In this document: one piece after another, positions 1 through 24,000 of the stretch
Position numbering within the stretch: the first letter of the stretch is position 1
Layout of the letters: each line of letters starts with the position of its first letter
Assembly: GCF_008011855.1 (NCBI RefSeq)
Contig: NZ_VOUX01000024.1
Span: 46,160 to 70,159, forward strand
Direction of reading: 5' to 3'
Source of the DNA: Serratia bockelmannii
GTDB lineage: Bacteria > Pseudomonadota > Gammaproteobacteria > Enterobacterales > Enterobacteriaceae
Length of the DNA: 24,000 nucleotides
The notes under the pieces: generated by a model
Databases searched by the model: none
What the model was told of the DNA's origin: nothing
What the model saw: only the letters and a program-made list of their open reading frames with translations
Position numbers and translations under genes: made by a program

Positions 1-323
1 CCTGCCTCAGCAAGCCAGGGGCGTTTACGTTCTTCATATTCACCATCCGATGGGAAAAAGGTAACAGAGCTATTGGAAAGCGCGTCAATACCTTTCCTAA
101 CATCAGTGCTTGCAGTCGCCTGGCTAACCTTAAACAGGCGCTGATAATCAGCGACCCTGACAGTGAACGTGCCTGGATGCTCGTCTTGTCTGTAAGTTTC
201 CATGAGGCACAACCACAGGACTCGCTTAGCCTGTAATGACAGATAATAGGCAGCTTCCGTTAGCTCGTTTGATTGAGCAATGGCAGGTCTGTTGGTTTTC
301 ACAATCCCTTTATTTTCAGTCAT
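1..323 (-). CDS. Replication initiator, Rep_3 family (first 107 codons; the gene runs off the left edge of the window)
   Basis: Absent from the ORF track because it is open at the window edge. Hand translation of the minus strand from the ATG at 323-321 gives MTENKGIVKTNRPAIAQSNELTEAAYYLSLQAKRVLWLCLMETYRQDEHPGTFTVRVADYQRLFKVSQ..., with no stop down to position 1. The segment QSNELTEAAYYLSLQAKRVLWLCL matches the N-terminal motif of iteron-plasmid Rep_3 initiators (compare pSC101 RepA KANELAISRYDLTEHETKLILCCV, from memory). Iterons lie directly upstream. Confidence 0.75.
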   Translation of the reverse strand, partial: MTENKGIVKTNRPAIAQSNELTEAAYYLSLQAKRVLWLCLMETYRQDEHPGTFTVRVADYQRLFKVSQATASTDVRKGIDALSNSSVTFFPSDGEYEERKRPWLAEA

Positions 324-338
324 ATGTTGTTCTATGGG

Positions 339-527
339 TGGTTTGGATTTACCCCATAGTTACATTCGTTTTATAGCATGGTCAAGGCAAACTTTTGGTG
401 ATTCCCATACCTGAATTAACTTTAGCTATCCCCCATAGAAACTTTAGCTGTTTCCCATTCCAACTTAAGCTTTTACCCACAATAACTTTGGCTGTTTCCC
501 ATACCTGCTTTATCCGTTTCCCATATT
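339..527. repeat. Iteron array of 22-bp direct repeats, consensus about AACTTTRGCTGTTTCCCATACC
   Basis: Five head-to-tail copies sit in exact 22-bp register at 418-439, 440-461, 462-483, 484-505 and 506-527. One more copy is at 390-411 and a degenerate one at 339-360. The core TTTCCCATA is conserved. The degenerate copy forms an inverted repeat with CTATGGGT (332-339) just upstream of the rep ATG, which could be an autoregulatory operator. Confidence 0.85.
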
Positions 528-570
528 GACAGCCCTGAGAGGCAGGCGTGACAAGGCTTTAGAGCATGTC

Positions 571-631
571 TAAAAAGCATTTAAAATCTTTAAAAATCAA
601 AAAAATCTTTAAAAAACATTACTGTGGATAT
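571..631. other. Putative oriV core: AT-rich unwinding tract plus a DnaA box
   Basis: Positions 571-620 are almost pure A/T, with AAAATCTTTAAAAA occurring twice. TGTGGATAT at 623-631 matches the DnaA box TGTGGATAA (reverse of TTATCCACA) at 8 of 9 positions. The tract lies between the direct iterons and an inverted iteron. Confidence 0.55.
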
Positions 632-644
632 GTTGATATCTAAA

Positions 645-666
645 CTATGGGAAATACCAAAAGTTT
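645..666. repeat. Inverted-orientation iteron copy
   Basis: The reverse complement of 645-666 is AAACTTTTGGTATTTCCCATAG, nearly identical to the iteron at 390-411. Confidence 0.75.
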
Positions 667-891
667 CCTTCATGGAACTGCAGTAGCACCCACCGGGTAA
701 CCGGTGGGCCCCAAATCACTGCCTCAACAGCTCAGATCCTGCCTCAGAAACCCATGGTAGCTCTTTGTCTGTAAGCCAAGTGTCGCAACGGCTCGTTGCG
801 ATCTAGGCTCCTGTGGTGCGTCCAGCTTCGAAAAAAGACTGGTCTTAGCAGGATCGGGGGGGGGAGGATCCTTTAAGATCCTCTATGGTTG

Positions 892-2865
892 CTATTTGAT
901 GAAAGGATTTCCTTTCGATTGGAGATACATCTGACCAAAAACATGTGATGCATAATCGTTGAGATGGCCAACATCCCTATACACGCTCACTCCATTAACT
1001 TCTGTAGCACATCCAGTCTCTGAACATTGAACGTCTTTTATGTCAATAATCACTAGAGATGGATGTGATTTTTTTAATTCTTCAAATTTTTCATCAAACC
1101 ATGAAGGAGAAGGCTTAGTATTGCGAAGTGAGTTGCATTCACCATTTTCAAAATCATTTCTTCCTATCAGTTTCCTTTTCAAACAAAACTCATAGCCGTC
1201 TGGTCTATTAAATATTTCTTTCATTATCACCGGAGTGGAGCCTGCTTTTTCGATGATTGTAAGCGCTTCATTAATAGCAGAGCTTAATCTCTCTTTTGAA
1301 AGTTCTAAGGTACGGGTATCTCCTTGATTATTTATAATCTTATCGCTGACATACATTGGCCATAGCTCACCAATAATAACATAGTCATATTTATTATTTT
1401 CTATTTGTTCATAATATTGCTTAGTGTTTTCATGACAAGTTTCATAAACTGTATTAGAAAAGTGCCACCAATCAAACTGATAGAGACCTGGCAACGTTAA
1501 ACAACTTGCTGTGCTTTTTGCAGTAATTGCTAAATTAGCATCTTTTGCTAAAGTCTCTAAGAACATCCAGTAGTGATTAGAGTTTGAATCTCCAATGAAG
1601 AATGCAGTCTTTTTTGGGGATTCAACTCCGAACGTACAGTGTTCGTTTGAATATTTTCCTTCGATTTCATCTGTAAGACAATCTGAACGATGTCCCGACA
1701 TTTTTTTGTACTTTAATTCAAGGTTTGTTGCTGTGTTAAATGAACTTCCAAATCGCCATGGGAAGTAATTTTGATTTTTTGCAACAGAATATAGAACAAT
1801 GCTTAATAATAATGGCGTTACAATTAATAAAAGTATTGATGCTTTTAGGTTTTTATTGCATTTCCGCAGGGGCATCTCTATATAACTATAAGAAACACAC
1901 GCAAGGAGTAATGATGATGTAAGTAATGAAATAAGCAGAAGTGAGTCGTTAAACACATCCATATAATGCAACAATGCCAGGCAAGGCCAGTGCCATAGGT
2001 AAAGAGAATATGAGCGTTTACCAATGGCTACGAGAGAATTTGATGCAAGCAACCTCGATGCATAGGATCTGGATGATTCACCAGAGAGGATTATAGCGCC
2101 AGTTGCTAATGCAACCACAAGGGTATACCCATTTGGGTAGCCAGATATTAATTCTGGAGACATTGAAAGAGTAATAATTAGAGATAGTGATACGATACCA
2201 ACAATATTGGATAGCTTATGTTCTATCCTAAATGAGGTAAATGCGATGCAACTGCCAATTTGCAATTCGAAGCAACGCGAGAAAAAATCATAGTATCTCA
2301 CTTTACTAGTTGTATAGGATAGGTATAAAGAAACAATAAGAAAAACGGCTGTAATCACATAGTTTGCTAAAGCGACTTTGTCTTTTTGATAAGACTTTAG
2401 TGTAAAATACAGAATTACAGGGAATGTCAAATACCATTGCCACTCAATAGAGAGAGACCATGTATGAAGCAACAATAAGTAGCTGGAGTCTTCTGAAGCA
2501 TAACTAGTTGTTACACCAGAAAAATACTGGTTTGATGTGAAGTACAGAACATTTTTTACGCTGTGCAGGAACGTGTTGTAATCGGCTGGAAGGTAAAAAA
2601 TGCTACCGATAATTATAGAAATGAAAACGATGAGTAGCAGCGATGGTTGTAGTCGCCAAATTCTACGAGTATAAAAATCACTTAAATTAAATTTTTGGTC
2701 ATTAGTTCCGTCTAAAATTATTTTGGATATCAAATATCCCGATATGACGAAAAATACATCAACACCGATGAATCCTGCAGGGAATTGGCTTAGTCCCGCA
2801 TGAAAAAAAATGACTAAAGCGACAGCTATAGCTCGTAAGCCGTCAATATCACTACGGTACTTCAT
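892..2865 (-). CDS. Membrane acyltransferase-3 fused to a C-terminal SGNH domain (OafA/YrhL-type O-acetyltransferase of surface glycans)
   Basis: The track ORF is 892..2877 and starts at TTG. The ATG at 2865 is preceded by GAGG with a 6-nt spacer, giving MKYRSDIDGLRAIAVALVIFFHAG, the canonical acyltransferase_3 N-terminus. About 10 hydrophobic helices follow. The C-terminal soluble domain has a GDS motif (FFIGDSNSNHYW). The gene is visibly AT-rich compared with its neighbours. Confidence 0.8.
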   Translation of the reverse strand: MKYRSDIDGLRAIAVALVIFFHAGLSQFPAGFIGVDVFFVISGYLISKIILDGTNDQKFNLSDFYTRRIWRLQPSLLLIVFISIIIGSIFYLPADYNTFLHSVKNVLYFTSNQYFSGVTTSYASEDSSYLLLLHTWSLSIEWQWYLTFPVILYFTLKSYQKDKVALANYVITAVFLIVSLYLSYTTSKVRYYDFFSRCFELQIGSCIAFTSFRIEHKLSNIVGIVSLSLIITLSMSPELISGYPNGYTLVVALATGAIILSGESSRSYASRLLASNSLVAIGKRSYSLYLWHWPCLALLHYMDVFNDSLLLISLLTSSLLLACVSYSYIEMPLRKCNKNLKASILLLIVTPLLLSIVLYSVAKNQNYFPWRFGSSFNTATNLELKYKKMSGHRSDCLTDEIEGKYSNEHCTFGVESPKKTAFFIGDSNSNHYWMFLETLAKDANLAITAKSTASCLTLPGLYQFDWWHFSNTVYETCHENTKQYYEQIENNKYDYVIIGELWPMYVSDKIINNQGDTRTLELSKERLSSAINEALTIIEKAGSTPVIMKEIFNRPDGYEFCLKRKLIGRNDFENGECNSLRNTKPSPSWFDEKFEELKKSHPSLVIIDIKDVQCSETGCATEVNGVSVYRDVGHLNDYASHVFGQMYLQSKGNPFIK

Positions 2866-2941
2866 TTTTAACCTCAAAGTTGTTTTTTTCGTTTATATTA
2901 TAATTTAATTCCGAGGTCAGATAAATATACAAGTTTACATT

Positions 2942-4204
2942 TTAAATTATTTTGGCAATCGGTATATCGCTTAATCGTGTGGTGTAGGAGGGAGAGAGTA
3001 ATTCGCGGCGCATCTTCCAGGTTTTACTTATCCCTTGGCCGGCAAACCAGACTTTCCCCAGCCCGGAGTGATTTATGCCATCGACGGCTTTCATCAATTG
3101 TTCGCTACCGGCGCGCGGTGGATGTTCGTCGAAGAGATCGATCTGGCCGGGTTTGTCACAGAAATCGTTAAGCATGATGCCCGCTTTTTGATAGCGAAAA
3201 CCGTCACGCCAGATCGCATCGAGGGCTTTCACAGCCGCCGCAACAATGTCGCGGGTGTCTTGCGTGGCCAACATGAGCTGGACGCTGTGGCTGTTGGCAT
3301 AATAAGGCTCATGAGGTGCAAATGGGCTGGTTCGTGCAAACACTGAAATGTGCCGGCAGTATTGCCTCTCTCGGCGGAGTTTCTCGGCGGCCCGCTCGGC
3401 GTATTGGCACACCGCCTGGCGCATGTCCTGCAGCTGCGTGACGCGCTGGCCAAATGACCGGCTGACGATGATCTGCTGCTTTGCCGGCAGCGCATCGATC
3501 GAGATACACGGCACACCGTTTAGTTCACGCACGGTGCGCTCGAGCACAACCCCGAACGTCCTGCGTATCAACGCCTGGTTGCTGTCGGCAAGCTGCAGTG
3601 CAGTCGTGATCCCCATCGCAGCCAGCTTTTTGGTCAACTGGCGCCCACATCCCCACACTTCGCTGACCGGCACCAGCGCCATCAACCGTCGTTGCCGATC
3701 GCGGTTTGTCAGATCAACCACACCGCCGGTAGCCGGCCAGGTTTTTGCGGCGTGATTAGCCAGCTTTGCAAGGGTCATCGACTGCGCAATTCCAATGCCA
3801 CAGCTGAGGCCTGTCTGCTGTAGAACGGTATTACGCACACGGTGGCCGTAGTCTTCGAATGACTCTGTGGCATCGATGCCGGCAACGTGAAGAAATGCCT
3901 CGTCGATGCTATAGATCGTCATCGCCGGCGCGAGGGATTCTAAAATCGTCATGCAGCGTGCCGACATGTCGCCGTACAAGGCATAATTGCTTGAAAAGAC
4001 AGTTACGTTTTGATTTTTAATGATTTCTCTGGCCTGAAAAAACGGCATGCCACGTTTCAGGCCGAGCTTTTTTCCCTCGCGGTTGATTGCCACCAGGGCG
4101 CCGTCGTTGTTCGAAAGAACAGCCACTGGACGCCCTTTAAGATCCGGACGGAAAACCTGTTCGCAGGCGCAGTACATCGAATTGACGTCAGCCAAGAGAA
4201 ACAT
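2942..4204 (-). CDS. umuC: DNA polymerase V catalytic subunit UmuC (Y-family)
   Basis: From the internal ATG at 4204 (SD GAGGTGA) the product starts MFLLADVNSMYCACEQVFRPDLKGRPVAVLSNNDGALVA and is colinear with E. coli UmuC through to ...LSPSYTTRLSDIPIAK. The longer track ORF (to 4306) overlaps umuD and is not the real start. Confidence 0.92.
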   Translation of the reverse strand: MFLLADVNSMYCACEQVFRPDLKGRPVAVLSNNDGALVAINREGKKLGLKRGMPFFQAREIIKNQNVTVFSSNYALYGDMSARCMTILESLAPAMTIYSIDEAFLHVAGIDATESFEDYGHRVRNTVLQQTGLSCGIGIAQSMTLAKLANHAAKTWPATGGVVDLTNRDRQRRLMALVPVSEVWGCGRQLTKKLAAMGITTALQLADSNQALIRRTFGVVLERTVRELNGVPCISIDALPAKQQIIVSRSFGQRVTQLQDMRQAVCQYAERAAEKLRRERQYCRHISVFARTSPFAPHEPYYANSHSVQLMLATQDTRDIVAAAVKALDAIWRDGFRYQKAGIMLNDFCDKPGQIDLFDEHPPRAGSEQLMKAVDGINHSGLGKVWFAGQGISKTWKMRRELLSPSYTTRLSDIPIAKII

Positions 4205-4206
4205 GG

Positions 4207-4623
4207 TCACCTCACGAACGAGTGCAGGGCATGGATCACTACCCCGAAAATTTCCAGCGTTTCGGGATAAATAGGACTGTAGGCGGGATTCATCGGCGCC
4301 AGGCAAACCTTGGGCGTAAGCAGCAGCCGCTTGACGGTAAACTCACCGTCGACCGCGGCGATCACGATGCTGCCATGCACGGGTTTTTCAGCCCGATCTA
4401 CGATCAGCAAATCTCCTGACAGTATGCCGCCATCGCTCATTGACTCACCCGTTGCGCGGATGAAATACGTGGCGGCCGGGTGTCTAATAAAATCATTTAA
4501 ATCAATGGATTGCTCTATGTAATCGTCGGCAGGGCTGGGGAAACCTGCCGGGCATGGTGTCCCGTATAGCGGGAGTTTGACCGGTTGACCTGGTGAAAAA
4601 AAGTACAATTCTCTGGCATTCAT
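4207..4623 (-). CDS. umuD: UmuD (self-cleaving S24 peptidase, Pol V accessory subunit)
   Basis: 138 aa. It has an Ala-Gly cleavage site in [11 protein letters not shown], the Ser nucleophile in GESMSDGG and the Lys in EFTVKRL. Its stop lies 2 nt before the umuC ATG. Confidence 0.92.
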
Positions 4624-4639
4624 AATAGTAATAATTTAT

Positions 4640-4655
4640 CTGTATATATATACAG
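4640..4655. promoter_or_regulatory. LexA (SOS) box upstream of umuDC
   Basis: CTGTATATATATACAG is a perfect palindrome and an exact match to the enterobacterial consensus CTGT-N8-ACAG. It lies 17 nt upstream of the umuD ATG. Confidence 0.88.
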
Positions 4656-4820
4656 TAAATCATAAACGAAACGTGCGCACACGCAAGCCTGAAACCGGGT
4701 CTCGTAGCGCGATCCGACGTAATATAATAATTTTCTGAGTGATTTTTTTCTGCAGCTTTTGGCGTTCCTCATGTGTGCTTGCACACATGATATCCACCAA
4801 AACTGTGGATAACGCGCAGT

Positions 4821-5507
4821 TCAGACCGTTGGTGTATCAATGGCCAGGATGAGTGAGGGATTGTCATTGCGAACGGCGCCCACAGCCGGCGAGACCGGTT
4901 GCCAGCTGAAATCCTCCGCTTGCAGGCTGTACACGTCAGCATGCATATGGCCAGAGGGCGGAACTAAGCTGGTATCGAGCCAGTCGCGCGCGGCAGCGGG
5001 TGGCAGCACCAGAGGACGTCGATCATGAATATCCGCCAGGCCGGCATGACTGGCGGCCGTGATAATGATAAAGCTGCCGCTGCCGTCGCTGGCTGCTACG
5101 TACAGCGCCGCAAAGAACAACGGCTGGCAAACGGCGCCACGGATAAAATAGGGCTGCTTCAGCCGTGGATTCTCCGTCGACTTTTTCCATTCGTACCAGC
5201 CCGATGCCGGCACCAGCGCGCGGCCATGCTTCCAGAGCGGGGCGAACATCCGGCTGTGCTCCGCGGTTTCAACGCGGGCATTGATGAGCGGTGGTTTTCC
5301 CTGTTCACGCCACCATTCCGGTGCATAGCCCCAGTTGACCAGCGTCAGCTGCAGCTGGTCATCGTGGTGATGAAACACCGACACTGGCGTGCCGGGGGCG
5401 ACGTTATACCGTGCATGCCAGTCGCCGGCGGTGCTAACCGGCGTATCAAGCGCCAGGGCGGTGAGAAATTCGTCTCGGCAATGGAATTGTGCAAAACGGC
5501 CGCACAT
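4821..5507 (-). CDS. SOS-response-associated peptidase (SRAP/YedK/HMCES family, abasic-site DNA-protein crosslink sensor)
   Basis: It starts MCGRFAQ, with the invariant Cys2. YNVAPG, INARVETA and WYEWKK are also typical SRAP motifs. SD AGGAGG lies 4 nt upstream of the ATG. Confidence 0.85.
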   Translation of the reverse strand: MCGRFAQFHCRDEFLTALALDTPVSTAGDWHARYNVAPGTPVSVFHHHDDQLQLTLVNWGYAPEWWREQGKPPLINARVETAEHSRMFAPLWKHGRALVPASGWYEWKKSTENPRLKQPYFIRGAVCQPLFFAALYVAASDGSGSFIIITAASHAGLADIHDRRPLVLPPAAARDWLDTSLVPPSGHMHADVYSLQAEDFSWQPVSPAVGAVRNDNPSLILAIDTPTV

Positions 5508-5635
5508 TGCGCCTCCTGACTTAAATAAACTAAGTGTAGAAAATTATTATAAACCTTGCACAATATATATAAATTCAACTCGATTATTATGATAGTATTA
5601 TAAATACTGTATTTTATGGGTTTGGTTTTTATTCC

Positions 5636-5809
5636 ATGATTAGAAATTTATTTTTCATCTCTATTTTCTTTGTCTTTGTGGCGTTCCTTGCGTCCATTGG
5701 TGGCTATTGGATGGTTTCGGGACTGGCTTTTATTAATTTATTTATTTGCTTGATTTTTATATTTATATTCTATGTGGTAAGGTTTTATAGATATAGAGGG
5801 GTGAGATGA
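5636..5809 (+). CDS. Possible 57-aa two-helix membrane peptide (below the ORF-track size cutoff)
   Basis: Hand translation gives MIRNLFFISIFFVFVAFLASIGGYWMVSGLAFINLFICLIFIFIFYVVRFYRYRGVR*. That is two hydrophobic stretches and a basic tail. Its stop (5807-5809) lies 7 nt before the ATG of the next gene, so coupling is possible. There is no clear SD, and AT-rich sequence produces such ORFs by chance. Confidence 0.3.
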   Translation: MIRNLFFISIFFVFVAFLASIGGYWMVSGLAFINLFICLIFIFIFYVVRFYRYRGVR

Positions 5810-5816
5810 AGAAACT

Positions 5817-6812
5817 ATGAGTGATGATCCGGGAAGAAGTAAATTTGTCGATCTGCCGGCAGATGCCAGACCTTCTTTCTGGCGCAGCATAGCTGGCAGG
5901 GTATACGAAGGGATTATGCATTCTCTGGGACGGCCTGCCCGCCTGGAGAATGCGATTGCTTCCGGGCAGCTTATTCCCTGTCCGCTCATCGCCCCTGTCG
6001 ACACGTTCTGGACACGGTCTGTGGTTTACTGGCAGGACTGGATGTCTTCACCTTTGCCATCATTCCATTCTAGCCCTTGGACGATCGACTACCGCAAACT
6101 GGGCTACCAGCGCGAACTCGAAAGTCATTCACTTGCTGTTCCCGAGCTTCAGCAGCTGATTAGCAAAGAAGATGTCCCTCATTTTACATGCGACATCACG
6201 GATATCCGGGGAATGTCGGCATCGAAATCTATGGAGCATGATATCCGGGACATTGATGAATTTCCCATCCTAAGATGCCGTGAACTGGCTGAACCCGTGA
6301 CTAAAGAGTACTTGTGGAAAAATATGAGTCACAGGGAATTACGGCTCGACCGGATGCGATTTGCTGAATATCTGTGGGCAGAGCGGAGGCTCTACTGGCT
6401 GAACGAAGGTGGCTCACACCATTTTGGCGCTGCACGCTATCAGGCATGCCGCCTGGGCATTGCGGTTCCACTTACCGGCAGACTCTGTCGCTACAGTGTT
6501 AACGCGAGGATGGCCTCCGCTTTACGTCAGCAATGGCACCTGTTTGCTATTCCGGCAGACGAACTCTTCTGCAGCTTTTTAGATGCCATGAATGCTTTTG
6601 AATGCCCATTTGGTAATTCAGATTTGCCGCGTCACATGCATGATGCGGACAAATCAGGTATAGCTCTCAAACTCGTCTGGCTTGATCGTAGCCACCCCAG
6701 AGCCAATGCTGTTGCTGATGTACTTTCCGCCGCGGGTTTCCCTGATTTCGGTAAACAGTTGAAGCTGCTGGCGACCCAGACGGCTGAAACAATATCCCGA
6801 GAAGTAAATTAA
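5817..6812 (+). CDS. Hypothetical 331-aa protein, family not recognised
   Basis: This is a long ORF with ordinary amino-acid composition, and the competing ORFs on the opposite strand are short. I recognise no catalytic motif. The most conserved-looking patch is WLNEGGSHHFGAARYQACRLG. Confidence 0.6.
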   Translation: MSDDPGRSKFVDLPADARPSFWRSIAGRVYEGIMHSLGRPARLENAIASGQLIPCPLIAPVDTFWTRSVVYWQDWMSSPLPSFHSSPWTIDYRKLGYQRELESHSLAVPELQQLISKEDVPHFTCDITDIRGMSASKSMEHDIRDIDEFPILRCRELAEPVTKEYLWKNMSHRELRLDRMRFAEYLWAERRLYWLNEGGSHHFGAARYQACRLGIAVPLTGRLCRYSVNARMASALRQQWHLFAIPADELFCSFLDAMNAFECPFGNSDLPRHMHDADKSGIALKLVWLDRSHPRANAVADVLSAAGFPDFGKQLKLLATQTAETISREVN

Positions 6813-6909
6813 ACCTGTTCCTGGTCTTACCTCCCTGTTCATCCTTTGAACATTGATAACTTTTCTACCATTGGCTATGTTACGAACATATTTAGCCAAG
6901 GAAACGGGT

Positions 6910-7365
6910 ATGGATACTGTTGAAGAGTTAGGTGGCACCTATTTTTACGCTGGAATGGAGCGCCTTGGCGCTGGTGAGCTGTTCTTCTGGGTTTTTGTGG
7001 ATAAAACCATGCAGCAGCTGGGCGTCGGTGATGTGGGGGCTGTAGCGGCCATCGTCTCAGGCATGGCTATTTTACCGACCAGGCAGAAACCTGCCGGAGC
7101 CAAAAAGGGAACATCACTCGCCAGTGTGGCTTCACGAAAGGTCTTTGGGAACGCTAAATTCCCGTATGGAATTCAGCTACCAACATTTATCGGTAATCCC
7201 GTGGAAGGCATTAGGCGAAAGATGATCTCGAACATCGGCACCTTCGTTGGCCGGACAGTACCGGTCGTCGGCTGGCTCATTCTCGCCTATGATGTCTCAC
7301 GGATCGGCGTCGAAAGCGTTGTAGCCTATAACAAAATCGCCCGTGCTGAGGATCGCTTATGGTAA
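6910..7365 (+). CDS. Small membrane protein resembling the STM2901 family
   Basis: The track ORF starts at TTG 6853. The ATG at 6910 has SD AAGGA and gives MDTVEELGGTYFYAG..., which I recall as the N-terminus typical of STM2901-family proteins. Two hydrophobic segments are present (VGDVGAVAAIVSGMAILP and VPVVGWLILAYDV). Confidence 0.55.
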   Translation: MDTVEELGGTYFYAGMERLGAGELFFWVFVDKTMQQLGVGDVGAVAAIVSGMAILPTRQKPAGAKKGTSLASVASRKVFGNAKFPYGIQLPTFIGNPVEGIRRKMISNIGTFVGRTVPVVGWLILAYDVSRIGVESVVAYNKIARAEDRLW

Positions 7366-7694
7366 TCGAGACGCTTGAAGAGCAGGTAATCGCCCTCGTC
7401 AGAAAGCATTATGGTACGGTCATCACTGGCTGTTCACCCGAGATAACACCAGGTTCTGATATTGATGCTGACATTGGCATGGATTGGGCTGACGCAGAAG
7501 GGCTGATGGAGGATTTTTTTGAAAAGTTCTCAGTCGATAAGGCCAGCTTCAATATCAAAACCTATTACCCCGATCCGCCGATGGGGACATTACTCAAAAA
7601 TTTGTTTAGGCGTGAAAAGGAGCTCCCCGAAGTACCCCAATTTACCGTCAATATGCTTATCGAGTCCGCCAAGGCTGGGCGTTGGTTGTACTGA
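7359..7694 (+). CDS. DUF1493-like (acyl-carrier-protein-like) small protein
   Basis: 111 aa ending ...FTVNMLIESAKAGRWLY, the C-terminal signature I associate with DUF1493. Its ATG overlaps the upstream stop (ATGGTAA, 7-nt overlap), and SD GAGGA is present. Confidence 0.6.
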   Translation: MVIETLEEQVIALVRKHYGTVITGCSPEITPGSDIDADIGMDWADAEGLMEDFFEKFSVDKASFNIKTYYPDPPMGTLLKNLFRREKELPEVPQFTVNMLIESAKAGRWLY

Positions 7695-7943
7695 CGCCAG
7701 CTATGCAGTGTTCAGTCAGGGATATACCAGGCGTATCAATCGTCGGCATGTCGGACACTGAGCAGCAAGAAATTTATTATGCCGTATTTCATTTGTGGGC
7801 ATACGACCTGCTGGGCACCATCCAGTGGCGTGGCGTGGCCTACCACTCGCGTGTCGCAGCTGCAGGCAGGTGACCTCAACTGGTTAAATAATGCTCTTAA
7901 CGTACAAAATTTTCCGATCTCCAAACTGACCCCTATGTTGAAA

Positions 7944-7976
7944 AGGCCGCTGAGAAAAATTCTCCCGCAGCGGCCT
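7944..7976. terminator. Rho-independent terminator (reads well on the minus strand, after the 8007-8813 gene)
   Basis: The stem AGGCCGCTG / CAGCGGCCT (9 bp) has a 15-nt loop. It is flanked by AAAA on the left and CTTT on the right, so the minus-strand transcript ends hairpin + UUUU. Confidence 0.6.
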
Positions 7977-8006
7977 CTTTAGCATAACGTCATTATGCGA
8001 ACCATA

Positions 8007-8813
8007 TTATATTATTTTTATTTTTGGAAGAACTTCCTCCATGACTTTGACGGCTTTTCCATCCTTGATTACATGGCTATTCCAACTACTTGATTGTGCC
8101 ATCGCATCATCGTATATTCCTTGTGATATAGCTAGTAAGTCCGTATTTACCCATGAGAATAGACCTTCATCAACAAACTTTTTTGATATTAACTCATAGT
8201 GGCTGTTCTTTTTTAATGCAACATATAATGGGTATTTTTTTTCAATATTTTCAGCCAAACTGTCAAATGAAATTATTGAGAAGTCGCTTCGTTGCTGGCC
8301 TCTTATTAATGCTGTTTTCTGTGTGTTATTCTCATATTCTGATCTACGTCCATGCACTAAAACATACTTGAAGTTAAAAGGATTTTTACCCATGTGAGCA
8401 GGTTCAATGAAGCCTTGTAATATATTATTTTTGAAGTGACTTCTATTGGATTCTTCATCAAACCAAGCCCTCCATGTATTCATTTGCTGCAAGGCAAGAT
8501 TAAAGTCAGCATGGAAAGTTGTGGAGTTATTCTTGAAATATTTTGAAGATGGCTTTTCTATCTCAACTAAAATTACATTCCAGTTGTCAGAGCTTTTAGA
8601 AAGATACACAAAGTCTGGTTTATAATCACTCGATAACGGTAATTTTCTGAATACCGTACAGAAATGAATTCCATGATTCTGTTCAAACTCTCTAGGAATA
8701 AACATTGTATTTTCTTCAAGATAGGTTTGATAAACTTGTTCTTTTTCATTTTTATTTAGCAAGTCAATATACTCTTGCTTTTTTTTGTTTATTTCTTGAC
8801 CTGTAATGTACAT
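8007..8813 (-). CDS. DUF4263 / Shedu (SduA)-like PD-(D/E)xK nuclease, short form
   Basis: 268 aa. YKPDFVYLSKSSDNWNVILVEIEKPSSKYF provides the D...ExK nuclease core. This is followed by LALQQMNTW and YVLVHGRR...IISFDSL, the order I recall for the DUF4263 domain of Shedu. The gene is low in GC. Confidence 0.55.
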   Translation of the reverse strand: MYITGQEINKKKQEYIDLLNKNEKEQVYQTYLEENTMFIPREFEQNHGIHFCTVFRKLPLSSDYKPDFVYLSKSSDNWNVILVEIEKPSSKYFKNNSTTFHADFNLALQQMNTWRAWFDEESNRSHFKNNILQGFIEPAHMGKNPFNFKYVLVHGRRSEYENNTQKTALIRGQQRSDFSIISFDSLAENIEKKYPLYVALKKNSHYELISKKFVDEGLFSWVNTDLLAISQGIYDDAMAQSSSWNSHVIKDGKAVKVMEEVLPKIKII

Positions 8814-9025
8814 GAGATTTCCGTTTTTTAAATTTAGGATTGTGTATAGTAACTATTTTTAACTCATTCTAATCTATAAAAACTCAATGTTACTTGTAAT
8901 CTAGCTGTTACGAGTATGCCGCGAAGCGGTTCGATGGCCTACATCAGTTAGTATTATTCTTGATGCCTCCTATTAGGTGAGCGAGGTTATCCGATATCTC
9001 TTTAGTCATGACTGTAATTCCAGTT

Positions 9026-9967
9026 TTAACCTCGTTGAAGCTGTTTGTTTTTTATAAGTATTTCGCGATGAATCTGTGCTTTTTTGCGCTCGATTTGTAA
9101 CGATAGCTGATGAATAGTATTTGGTAGTTCTTTTGTTAGGAATGCATGATTATTTTCTTCAAATTCTCCTGATTCGGATAATTCAGAGTGTATGAGTTCA
9201 AGCATCTTGATGATATCAATTTGATGTTCTACTATAAATCTACGATAAGCTGTTTTCCCTACTTCTCTAACGAACAGATCTAGAAACTTACGGCCGTTAC
9301 GAAATTCTTCAATGAAAAACTTTTCAATGATAAATGCAACCACAGGAACCATCAATGCCTTTATACGGGCAACTTCTTGCACTACATTTCTTTTAACCCC
9401 TTGAGTGACGTTGTGAAACCTTGATGCCATACAAGTAATGGGATTCAAAACCCTGACTTTATCATGAGCTGTATATTGAAATTTCTCCATGGGTAAATGA
9501 AAAACTTCTGTATTGATAATAAGTTTTCTGCCGTTAAAATCAGAGGGAGTAAGATATGAAGCGCTCGACAGGACATCCACAATGTTGGGTTCTTCAATGT
9601 GACGGTCATCGAAAATTTCTTTATTGACAAACTTTTTATGAAAATATGTTTTAATTTTCCCGTCTTTTATGTTTTTTAACGGCAGGATTGCCAGTGAAGG
9701 TGGTGAGCCATCATTATAATTTACGGGTACATCTAATACTGATGATATTACTGAAATGTCGATATTCCGTGCTGTCACATCAATATCATTGGAAGTAATA
9801 TAATCAATAGGGGGATGTTCGGAGTAAATATCCTTGTACCATACCACCCAGTAGTGCACAGCCTGACCGCCTACGGTCACGATTGGCGACGTGAATTTAT
9901 CACCATGCTTCATTAGTTCAGCGTTAAGGATATAGAGTTGGTCCAACGGACTCATATGTTCTGACAT
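9026..9967 (-). CDS. Hypothetical 313-aa protein, possibly with a minimal nucleotidyltransferase fold (weak)
   Basis: Strong SD (AAGGTGG, 7-nt spacer). VTVGGQAVHYW...ITSNDIDVTA resembles the G[GS]...DxD motif of AbiEii/MNT-type nucleotidyltransferases, though the spacing is longer than canonical. The C-terminal half is helical and charged. Confidence 0.6.
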   Translation of the reverse strand: MSEHMSPLDQLYILNAELMKHGDKFTSPIVTVGGQAVHYWVVWYKDIYSEHPPIDYITSNDIDVTARNIDISVISSVLDVPVNYNDGSPPSLAILPLKNIKDGKIKTYFHKKFVNKEIFDDRHIEEPNIVDVLSSASYLTPSDFNGRKLIINTEVFHLPMEKFQYTAHDKVRVLNPITCMASRFHNVTQGVKRNVVQEVARIKALMVPVVAFIIEKFFIEEFRNGRKFLDLFVREVGKTAYRRFIVEHQIDIIKMLELIHSELSESGEFEENNHAFLTKELPNTIHQLSLQIERKKAQIHREILIKNKQLQRG

Positions 9968-10015
9968 AAAAAAACCACCTTAAAAAAGATGGCTTATTAT
10001 CACGTAATCATATGA

Positions 10016-10186
10016 TTAGGCAAACGAGAATTTTTTCTGCAGCTTTGCAGTAGACTTCAGCTGACCAAAGTCAGATTTTGGTGAAAATGGTTGAGGCTCA
10101 CGTTCACCTGCTTCGATCATGTGAAGCCTTTTTTCATAGAGCTCATGCTGTAACTGTTTAATGCTTCTCGCTGAAAGGTTTGCCAT
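10016..10186 (-). CDS. Possible 56-aa leader/partner protein of the 313-aa gene (below the ORF-track cutoff)
   Basis: Hand translation gives MANLSARSIKQLQHELYEKRLHMIEAGEREPQPFSPKSDFGQLKSTAKLQKKFSFA*. SD AGGTGA has a 6-nt spacer. A near-consensus sigma70 promoter lies about 45 nt upstream, and the stop is 48 nt before the next ATG. Confidence 0.4.
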   Translation of the reverse strand: MANLSARSIKQLQHELYEKRLHMIEAGEREPQPFSPKSDFGQLKSTAKLQKKFSFA

Positions 10187-10231
10187 CGCAATCACCTGAA
10201 GTTAGTCTTTCAAAACCTACTTAATGTACGA

Positions 10232-10260
10232 ATTATGCGCGTTTTTACGAAGGTCGTCAA
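10232..10260 (-). promoter_or_regulatory. Sigma70-type promoter driving the 56-aa / 313-aa genes
   Basis: The minus strand reads TTGACG - 17 nt - CATAAT (-35 at 10260-10255, -10 at 10237-10232). Confidence 0.45.
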
Positions 10261-10407
10261 ACTTTCCTAAAGGAGAGCCTATCTGCAAAGCGGTGGCTTC
10301 ATGCTATTGCTTTGCATAGAGTGTTTCTGCCAAGGGCTCGATACCAAGCTGATAAGACTATCGGGTGGTAGGGTTCAGAAGTTACATGAACTTATCAAAT
10401 TTTTTAA

Positions 10408-10505
10408 CCTCCCTGTCGCCGCGCCGCTGAGGTGCAGGGACAGGAACGGCGGCAGGCCGTCGTTGGCGCCCTGCCCCGCGATGAACCACAATGAATTCCA
10501 CGGTG
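10408..10505 (-). pseudogene. ~100-bp relic of a third copy of the GC-rich 356-aa gene
   Basis: 10410-10461 aligns with 13034-13085 of the intact copy with only a few mismatches (CGCGCCGCTGA.GTGCAGGGACAGGAACGGCGGCAG.CCGTCGT.GGCGCCC). It still encodes GANDGLPPFLSLHLSG, versus GADDGLPPFLSLHISG in the intact copy. A ~12-nt deletion and a frame change follow. Both ends are truncated, and the right end abuts the KAP stop codon. Confidence 0.65.
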
Positions 10506-10506
10506 A

Positions 10507-12756
10507 TTAACGGCTTCTACTGATCGACTGTTCGACCTGTTTAACCTGTTCCGCGAACTTGCCGGCCTGCTTGATGTGTTCAATACGCGCTAGCACTTTC
10601 TGAGTCTCGCCCAGATATTCAGTCATATTAGTCAGTGGCAGCGCTTGATAATACCCATGCGCGCTACTGAAGCCATGATACCGGAGCTGCAGCAGCAGGC
10701 TCAGAAAAGCCTCATCCTTCTTGACTTGGCGATCGACCCATTTCCGTACTGCCTGGATCCCGCTAATATCACGCCATGCCCAGATATATCTATTCAGCAG
10801 GGGAAAGGCCGCCAACTGTTTGGTGATGGCCGGGCTGTTCAGTCTCTTCCCCATGGTTTTCTGTAAGATGACGACGTTACTCCGCTCCATCCACTCTTCC
10901 AGCTGATGGCCCGTTCTGTCTCCGACTATCCCATGTTGCCACAGCAGGTGACGGACATACTCAGCGCCCCAGTACCAGGCTTTCCCAAGCTGGAGTTGCG
11001 CAGTCAGGAACTTATTGGTAGATGTGACATCCTCACGTAGCATTCGTTGGATTAGCCGATCGGCCACGCTGTAGGTATCCAGGTCCTGCAGCTCAAACCA
11101 CTCGTTGTCTTGCCGATAGCGTTTCACCATGTCATCCCCGTTGTCGAAGAAGAACTGCAGCAGACCCTGGCACTCGGCCAGCGTTCTGGAATCAATCTGG
11201 GGGGATGTTAGCTCGGCCAGCATGTGCTCAAACCAGGTGCGGGAAGATAAGTTCTTTTTTCTCTGGATATGACCGAGCAGGCGTTGTGCCAGTTCCTGCT
11301 GCTTTTCAGGCTGGTCATGCTGGCCGGCGAGCGCGAAGATTTGGTCAAAATCTTCCGGTAACAGGATATTTTGTGGCGCGCAGAAGGCGAAGTAGTAACG
11401 CCAGTATGCCTGGCTGCCAAGCCGCTTCCCTGCTGTGAGCCAAGCACTTTCCTGCGGACCGGTGCTTACAAAGAGTTTATCGGGATGCACTGTCAGTCCA
11501 TCTAAGATCCCCGGGACCCATTCACTCAGCTCCGTGATGGAATGCGCTTTGGCCGGGAAATACCGCATCAGGTGTTGCTTAAGGTTGTCTGTCAGGACTT
11601 TCTGCTCCTCTTTACTGACATGGCCATCTCCGGTCTGCACCACGTTCCGTTCCGACAGGTATTCTTCCACCCAGTCATACAGACCCGAATTTGTCGTGCG
11701 GAGCAGCTGCAGGAAGCACAGATCGGGGAAATACACATAGTCCCGTATGCCCGCATAACGGAACCGTAGTGCATTTAGAACGGTCTGGACTTCCCGGGGC
11801 GATTTCAGCATGGCGCCATAAATATTCGCGACTGCCGTCAGGTCATCCAGTATGCCCTTCTCCGGGGGAGATTTATTCACCGTTTGGTATAACTCAATGG
11901 CATCATCACGAAATTGCTGGCGCAGCGCAAAGGATTCCGGGCGCGGCAGTCCGAATGAGATCTGGACAATTTTCTGCAGGTACAGGCTCCCGTCGGTGAC
12001 GCCCAGCCCCTGGCTGATGGCCTGTGACAGCACCGCCTTGTCATAACAGAGCAGGTAGCGGAAGCGGGGAAAATCCGCGACCGACTTCACCAGTCGGATC
12101 ACCTCCACGGCCTGGGCCGGTTCGAGGCGATCGAGATCGTCGAGCAGGATAATGAAGCTCAGATCCAGCTCTTCGATTTTCTGAGCAATCTCGGCGCGCA
12201 TGTCGGCCGTGGTTTTTTCCTTTTCTTTCAGCCAGTGCGAGTCTGCCACGGCGTTCAGTGCGCCGCTGGCATCGGGGACACCGGGAATGACCGCGGCGAT
12301 CTGAGCGACAGGCGACAGATTCCGGGCGGTGGCCCGGGTGTAGTCCATCAGCGTCTTGGCGGTACCGGTCAGCGCTTTTTTCTTTTTGAGGGCTGCCCGT
12401 TCCTTCGCTGAAAGCCGACGTTCTTCTTCCTCGGCAATGATGCCAGCTACCGGAAGCAGTAAGGACGCCACCAGAGGCGTATCACTGCCATCGAGCCAGG
12501 GGGAAATATTCAGCACGAAGGTTCGCGCTTCCTGTTGTTTATCCAGCGCCGTGCGCAGCAGATTAAGGAGGCTGGTTTTCCCCGTCCCCCAGGCGCCTTC
12601 GATACCGATCACGGCACTGCCCTCCCGGCCGATCTCCTTAATGGCGCGGGCCAACTCGGTGGCAATGTGGGTGAAACCATAGCGGTCTTCGTCGTTATTG
12701 CGGATGGCGCGATCGGGATGTTGCCCCTGGCGGTTTTCTTGCGGTGAATGCGTCAT
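10507..12756 (-). CDS. KAP-family P-loop NTPase (749 aa)
   Basis: It has the N-terminal DRYGF motif, Walker A IGIEGAWGTGKTSLLNLL, Walker B FIILLDDLDRLEP about 150 aa later, and the long helical C-terminal region typical of KAP NTPases. The segments in the inter-Walker insert (PLVASLLLPVAGIIA and VAQIAAVIPGV) are too short or too polar to call transmembrane helices with confidence. Confidence 0.85.
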   Translation of the reverse strand: MTHSPQENRQGQHPDRAIRNNDEDRYGFTHIATELARAIKEIGREGSAVIGIEGAWGTGKTSLLNLLRTALDKQQEARTFVLNISPWLDGSDTPLVASLLLPVAGIIAEEEERRLSAKERAALKKKKALTGTAKTLMDYTRATARNLSPVAQIAAVIPGVPDASGALNAVADSHWLKEKEKTTADMRAEIAQKIEELDLSFIILLDDLDRLEPAQAVEVIRLVKSVADFPRFRYLLCYDKAVLSQAISQGLGVTDGSLYLQKIVQISFGLPRPESFALRQQFRDDAIELYQTVNKSPPEKGILDDLTAVANIYGAMLKSPREVQTVLNALRFRYAGIRDYVYFPDLCFLQLLRTTNSGLYDWVEEYLSERNVVQTGDGHVSKEEQKVLTDNLKQHLMRYFPAKAHSITELSEWVPGILDGLTVHPDKLFVSTGPQESAWLTAGKRLGSQAYWRYYFAFCAPQNILLPEDFDQIFALAGQHDQPEKQQELAQRLLGHIQRKKNLSSRTWFEHMLAELTSPQIDSRTLAECQGLLQFFFDNGDDMVKRYRQDNEWFELQDLDTYSVADRLIQRMLREDVTSTNKFLTAQLQLGKAWYWGAEYVRHLLWQHGIVGDRTGHQLEEWMERSNVVILQKTMGKRLNSPAITKQLAAFPLLNRYIWAWRDISGIQAVRKWVDRQVKKDEAFLSLLLQLRYHGFSSAHGYYQALPLTNMTEYLGETQKVLARIEHIKQAGKFAEQVKQVEQSISRSR

Positions 12757-12758
12757 GG

Positions 12759-13829
12759 TTACAGATCCCCGTACAGTGCGGCGAGCTCGGCCAGCGCCGC
12801 GGCTGTGGACGGGTGCTCCAGCTGCGCCAGCAGCTCGGCCTCGAGCGCGGTGAAGGTGTCCGGCGCCAGCCGCAGCCGCAAATTCGGCAGCACCAGACCG
12901 ATGTCGCCGCTCTCCGGCACATGCAGCGAGACATGCCGCCCCTGATAGCTGCGGGTGCGATCGCCGTCCTGACGCGCGCGCAGCAGGCGGCGCAGTTCGG
13001 CGAACACCGGCCAGCCGAAGGTCGACTGGAAGACCGCGCCGCTGATGTGCAGGGACAGGAACGGCGGCAGTCCGTCGTCGGCGCCCGGATAGGCGCCCTG
13101 ACCGGCGACGATCTCCACCGTGGCGCTGAGCTCGCCGGCGGCGGCGATCAGCTGCTGGCGCTCCACGAAGGGCACGGTCAGCGCCAGGTACTCGGCCAGC
13201 GCCGGATCGTCGGCGCGCTGCGCGGCGACCGCCAGCGGGAAGATCGCCCGCAGCCGCACCGGGGTGCAGGCGCGGGCCAGCGCCTCGTCGCTGAAGTCAT
13301 CGAGGTTCAGCACGCCGCTGGCCAGCGGTCGGGCGAAGAACTCGGCGCTGCCGGCCGGCGGGGTGCATGTGGCCGTAAAGCGGTCACGCAGCGCCTGCAG
13401 CCAGTCCTCGCCGCGCAGGCCGAAGGTGCGCCGGTAATAGTGGGGATCGACATCGAGCCCGCCGCCCACCGCCGTCTCCAGCAGCGCATCGGTGATCAGC
13501 AGCAGCGCGGACAGCGGCGCCCGGTTGACCGGCCCGCGGCCATCGCGATAGGCGATCTGCGCCTGGCTGAACAGCCAGCGCAGTTCGGCGCGGCTCAGCG
13601 CCTGGCCGTCGACGGTTTCCGCGCGCACGACCTTGCGGTACAGCTGGCCCAGGGTGGTGTACGGCGCCGCGCAGAGCGCGCGATATTCGTCGCCGGCGAC
13701 CGAAGTGGCCAGCGTTTGCTGCAGCAGACGTTCTGCCAGGGTGTTGACCGGCACGGCTTCGGCGGCGGCGCGGTTTTTCAGGGCGGCGATCAGGGATTTC
13801 GGAAAGCGGAGGTTCAGCTGGCTGAGCAT
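12759..13829 (-). CDS. 356-aa protein with a ribbon-helix-helix-like N-terminus; the rest is unassigned (intact copy of a gene repeated three times)
   Basis: SD AGGA with a 6-nt spacer. The N-terminus MLSQLNLRFPKSLIAALKNRAAAEAVPVNTLAERLLQQ fits the beta-strand/helix/helix pattern of Arc/CopG-type RHH domains. The stop lies 2 nt before the KAP ATG. The gene is extremely GC-rich, so long mirror ORFs appear on the plus strand; their R/G/Q/A-rich products look non-biological. Confidence 0.7.
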   Translation of the reverse strand: MLSQLNLRFPKSLIAALKNRAAAEAVPVNTLAERLLQQTLATSVAGDEYRALCAAPYTTLGQLYRKVVRAETVDGQALSRAELRWLFSQAQIAYRDGRGPVNRAPLSALLLITDALLETAVGGGLDVDPHYYRRTFGLRGEDWLQALRDRFTATCTPPAGSAEFFARPLASGVLNLDDFSDEALARACTPVRLRAIFPLAVAAQRADDPALAEYLALTVPFVERQQLIAAAGELSATVEIVAGQGAYPGADDGLPPFLSLHISGAVFQSTFGWPVFAELRRLLRARQDGDRTRSYQGRHVSLHVPESGDIGLVLPNLRLRLAPDTFTALEAELLAQLEHPSTAAALAELAALYGDL

Positions 13830-14018
13830 GGCGGTGTCCTGCTGTCATAGGAATTTATTGTGATGATAGCAACATCCTATAAAGCAGAAATGGAAATTAC
13901 AATGCTTTACCCAATGCAGCTAGCTTCCTTTTACTATGGTTGCAACAATGAACCATTGCTAACCATTTGGCTAGTCTGCTAGTGAAGCTGAGTGCGGCGG
14001 TCGGCGTTTTTGCGTCGC

Positions 14019-14045
14019 AGATCCGAAAACCCCCAGTTCCGGATC
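14019..14045. repeat. Copy 1 of the shared intergenic element (core AGATCCGAAAACCCC + N5 + CCGGAT)
   Basis: The 15-nt core at 14019-14033 is identical to those at 21553-21567 and 23916-23930. GATCCG and CGGATC (14040-14045) can pair. It lies 190 nt upstream of the minus-strand RHH-356aa/KAP operon. Confidence 0.7.
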
Positions 14046-14163
14046 TTCCTGGGACTGATTCGGTTGTACTCGATCACAACGCCTGTTGTACCCGCCTTAG
14101 TACAAACGAAACTGTCCTCCATGGGGTTGTCCCCAGCAGACACGGTCTATACAGTCGATTTAA

Positions 14164-14179
14164 CTGTGCATTTGTACAG
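14164..14179. promoter_or_regulatory. LexA (SOS) box of the colicin promoter
   Basis: CTGTGCATTTGTACAG fits CTGT-N8-ACAG exactly at the invariant positions. It lies 22 nt upstream of the colicin ATG. SOS control is the rule for colicin operons. Confidence 0.7.
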
Positions 14180-14201
14180 TATTTATCAACGGAGATAGCC
14201 C

Positions 14202-15944
14202 ATGCTTTTTAATGCAAATACCAAATTTACTTATCATTCACCGGATGATGGCGACAGCATGACGGTGACCGGCGACCGTCCCAGCCAACCTGGCCCTACT
14301 GGCCCCACAGGTAACGGGGGCGACAGCGGCGGTGGCAATACCGGCACGACCAATAAGTTGATCATGAAGCCCGGTGATGTGCATACCTCCCGCTATGGCA
14401 AGGTCATTATCAATGCCCAGGGTCAGCCAACGATGAACGGGGTCGTCATGAACTATGATAATTCATCGGTTGTGGATGATGGTGCGGGCGGTGCAACCCG
14501 CGTACTGAATTCCATCATCGATGCTGCCAAACCGCCGGCCAGCCAGAATTTTGGCAATAACGCCAGCATTTCGGATGGGCGCTATGCCGGCAAAAACCCG
14601 GCGGCGGACTATACCCTTCCGCTGGCTATCTTTACGGCGGTCCGTCGCGGCCAAATTCCACCTGGCTTTTGGCTTGACAACAACAAGGTCATGACCGAGA
14701 TCACGCAAAAATACGAGATCAACGGCGGCGGCAAAGGGAATGATCGCACCGGGTACAGAAAATCCAATGTGGCAGTGCCTGGCCTGACTAATGCTTATCA
14801 GCAGTGGCAAAAAGAACAGCAAGACGCCGCCAAGCGTAATGCCGAAGAAGAAGCCCGACGTAAGGCGGCCGAAGAGGCAAAACGTAAGGCGGAAGAAGAA
14901 GCCAAACGTAAAGCGGCAGAAGCGGAAGCCAAACGGCGCGCCGAGGAGGAAGCGAAACGCAAACAGGCTGAATGGGAAGCGACGCATAACATCGATGCGG
15001 CGAAAAAGAATGTTCAGCAGGCAGAAAGCCGGTTAAACACTGCGAAGCAAAAACGCGACGATCTTCAACGCAGGACCTACCGTACTCAGACCAGCCTCAG
15101 TTCCGCAATCATAATGCGAGACCGTACGAAAGAGGTGATCGATAAACATCTCCCAGGCCCTTCAATCATCCCTTCGGATCAAGAAAACAGACAACAACTC
15201 CTGGATGCGCTGAAACAGAGTGAGGAGGAGGTGAACAAACTGCGGGCCCAGGTCGATGCGGCAAACCGCGATCTCAACCTCGCCAATCAGGAGTTTGACA
15301 ATGCCTCGAAAAACCTGAATGCCGCCCGTGATAACCTGCAGCGGCTGGAGAAAGCGGAAGCGGATCGTAAGGCCGAAGAGGCCAGGAAGAAGGAAGAGGA
15401 GGCGATGAAAGACGCCATCAAGACGACGGCGGATTTTTACAAGGAACTGACGGAGAAATTTGGCGAGCAGTCCGCCAAGGTGGCCAAAGAGCTGGCCGAT
15501 GCGGCCAAGGGGAAAACGCTCAAAAATGCGGAGGAGGCGCTGAAGGCGTTTGAGAAGTACAAGGACGTGCTGAACAAGAAATTCAGCGTCGCCGATCGCG
15601 AAGCGGTGGCTAAAGCGCTGGAGTCGGTGCGCCGAGAGCATATCGCCCAGAATCTTGTCAAGTTTAGCAAGGCGTTCAACTACACGAGCAGAGCCATTGA
15701 TTTCTACGATGTCGTCATCGTCGAGCTGCCCAAAGCGATACGAACGCAGAACTTCAGACCTGTTTTCGTTAAAGTGGAGACACTTGCGGCAGGCGCGGCC
15801 GCCACGACGCTGACGGCGTTTGCCTTCAGCGTGATGTTGGGCACGCCACTGGGTCTTTTCGGTTTTGCCATTATCATGACTTTGGTCAGCGTGCTGGTTA
15901 ATGAAAAGCTCATGGAGAAGGTCAACAAAGCCGTCGGTATTTAA
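14202..15944 (+). CDS. Pore-forming bacteriocin (colicin/klebicin) with a colicin Ia/Ib-type channel domain
   Basis: The C-terminal ~180 aa (nt ~15405-15941) are colinear with the colicin Ia pore domain. Examples are KDAIKTTADFYKELTEKFGEQSAKVAKELA..GKTLKNAEEALKAFEKYKDVLNKKF versus Ia KDAINFTTEFLKSVSEKYGAKAEQLAREMA..GKKIRNVEEALKTYEKYRADINKKI. The hydrophobic hairpin AAGAAATTLTAFAFSVMLGTPLGLFGFAIIMTLVSVLV and the ending EKVNKAVGI (Ia: EKANKFWGI) also match. The N-terminus carries DDGDSMTVTG (aa 15-24), resembling the colicin B TonB box region YGDTMVVWP. A Gly-rich stretch follows. SD GGAG is present. Confidence 0.9.
   Translation: MLFNANTKFTYHSPDDGDSMTVTGDRPSQPGPTGPTGNGGDSGGGNTGTTNKLIMKPGDVHTSRYGKVIINAQGQPTMNGVVMNYDNSSVVDDGAGGATRVLNSIIDAAKPPASQNFGNNASISDGRYAGKNPAADYTLPLAIFTAVRRGQIPPGFWLDNNKVMTEITQKYEINGGGKGNDRTGYRKSNVAVPGLTNAYQQWQKEQQDAAKRNAEEEARRKAAEEAKRKAEEEAKRKAAEAEAKRRAEEEAKRKQAEWEATHNIDAAKKNVQQAESRLNTAKQKRDDLQRRTYRTQTSLSSAIIMRDRTKEVIDKHLPGPSIIPSDQENRQQLLDALKQSEEEVNKLRAQVDAANRDLNLANQEFDNASKNLNAARDNLQRLEKAEADRKAEEARKKEEEAMKDAIKTTADFYKELTEKFGEQSAKVAKELADAAKGKTLKNAEEALKAFEKYKDVLNKKFSVADREAVAKALESVRREHIAQNLVKFSKAFNYTSRAIDFYDVVIVELPKAIRTQNFRPVFVKVETLAAGAAATTLTAFAFSVMLGTPLGLFGFAIIMTLVSVLVNEKLMEKVNKAVGI
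14823..14969 (+). repeat. Imperfect 24-bp (8-codon) tandem repeats inside the colicin gene
   Basis: They encode DAAKRNAEEEARRKAAEEAKRKAEEEAKRKAAEAEAKRRAEEEAKRKQA, a highly charged Ala/Glu/Lys/Arg helix reminiscent of TolA domain II-type repeats. The repeats also create long shadow ORFs on the opposite strand. Confidence 0.8.
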
Positions 15945-15951
15945 CGTCAGC

Positions 15952-15971
15952 AAGGCCGCTTACGCGGCCTT
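15952..15971. terminator. Bidirectional rho-independent terminator between the colicin and immunity genes
   Basis: AAGGCCGC-TTAC-GCGGCCTT forms an 8-bp GC-rich stem. It is followed by TTTATTT on the plus strand. The hairpin overlaps the last codons of the converging immunity gene. Confidence 0.7.
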
Positions 15972-16298
15972 TTTATTTCTGAGGAACAGGGCAAGCAGAT
16001 ACAGGATGCCCAGCGGCAGGGCCATGATAAAACAGAACACATAATACAGAACCAGTAGCCCATTTTTGCCAATGGTATCGGCGAACAACCCGCGGTGCCA
16101 GAATGCTTCATTGGTGAAGCGCAGGGCGGCCGTTTCAATGCCCTTTTTGGCACAGGGATAGAGCAAAAAGCTCAGAAAGGCAATGACCAGCGCGAGAGGG
16201 ATGTTCACCCTGTCCTGGAAGGAATGGATGTAATAGAGCGCGCTAAAAAAGCAGGCTACTCCCCAAACCTGACTTTTCCAATAATACGCTTTGGTCAT
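15960..16298 (-). CDS. Colicin Ia/Ib-type immunity protein (inner-membrane)
   Basis: From the ATG at 16298 (SD GGGAGG) the product is 112 aa. LYPCAKKGIETAALRFTNEAFWHRGLFADTIGKNGLLVLYYVFCFIMALPLGILYLL aligns with colicin Ia immunity LYPVAKWYIEDTALKFTRPDFWNSGFFADTPGKMGLLAVYTFTVFILSLPLSMIYIL (from memory). Its orientation opposite to the colicin gene is usual for pore-former immunity genes. Confidence 0.85.
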   Translation of the reverse strand: MTKAYYWKSQVWGVACFFSALYYIHSFQDRVNIPLALVIAFLSFLLYPCAKKGIETAALRFTNEAFWHRGLFADTIGKNGLLVLYYVFCFIMALPLGILYLLALFLRNKKAA

Positions 16299-16365
16299 TC
16301 GCGCCTCCCTGGACATCGGCCTTTTTCATCTTTCGAACTTGCCATCATATCGGCTTTGCGGGTGA

Positions 16366-16737
16366 TCAGCGAAACGGAACCCCGTTGCCATAGACCGAGT
16401 TGGTTGGTTTGGTGTTGAAGTTAAAGGTAAATTCGCGATCCTTCACCGGTTGATCGCGTTCAAAGCGCCAGCTTTTCATGGCGGTCAACACCGCCTCGTC
16501 AAAGACACCGGCAGGCCTCGCCTGCACAATACGCACATGCCTGACCGTGCCGTCGTGTTCGATATCGTATTTCACCTTGACGACGCCACTGGTGCTTTTC
16601 GACAGGGCCTGTTCAGGATAAACAGGGGCGGTTTTGATGATGGCGTGGGGTGCCGGTGTGGCACCGAGCGCCAGCGCCGGCGTTAGGCACAGTAACAGCA
16701 GAGCAGAAAATGTAGATTTTCTCATGTCGTGATCCAT
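16366..16737 (-). CDS. Secreted protein consisting of a signal peptide plus a TonB C-terminal domain only
   Basis: MRKSTFSALLLLCLTPALALGA is a Sec-type signal peptide; the real start may be the ATG at 16725. The rest, APVYPEQALSKSTSGVVKVKYDIEHDGTVRHVRIVQARPAGVFDEAVLTAMKSWRFE, aligns with E. coli TonB [57 protein letters not shown]. There is no N-terminal membrane anchor and no Pro-rich spacer. Confidence 0.8.
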   Translation of the reverse strand: MDHDMRKSTFSALLLLCLTPALALGATPAPHAIIKTAPVYPEQALSKSTSGVVKVKYDIEHDGTVRHVRIVQARPAGVFDEAVLTAMKSWRFERDQPVKDREFTFNFNTKPTNSVYGNGVPFR

Positions 16738-16828
16738 TGGTTAAAAATAAGCGGTTACTACAAGATCGCGCCTCGGCGATCGCTCCTAACTATAGGGTAA
16801 ATCTGACAATATTGCGTTATTGCGGCGA

Positions 16829-17410
16829 TCACAGATCGCCGTACAGCGCGGCGAGATCGGCCAGCAGCGCCGCCGCCGGGTGCTCCAGCTGCGTCAGCAG
16901 ATAGGCCTCGAGCGGGGGTGAAAGTGTCCGGCGCCAGCCGCAGCCGCAAATTCGGCAACACCAGACCGAGGTCGCTGCTCTCCGGCACATATAGCGAGAC
17001 GTGCCGTCCCTGATAGCTGCGGGTGAGATCGCCGTGCTGATGCGCGCGCAGCAGGCGGCGAAGCTCGGCGAACACCGGCCAGCTGAAGGTCGACTGGAAG
17101 ACAGCGCCGCGGATATGCAGGGACAGGAACGGCGGCAGGCCGTCGTCGGTGCCCGGATAGGCGCCCTGCCCGGAGAGGATCTCCACCGCGGCACTGAGCT
17201 CGCCGGCGGCGGCGATCAGCTGCAGGCTTTCCACGAAGGGTGCGGTCAGCACCAGGTAATCGGCCATCGCCGGATCGTCGGCGCGCTGCGCAGCGACCGC
17301 CCGCGGGAAGGTCGCCCGCAGCCGCACCGGGGTGCAGGCTCGGGCCAGCGCCTCGTCGCTGAAGTCATCGAGGTTCAGCACGCCGCTGGCCAGCGGCCGG
17401 GCGAAGAGGG
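16829..17410 (-). pseudogene. 5'-truncated, frameshifted second copy of the GC-rich 356-aa gene (3' ~580 bp)
   Basis: It aligns base-for-base with 12759-13340, identical at roughly nine positions in ten by eye. An extra G near 16915 (GAGCGGGGGTGAAAG versus GAGCGCGGTGAAGG) splits the reading frame between track ORFs 16758..17381 and 16829..17194. There is also a one-codon deletion near the 3' end. Homology stops abruptly at ~17408, where AT-rich DNA begins. The RHH-encoding 5' part is missing. Confidence 0.85.
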
Positions 17411-17570
17411 GGCCGCTTGGAAAACGGAAAATATCCTACGTTAAGCCTTTTTTTGAGCGGTTATGACAGGCTGCTGCGAGCGAGGAACGGACATTGCTAA
17501 CAGCATTCTGTGTGAATCAACAGGGAGCAGGTCAGTATAATTATATAAGTCTTTTCCCTTAGATCTTGGG

Positions 17571-17599
17571 TTGATTTGTTGAAGTTTCACGAAAATAAT
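17571..17599 (+). promoter_or_regulatory. Candidate sigma70 promoter of the GIY-YIG gene
   Basis: TTGATT - 17 nt - AATAAT, about 27 nt upstream of the ATG at 17626. The context is AT-rich, so chance matches are likely. Confidence 0.3.
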
Positions 17600-17625
17600 G
17601 ATAAACAAAAAAAGTAGCAATAATA

Positions 17626-18570
17626 ATGGATTTAATTATGGAATGGAGATTTTTAGGTTCTATATCAGAGGCTAGGAAATCTGGCTGTAGTGGAGTTTAT
17701 CTTATTGTCCATAAAGGACTTTTCAATCGTGTGGTTTACGTTGGGGTAAGTTGTAATGTAGGTAGAAGGATAAACGAACATTACGACGGTTACCTGAGAG
17801 GAAACCGAACAATTTACGCCGCGGGTCACGATGATGATGTGTATCGCTTCATGTCAGCTTATAAAATTCATAACCACACTAAGCACTATCAAGCCTTGGC
17901 GAAGGATTATAAGATATGGGCATCTACAACATTATATTCTGATTTGCCGAAAAACATGCTAGCAAAAAACCAAACCTTTGATACTGACTGGCAGAGCATT
18001 GCATTAGAAAAATATATTCCTCAACTGGTAGTATGGGCCCTTCCAATGGCTGGTTACTGTTATTCAAATGCAAGCAGAATTGAAAGTGTAATTCAATCAA
18101 AGCTCATTAAATCTTTTTATTTGAGAGGGTTTTTTAATATAAAGCAACTAAGCATATTGGGTAAAATTGAATTCCCGCATATGGAAAAGGTCAAGGTTTT
18201 TATTATTGATGCACCTGATTTAGATCCGGCATCCCAACTTATTTTTAGTAACCTGTATAACAAGGAAACGGATGGAAATTTCTGTAAAGAGTTCCGTTCA
18301 CAGTTTAAAAACGAGATTTTTCAGAGGGAAAGCGAAATTCAGAGAAAGCGAACTATCAGGGAGCATAAGGTATCTCTTTATGAAAATTTTGGCAAACCCT
18401 GGACTTTAAAGGAAATGGAAAAACTTAGAGTCATGCTTGTCGATTTTGATTTGTCCCCGACAGAAATATCTGAATACCTAGGAAGAGAACCTCGCTCTAT
18501 CTCTAAAAAAATAAGCGAAAATGATAAAGTTACTAATTATAAATGGAGAGAGAGCGTCGGCTGGTTGTGA
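17626..18570 (+). CDS. GIY-YIG nuclease-domain protein with a C-terminal Myb/SANT-like helix-turn-helix
   Basis: The N-terminus GVYLIVHKGLFNRVVYVGVSCNVGRRINEH fits the GIY-x(9-11)-YIG...R...H/E motif. The C-terminus KPWTLKEMEKLRVMLVDFDLSPTEISEYLGREPRSISKK fits the W..E...L.....G....I pattern of Myb/SANT-like HTH domains. The gene is low in GC. The start could also be the ATG at 17638. Confidence 0.6.
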   Translation: MDLIMEWRFLGSISEARKSGCSGVYLIVHKGLFNRVVYVGVSCNVGRRINEHYDGYLRGNRTIYAAGHDDDVYRFMSAYKIHNHTKHYQALAKDYKIWASTTLYSDLPKNMLAKNQTFDTDWQSIALEKYIPQLVVWALPMAGYCYSNASRIESVIQSKLIKSFYLRGFFNIKQLSILGKIEFPHMEKVKVFIIDAPDLDPASQLIFSNLYNKETDGNFCKEFRSQFKNEIFQRESEIQRKRTIREHKVSLYENFGKPWTLKEMEKLRVMLVDFDLSPTEISEYLGREPRSISKKISENDKVTNYKWRESVGWL

Positions 18571-18586
18571 CGTTACGTTTTGATTG

Positions 18587-18610
18587 AAAAAGCCGCATTT
18601 GCGGCTTTTT
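18587..18610. terminator. Bidirectional rho-independent terminator between converging genes
   Basis: AAAAAGCCGC-ATTT-GCGGCTTTTT is a perfect hairpin with an A-run on one side and a T-run on the other. Confidence 0.75.
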
Positions 18611-18636
18611 CTGTATGCTCAGTAAACATGATGGCA

Positions 18637-21258
18637 TCAGGTTTTACTGAGCCATGAGCCGTAAACTTCCCTACGCCGTTCGAAAGCTTCCCGTCCGCCC
18701 TCCATCACCGAAATAATGTGCTGTTGTACATGAGGAGCATCCACACCTCCACCGGCAGCCTGGATCCTGCCGCTGGCATATTCACAGGCACAGACATTCT
18801 CAGCGTCACCCAGAACCGGGATGTTGGCATTGTGAGTAGCAAAGATAAACTGGGTGCGGGGTTTCATCGTTCGGATGATTTTAATCACGTCGTCATAAAT
18901 CGTCTGATTGTCCAAGTCATCTTCGGGCTGATCGATGATCACCACATCATTATCCTGCTGGTTCAGGACAAACAGCATTAATGCGGAGGCGCGCTGACCC
19001 AGCGAGTGTTGTTCCAGTGGTTTGCCACGGAATTCAATGGTGTAGATATTCGGGATCTGCCAGACGATCAGCGATTCTATCTGCTGTTCCAGATACACTC
19101 CGAACGTCTCTGCAGAGCCGTTGATAATCCCCTGGAGTTTATCCCTGTTCAGCCAGAGTTCGCCAAAATCGCTGAAGCTGTCAGCTACGGTCTGGTAGGT
19201 ACTTTCCCGCAACCGGCTGCCAGTAAACGTTTCTTTCAGAACTGATTGCATGGCTTTTTTGTCGCTTGCAAAGGCCGGCACGATCTTCAGGGGCGAATCT
19301 GCCCGGTTGATTGTGGCCAGCACGGCTTCAATTTCGTTATACTCTTCCCTCCAGAGTTCAGCCAACCGGCTCAGCGCTTCTGTCAGGCTCTTCTCCTGTA
19401 ACGCTTGACTGGTTTCAGCCCGGGTTAACTCATCTATTTTCTGTTCCGCAGTTTCCAGCTCAGTCTTCAGCTTCAGAAAGTCGGCCGGATCGGCTTTTTC
19501 CACCCCGACCCGCCGCAACTCTTCTGCAAGGCCCCGCTCTATTTCGGCAAATTCCTCCGTCAGCGCCTGCTTTTTCTGCTGGAAGGCCTGCTGCTTAGTA
19601 TCGAGTTCTGTGAGGAGCTGGCGGGCGCCGTCGACGATGGTGTTCAGGGAGTTGAGATGGGTCGTGAAGCGATCATATCCCTCACGATAGTCATCGATCT
19701 CGGCCTGGTTATGCGCTGATTCATGTTTCTGCTCCTGCTTCAGCTCGTCCAGTGTCTCCCTGATATCGTCCTGCAGACTGTCCAGCGCTTGGGTTGCCTG
19801 GGCAGAGGTATTGCTGAGATAGCGCTCATCCCTCCCGAAGGTGGTCTGCAGTTCCAGTTTTTCTTCCATGCCATGCTGGGCATAAAAGCGCAGGCGGAAA
19901 TGCGCATCCGCCTTTTTTGCCTGCCATTCTGAGAGTGCTTCTCCCGATTTTTTCAGGCGACGAAGCAGGCGTAACCTGTCGAGCACGACTGTATTCTGCT
20001 GCCGGATTTTTTCTCGCACGGGAACCAGACGCTCACCGACCAGCTTTTCAATCAGATCGTGTTCAAACCCTGCGCCGGTATTGGACAGATCTTTCTGGCC
20101 AAAATACACTGGCTTGTGCAGAACCGTTTCCCGGAGCGCGACCCCGCGTCTGGCCTGGCCGTCAAAAATGACCTGCGGTTCCTGGCCGAAAATGCGGGTT
20201 ATCTGATATGCCCGCCCGAGACGGCACACGGCGTCGACGGTAATTTTCCCCCCGCTTTTGAGTAAATTACTTATCAGATTTTCTTTGTAGTCGCGGTCAG
20301 AGGCCTTCTCGCCAAACGGAATGTCCAGGGCATAGCGGATCCCTTCAAGTATGGAGGATTTTCCGCTGCCACGGATCCCAATCAGGGTGTTCAGCTCCGG
20401 AGATAATTTCACCACGGTTCCGCCGAGCGAACCGGCTCCCTCGAATGCTATCTGACGGATATGGCTGTGCATAAGGGCCGGTTTTTCCCCGCTGACGCGG
20501 TGCGGGAAATCTTGCAGAGCAAATCGGACAGCTTCAAAATTGTAATCACCCAGCTTCAGATAGCTGGCGACTTTTCTGGCGCCGATGTCATCCAGCGTTT
20601 TGGCATCGCATCCCTGAACTTCTGCAGGATAGCGCCTACCGAGAACGCCGTGAATTTTGACCCGCAGGTCGTGGGTCATCACCTTCTGAAATCCCATCAC
20701 GCGCCGGCGGACAAGCTCATTATCAAAAAGCTCCACGATCCGACCAGGGCTCAGTCCGCCCCATAATCCGTTAGGAGCTTCCACGTGGGCAAACACAATG
20801 AAGTAATCCCGTTCATACCGGTCAAGGCGCTGGATGGTCTGAGTGATATTTTCTGTTGAACGGGCATTTTCGTTCTCAAAATTATCAACGCCCGCAAACG
20901 TGGCCGTCAGGAAACTTTCAATATGATTCGTCTGCTGCGGGTTGATAAACCAGTCATCGGCAAACACCACAAGCGTGTGCACGCCGGCCTGACCATCATT
21001 AACAGACAGTTCCACGCCGGGAAGCAGTTCAGTGCCTTCGCGGCGCGCGGCTTTGCGTAATGCCTTAAACTCTCCGGGATCGAATTTATTGTGGTTGGTG
21101 ATCACGCCTACTCCCACTCCAGCCGCTTTTAGGGCACAGACGTAGTCGCGAATATATCTGTCGGGTTCCCCGGCATAGCGAAATTCTTTATCTGCACGGG
21201 TATGAAGATGAAAATCCACCTTGACCCAGCAGGATCCATTCTCAAATACGGGATACAT
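18637..21258 (-). CDS. PHP phosphoesterase domain fused to an SMC/RecF-like ABC ATPase with a long coiled-coil insert (PplA-type architecture)
   Basis: The PHP motifs appear in order: VDFHLHTRAD, ITNHN, GVELS, HTLVVF, FAHVE. Walker A is at aa ~295-301 (IGIRGSGKSSILEGIRYAL). About 400 aa of heptad-rich Q/E/L/R sequence follow. Next come SLGQRASALMLF, Walker B VVIIDQPEDDLD and the H-loop FATHNANIPV. Confidence 0.8.
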   Translation of the reverse strand: MYPVFENGSCWVKVDFHLHTRADKEFRYAGEPDRYIRDYVCALKAAGVGVGVITNHNKFDPGEFKALRKAARREGTELLPGVELSVNDGQAGVHTLVVFADDWFINPQQTNHIESFLTATFAGVDNFENENARSTENITQTIQRLDRYERDYFIVFAHVEAPNGLWGGLSPGRIVELFDNELVRRRVMGFQKVMTHDLRVKIHGVLGRRYPAEVQGCDAKTLDDIGARKVASYLKLGDYNFEAVRFALQDFPHRVSGEKPALMHSHIRQIAFEGAGSLGGTVVKLSPELNTLIGIRGSGKSSILEGIRYALDIPFGEKASDRDYKENLISNLLKSGGKITVDAVCRLGRAYQITRIFGQEPQVIFDGQARRGVALRETVLHKPVYFGQKDLSNTGAGFEHDLIEKLVGERLVPVREKIRQQNTVVLDRLRLLRRLKKSGEALSEWQAKKADAHFRLRFYAQHGMEEKLELQTTFGRDERYLSNTSAQATQALDSLQDDIRETLDELKQEQKHESAHNQAEIDDYREGYDRFTTHLNSLNTIVDGARQLLTELDTKQQAFQQKKQALTEEFAEIERGLAEELRRVGVEKADPADFLKLKTELETAEQKIDELTRAETSQALQEKSLTEALSRLAELWREEYNEIEAVLATINRADSPLKIVPAFASDKKAMQSVLKETFTGSRLRESTYQTVADSFSDFGELWLNRDKLQGIINGSAETFGVYLEQQIESLIVWQIPNIYTIEFRGKPLEQHSLGQRASALMLFVLNQQDNDVVIIDQPEDDLDNQTIYDDVIKIIRTMKPRTQFIFATHNANIPVLGDAENVCACEYASGRIQAAGGGVDAPHVQQHIISVMEGGREAFERRREVYGSWLSKT

Positions 21259-21504
21259 TCCTTGATACCTTTATTCAGTCGCTGATGAATGCCCGGAGGC
21301 TCCGCATAATTTCATTTATATTAGGGCGATCCCGTTCCGACTTCATTTTATTTCCGTCACCAGTTAATAAATATTTGATCTGAACCAGAACCGCATTCAG
21401 ATTGCGGATGAGAGCGCGCGGCAACATCTTCAGATGTTTCTTTTTTGGCATTAGCGTCTGGTTATTATTGCATTTATAACAATAGTGCTGAAATGGCAAT
21501 AATA

Positions 21505-21592
21505 ATTATAAATTATTGCATTATTAGCATTGGCTCCTTTCTTTTCTCACACAGATCCGAAAACCCCTAAAGCCGGATGCTAACTATCTGAG
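21505..21592. repeat. Copy 2 of the shared intergenic element (extended ~85-bp form)
   Basis: TATTGCATTATTAGCA...TCCTTTCTTTTCTCACACAGATCCGAAAACCCCTAAAGCCGGATGCTAACTATCTGAG aligns with copy 3 over about 80 bp. The core is at 21553-21567, 295 nt upstream of the PHP-ATPase ATG. Confidence 0.7.
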
Positions 21593-21693
21593 GTGAAGAT
21601 GACTATGTGTTTACGCTGGCTGCCAAGCAACCTGAATGGTTTATCGTGATGTGCTCCGGCATACGTAAATCCTACACCGGAGCTAAGGAGGGA

Positions 21694-22626
21694 TTACTCC
21701 TGAAGGTGCAGCCCCTTCAGATTCGTTTCAAAGTAATCAACATAAATTCGCTCATTTTTGGGCTTCATTATCAGCTGAATACCGTTGGGAACGGGCGGAC
21801 ATGAGGCCCGGTAGGCGAACATCTCATCCTGGATATTCCGGAGCGTATAACCCAGTTGCTCTTCTTCTGCCCTTCCGGACACCCTGATGCCGGATAATTC
21901 CTTCTCAACGTACTTTTTCAGCTTCTCGCTTCTTTTCATACTGCTGCGATTATCCAGAAACTGAAGCAAGAAATAGCGGATGACCGGCAGTGTGAACACC
22001 ACATAGAATAGGATCTCATTCAGCCCGGATTTCATGGCGATGCCGTAAACAAGCATCGCGACAGGCGAGACAATAAAAGCTGAAAGATAAAATACGTGCA
22101 GCACCTCCCTGAGCGATTTGTCCCAGCCGAGGTTTTTTCCGTGGCACAGGAGCGCCATTACGGCCAGCGGCGCGTCATACACTTTACTGACGTACCACCC
22201 CTCTTCGCCAAATCGCTTTCGTGCTTTTTCCGGACTGTCCCTGAAATAGGCAGCTGCCCGGATGATGTCATCCCGTGGGATCTCCTCCACCTTCAGGTCA
22301 TTGCGCCGGATGCCCAGTACCCGGCAGTCGTACATTTCCTGGATTGAGGCTGCCTTCCTGCGCAGTGCCGCGATGTGTCCGCTGATGATAATGTTAAAAG
22401 TAAGCACCAGGAGTCCATACAACCCCAGCAGTGAAGACAGCAGCTCTGAATCGACAAAGCCCCGGCTCCGGTTGTATACGGTAACGAGCGAAAGCAGGAA
22501 CGGCACGATGATGCTGAAGATAAAATTCAGCCTGTTCCAGTTTTTTACCCTGTCGTAAACACGGGCCTGCGCATACAGTAAATCCAGGTTTTCTCTGGTC
22601 GACTGGTTAGTGTAAATGGCATTCAT
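21694..22626 (-). CDS. CBASS effector: four-transmembrane (S-4TM-like) protein
   Basis: 310 aa with two hydrophobic hairpins. The first is LNFIFSIIVPFLLSLVTVY / LLSSLLGLYGLLVLTFNIIISG. The second is VLHVFYLSAFIVSPVAMLVYGIAM / ILFYVVFTLPVIRYFLLQFL. A soluble region separates them. The ATG lies 3 nt after the cyclase stop. This is the arrangement described for SMODS-associated 4TM effectors. Confidence 0.7.
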   Translation of the reverse strand: MNAIYTNQSTRENLDLLYAQARVYDRVKNWNRLNFIFSIIVPFLLSLVTVYNRSRGFVDSELLSSLLGLYGLLVLTFNIIISGHIAALRRKAASIQEMYDCRVLGIRRNDLKVEEIPRDDIIRAAAYFRDSPEKARKRFGEEGWYVSKVYDAPLAVMALLCHGKNLGWDKSLREVLHVFYLSAFIVSPVAMLVYGIAMKSGLNEILFYVVFTLPVIRYFLLQFLDNRSSMKRSEKLKKYVEKELSGIRVSGRAEEEQLGYTLRNIQDEMFAYRASCPPVPNGIQLIMKPKNERIYVDYFETNLKGLHLQE

Positions 22627-22629
22627 GGT

Positions 22630-23625
22630 TCACCCGTAAACAGGAAAGAACGGCCCGAACACATCGCGCCATTTATTGATGGATTTTTCATACTCTTTGT
22701 TCTCCTCAAACCATCTCGCCTCCGATACCTTCTGCGCATCGAGATAACATCTGTCCGAAATCGCCTTACGCGCCTCGGCTGAAAGAGAGTTGATATCTCC
22801 CTGTATGCCTTTGGGATCGTTGACGGAGAACTGTACGTACAGACCGAGATGGCGGAAAAGCGCTTCCAGCTCCATATCGACAAACGATGAGCAGGCTGCC
22901 CTGCCGGCGTAATAGTCCAGAATCAGCGTCTCCAGCAGGTAGGAACTCATGGAGGGCATCGTCGGACGCCGCTGCCAGTACTTGACTGCCCTGATGACAT
23001 TCAGCACATTGCCGTCATTCTGCACATTGACAGTTGTGACTCTGTCCCTGTCTTTGCGGGGGTCGGTAAACTTCCAGTGGCCTTTGCCGTCGGGGATCAG
23101 ATAGTAAGTCCGTCCAAAGGCATCTTCGCTGGTAATAAAGCAGGGTACGATGTCAAAATTCCAGTCCTTGCTGACCAGTTTCAGCGTGACGGCTTCCTGG
23201 TTACGCCTGATATCAGCCTGGGCGTACTGGGCAATGTCCTGCAGGCGGTTTTTAAAGGCATTCAGAATTCTGACGGAGCAGATAGTGTCAGCTCCGGAAT
23301 GCCGATACCCGTGCAGGCGCGACCCCTCGCCGGAAGAGGTCAGAGTGATCCGGTCACTCAGAACGTTATAGGTGGCACTCTGCGCGGATAAGCCGAACAT
23401 CAGATCGATATCGTCCAGAGGACGGATTTTGGTTCTTCTGGCAAAGGAACCAAAGGCAATATGGATCGCTGGATAACTCACCGGAAATTTATCGTCCTTC
23501 TCAAAATCATTCATCTTACCGATAAGCCAGTCGCGACTTGCACGCGCGTCATCGGTATCTGCCTTTTTGAGATTCACGGAATCTTTCATAAATTCGTTAA
23601 AGGCAGCTATTACTGTGGTCGCCAT
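22630..23625 (-). CDS. cGAS/DncV-like nucleotidyltransferase (CD-NTase, SMODS family) of a type I CBASS
   Basis: The catalytic motifs are GSFARRTKIRPLDDIDLM (GS...DxD) and the third acidic residue in WNFDIVPCF. The N-terminus is AAFNEFMKDSVNL....ARASRDWL. The downstream YLIPDG..W..TDPRKD...V and IRAVKYWQRR are also typical. SD AAGGA is present. Confidence 0.8.
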   Translation of the reverse strand: MATTVIAAFNEFMKDSVNLKKADTDDARASRDWLIGKMNDFEKDDKFPVSYPAIHIAFGSFARRTKIRPLDDIDLMFGLSAQSATYNVLSDRITLTSSGEGSRLHGYRHSGADTICSVRILNAFKNRLQDIAQYAQADIRRNQEAVTLKLVSKDWNFDIVPCFITSEDAFGRTYYLIPDGKGHWKFTDPRKDRDRVTTVNVQNDGNVLNVIRAVKYWQRRPTMPSMSSYLLETLILDYYAGRAACSSFVDMELEALFRHLGLYVQFSVNDPKGIQGDINSLSAEARKAISDRCYLDAQKVSEARWFEENKEYEKSINKWRDVFGPFFPVYG

Positions 23626-23865
23626 GTTCAGTCCTTTAATTATTTATTGCAAAAGGCGCAGGGCTCTGACGTACATCTGCACACTCCAGTGCCCTGAAAG
23701 GGTCGAGACAGTTTATTCTTAGTTCCGCAAGTTCACTACCGTCTCGCTTTCTACAAGGCCTTAAAATTTACATGGGGAAATAAGAGCCTCGCTCTTTTAT
23801 TGAATGTAATGCAAATATTTTCAATTTTTAATGCTAAATAAGCAATAATGCGATTATGTTTAAAA

Positions 23866-23955
23866 CCAATAATTAGTATTGCATTATAAGCACAAATCCT
23901 TCTGCATTCCTCCTGAGATCCGAAAACCCCAATAATCGGAAATGCCGTACCTGAG
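23866..23955. repeat. Copy 3 of the shared intergenic element (extended form)
   Basis: TATTGCATTATAAGCA...TCCTTCTGCATTCCTCCTGAGATCCGAAAACCCCAATAATCGGAAATGCCGTACCTGAG. The core is at 23916-23930, 291 nt upstream of the CD-NTase ATG. Confidence 0.7.
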
Positions 23956-24000
23956 CCGTCAGGCTGACCGGATGATATAGTGGATTCTCGAACCGGAACG

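What the first reader, a model, noticed from the sequence alone, without database searches (positions are those of the whole stretch)
10507..13829. RHH-fronted 356-aa protein translationally coupled to a soluble KAP P-loop NTPase: candidate undescribed two-gene module
Seen in the sequence: the two minus-strand genes are separated by 2 nt (TAA 12761-12759, ATG 12756-12754), and each has an SD. The upstream product has an Arc/CopG-like RHH start followed by ~310 aa that I cannot place in any family. The downstream product is a clear KAP NTPase (GAWGTGKTS and LLDDLDRLEP), but its inter-Walker insert lacks convincing transmembrane helices. Established knowledge (from memory): a transmembrane KAP NTPase (Tmn) was reported as a single-gene antiphage system by Gao et al. 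2020. A soluble KAP paired with an RHH-domain partner is not a system I know. Further observation: the two coupled genes differ sharply in base composition. The first is extremely GC-rich and the second is average, so the operon looks assembled from parts. Inference: the pair sits in a dense defence neighbourhood (Shedu-like, PplA-like, CBASS) and may be a regulator/sensor plus NTPase effector pair for defence or abortive infection.
Basis: partly seen in the sequence, partly recalled or inferred. Interest (0 to 1): 0.7.

Follow-up and report, generated by a model that had tools for sequence, protein, structure and literature searches.

The report
Known pifC–pifA phage-exclusion operon
The two coupled genes are a divergent Serratia-plasmid copy of the classical F-plasmid pif operon (repressor PifC plus the phage-T7 exclusion NTPase PifA), so the module is real but was described decades ago and standard defence finders already call it.

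Summary
Two minus-strand genes (356 aa, 12759-13829; 749 aa, 10507-12756) lie 2 nt apart, each with a Shine-Dalgarno (SD) sequence. The second is a KAP P-loop NTPase without transmembrane helices, and GC content drops from 71% to 56% between them. The "undescribed module" reading fails. The window is 100% identical to Serratia marcescens plasmid p14BL03_1, whose record already names the NTPase pifA. PADLOC's PifA model matches it end to end (E 3e-291), and it is 41% identical to F-plasmid PifA. The 356-aa protein aligns end to end with F-plasmid PifC (35% identity, E 2e-47). In F, pifC sits 1 nt upstream of pifA in the same arrangement. The most likely mechanism, inferred by homology, is that an Arc-like ribbon-helix-helix (RHH) autorepressor, also known as a fertility inhibitor, keeps a membrane-acting abortive-infection NTPase at low level. 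The GC step and tight coupling are family-wide. Side observations may be less well described. PifC and PifA identities are discordant across plasmids. pifC is sometimes coupled to other cargo, such as a 289-aa HEPN-like protein. rfsF-like recombination sites bracket these defence modules.

The parts
12759..13829 (-). pifC: 356-aa PifC homologue, an Arc-like RHH N-terminus followed by ~310 aa of PifC-specific helical and beta domains
   Evidence: ORF. End-to-end BLASTP against F-plasmid PifC WP_000952217: 35% identity, E 2e-47. tblastn hits in 1305 plasmid records, many annotated 'transcriptional repressor PifC'. N-terminal MLSQLNLRF and C-terminal LYGDL conserved in 86 homologues. AlphaFold model pLDDT 85, pTM 0.80.
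13704..13829 (-). Region encoding PifC residues 1-42, the putative ribbon-helix-helix DNA-binding domain
   Evidence: Sub-threshold Pfam hits to HicB (0.04), CopG_antitoxin (0.09) and DUF6364 (0.2). 76 of 86 homologues hit DUF6364 at E<=0.01. Aligns to P22 Arc residues 7-43 at E 6e-5. Predicted helices 11-24 and 28-41 follow an unstructured N-terminal strand.
10507..12756 (-). pifA: 749-aa KAP-family P-loop NTPase, orthologue of the F-plasmid phage-T7 exclusion protein PifA
   Evidence: PADLOC PifA PDLC02361: E 3.3e-291, profile positions 3-718 of 720. Pfam KAP_NTPase 3.7e-42. 41% identity over 707 aa to F PifA. Annotated pifA in AP028474.1.
12571..12597 (-). Walker A motif GAWGTGKTS (PifA residues 54-62)
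12118..12147 (-). Walker B region LLDDLDRLEP (PifA residues 204-213)
12754..12770 (-). Translational-coupling junction: GGGGA (SD for pifA, inside the pifC codons for G-D), TAA stop, 2-nt spacer, ATG of pifA
   Evidence: Sequence. The same junction with a 0-2 nt gap occurs in F, Enterobacter, Citrobacter and the other loci with an intact coupled downstream gene.
13837..13840 (-). SD-like AGGA, 7 nt upstream of the pifC ATG
13935..13949 (.). Near-palindrome ATGGTTGCAACAAT, a candidate PifC operator (pifO-like). Assignment is inferred only.
   Evidence: the repeat finder I7 and D1. Other pifC lineages carry different palindromes in the equivalent promoter-proximal region.
13862..13876 (.). Second imperfect palindrome GATGATAGCAACATC, which shares a 13-nt repeat with 13935-13947. 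Candidate operator, inferred only.
   Evidence: the repeat finder D1. It lies where the F-type plasmids carry ATGCTAGGTTAGCAT.
14019..14046 (.). rfsF-like site AGATCCG-N14-CGGATCT, a presumed ResD tyrosine-recombinase site that marks the upstream boundary of the pif module
   Evidence: Conserved 160-216 nt upstream of pifC in 21 of 29 loci. In R64 it sits at nt 43,620-43,647, which is where PMC8004404 places the rfsF site. Chance expectation is 0.05 per window. A resD gene lies 3.4 kb beyond the window.

Best explanation
This is a divergent orthologue of the F-plasmid pif ('phage inhibition by F') operon, carried on a Serratia marcescens IncI-like plasmid. Homology, synteny and translational coupling are shown here. 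Function is inferred from the F prototypes and was not tested here. PifC would bind operator palindromes in the 372-bp upstream region through its Arc-like RHH N-terminus. It would thereby autorepress a weak promoter and keep both proteins scarce. The pifA ribosome-binding site lies inside the last pifC codons and the gap is 2 nt, so PifA should be made in fixed proportion to PifC by coupled translation. PifA is a membrane-associated KAP P-loop NTPase without transmembrane helices. It would stay inactive until a phage protein triggers it; in T7 the triggers are gp1.2 and the capsid protein gp10. It would then permeabilise or depolarise the membrane, nucleotides would leak out, and the infection would abort. 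PifC probably has a second role as a fertility inhibitor that blocks the coupling proteins of rival IncP and IncW conjugative plasmids. The triggers and phage range of this 41%-identical Serratia PifA are unknown.
For: The window is 100% identical to AP028474.1, where the genes are annotated pifA and transcriptional regulator. The PADLOC PifA model matches at 3.3e-291 over its full length, and Pfam KAP_NTPase at 3.7e-42. PifA is 41% identical to F PifA over 707 aa. PifC is 35% identical to F PifC end to end, E 2e-47. F has the same order, pifC then pifA, with a 1-nt gap. The same architecture occurs in Enterobacter, Citrobacter, Pantoea, Rahnella, Erwinia, Buttiauxella and other genera. In 23 species-level genome loci, 14 have an intact pifA directly downstream of pifC and 3 more have pifA remnants. 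The literature supports the functions. PifA is the T7 abortive-infection system and depends on gp1.2 and gp10 (PMC8594841). PifA is a KAP founder that lacks transmembrane helices and causes depolarisation and nucleotide leakage (PMC13001434). pifC is the pif operon's regulatory gene and a fertility inhibitor that targets coupling proteins (PMC5696584, which cites Miller et al. 1985).
Against: No experiment exists on this Serratia variant. Identity to the characterised F proteins is only 35-41%, so trigger specificity, fertility inhibition and even repression are extrapolations. No curated HMM in Pfam, NCBIfam or PADLOC recognises PifC. The consensus scan found no sigma-70-like promoter upstream of pifC, and the operator assignment is a guess. 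The operator-like palindromes differ between PifC lineages even though the RHH strand MLSQLNLRF is invariant, which a simple strand-reads-operator model does not explain.
Confidence: 0.9

Rival explanations
1. The pair works as a true two-component defence system. PifC would be more than a repressor: a sensor, antitoxin-like partner or adaptor that PifA needs in order to act. The pair would then be mechanistically new despite the old names.
For: Coupling with a 0-2 nt gap is conserved wherever an intact downstream gene is present, whatever that gene is. The large, conserved ~310-aa non-RHH part of PifC has no significant structural match in the PDB (Foldseek) and no sequence relative there. 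The BASEL authors could not obtain a functional ectopic pifA construct and had to use whole F (PMC8594841).
Against: DefenseFinder and PADLOC treat PifA as a single-gene system, and the literature read here attributes exclusion to pifA (PMC8594841, PMC13001434). PifC and PifA identities are strongly discordant, which argues against tight co-evolving protein-protein contacts. PifC is also coupled to unrelated cargo genes. The known extra activity of the non-RHH part is fertility inhibition (PMC5696584).
Confidence: 0.07
2. The locus is mainly a plasmid-competition and plasmid-maintenance module. PifC would act chiefly as a fertility inhibitor and replication-region regulator, and phage exclusion by PifA would be incidental.
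For: PifC inhibits IncP and IncW transfer through their coupling proteins (PMC5696584). RexAB and PifA have very narrow phage ranges, which led the BASEL authors to suggest other primary roles (PMC8594841). PMC13552941 also notes that phage restriction may not be PifA's primary function. The locus abuts rfsF/resD and the replication region in F, R64 and this plasmid.
Against: The locus is embedded among Shedu, Ppl-like and CBASS systems. The alternative cargo genes downstream of pifC hit defence-candidate models (PDC-S64). KAP NTPases recur in defence contexts (PMC13552941).
Confidence: 0.15
3. The operon is an inactive relic: intact ORFs without expression or function in Serratia.
For: No consensus promoter was found upstream. 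Several related loci carry pifA remnants or frameshifted pifC.
Against: Both ORFs are intact and full length relative to their families, with the Walker motifs preserved. Intact homologous pairs at about 88-94% nucleotide identity occur in several Serratia plasmids, and 97%-identical PifC proteins occur elsewhere.
Confidence: 0.05

Closest known systems
pif operon (pifC-pifA) of E. coli plasmid F (NC_002483: pifC 44672-45760, pifA 42445-44670) and its near-identical copy in IncI1 plasmid R64
   Same: Same gene order, strand and tight coupling (1 nt in F, 2 nt here). PifC aligns end to end, from MLSQLNLRF to LYGDL. PifA aligns over 707 aa and shares the KAP Walker motifs and the lack of transmembrane helices. 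An rfsF site sits ~160-216 nt upstream of pifC. The GC content of pifC exceeds that of pifA by about 15 points in both.
   Different: Identity is only 35% for PifC and 41% for PifA. The host is Serratia (Yersiniaceae), and both genes are about 8 GC points richer. The promoter-proximal palindromes differ: ATGGTTGCAACAAT here against ATGCTAGGTTAGCAT in F. The flanks differ too: a colicin upstream here against ccdAB/resD in F, and no convergent TIR gene pair downstream. Phage specificity is untested.
Citrobacter, Enterobacter and Kluyvera pifC-pifA loci (for example NZ_CP077263, L004)
   Same: These carry the closest PifA relatives outside Serratia (66-68% identity) and have an identical TAACCATG junction with a 2-nt gap.
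   Different: Their PifC is only 37-38% identical to the window's PifC, so the two genes have different histories. They also use a different operator class, ATGACATCATGTCAT.
Tmn (Gao et al. 2020), a transmembrane P-loop NTPase defence gene
   Same: It is a membrane-acting P-loop NTPase and a single-gene abortive or dormancy-type defence system.
   Different: Tmn belongs to the YobI family and has two transmembrane helices inserted in the P-loop domain. It forms a decamer and causes plasmolysis without depolarisation (PMC13001434). PifA has no transmembrane helix, and no Tmn model appeared among the PADLOC hits.
QatA (Qat system) and the PADLOC candidate PDC-S20 KAP-type ATPases
   Same: They share the KAP/P-loop N-terminal domain (PADLOC 5.7e-12 for QatA and 5.3e-22 for PDC-S20).
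   Different: Only the NTPase domain matches. The NCBIfam QatA score is 32.9 bits against a cut-off of 600, and no QatBCD partner genes are present.
Arc and Mnt repressors of phage P22 (ribbon-helix-helix)
   Same: PifC residues 2-37 align in register with the Arc strand QFNLRW and its two helices. There is a weak Mnt hit with the family profile (E 0.9).
   Different: PifC carries about 310 additional residues. All sequence matches are below curated thresholds.

Membership tests
PifA (F-plasmid phage T7 exclusion protein; PADLOC/DefenseFinder 'PifA' single-gene system) | Full-length match to the PifA profile | tested here: met
   PDLC02361: E 3.3e-291, 966 bits, protein residues 10-748 on profile positions 3-718 of 720
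PifA (F-plasmid phage T7 exclusion protein; PADLOC/DefenseFinder 'PifA' single-gene system) | End-to-end homology to the experimentally studied F PifA | tested here: met
   41% identity and 60% positives over 707 aa, E 0.0
PifA (F-plasmid phage T7 exclusion protein; PADLOC/DefenseFinder 'PifA' single-gene system) | KAP P-loop NTPase domain with Walker A and Walker B motifs, and no transmembrane helices (unlike most KAP members) | tested here: met
   Pfam PF07693 at 3.7e-42. Motifs at residues 54 and 204, and maximum Kyte-Doolittle 19-residue score 1.48. The literature states that PifA lacks transmembrane helices (PMC13001434).
PifA (F-plasmid phage T7 exclusion protein; PADLOC/DefenseFinder 'PifA' single-gene system) | Abortive exclusion of T7-like phage, triggered by gp1.2 or gp10, with membrane leakage | not testable with these tools
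   Needs phage challenge and permeability assays
PifC (pif operon repressor / fertility inhibitor) | End-to-end homology to F PifC, including the invariant N-terminus MLSQLNLRF and the C-terminus LYGDL | tested here: met
   35% identity, E 2e-47, residues 1-356 against 1-362. Invariant columns are listed.
PifC (pif operon repressor / fertility inhibitor) | Located immediately upstream of pifA, on the same strand and translationally coupled | tested here: met
   2-nt gap here and 1 nt in F. Intact or remnant pifA lies downstream in 17 of 23 species-level loci.
PifC (pif operon repressor / fertility inhibitor) | Recognised by a curated family model | tested here: inconclusive
   No Pfam, NCBIfam or PADLOC model matches either this protein or F PifC itself. 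No such model appears to exist in these libraries, so this does not count against membership.
PifC (pif operon repressor / fertility inhibitor) | Autorepression at pifO, and inhibition of IncP/IncW transfer through the coupling protein | not testable with these tools
   Known for F PifC (PMC5696584). Needs reporter, EMSA and conjugation assays.
Ribbon-helix-helix (Arc/MetJ/CopG) DNA-binding superfamily, for the PifC N-terminus | Strand-helix-helix of about 45 residues, with sequence similarity to RHH families | tested here: inconclusive
   Every hit is below its curated cut-off: HicB 0.04, CopG 0.09, DUF6364 in 76 of 86 homologues with best E 4.4e-5, and Mnt 0.9. The Arc pairwise alignment gives E 6e-5 in register. 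The AF2 helices 11-24 and 28-41 fit, but the monomer model cannot show the intersubunit sheet.
Tmn (YobI-family transmembrane NTPase, Gao 2020) | Two transmembrane helices inserted within the P-loop domain | tested here: not met
   No hydrophobic 19-residue window reaches 1.6. No Tmn model appears among the PADLOC hits.
Qat system (QatA) | QatA equivalog score, and presence of the QatBCD partners | tested here: not met
   NCBIfam QatA scores 32.9 bits against a 600-bit cut-off. The neighbouring genes are Shedu, an unplaced 313-aa protein and a colicin.
rfsF (ResD site-specific recombination site), for the upstream 28-bp inverted repeat | Same sequence and position as the rfsF annotated in R64, with a resD gene on the plasmid | tested here: met
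   The R64 copy is at nt 43,620-43,647, matching the rfsF boundary coordinate used in PMC8004404. resD is annotated at record 30559-31368 of AP028474.1, with a fourth site 1.4 kb upstream of it. Recombination activity is not testable here.

The most novel reading that the evidence does not exclude
pifC may be a portable, GC-rich, Arc-like regulatory front end that has been recombined many times with different abortive-infection effectors. These effectors include several PifA lineages, a 289-aa HEPN-like Cys-rich protein and a 255-aa membrane protein, always with the same 0-2 nt coupling junction. The resulting modules, and neighbouring defence operons such as CBASS and the Ppl-like gene, are bracketed by direct-orientation rfsF-like sites. 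ResD/rfsF recombination may therefore act as a cassette-exchange system for defence genes on IncF- and IncI-type plasmids. The Serratia pair would be one product: a new PifC lineage with a new operator joined to a Citrobacter-type PifA of unknown phage specificity.
Probability: 0.3. Interest if true: 0.5.

Novelty: already known. Interest (0 to 1): 0.12.

Why it matters
As a discovery claim it matters little. The pif operon has been studied since the 1980s, PifA gave the KAP family part of its name, and PADLOC and the GenBank annotation already call this locus. The value lies in the correction. A "soluble KAP plus RHH partner" is not a new system, and the large non-RHH part of PifC, although absent from HMM libraries, belongs to a known fertility-inhibition and repressor protein. 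There is residual interest in three points. First, PifA's mechanism and PifC's structure are still unsolved: neither has a sequence relative in the PDB, and the PifC model has no significant fold match. A 35-41% divergent pair therefore offers useful comparative material. Second, PifC and its cargo genes have clearly been reassorted. Third, rfsF-like sites flank defence modules, which suggests a recombinase-driven route for shuffling defence genes on enterobacterial plasmids.

Tried and rejected
HMM libraries gave nothing above threshold for the 356-aa protein (Pfam, NCBIfam, PADLOC). Only BLAST-level comparison identified it.

Literature searches for 'pifC'+'pifA', 'pifO' and 'pif operon' returned almost nothing usable. 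The original 1980s-90s papers (PMC219239, PMC107403, PMC416466) are not held. I therefore could not compare the published pifO sequence and promoter map with my candidate operators.

I first considered the conserved AGATCCG-N14-CGGATCT repeat as pifO or an RNA hairpin. I rejected that in favour of rfsF, because its R64 coordinate matches the annotated rfsF boundary (PMC8004404) and because it also occurs upstream of unrelated operons.

The 368-aa antisense ORF over pifC (12744-13850, + strand) is a by-product of 71% GC. In F the antisense frame is broken into 123-185-aa pieces.

The promoter scan found no consensus promoter upstream of pifC. AP005147 is not in the plasmid collection, so I used the RefSeq copy NC_005014 instead.


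Full report
**1. Observation**

The window holds two minus-strand ORFs exactly as described: 12759-13829 (356 aa) and 10507-12756 (749 aa). Read on the minus strand, the junction is GGGGATCTGTAACCATG. The stop TAA is at 12761-12759, two spacer bases follow, and the ATG is at 12756-12754. AGGA (13840-13837) lies 7 nt before the first ATG. GGGGA (12770-12766) lies 9 nt before the second ATG and sits inside the last codons of the first gene.

The 749-aa protein matches Pfam KAP_NTPase at 3.7e-42. Its Walker A motif GAWGTGKTS is at residue 54 and its Walker B motif LLDDLDRLEP at residue 204. No 19-residue window exceeds Kyte-Doolittle 1.48, so there is no convincing transmembrane helix.

GC content is 71.3% (GC3 89%) in the first gene and 55.7% (GC3 66%) in the second, against 49% for the whole window. 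The neighbourhood claim also holds:
- Shedu SduA at 8007-8813, E 1.8e-108
- a Ppl-like ATPase at 18637-21258
- a type I CBASS at 21694-23625 (cyclase 7.8e-150, 4TM effector 8.1e-164)

**2. Identity**

The region 10300-14200 is 100% identical to Serratia marcescens 14BL03 plasmid p14BL03_1 (AP028474.1). In that record the two genes are already annotated 'pifA: phage T7 exclusion protein' and 'transcriptional regulator'.

PADLOC's PifA model matches the 749-aa protein at E 3.3e-291 over profile positions 3-718 of 720. The protein is 41% identical to F-plasmid PifA over 707 residues.

The 356-aa protein has no Pfam, NCBIfam or PADLOC hit above threshold. tblastn nevertheless finds homologues in 1305 plasmid records, many named 'transcriptional repressor PifC'. 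It aligns end to end with F-plasmid PifC at 35% identity and E 2e-47, from the shared MLSQLNLRF start to the shared LYGDL end.

In F (NC_002483), pifC (44672-45760) lies 1 nt upstream of pifA (42445-44670) on the same strand. The same layout occurs in Enterobacter, Citrobacter and many other Enterobacterales. The module is therefore the classical pif operon.

**3.

I examined 23 loci from different species in the genome collection:
- 14 have an intact pifA directly downstream of pifC
- 3 have pifA remnants
- 3 have a 289-aa HEPN-like, Cys-rich protein
- 1 has a 255-aa protein with N-terminal hydrophobic segments
- 2 have something else

. Linkage to the KAP gene is thus the rule. This confirms membership of a known operon rather than revealing a new system.

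**4. Mechanism**

Homology, synteny and coupling are shown here. The functions are inferred from F.

According to the literature read here, pifC is the regulatory gene of the pif operon. It is also a fertility inhibitor that blocks the coupling proteins of IncP and IncW plasmids (PMC5696584, which cites Miller, Lanka and Malamy 1985).

PifA is the abortive-infection determinant against T7. It depends on T7 gp1.2 and gp10, and it acts by membrane depolarisation and nucleotide leakage. It is a founding KAP member that lacks transmembrane helices (PMC8594841; PMC13001434, which cites Schmitt et al. 1991 and Cheng et al. 2004).

The N-terminus of PifC is plausibly an Arc-like ribbon-helix-helix. 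The supporting evidence is:
- sub-threshold HicB, CopG and DUF6364 hits
- DUF6364 hits in 76 of 86 homologues
- a weak Mnt hit with the family profile
- helices 11-24 and 28-41 in an AlphaFold model with pLDDT 85 and pTM 0.80

The rest of PifC is a helical domain followed by a beta-beta-beta-beta-alpha / beta-beta-beta-alpha unit. It has no significant PDB match; the best hit, to Whirly proteins, has E 0.04 and a low TM-score. Neither protein has a sequence relative in the PDB.

I infer that PifC autorepresses through palindromes in the 372-bp upstream region. The candidates are 13935-13949 and 13862-13876. I also infer that PifA is produced by coupled translation and is triggered by a phage protein. 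The consensus scan found no sigma-70-like promoter upstream of pifC.

**5. The composition step**

The step is not specific to this plasmid. F shows 63% against 48% and Enterobacter 62% against 48%. In every locus examined, pifC is richer in GC than the gene that follows it.

The underlying idea has some merit at family level, because the two proteins have discordant relationships:
- The window's PifA is 66-68% identical to the Citrobacter, Enterobacter and Kluyvera PifA proteins, whereas its PifC is only 37-38% identical to theirs.
- F PifC is 83% identical to Siccibacter PifC, whereas the corresponding PifA proteins are only 36% identical.

The invariant C-terminal YGDL codons (TAC GGR GAT CTG TAA) contain the SD of the downstream gene. 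This explains their conservation and provides a fixed junction at which different partner genes meet.

The 368-aa antisense ORF across pifC is a by-product of its high GC content.

**6. Things beyond the finding**

A 28-bp inverted repeat, AGATCCG-N14-CGGATCT, lies 160-216 nt upstream of pifC in 21 of 29 loci. In R64 it occupies nt 43,620-43,647. This is the coordinate at which PMC8004404 places rfsF, the site where IncI1 plasmids swap accessory gene sets. PMC9412624 likewise invokes rfsF-ResD in the acquisition of mosaic segments.

The window has copies at 14019-14046, at 21553-21579 (one mismatch, between the CBASS and the Ppl-like gene) and at about 23916-23942 (degenerate, upstream of the CBASS). 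A fourth copy lies 1.4 kb upstream of the plasmid's resD gene. All four are in the same orientation.

In F and in several other loci, a second site 3.8-5.4 kb away brackets pifC, its cargo gene and, where the gene content was checked, a convergent defence-like gene. This suggests ResD-mediated cassette exchange of defence modules. I have not tested that idea, and the literature partly anticipates it.

**7. Verdict**

The feature is real, and it is a regulator plus a defence NTPase. It is the already known pifC-pifA operon, it is called by PADLOC, and it is named in the source record. Novelty: already known. This copy is a divergent Serratia member whose phage specificity has not been tested. 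Interest is low. The most novel reading still open concerns the modular reassortment of pifC with alternative effectors and the rfsF-bracketed organisation of the island.

Noticed in passing
window 14019-14046, 21553-21579, ~23916-23942; plasmid record AP028474.1 nt 29171-29198 (L032:1172-1199): There are four rfsF-like sites (AGATCCGAAAAC...CGGATCT), all in the same orientation. They lie upstream of pifC, between the CBASS and the Ppl-like gene, upstream of the CBASS, and 1.4 kb upstream of resD. The left arm is conserved in all four. The right arm is degenerate in the two middle copies. The pattern looks like serial ResD-mediated accretion of defence modules.
   Followed up: partly
L005:5091-5960, L006:5091-5960, L020, L027, L029 (289 aa); L016 (255 aa): In some plasmids and genomes pifC is translationally coupled to a gene other than pifA. 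One alternative is a 289-aa protein with a HEPN-like N-terminus (PADLOC PDC-S64 at 1.5e-16) and a Cys-rich C-terminus. Another is a 255-aa protein with hydrophobic N-terminal segments. The 0-2 nt junction is the same in each case.
   Followed up: partly
window 10507-13829 compared with L002, L004, L018, L022 and others: PifC and PifA identities are strongly discordant between plasmids. The window against Citrobacter gives PifA 68% and PifC 38%. F against Siccibacter gives PifC 83% and PifA 36%. The two genes have therefore been reassorted, probably at the conserved YGDL-stop-ATG junction.
   Followed up: partly
window 12759-13829 against 10507-12756; also L002, L003 and all pifC loci: pifC is richer in GC than its downstream gene in every locus examined, usually by about 8-18 points and also at third codon positions, even between orthologues only 35-40% identical. 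I have no explanation for why this step persists.
   Followed up: partly
upstream of pifC: window 13862-13949; L002 ~9790-9900; L004, L011, L022 and others: At least three different promoter-proximal palindrome classes accompany different PifC lineages: ATGCTAGGTTAGCAT with CATCAC boxes, ATGACATCATGTCAT, and ATGGTTGCAACAAT in Serratia. Yet the putative DNA-reading strand MLSQLNLRF is invariant. Which sequence is the real operator remains open.
   Followed up: partly
window 14202-15944 (+), 15960-16316 (-), 16366-16737 (-): A pore-forming colicin (ColA_N plus the Colicin domain, 2.6e-51) is transcribed divergently from pifC. It is followed by a colicin E1-type immunity protein and a small protein with a TonB C-terminal domain.
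   Followed up: partly
window 9026-9967 (-): A 313-aa protein between Shedu and pifA has no Pfam or PADLOC hit. It has its own promoter-like sites (10260-10232 and 10023-9996). It is AT-rich (~36% GC), and its sequence contains a GG...DxD-like stretch reminiscent of nucleotidyltransferases. It might be an uncalled defence gene.
   Followed up: no
window 17626-18570 (+) and 18637-21258 (-): A 314-aa protein with a weak GIY-YIG match (5e-4) is convergent with the 873-aa Ppl-like ABC/SMC-type ATPase. The Ppl profile matches it only in part (2 stretches, best at residues 725-863).
   Followed up: no
window 2942-5507 and 5817-7694: This stretch holds umuC/umuD, an SRAP (SOS-response associated peptidase, 1.4e-51), a DUF6685 protein, a small membrane protein and an acyl-carrier-like protein. 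They lie between the replication gene and the defence genes.
   Followed up: no
L002:5217-6396 (F plasmid, convergent with pifA): The F genes downstream of pifA encode a 96-aa protein and a CAP12/Pycsar-type TIR 'nucleotide-binding protein' (Pfam 3.7e-37; PADLOC PDC-S35 2.3e-65). They lie inside the same rfsF-bracketed segment as pifCA.
   Followed up: no
PifC model m69e85f12fad9, residues 225-353: The C-terminal beta-beta-beta-beta-alpha / beta-beta-beta-alpha unit of PifC gives its best, non-significant Foldseek hits to Whirly and PUR-alpha single-stranded nucleic-acid binders (E 0.04-2). This is a weak hint that might relate to its action on conjugative DNA transfer.
   Followed up: partly

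Follow-up and report, generated by a model that had tools for sequence, protein, structure and literature searches.

Identity of the repeated core

The window (the whole stretch of 24,000 nucleotides that was analysed) derives from the 90.7-kb plasmid p14BL03_1 of Serratia marcescens. It carries a 15-nt intergenic core, AGATCCGAAAACCCC, upstream of three unrelated minus-strand defence operons, and the question raised by this locus is whether the core is a common switch of these operons or a junction at which modules have been exchanged. The core occurs exactly three times and always on the plus strand (14019-14033, 21553-21567 and 23916-23930), as the first-pass annotation, made from the letters alone, had reported. 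Three copies were reached in none of 100 dinucleotide shuffles (0.05 expected by chance), and a scan of the window allowing up to two mismatches gave no match beyond these three. The partner motif 5 nt past the core was recovered in all three copies (CCGGAT, CCGGAT and TCGGAA in copies 1, 2 and 3, respectively), and so were the distances from the core to the ATG of the minus-strand gene, which are 190, 295 and 291 nt as read from the open reading frames.

The core had been thought to match no known type of element, which is incorrect, as its sequence is the left-hand part of rfsF, namely the entire 10-bp left arm and the adjoining 5 bp of the 8-bp spacer. This 28-bp site is the target of ResD, a tyrosine recombinase of F-like and IncI1-like plasmids, and comprises the 10-bp inverted arms AGATCCGNAA and TTNCGGATCT flanking the spacer; the published consensus, AGATCCGNAA-N8-TTNCGGATCT, is written as the pattern AGATCCGNAANNNNNNNNTTNCGGATCT (Xu et al. 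2021). Published work has shown that plasmids fuse and resolve at this 28-bp sequence and that gene sets switch at rfsF in IncI1 plasmids. The left arm followed by ACCCC is identical to rfsF of both F and R64. In R64 (NC_005014) the same left arm and spacer start stand at nt 43,620, where rfsF has been placed in the literature, while in F the 28-mer begins at 45,922, between pifC and ccdA-ccdB-resD, the interval in which the start of the RepFIA region, rfsF sites included, has been located. A literature search with the core as a text string matched only unrelated primers.

The four sites and resD

Site 1 (14019-14046, plus strand) is a complete rfsF-type site with no mismatch to AGATCCGNAANNNNNNNNTTNCGGATCT, consisting of the left arm AGATCCGAAA (14019-14028), the spacer ACCCCCAG (14029-14036) and the right arm TTCCGGATCT (14037-14046). 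Sites 2 (21553-21580, plus strand) and 3 (23916-23943, plus strand) are asymmetric. Both have a perfect left arm, which is followed in site 2 by the spacer ACCCCTAA and a weak right arm, AGCCGGATGC, with four mismatches to TTNCGGATCT, and in site 3 by the spacer ACCCCAAT and a weak right arm, AATCGGAAAT, with four mismatches to the consensus. The weak arms start with A instead of T and neither site fits the published rfsF pattern; judged by their arms, the two are rfsF-derived asymmetric sites, not canonical rfsF. Site 4 lies beyond the window end on the plus strand, at plasmid position 29171 (equivalent to window position 26043), and contains a slightly different copy of the core, AGATCCGAAAACTCATTGTTTCGGATCA; it is complete, with one mismatch to the published 28-bp pattern.

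A profile scan of the whole 90.7-kb plasmid gave these four sites in total, within 12 kb, all on the plus strand, in direct order and pointing towards resD, and found no fifth copy on either strand. The resD gene (plasmid 30559-31368), which has the same orientation as the sites and begins 1.4 kb downstream of site 4, encodes a protein with a Phage_integrase domain that is 81% identical to ResD of F. This association extends to other genomes: when 185,579 species genomes were scanned with the consensus, 92 matching stretches were returned, 37 of which, all from Enterobacterales, were taken as genuine sites by our own judgement, and the resD homologue found inside the stretch for 23 of the 37 was downstream and in the same orientation every time (23/23). 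The arrays of p_ECC8276 (five sites) and kp10 (three sites) each have one complete site, which is the resD-proximal one. Most internal sites retain a perfect left arm, even where the right arm is weak. Neutral scars would be expected to decay in both arms, and the conservation of the left arm hints at some function.

Modules between the sites

The earlier gene calls are borne out by PADLOC and Pfam, the KAP protein being PifA, the PHP-ATPase Ppl/TrlF-like, and the CD-NTase with its S-4TM partner a CBASS system. To the left of site 1, PifA (KAP NTPase, 749 aa; PADLOC E = 3e-291; Pfam KAP_NTPase) and a 356-aa PifC-like protein are encoded on the minus strand (10507-13829), and this pif module is arranged next to the site like pifC-rfsF in F. 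The colicin block (14047-17407, mixed strands; Pfam) comprises a pore-forming colicin (14202-15944, plus strand) and, on the minus strand, colicin immunity (15960-16316), a TonB_C protein (16366-16737) and a duplicated pifC fragment (16758-17381). Two minus-strand cassettes follow, namely the Ppl/TrlF cassette (PHP + ATPase; 18587-21552, gene 18637-21258; PADLOC Ppl, Pfam AAA_21/SMC_N) and the CBASS cassette (21581-23915; Pfam S_4TM and SMODS, PADLOC cyclase and 4TM effector), which encodes the S-4TM effector (21694-22626) and the CD-NTase (22630-23625). The HEPN cassette starts on the plus strand at 23944-24000, with its pEK499_p136-type HEPN gene beginning 11 nt past the window end.

Each site joins flanks of different modules. 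Site 1 is the junction of a PifC-type left flank and a colicin right flank. The left flank of site 2 (21473-21552, plus strand), AT-rich with TATTGCATTAT and then a pyrimidine tract of the kind typical of left flanks at rfsF-type sites, is the right (promoter) end of the Ppl/TrlF cassette and is conserved upstream of TrlF in pJJ1887-5, while the right arm and right flank of this site adjoin the CBASS 3' end also in pJJ1887-5, pSMBC31-93K, p_ECC8276 and pWP4. The left flank of site 3 (23836-23915, plus strand) is the right (promoter) end of the CBASS cassette and is conserved upstream of CBASS in pJJ1887-5, pSMBC31-93K, pHS4_2 and pMRSN346595. Site 3 has the right arm and flank that go with the HEPN (pEK499_p136) cassette, which are also found in pJJ1887-5, p418 and kp10; this flank is preceded by vapBC in p418 and kp10 and by TrlF in pJJ1887-5.

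Copies 2 and 3 had been described as alike over about 80 bp. The likeness holds for the 80 nt immediately left of the core, where 54 of 80 positions are identical (shuffles 44.8 +/- 2.8, maximum 51), but not further left or on the right flank. The near-equal spacing of 291 and 295 nt, which had seemed striking for two unrelated systems, is correct in its figures, but the coincidence involves only the similar stretch of about 80 nt beside the core. A CTGAG is common to both copies at the same offset (+35), yet the right flanks there are unrelated.

Homology switches inside the sites

The PifA/PifC, colicin, Ppl/TrlF, CBASS and HEPN blocks recur in other orders in plasmids of E. coli, Klebsiella, Enterobacter and Serratia. 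BLAST blocks of the pif module to pSMBC31-93K and pCUVET18 stop at 14031, 14025 and 14029, inside site 1, while the match of the colicin block to pCUVET18-1371.2 starts at window position 14018 and has another left neighbour there. The TrlF block (18587-21560) corresponds to positions 6004-8978 of the pJJ1887-5 stretch L101, in which a degenerate site directly precedes it and HEPN, instead of CBASS, comes next; the CBASS block (21569-23926) is present in pJJ1887-5 at a different position of the array, so that the order is TrlF, CBASS, HEPN here versus TrlF, HEPN and, further on, CBASS there. In pSMBC31-93K the CBASS block (21552-23943) is 98.1% identical, the adjacent pif block just 90.5%, and pif is joined straight to CBASS via a hybrid site, which represents the 'empty site' lacking the 7.5-kb segment from colicin to TrlF. 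Overall, the left flanks of 22 sites fall into 13 classes and their right flanks into 11, and these are combined in many ways.

The statistical case is carried by unanchored BLAST end points, 11 of 31 distinct ends falling within 15 nt of a site versus 0.64 expected (P = 2e-11), as counted over a spread sample of top-scoring plasmid matches. A changepoint analysis of flank-matched pairs also placed all switches inside sites; it is partly circular, as the pairs were chosen by flank identity, and was therefore discounted in favour of the unanchored ends. Plasmids were also searched for a near-isogenic counterpart with a single-cassette difference, but none emerged; the best relatives match at most 44% of the window, at 92% identity. 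The switching of between-plasmid homology inside the 28-bp sites supports the suggestion, raised as one of two options in the first-pass annotation, that the element is a cassette junction. The rfsF-type sites are thus very probably recombination seams between swapped modules and not a shared gene switch, with ResD-type exchange as the best explanation of the seams. Short-homology RecA recombination within the conserved arm could conceivably have been their source instead.

Regulatory and other explanations

The other option, an operator or leader through which one factor co-regulates the immune modules, is unlikely as the main explanation. The candidate factor would be ResD, or PifC acting on the GCAAT-rich flanks, bound to the core or left flank and controlling the leftward defence operons. 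The title of the paper by Lane et al. (1986) presents the D protein (ResD) as both a resolvase and a repressor of transcription, and the preservation of left arms beside weak right arms would suit such binding. At 24 of 27 annotated sites, the gene to the left is a leftward (minus-strand) one whose 5' end faces the site, but the distance from site to ATG ranges from 120 to 300 nt in the usual case, so that the module boundary is the constant and not the promoter geometry, and the right neighbour varies between a gene start and a gene 3' end. The words GCAATA and ATTGCA are commoner in left flanks (22 and 19 of 55) than in right flanks (8 and 3), though AT-richness alone may account for these counts. 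The left-flank sequences also differ between modules, as their 13 classes indicate, and the resD operon itself is preceded by the same type of site. A scan for sigma-70 promoter and terminator consensus sequences around the sites was uninformative, with promoter matches at chance level (13 versus 12.9 expected). A side role of ResD as a repressor at the sites may nevertheless exist.

It is highly improbable that the copies act in minus- or plus-strand transcripts as a common 5' leader hairpin or riboswitch. Each copy does contain a short inverted repeat, GATCCG...CGGATC, of which about 5 bp at most could pair in copies 2 and 3, but the covariance check proposed for it revealed conserved asymmetry without covariation: the arms are invariant in 26 distinct full sites, and the bases at mirror positions 8 and 21 fail to complement each other in 25 of the 26. 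This conserved mismatch without compensatory change indicates an asymmetry typical of protein binding arms. The flanks on either side are unrelated between copies, no Rfam family, riboswitch or leader, reaches its gathering score in the window, and a tRNA scan of the window found none. The lack of an RNA family, the arm asymmetry and the variable right neighbour together leave the proposed co-regulation of immune modules unsupported as the principal reading.

Hardly conceivable is a Frpo/ssi single-strand promoter of the conjugative leading region (a hairpin of about 300 nt mimicking -35/-10) or a transposon or MITE end: the sites are oriented like the plus-strand genes running towards oriT, but the core 9- and 10-mers searched for are absent from the supplementary files that include the Frpo/ssi sequence table and the single-stranded fold downstream of site 4 is ordinary (z = -1.8), and GGGGTTTTCGG, whose minus strand reads GGGG..., superficially resembles a Tn3-type end, but Tn3-family and MITE ends form an inverted pair (38-bp ends from GGGG in Tn3), the four copies lie in one orientation with no inverted partner, and the genuine Tn3-like 38-bp ends elsewhere in the window look different.

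Proposed assembly by ResD

For the preferred reading, recombination seams formed by ResD-type exchange, the following course is proposed. At each seam, the DNA to the left, with the pyrimidine tract and the promoter region of the leftward operon, would come from one module, and the DNA to the right, including the right arm, from the next, the seam being created by strand exchange within the spacer. Plasmids would fuse at rfsF and then undergo resolution or deletion at full or secondary sites, and repeated events would stack the PifA/PifC, colicin, Ppl/TrlF, CBASS and HEPN modules beside resD. The differing spacers and weak right arms may now keep ResD from deleting the modules. We infer that ResD made these particular junctions and that the weak arms stabilise them.

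A more far-reaching reading, which is possible but tentative, regards ResD/rfsF as an integron-like cassette platform of enterobacterial plasmids that serves beyond dimer resolution. The complete site would lie by resD, and the distinct asymmetric sites further out, each with a perfect left arm after a pyrimidine tract and a weak right arm beginning with A, would still be able to recombine, perhaps through exchange of single strands. Cassettes for defence, colicins and toxin-antitoxin pairs, all with a leftward promoter at the end beside the left arm, could then be captured, reordered and moved among IncF, IncI-like and IncR plasmids, and ResD bound to the left arms might also set cassette expression.

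Comparison with known systems

The closest system is rfsF/ResD of F, R64/ColIb-P9, IncR and pLVPK-type plasmids, which serves multimer resolution and replicon fusion. The two agree in sequence, site 1 fitting the 28-bp consensus, and in gene neighbourhood, with pifC to the left and the resD operon to the right (ResD is 81% identical), and rfsF is likewise a boundary of variable gene sets. The present locus differs in having an array of four sites instead of one, two of them with weak right arms, and defence, colicin and toxin cassettes in between.

Integrons share a tyrosine recombinase gene beside a complete site, followed by an array of directly oriented, module-associated sites, with cassettes in different orders in different elements. 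An attC site is an imperfect palindrome of 57-141 bp recombined as a folded single strand, and IntI acts with a Pc promoter by attI. The sites here are not attC or attI: they are of the 28-bp 10-8-10 duplex type and not folded hairpins, the recombinase is a ResD orthologue, and the cassettes are multi-gene, with their own promoters and divergent or leftward genes but no common Pc. The pdif modules of Acinetobacter plasmids are similar in that discrete modules in varied contexts are bounded by short 28-bp tyrosine-recombinase sites. However, pdif sites are XerC/XerD sites of 11-6-11 geometry in alternating orientation around accessory modules, whereas here the recombinase is plasmid-encoded ResD and not host XerCD, the geometry is 10-8-10, the arm sequences are unrelated to those of Xer/dif sites and all sites are direct. 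The CUP repeats of IncN plasmids such as pKM101 are likewise intergenic repeats that precede unrelated accessory genes, close to the maintenance or leading region of the plasmid, and both a regulatory and a recombinational role have been discussed for them. They are hundreds of base pairs long and carry a promoter; in the present element it is the recombinase arm of 10-15 bp that is conserved, while the flanks differ.

The element itself is already known, and no description of rfsF arrays flanking defence cassettes was found in the searchable literature; it is the array of asymmetric sites around such cassettes that suggests an integron-like platform. The assignment of the motif to rfsF, the site of ResD, removes a supposed unknown regulatory element. 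On clinically important plasmids of the IncF, IncI and IncR types, anti-phage systems (PifA, Ppl/TrlF, CBASS, HEPN and others), colicins and toxin-antitoxin pairs sit, by the unanchored comparisons, in discrete blocks with rfsF-type sites at their borders and an order that varies by plasmid, and a concrete, testable mechanism is thereby offered for the assembly and exchange of plasmid defence islands. Should the weak sites prove active, ResD would join integrons and IS26 in driving the flow of accessory genes.

Core repeat in the window

The 15-nt core AGATCCGAAAACCCC occurs three times in the window, always on the plus strand, at 14019 (site 1), 21553 (site 2) and 23916 (site 3), as the first-pass annotation had reported. 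This compares with 0.05 expected copies, none of 100 shuffles gave three, and no fourth match was found in the window at up to two mismatches. The partner motif CCGGAT or TCGGAA is indeed present 5 nt past each core, and the spacings to the minus-strand start codons are 190, 295 and 291 nt (ATGs at 13829, 21258 and 23625), as described. The genes behind these codons had also been correctly named, i.e. PifA (KAP NTPase) with a PifC-like partner, a Ppl/TrlF-type PHP-ATPase, and a CBASS pair of CD-NTase and S-4TM. The likeness claimed around the core between copies 2 and 3 holds in the 80 nt immediately to its left (54 identical positions; shuffles 44.8 ± 2.8), but neither further left nor on the right side. 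Both copies have CTGAG at an equal offset, +35 from the site start (21588–21592 and 23951–23955), in right flanks of unrelated classes (CBASS 3' end and HEPN), and this shared offset may be due to chance.

Identity of the sites as rfsF-type

The window is identical (100%) to positions 3129–27128 of plasmid p14BL03_1 from Serratia marcescens (AP028474.1, 90.7 kb), which carries MPF_I transfer genes, and is placed there with the replication gene on one side and the maintenance/leading region on the other. The exact core is found nowhere else on p14BL03_1, while a copy with two mismatches (site 4, plasmid position 29171), lying just past the window end, reads AGATCCGAAA ACTCATTG TTTCGGATCA and forms a near-perfect inverted repeat. 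A resD-annotated gene is located 1.4 kb downstream, the product of which shares 81% identity with F ResD over its full length and contains a Phage_integrase domain. Scanning p14BL03_1 with position weights derived from related sites recovered four places only, all on the plus strand and within 12 kb.

The four copies belong to one family of 28–29 nt comprising a 10-bp arm, 8 bp and a 10-bp inverted arm, arranged as in the core sites of tyrosine recombinases. Xu et al. described rfsF as 10-bp inverted repeats, with exchange taking place in the 8-bp spacer between them, and showed that pOX38 and a Klebsiella virulence plasmid fuse reversibly at rfsF. The rfsF site of R64 has been placed at nt 43,620 in a study of IncI1 plasmids, and AGATCCGAAAACCCCAAGTTACGGATCT starts precisely at this nucleotide, upstream of a site-specific integrase gene. 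The identical 28-mer starts at 45,922 in F, between pifC and ccdA-ccdB-resD; according to the pEC958 paper, the RepFIA region begins at this F coordinate, and its first part holds rfsF sites, the targets of ResD. As judged from the published rfsF pattern and the R64 and F coordinates, the core is the rfsF left arm AGATCCGAAA plus the first five spacer bases (ACCCC, shared with F and R64). Site 1 (14019–14046) and site 4 have zero and one mismatch to the rfsF consensus, respectively, while sites 2 and 3 retain the left arm intact and have right arms (AGCCGGATGC and AATCGGAAAT) with four mismatches each. The repeats are very probably rfsF-type ResD sites that mark recombination seams.

A consensus scan of one genome per species returned 92 stretches. 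The matches outside Enterobacterales are mostly terminator-like hairpins between A and T runs and were thus treated as chance, while 37 enterobacterial stretches were taken, by judgement, as genuine sites. The latter share an oriented layout, in which a left flank rich in pyrimidines precedes the arm AGATCCGAAA and is followed, after a variable spacer, by the arm TTCCGGATCT and often a conserved right flank, and 23 of the 37 are accompanied by a resD homologue, always downstream and in the same orientation. Every exact 15-mer match in about 100 retrieved loci is an rfsF-type site. The arms do not vary among 26 distinct full sites. In 25 of these, positions 8 and 21, which mirror each other, are not complementary (A opposite C), a conserved asymmetry and not hairpin covariation. 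Both this asymmetry and an Rfam scan of the window that gave no match speak against a hairpin element in RNA or DNA.

Homology seams between modules

The first-pass annotation had offered a cassette junction as one reading of the repeat, and BLAST comparisons made without anchoring on the sites bear this out, as modules change partners there. Escherichia coli pJJ1887-5 holds the Ppl/TrlF (window 18587–21560), CBASS (21569–23926) and HEPN (from 23878) blocks, each of which ends in or beside a site, in the order vapBC, TrlF, HEPN-DUF3800, AAA-ATPase, CBASS, rfsF, compared with TrlF, CBASS, HEPN, rfsF in p14BL03_1. In S. marcescens pSMBC31-93K, the pif block stops at window position 14031 and abuts CBASS (window 21552–23943) through a hybrid site made of the site 1 left flank and the site 2 right arm. 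This hybrid represents the "empty site" of the window's 7.5-kb colicin-to-TrlF segment. Identity between p14BL03_1 and pSMBC31-93K is 98.1% for CBASS and 90.5% for the adjoining pif block, indicating separate histories. The backbone is shared with S. nevei pCUVET18-1371.2, where the colicin block (from window 14018) has another left neighbour and the pif block meets an AAA-ATPase block via another site.

Grouping of 22 sites from nine plasmids on 70 nt to the left and 70 nt to the right gave 13 left-flank and 11 right-flank classes in many combinations. The CBASS and Serratia pifC left flanks are each paired with four right classes, while the HEPN and CBASS right flanks are each paired with three left classes. 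In these 22 sites the right arm stays linked to the right flank, as the pyrimidine tract does to the left flank. When the 14-kb array of pJJ1887-5 was compared with all plasmids, 11 of the 31 distinct internal end points in 60 listed records, spread over the 5,000 best-scoring, lay at most 15 nt from one of its five sites (0.64 expected; binomial P = 2e-11). For instance, HEPN-DUF3800 is found again as a block of 99.3% identity that runs from one site's right arm to the left arm of the following site, and in Klebsiella pneumoniae kp10 it abuts an F-type full rfsF with ccdAB-resD. Changepoint analysis placed 26 of 26 switches inside the 28 bp, mostly in the spacer, a result given little weight since the pairs had been chosen by flank identity.

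Five directly oriented sites are found within 10 kb in Enterobacter p_ECC8276_LBHALD, where they part RES, nucleotide-binding/DUF4238, CBASS and AAA-ATPase blocks, the sole complete site being the one beside the resD operon. F and R64 contain a second, weak-armed site at the far side of the pif module. In K. pneumoniae pWP4-S18-CRE-04_1, a site near CBASS (26975–27002) in a region rich in IS elements consists of two left arms head to head (AGATCCGGAA ATTGTAAT TTTCGGATCT) around an almost palindromic spacer, as expected after inversion or wrong-way exchange between two sites.

Asymmetric sites and alternative explanations

The internal sites mostly have a perfect left arm and a weak right arm, which starts with A in 19 of 20 sites, while that of full sites starts with T. 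The weak-armed sites (right arms at window 21571 and 23934, and in compared loci L006, L007, L008, L030, L050, L059, L087, L091 and L101–L105) cover about 10 independent right-flank classes and look like a distinct class rather than random decay. The mean pyrimidine fraction in the 20 nt left of the site is 0.79 for full sites, 0.74 for weak sites and 0.50 for background, with values of at least 0.75 in 72%, 60% and 2.8%, respectively. This plus-strand tract (e.g. 21533–21552 and 23896–23915; loci L004–L106) precedes most sites regardless of the left module, except site 1 and its Serratia pifC-type relatives. As counted by hand from annotation tables for 27 sites in p14BL03_1, L004–L008 and L101–L105, the left side is occupied in 24 by a minus-strand gene with its 5' end towards the site, usually 120–300 nt away; on the right, either a plus-strand gene begins or a minus-strand operon ends. 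The intact left arms, the initial A, the pyrimidine tract and the polarity fit poorly with a pure scar model, and hint at a functional class of asymmetric sites, which may act as cassette sites, ResD operators or both.

The intact left arms, tract and polarity would also suit the first-pass proposal of a common operator co-regulating the leftward operons at the core, as would the D protein (ResD) being both repressor and resolvase, as it is reported to be. Matches to promoter consensus around the sites are at chance level, and such co-regulation is considered unlikely. Transposon ends are rejected, as the copies occur in a single orientation and real Tn3-like ends elsewhere in the window differ. 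attC and Xer/dif sites are unlike those found here in geometry and orientation, and Frpo/ssi single-strand promoters were rejected as well.

Neighbouring features

Two 38-bp sequences of the Tn3-family terminal-repeat type are located at 17408–17445 (plus strand) and 7896–7933 (minus strand), one being GGGGGCCGCTTGGAAAACGGAAAATATCCTACGTTAAG and the other 30/38 identical. As the GGGG ends point towards one another, these are not the two ends of a single transposon. Low-GC segments containing Shedu and a GIY-YIG-like gene adjoin these ends. The end at 17408–17445 cuts short a duplicated pifC fragment, a 207-aa ORF (16758–17381, minus strand) that duplicates the C-terminal part (12759–13400, minus strand) of the 356-aa PifC-like protein. 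This fragment lies rightmost in the colicin block, with related fragments in the S. nevei plasmid, and suggests that the block arrived by a second route or via a pifC-pifC cointegrate. A small TonB_C protein (16366–16737, minus strand; Pfam, E = 5e-14) is encoded beside the colicin immunity gene, and the colicin/immunity/TonB_C trio is also present in the S. nevei plasmid.

An imperfect palindrome, GGTTGCAACAATGAACCATTGCTAACC (13938–13964), between the start of the PifC-like gene and site 1 is a candidate pifO-like operator for PifC. The words GCAATA and ATTGCA occur in 22 and 19 of 55 left flanks and in 8 and 3 right flanks, respectively. The Shedu SduA homologue (8007–8813, minus strand; PADLOC, E = 2e-108) and its unannotated 313-aa neighbour (9026–9967, minus strand) lie in a low-GC segment with no bounding rfsF-type site, and some defence genes of the island thus fall outside the ResD array.

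Proposed module stacking at rfsF and its implications

The element itself is already known, as rfsF has been recognised since the 1980s. That it bounds exchanged segments has also been published, as has the presence of two or three rfsF sites in some plasmids, "significance to be investigated". No description was found in the searchable literature of the asymmetric rfsF-type array (conserved left arm plus pyrimidine tract) or of its tight link to defence, colicin and toxin cassettes in IncF, IncI-like and IncR plasmids.

For this family, resolution and fusion of plasmids by ResD (D protein) at rfsF are established, and studies of IncI1 and IncR plasmids credit rfsF with swaps of whole gene sets and acquisition of foreign segments. 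Repeated ResD-type exchanges may have stacked modules on the left side of the site nearest resD, with each fusion at rfsF being followed by a resolution or deletion that used full or secondary sites. The stack would be shielded from ResD deletion by the unlike spacers of the two complete sites (ACCCCCAG and ACTCATTG) and by the weak right arms of the internal sites. Any particular order of events is less certain than the identification of the sites as recombination seams. The regularities of the asymmetric sites raise the tentative possibility that ResD/rfsF is a putative integron-like cassette platform, in which these sites would serve as cassette sites still competent for recombination.

What the first reader, a model, noticed from the sequence alone, without database searches (positions are those of the whole stretch)
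15960..16737. Signal-peptide TonB C-terminal-domain protein next to the immunity gene of a TonB-box colicin: possible periplasmic TonB decoy
Seen in the sequence: the 16366-16737 product is only a Sec signal peptide plus a TonB C-terminal domain, with no membrane anchor and no Pro-rich rod. It is co-oriented with the colicin Ia-type immunity gene and lies 50-70 nt upstream of it. The adjacent colicin carries a colicin B-like TonB box (GDSMTV, nt 14250-14267). Established knowledge (from memory): group B colicins need TonB-CTD/TonB-box contact for import. In E. coli experiments, artificially expressed periplasmic TonB C-terminal fragments inhibit TonB-dependent uptake. Inference: a naturally encoded soluble TonB-CTD could add a second, import-level layer of self-protection or cross-protection against TonB-dependent bacteriocins and TonB-dependent phages, on top of the membrane immunity protein. 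Alternative: because it sits directly downstream of the truncated copy of the 356-aa gene, it may originally have been that gene's partner rather than the colicin's.
Basis: partly seen in the sequence, partly recalled or inferred. Interest (0 to 1): 0.7.

Follow-up and report, generated by a model that had tools for sequence, protein, structure and literature searches.

The report
Exported TonB-tail protein beside Serratia colicin

Summary
Window 16366-16725(-) encodes a 119-aa protein made of a Sec-type signal peptide plus a complete TonB C-terminal domain. It has no anchor and no Pro-rich rod. It lies 67 nt upstream of, and co-oriented with, an E1/Ia-type immunity gene (15960-16298), which converges on an SOS-regulated pore-forming colicin (14202-15944).

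The order TonB_C-immunity-colicin is conserved with the same spacing in Serratia plasmids, the Db11 chromosome, S. liquefaciens and S. grimesii chromosomes, and an S. marcescens hotspot. The gene is therefore the colicin's partner, not the 356-aa (pifC-like) gene's. It is under purifying selection (dN/dS 0.12-0.31).

The colicin is not a plain group B colicin. Its N-terminus is colicin A/K-like, including the TolA-binding region, but an invariant TonB-box-like DSMTVTGDRP replaces the TolB box. Relatives that keep a TolB box have no TonB_C gene.

Against a strict link: hundreds of S. marcescens chromosomes carry TonB_C alone at the hotspot, and a few carry the immunity gene alone.

Best reading, at about 0.4: an import-level decoy, a second and specificity-independent protection layer that is retained like an orphan immunity gene. 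No literature on this was found. Function is untested.

The parts
16366..16725 (-). Gene for a 119-aa exported, anchorless TonB C-terminal-domain protein. An alternative upstream ATG at 16737 would give 123 aa.
   Evidence: ORF; PF03544 at 53.1 bits and TIGR01352 at 52.9 bits; TonB-CTD fold; dN/dS 0.12-0.31
16663..16725 (-). Predicted Sec signal peptide (aa 1-19/21): MRKSTFSALLLLCLTPALALG, with A-x-A / A-x-G cleavage motifs and no lipobox
   Evidence: Read from the sequence. It is the only hydrophobic segment and is conserved in all homologues, including a C13G variant. SignalP was not available.
16411..16641 (-). TonB_C domain proper (aa about 29-105), including the YP motif (VYPEQA) and the beta3-equivalent strand REFTFNFNT
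   Evidence: Alignment to E. coli TonB 148-242; NCBIfam TonB models positions 157-236/242; AF2 secondary structure H38-41, E47-55, E60-70, H76-84, E87-89, E94-103
16369..16410 (-). Family-specific C-terminal tail KPTNSVYGNGVPFR (aa 106-119). It is nearly invariant, has no counterpart in TonB and is modelled with low confidence.
   Evidence: Alignments; pLDDT <50 for 106-113 and 115-119
16784..16814 (-). Upstream block conserved between plasmid and chromosomal copies (CAATATTGTCAGATTTaCCCTATAGTTAGG), containing a -10-like TATAGT. Probable promoter or operator of the TonB_C-immunity unit.
   Evidence: Alignment A1. The strict sigma-70 scan found nothing, so this is an inference.
15960..16298 (-). 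E1/Ia-type pore-forming-colicin immunity gene (112 aa from the SD-preceded ATG; the ORF extends to 16316)
   Evidence: PF03526 at 31.1 bits; about 39% identity to colicin Ia immunity proteins; hydrophobic segments; annotated as 112 aa in related records
15952..15971 (.). GC-rich hairpin (AAGGCCGC-TTAC-GCGGCCTT) followed by T-rich tail TTTATTTCTG on the + strand, between the convergent colicin and immunity genes. Likely a shared terminator.
   Evidence: sequence
14202..15944 (+). 580-aa pore-forming colicin
   Evidence: PF01024 at 174.5 bits and PF22348 ColA_N at 46.8 bits; pore domain E=1e-63 to colicin Ib
14253..14267 (+). TonB-box-like motif DSMTV (aa 18-22), within the invariant DSMTVTGDRP. 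It occupies the position of colicin A's TolB box.
   Evidence: chance 38 in 100,000 shuffles
14367..14522 (+). Colicin A/K-like segment (aa 56-107), homologous to the colicin A fragment crystallised with TolA domain III
   Evidence: 3qdr_B E=5.5e-14 and 3iax_B E=4e-17; tblastn hits to caa and cka
15381..15929 (+). Pore-forming domain (aa 394-576), Ia/Ib/E1 type
14164..14179 (.). LexA box CTGTGCATTTGTACAG, 23 nt before the colicin ATG. Conserved in all homologous loci.

Best explanation
The 119-aa protein is exported to the periplasm as a free TonB C-terminal domain. There it acts as a protective decoy against this colicin family, at the import step.

Proposed mechanism (all steps are inferences): when the unstructured N-terminus of an incoming colicin reaches the periplasm, its invariant DSMTVTGDRP segment pairs by beta-strand addition with the beta3 edge of the soluble domain instead of with energised, membrane-anchored TonB. 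The ColA-like segment behind it may also contribute. The colicin is then not pulled in.

The target is the conserved translocation domain, not the pore. Protection would therefore not depend on receptor-domain type or immunity specificity. That would explain why the gene is co-transcribed with the immunity gene in producers and is kept alone, like an orphan immunity gene, in many non-producers.

Shown: the domain, its fold, the export signal, the linkage and the purifying selection. Inferred: export and signal cleavage, binding to the colicin, and protection.
For: 1. It is an intact TonB-CTD with a signal peptide and no anchor.
2. It lies 67 nt upstream of, and is co-oriented with, the immunity gene. 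No terminator-like site lies between them, and the pair shares a hairpin with the convergent colicin.
3. Order and spacing are conserved in at least 6 contexts: plasmids with different flanks, a Db11 chromosomal element, S. liquefaciens chromosomes, S. grimesii at only 67% colicin identity, and the S. marcescens hotspot.
4. Every locus found by searching with the colicin itself carries TonB_C: 6 plasmids plus S. grimesii (versus 24).
5. The colicin family has an invariant TonB-box-like motif where colicin A relatives have a TolB box. Three TolB-box relatives have no TonB_C gene.
6. TonB_C does not co-diversify with the immunity gene or the pore hairpin, while the T domain is conserved.
7. dN/dS is 0.12-0.31.
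8. Both TonB_C-only and immunity-only derivatives exist at the same chromosomal site. One locus keeps TonB_C and immunity next to a truncated colicin. This is the decay pattern typical of protective genes.
9. TonB boxes bind beta3 of the TonB CTD by beta-augmentation and occur in all TonB-dependent colicins (review PMC11658791). Periplasmic TonB fragments inhibit FecA/FhuA transport in E. coli (title of Howard et al. 2001, seen; details from memory).
Against: - There is no binding or phenotype data.
- The colicin's T domain is homologous to those of Tol-dependent colicins A and K, so TonB dependence is unproven.
- TonB_C alone is very common at the S. marcescens hotspot, next to unrelated cargo (reverse transcriptase + STM3845, toxin-antitoxin genes). 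One allele is listed in 243 blocks of the collection; of the 24 contigs read, 17 carried the reverse-transcriptase cargo. Its maintenance therefore does not need the colicin in cis.
- The plasmid copies share a pifC remnant and may descend from one capture, so the contexts are not fully independent.
- One other colicin with an N-terminal ETMTV motif plus a ColA-like segment has no TonB_C within its 4.4-kb contig.
- A general TonB decoy should impair iron uptake.
- Immunity proteins alone suffice for colicins Ia and E1.
- Gln160 of E. coli TonB aligns with Ala here.
Confidence: 0.4

Rival explanations
1. It is a resident Serratia periplasmic protein whose job has nothing to do with colicins, for example modulating TonB-dependent transport or binding another envelope partner. 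It merely borders a cargo hotspot. The colicin/immunity pair landed beside it, and the block was later captured onto plasmids as a hitch-hiker.
For: - TonB_C-only loci are the commonest configuration in S. marcescens chromosomes. The breakpoint lies right after the stop codon and the downstream cargo varies.
- Identical TonB_C DNA occurs with and without the colicin (L082 versus L036/L078).
- Plasmid copies share a pifC 3' remnant, which suggests a single capture.
- Small exported TonB_C proteins also occur away from bacteriocins, on Klebsiella plasmids.
Against: - The gene is not a fixed flank. Immunity-only loci at the same site have lost it, leaving a roughly 20-nt 3' remnant.
- The triplet recurs in S. 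grimesii and S. liquefaciens at other chromosomal sites with the same order and spacing.
- Plasmid copies remain under purifying selection (dN/dS 0.15-0.27).
- The family is confined to Serratia: the exhaustive search found no other cluster with E<1e-30.
Confidence: 0.27
2. It is an anti-phage superinfection-exclusion factor. A periplasmic TonB decoy blocks TonB-dependent phage entry, and it sits in a defence and competition island that happens to include the colicin.
For: - Lipoprotein TonB_C-only genes are recurrent cargo genes directly after the lysis cassette of lambdoid phages and prophages.
- The window neighbourhood is defence-rich: PifA at 966 bits, plus a Ppl/AAA-like ATPase.
- The hotspot cargo includes reverse-transcriptase, SIR2 and BrxR genes.
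Against: - There is no PADLOC hit.
- The Serratia family is at most 42% identical to the phage proteins and lacks their lipobox.
- Linkage is to the immunity/colicin pair, not to any defence gene.
- The two roles are not mutually exclusive.
Confidence: 0.12
3. The N-terminal hydrophobic segment is an uncleaved signal anchor. The protein would then be a membrane-tethered 'mini-TonB', or a periplasmic handle analogous to TolB, that the colicin exploits. In that case it would be an import or release cofactor, not a protector.
For: - The DSMTV motif sits exactly where colicin A's TolB box binds the soluble periplasmic protein TolB.
- The signal peptide could not be verified with a dedicated predictor.
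Against: - Small residues at -3/-1 and a Pro at -5 fit cleavage.
- There is no His-containing TonB-type anchor motif and no spacer long enough to cross the periplasm.
- A susceptibility factor would not be kept next to an immunity gene, nor retained as an orphan under purifying selection.
Confidence: 0.06

Closest known systems
C-terminal domain of TonB (E. coli TonB 150-239; PDB 1U07, 1XX3, 2GSK, 2GRX) and engineered periplasmic TonB fragments (Howard et al. 2001, J Bacteriol 183:5885)
   Same: Same domain family and fold. The engineered fragments were signal-peptide fusions without the anchor, and they inhibited FecA/FhuA-dependent transport (title; details from memory). That is the mode of action proposed here.
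   Different: This one is naturally encoded, only about 36% identical to E. coli TonB CTD, carries a conserved 14-residue C-terminal tail, and is genetically linked to a colicin/immunity pair. Its inhibitory activity is untested.
Immunity proteins of pore-forming colicins (E1/Ia type, PF03526) and periplasmic immunity proteins of colicin M and pesticin (Cmi, Pim)
   Same: It is co-oriented with, and probably co-transcribed with, an immunity gene. It is retained as an orphan, as immunity genes are.
   Different: It has no sequence relation to these proteins; Pfam reports only TonB_C. The proposed target is the import step, not the toxic domain. The comparison with Cmi and Pim is from memory and was not tested.
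Phage superinfection-exclusion lipoproteins Llp (T5) and Cor (phi80/N15/HK022)
   Same: These are small exported proteins encoded by mobile elements that shut a TonB-dependent entry route from inside the envelope (Llp: abstract of bioRxiv 10.64898/2026.03.26.714494; Cor from memory).
   Different: They bind the receptor FhuA and are not TonB-like. This protein is a soluble TonB domain.
Prophage and phage TonB_C lipoproteins (PHROG 1267; phage 21 'TonB C-terminal domain protein', Stx1a phages, CP-933N)
   Same: Exported, anchorless, single TonB_C domain of about 110 aa carried on a mobile element.
   Different: They have a lipobox, sit after the lysis cassette, and are at most 42% identical. 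Their function is also unknown, and the PHROG label 'Rz-like spanin' looks positional.
FusB, the TonB homologue of Pectobacterium whose C-terminal domain binds the imported protein ferredoxin (PDB 7ZC8, 9HI3)
   Same: It is among the best structural matches. It is a precedent for a TonB-type CTD that directly binds an imported protein.
   Different: FusB is a full, anchored energy transducer that promotes import. Here the domain is free and is proposed to block import.

Membership tests
TonB_C domain family (Pfam PF03544 / TIGR01352) | Profile score above the curated cut-off | tested here: met
   PF03544 at 53.1 bits versus 24.6; TIGR01352 at 52.9 versus 27.1
TonB_C domain family (Pfam PF03544 / TIGR01352) | TonB-CTD fold: short helix, then two strands, a helix and an edge strand | tested here: met
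   AF2 core block pLDDT 73-91. Foldseek top hits are all TonB CTDs, with target-normalised TM-scores of 0.75-0.81. TolA domain III matches are far weaker.
Full-length TonB energy transducer (NCBIfam PRK10819 equivalogs) | Whole-protein score above the equivalog cut-off | tested here: not met
   Best score 78.1 bits versus a cut-off of 265. Only model positions 157-236 of 242 are matched.
Full-length TonB energy transducer (NCBIfam PRK10819 equivalogs) | N-terminal transmembrane anchor and Pro-rich periplasmic spacer | tested here: not met
   119 aa. The single N-terminal hydrophobic stretch has signal-peptidase motifs. There are 9 scattered prolines and no repeats.
Pore-forming colicin immunity proteins (PF03526) | Profile match and multi-pass membrane protein | tested here: not met
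   The TonB_C protein has no such hit. The neighbouring gene 15960-16298 is the member.
Prophage TonB_C lipoproteins (PHROG 1267) | Full-length profile match plus a lipobox (L-x-G/A-C) | tested here: not met
   The match is partial: profile positions 43-116 of 119, E=9.5e-17. The sequence LLLLC has Leu at -1, and one allele has Gly in place of the Cys.
Group B (TonB-dependent) colicins: applies to the neighbouring colicin | N-terminal TonB box | tested here: inconclusive
   DSMTV at aa 18-22 fits D/E-T/S-hydrophobic-x-V. It is invariant in the family and rare by chance. The function of the motif was not tested.
Group B (TonB-dependent) colicins: applies to the neighbouring colicin | Killing requires TonB/ExbB/ExbD | not testable with these tools
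   Needs tonB and tolA mutants of a sensitive strain.
Group A (Tol-dependent) colicins of the colicin A/K type: applies to the neighbouring colicin | TolA-binding segment homologous to ColA 53-107 | tested here: met
   3qdr_B E=5.5e-14; PF22348 at 46.8 bits; tblastn hits to caa and cka
Group A (Tol-dependent) colicins of the colicin A/K type: applies to the neighbouring colicin | TolB box (DGxGW) and a lysis gene in the operon | tested here: not met
   DDGDSMTV replaces GDGTGWSSE. No lysis gene was found: the immunity gene converges directly on the colicin.

The most novel reading that the evidence does not exclude
Serratia colicin modules encode a natural, exported TonB C-terminal domain that protects cells by intercepting the colicin's N-terminal TonB-box segment in the periplasm. 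This would be the first import-level, specificity-independent 'immunity' for a colicin. The lipoprotein TonB_C genes carried by lambdoid prophages would be the phage-side version of the same trick. As a corollary, this colicin family would be a true Tol/Ton hybrid, combining a TonB box with a colicin A-type TolA-binding segment.
Probability: 0.33. Interest if true: 0.8.

Novelty: new variant of a known kind. Interest (0 to 1): 0.6.

Why it matters
Colicin self-protection is thought to act only on the toxic domain. A genetically linked periplasmic decoy would add a second layer, at the import step, that works regardless of pore or immunity specificity. It would also explain why the gene survives as an orphan.

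It would show that the dominant-negative TonB fragments made in the laboratory have a natural counterpart. It would give a first hypothesis for the uncharacterised TonB_C lipoprotein genes of many E. coli and Salmonella prophages. It would also supply a natural TonB-box binder that could be used to probe or block TonB-dependent uptake.

The colicin itself blurs the group A / group B division. The module is present in the model strain S. marcescens Db11, so the idea can be tested directly.

Tried and rejected
- Promoter search: the strict sigma-70 scan found nothing upstream of TonB_C. A Fur-box scan of five upstream regions gave only background scores.
- Known defence families: PADLOC has no family for TonB_C or for the prophage homologue.
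- '356-aa gene partner' idea: rejected. The 356-aa gene is the upstream partner of PifA, and many triplets lack it.
- 'Fixed core flank of a hotspot' idea: rejected, because immunity-only loci at the same site have lost TonB_C.
- 'Recent copy of host TonB or HasB' idea: unlikely. No relative closer than about 46% identity exists outside the family, and the HasB CTD is a poor structural match.
- Wider collections: the viral-contig scan gave only one distant hit. The genome scan with the T domain gave only S. grimesii. Distant metagenome TonB_C hits had no colicin or immunity gene nearby.
- Literature: searches for a TonB-like protein in bacteriocin loci or prophages found nothing relevant. Howard et al. 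2001 (PMC99666) is not held.

Full report
**What is in the window.** The window is from a Serratia marcescens plasmid; it is 98.7% identical to AP028474.1. The minus-strand ORF 16366-16737 most likely starts at the second ATG (16725). That gives 119 aa, the length annotated for homologues in RefSeq plasmids.

It matches Pfam TonB_C (53.1 bits, cut-off 24.6) and TIGR01352 (52.9 bits, cut-off 27.1). It covers only positions 157-236 of full-length TonB models, whose cut-offs it misses by far (78 versus 265 bits). It aligns to E. coli TonB 148-242, with about 36% identity over the core.

An AlphaFold2 model has a confident core (block pLDDT 73-91 for aa 40-104). Its best structural matches are all TonB C-terminal domains, including the chains bound to BtuB and FhuA (target-normalised TM-scores 0.75-0.81). 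TolA domain III and HasB are much poorer matches.

The N-terminus (MRK, a hydrophobic core, then ALALG-A) looks like a cleavable Sec signal without a lipobox. It is the only hydrophobic segment, and there is no Pro-rich spacer. No signal-peptide predictor was available, so export is inferred.

**The neighbours.** The next gene downstream on the same strand is an E1/Ia-type immunity gene (PF03526; nearest named relatives are colicin Ia immunity proteins at about 39%). Its SD-preceded start at 16298 leaves a 67-nt gap with no terminator-like site.

It converges on a 580-aa pore-forming colicin. The colicin's pore domain resembles colicins Ib and Ia (E=1e-63 and 2e-49). The two genes share a GC-rich hairpin at 15952-15971. 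A perfect LexA box lies 23 nt before the colicin start and is conserved in all homologous loci.

**The colicin is a hybrid, not a plain group B colicin.**
- Residues 10-107 align with colicin A. Residues 56-107 align with the fragment crystallised with TolA domain III (3qdr_B, E=5.5e-14).
- The same segment occurs in colicin K and in other Serratia and Klebsiella bacteriocins.
- Those relatives have a canonical TolB box (G-DGT-WS-ERG) near the N-terminus. This family has DDGDSMTVTGDRP at that position.
- DSMTV fits the TonB-box pattern. It appears in 38 of 100,000 composition-preserving shuffles. It is invariant in every family member, including the 67%-identical S. grimesii colicin whose flanking residues differ.
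- Whether import uses TonB, TolA or both cannot be decided here.

**Linkage: TonB_C is the colicin's partner.** The order TonB_C-immunity-colicin recurs with the same spacing in these settings:
- plasmids with different flanks (umuDC/IS66, KfrA/VapBC, Abi_2);
- a chromosomal element of the model strain Db11;
- S. liquefaciens chromosomes, next to CDI/Rhs orphan toxins or next to a second, lipoprotein TonB_C gene;
- S. grimesii;
- an S. marcescens chromosomal hotspot between a LysR gene and a phytase-like gene.

All seven loci found by searching with the colicin itself carry TonB_C (versus 24). The 356-aa gene is the upstream partner of PifA (PADLOC, 966 bits).

The three TolB-box relatives examined have only colicin plus immunity. 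About 1,000 plasmid records carry an E1/Ia-type immunity homologue, but only the six Serratia ones carry this TonB_C family. The family is confined to Serratia: an exhaustive search of 1.8 billion representatives found no other cluster below E=1e-30.

**Selection.** Pairwise dN/dS is 0.12-0.31 for TonB_C, including between plasmid copies. This is as low as, or lower than, the immunity gene's.

TonB_C does not co-vary with the immunity gene or the pore hairpin, which are unusually divergent in this window. The central receptor domain occurs in at least three types, while the T domain is conserved. This fits a partner of the conserved T domain, or of something outside the colicin.

**Evidence that cuts the other way.**
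- At the S. marcescens hotspot the commonest configuration is TonB_C alone. The breakpoint lies just after its stop codon, and it is followed by unrelated cargo (reverse transcriptase + STM3845, SIR2, CbtA/CbeA, remnants of nuclease bacteriocins).
- One such allele is listed in 243 blocks of the collection.
- Identical TonB_C DNA occurs with and without the colicin.
- The plasmid copies share a pifC remnant and may stem from one capture event.
- One other small colicin with an N-terminal ETMTV motif plus a ColA-like segment has no TonB_C within its 4.4-kb contig.

TonB_C is nevertheless not just a fixed flank. Other strains have the immunity gene alone at the same site, with only a roughly 20-nt 3' remnant of TonB_C. 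One strain keeps TonB_C and immunity beside a truncated colicin. Independent orphaning of both small genes is what is usually seen for protective genes.

[quoted passage not shown] Periplasmic TonB fragments inhibit FecA/FhuA transport in E. coli (Howard et al. 2001; title seen, paper not held, details from memory).

The best-supported reading is that the exported domain intercepts the colicin's N-terminus in the periplasm. This would give a specificity-independent second layer of protection. I put this at about 0.4.

The rivals are:
- a colicin-independent resident periplasmic protein that hitch-hiked (about 0.27);
- a TonB-decoy phage-exclusion factor, prompted by the prophage homologues (about 0.12, and not exclusive of the main reading);
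- an import cofactor or anchored mini-TonB (about 0.06).

**Comparison with what is known.** It is a member of the TonB_C domain family. It is not a TonB, not a known immunity family, and not a member of the prophage lipoprotein family (see the membership table). It would work like the engineered periplasmic TonB fragments and, more loosely, like Llp and Cor.

Literature searches found no report of a TonB-like gene in a bacteriocin locus or of a function for the prophage homologues. A 2026 paper states that bacteriocin 28b is the only characterised S. marcescens bacteriocin.

**Verdict.** This is a real, conserved, selected gene and a new three-gene variant of the colicin module, with a plausible but untested decoy function. 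Interest is moderate to high. It is directly testable in Db11.

Noticed in passing
window 14202-14990 (colicin aa 1-260); L019 5001-5800; L028 1831-2547: The colicin translocation domain is a hybrid. A TonB-box-like motif (DSMTV; ETMTV in L028) sits where colicin A has its TolB box. It is followed by the colicin A/K-type TolA-binding segment. This does not fit the group A / group B division.
   Followed up: partly
L016 2430-2756; L018 4899-5231; L015 4938-5234; L017 4905-5240; phage records OL657228, MT225100, JQ347801: Anchorless TonB_C-only lipoproteins of about 110 aa are recurrent cargo genes directly after the lysis cassette of lambdoid phages and prophages (phage 21, Stx1a phages, CP-933N), and also occur on Klebsiella plasmids. 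PHROG 1267 labels them 'Rz-like spanin', which is probably a positional mis-annotation. No published function was found.
   Followed up: partly
L019 7942-8283; L085 and L088 2841-3170: S. grimesii and S. liquefaciens-group chromosomes carry a second exported TonB_C protein about 0.4-0.8 kb from the first. It is a lipoprotein and, in L019, lacks the YP motif. It lies next to a YcgJ-like gene.
   Followed up: no
L072-L082, L105-L109, L004-L013, L036 (S. marcescens chromosome between a LysR gene and a phytase-like gene): This is a chromosomal hotspot whose cargo alternates between strains. Seen here: this colicin module, reverse transcriptase + STM3845 + BrxR, a SIR2 gene, CbtA/CbeA, a colicin D-like tRNase bacteriocin with a PF09204 immunity gene, and an 843-aa cloacin/pyocin-S-type bacteriocin.
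   Followed up: partly
window 10507-13829 and 16758-17381: PifA (phage T7 exclusion; PADLOC 966 bits) sits with its 356-aa upstream partner. A truncated second copy of that partner (C-terminal 207 aa) lies on the other side of the colicin module. In other plasmids and in Db11 the order is 356-aa gene, PifA, 115-aa remnant, TonB_C, immunity, colicin.
   Followed up: partly
window 15960-16298 and 15660-15944: This window's immunity protein (about 81% identity to all other family members) and the colicin's C-terminal hydrophobic hairpin are both unusually divergent, while TonB_C is 94-95% identical to other plasmid copies. This looks like a new immunity specificity type. The central receptor domain (aa about 265-395) occurs in at least three types.
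   Followed up: partly
window 16369-16410: The 14-residue C-terminal tail KPTNSVYGNGVPFR is almost invariant across the family (NTIFGNGIPFR in S. grimesii). It has no counterpart in TonB and is not confidently modelled. Its role is unexplained.
   Followed up: no
window 4640-4655 and 17508-17523: There are two further perfect CTGT-N8-ACAG LexA-type boxes. One is fully palindromic (CTGTATATATATACAG). The other lies about 100 nt upstream of a GIY-YIG-domain gene (17626-18570).
   Followed up: no
window 18637-21258: An 873-aa ATPase with an N-terminal PHP-like region matches PADLOC Ppl (125.9 bits) and AbiEii/AAA_21. It is another probable defence gene next to the module.
   Followed up: no
L001 7950-8710 (NZ_CP053380.1): In this plasmid record TonB_C, the immunity gene and PifA are each split by frameshifts while the colicin is intact. 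This is more likely assembly error than real decay.
   Followed up: no
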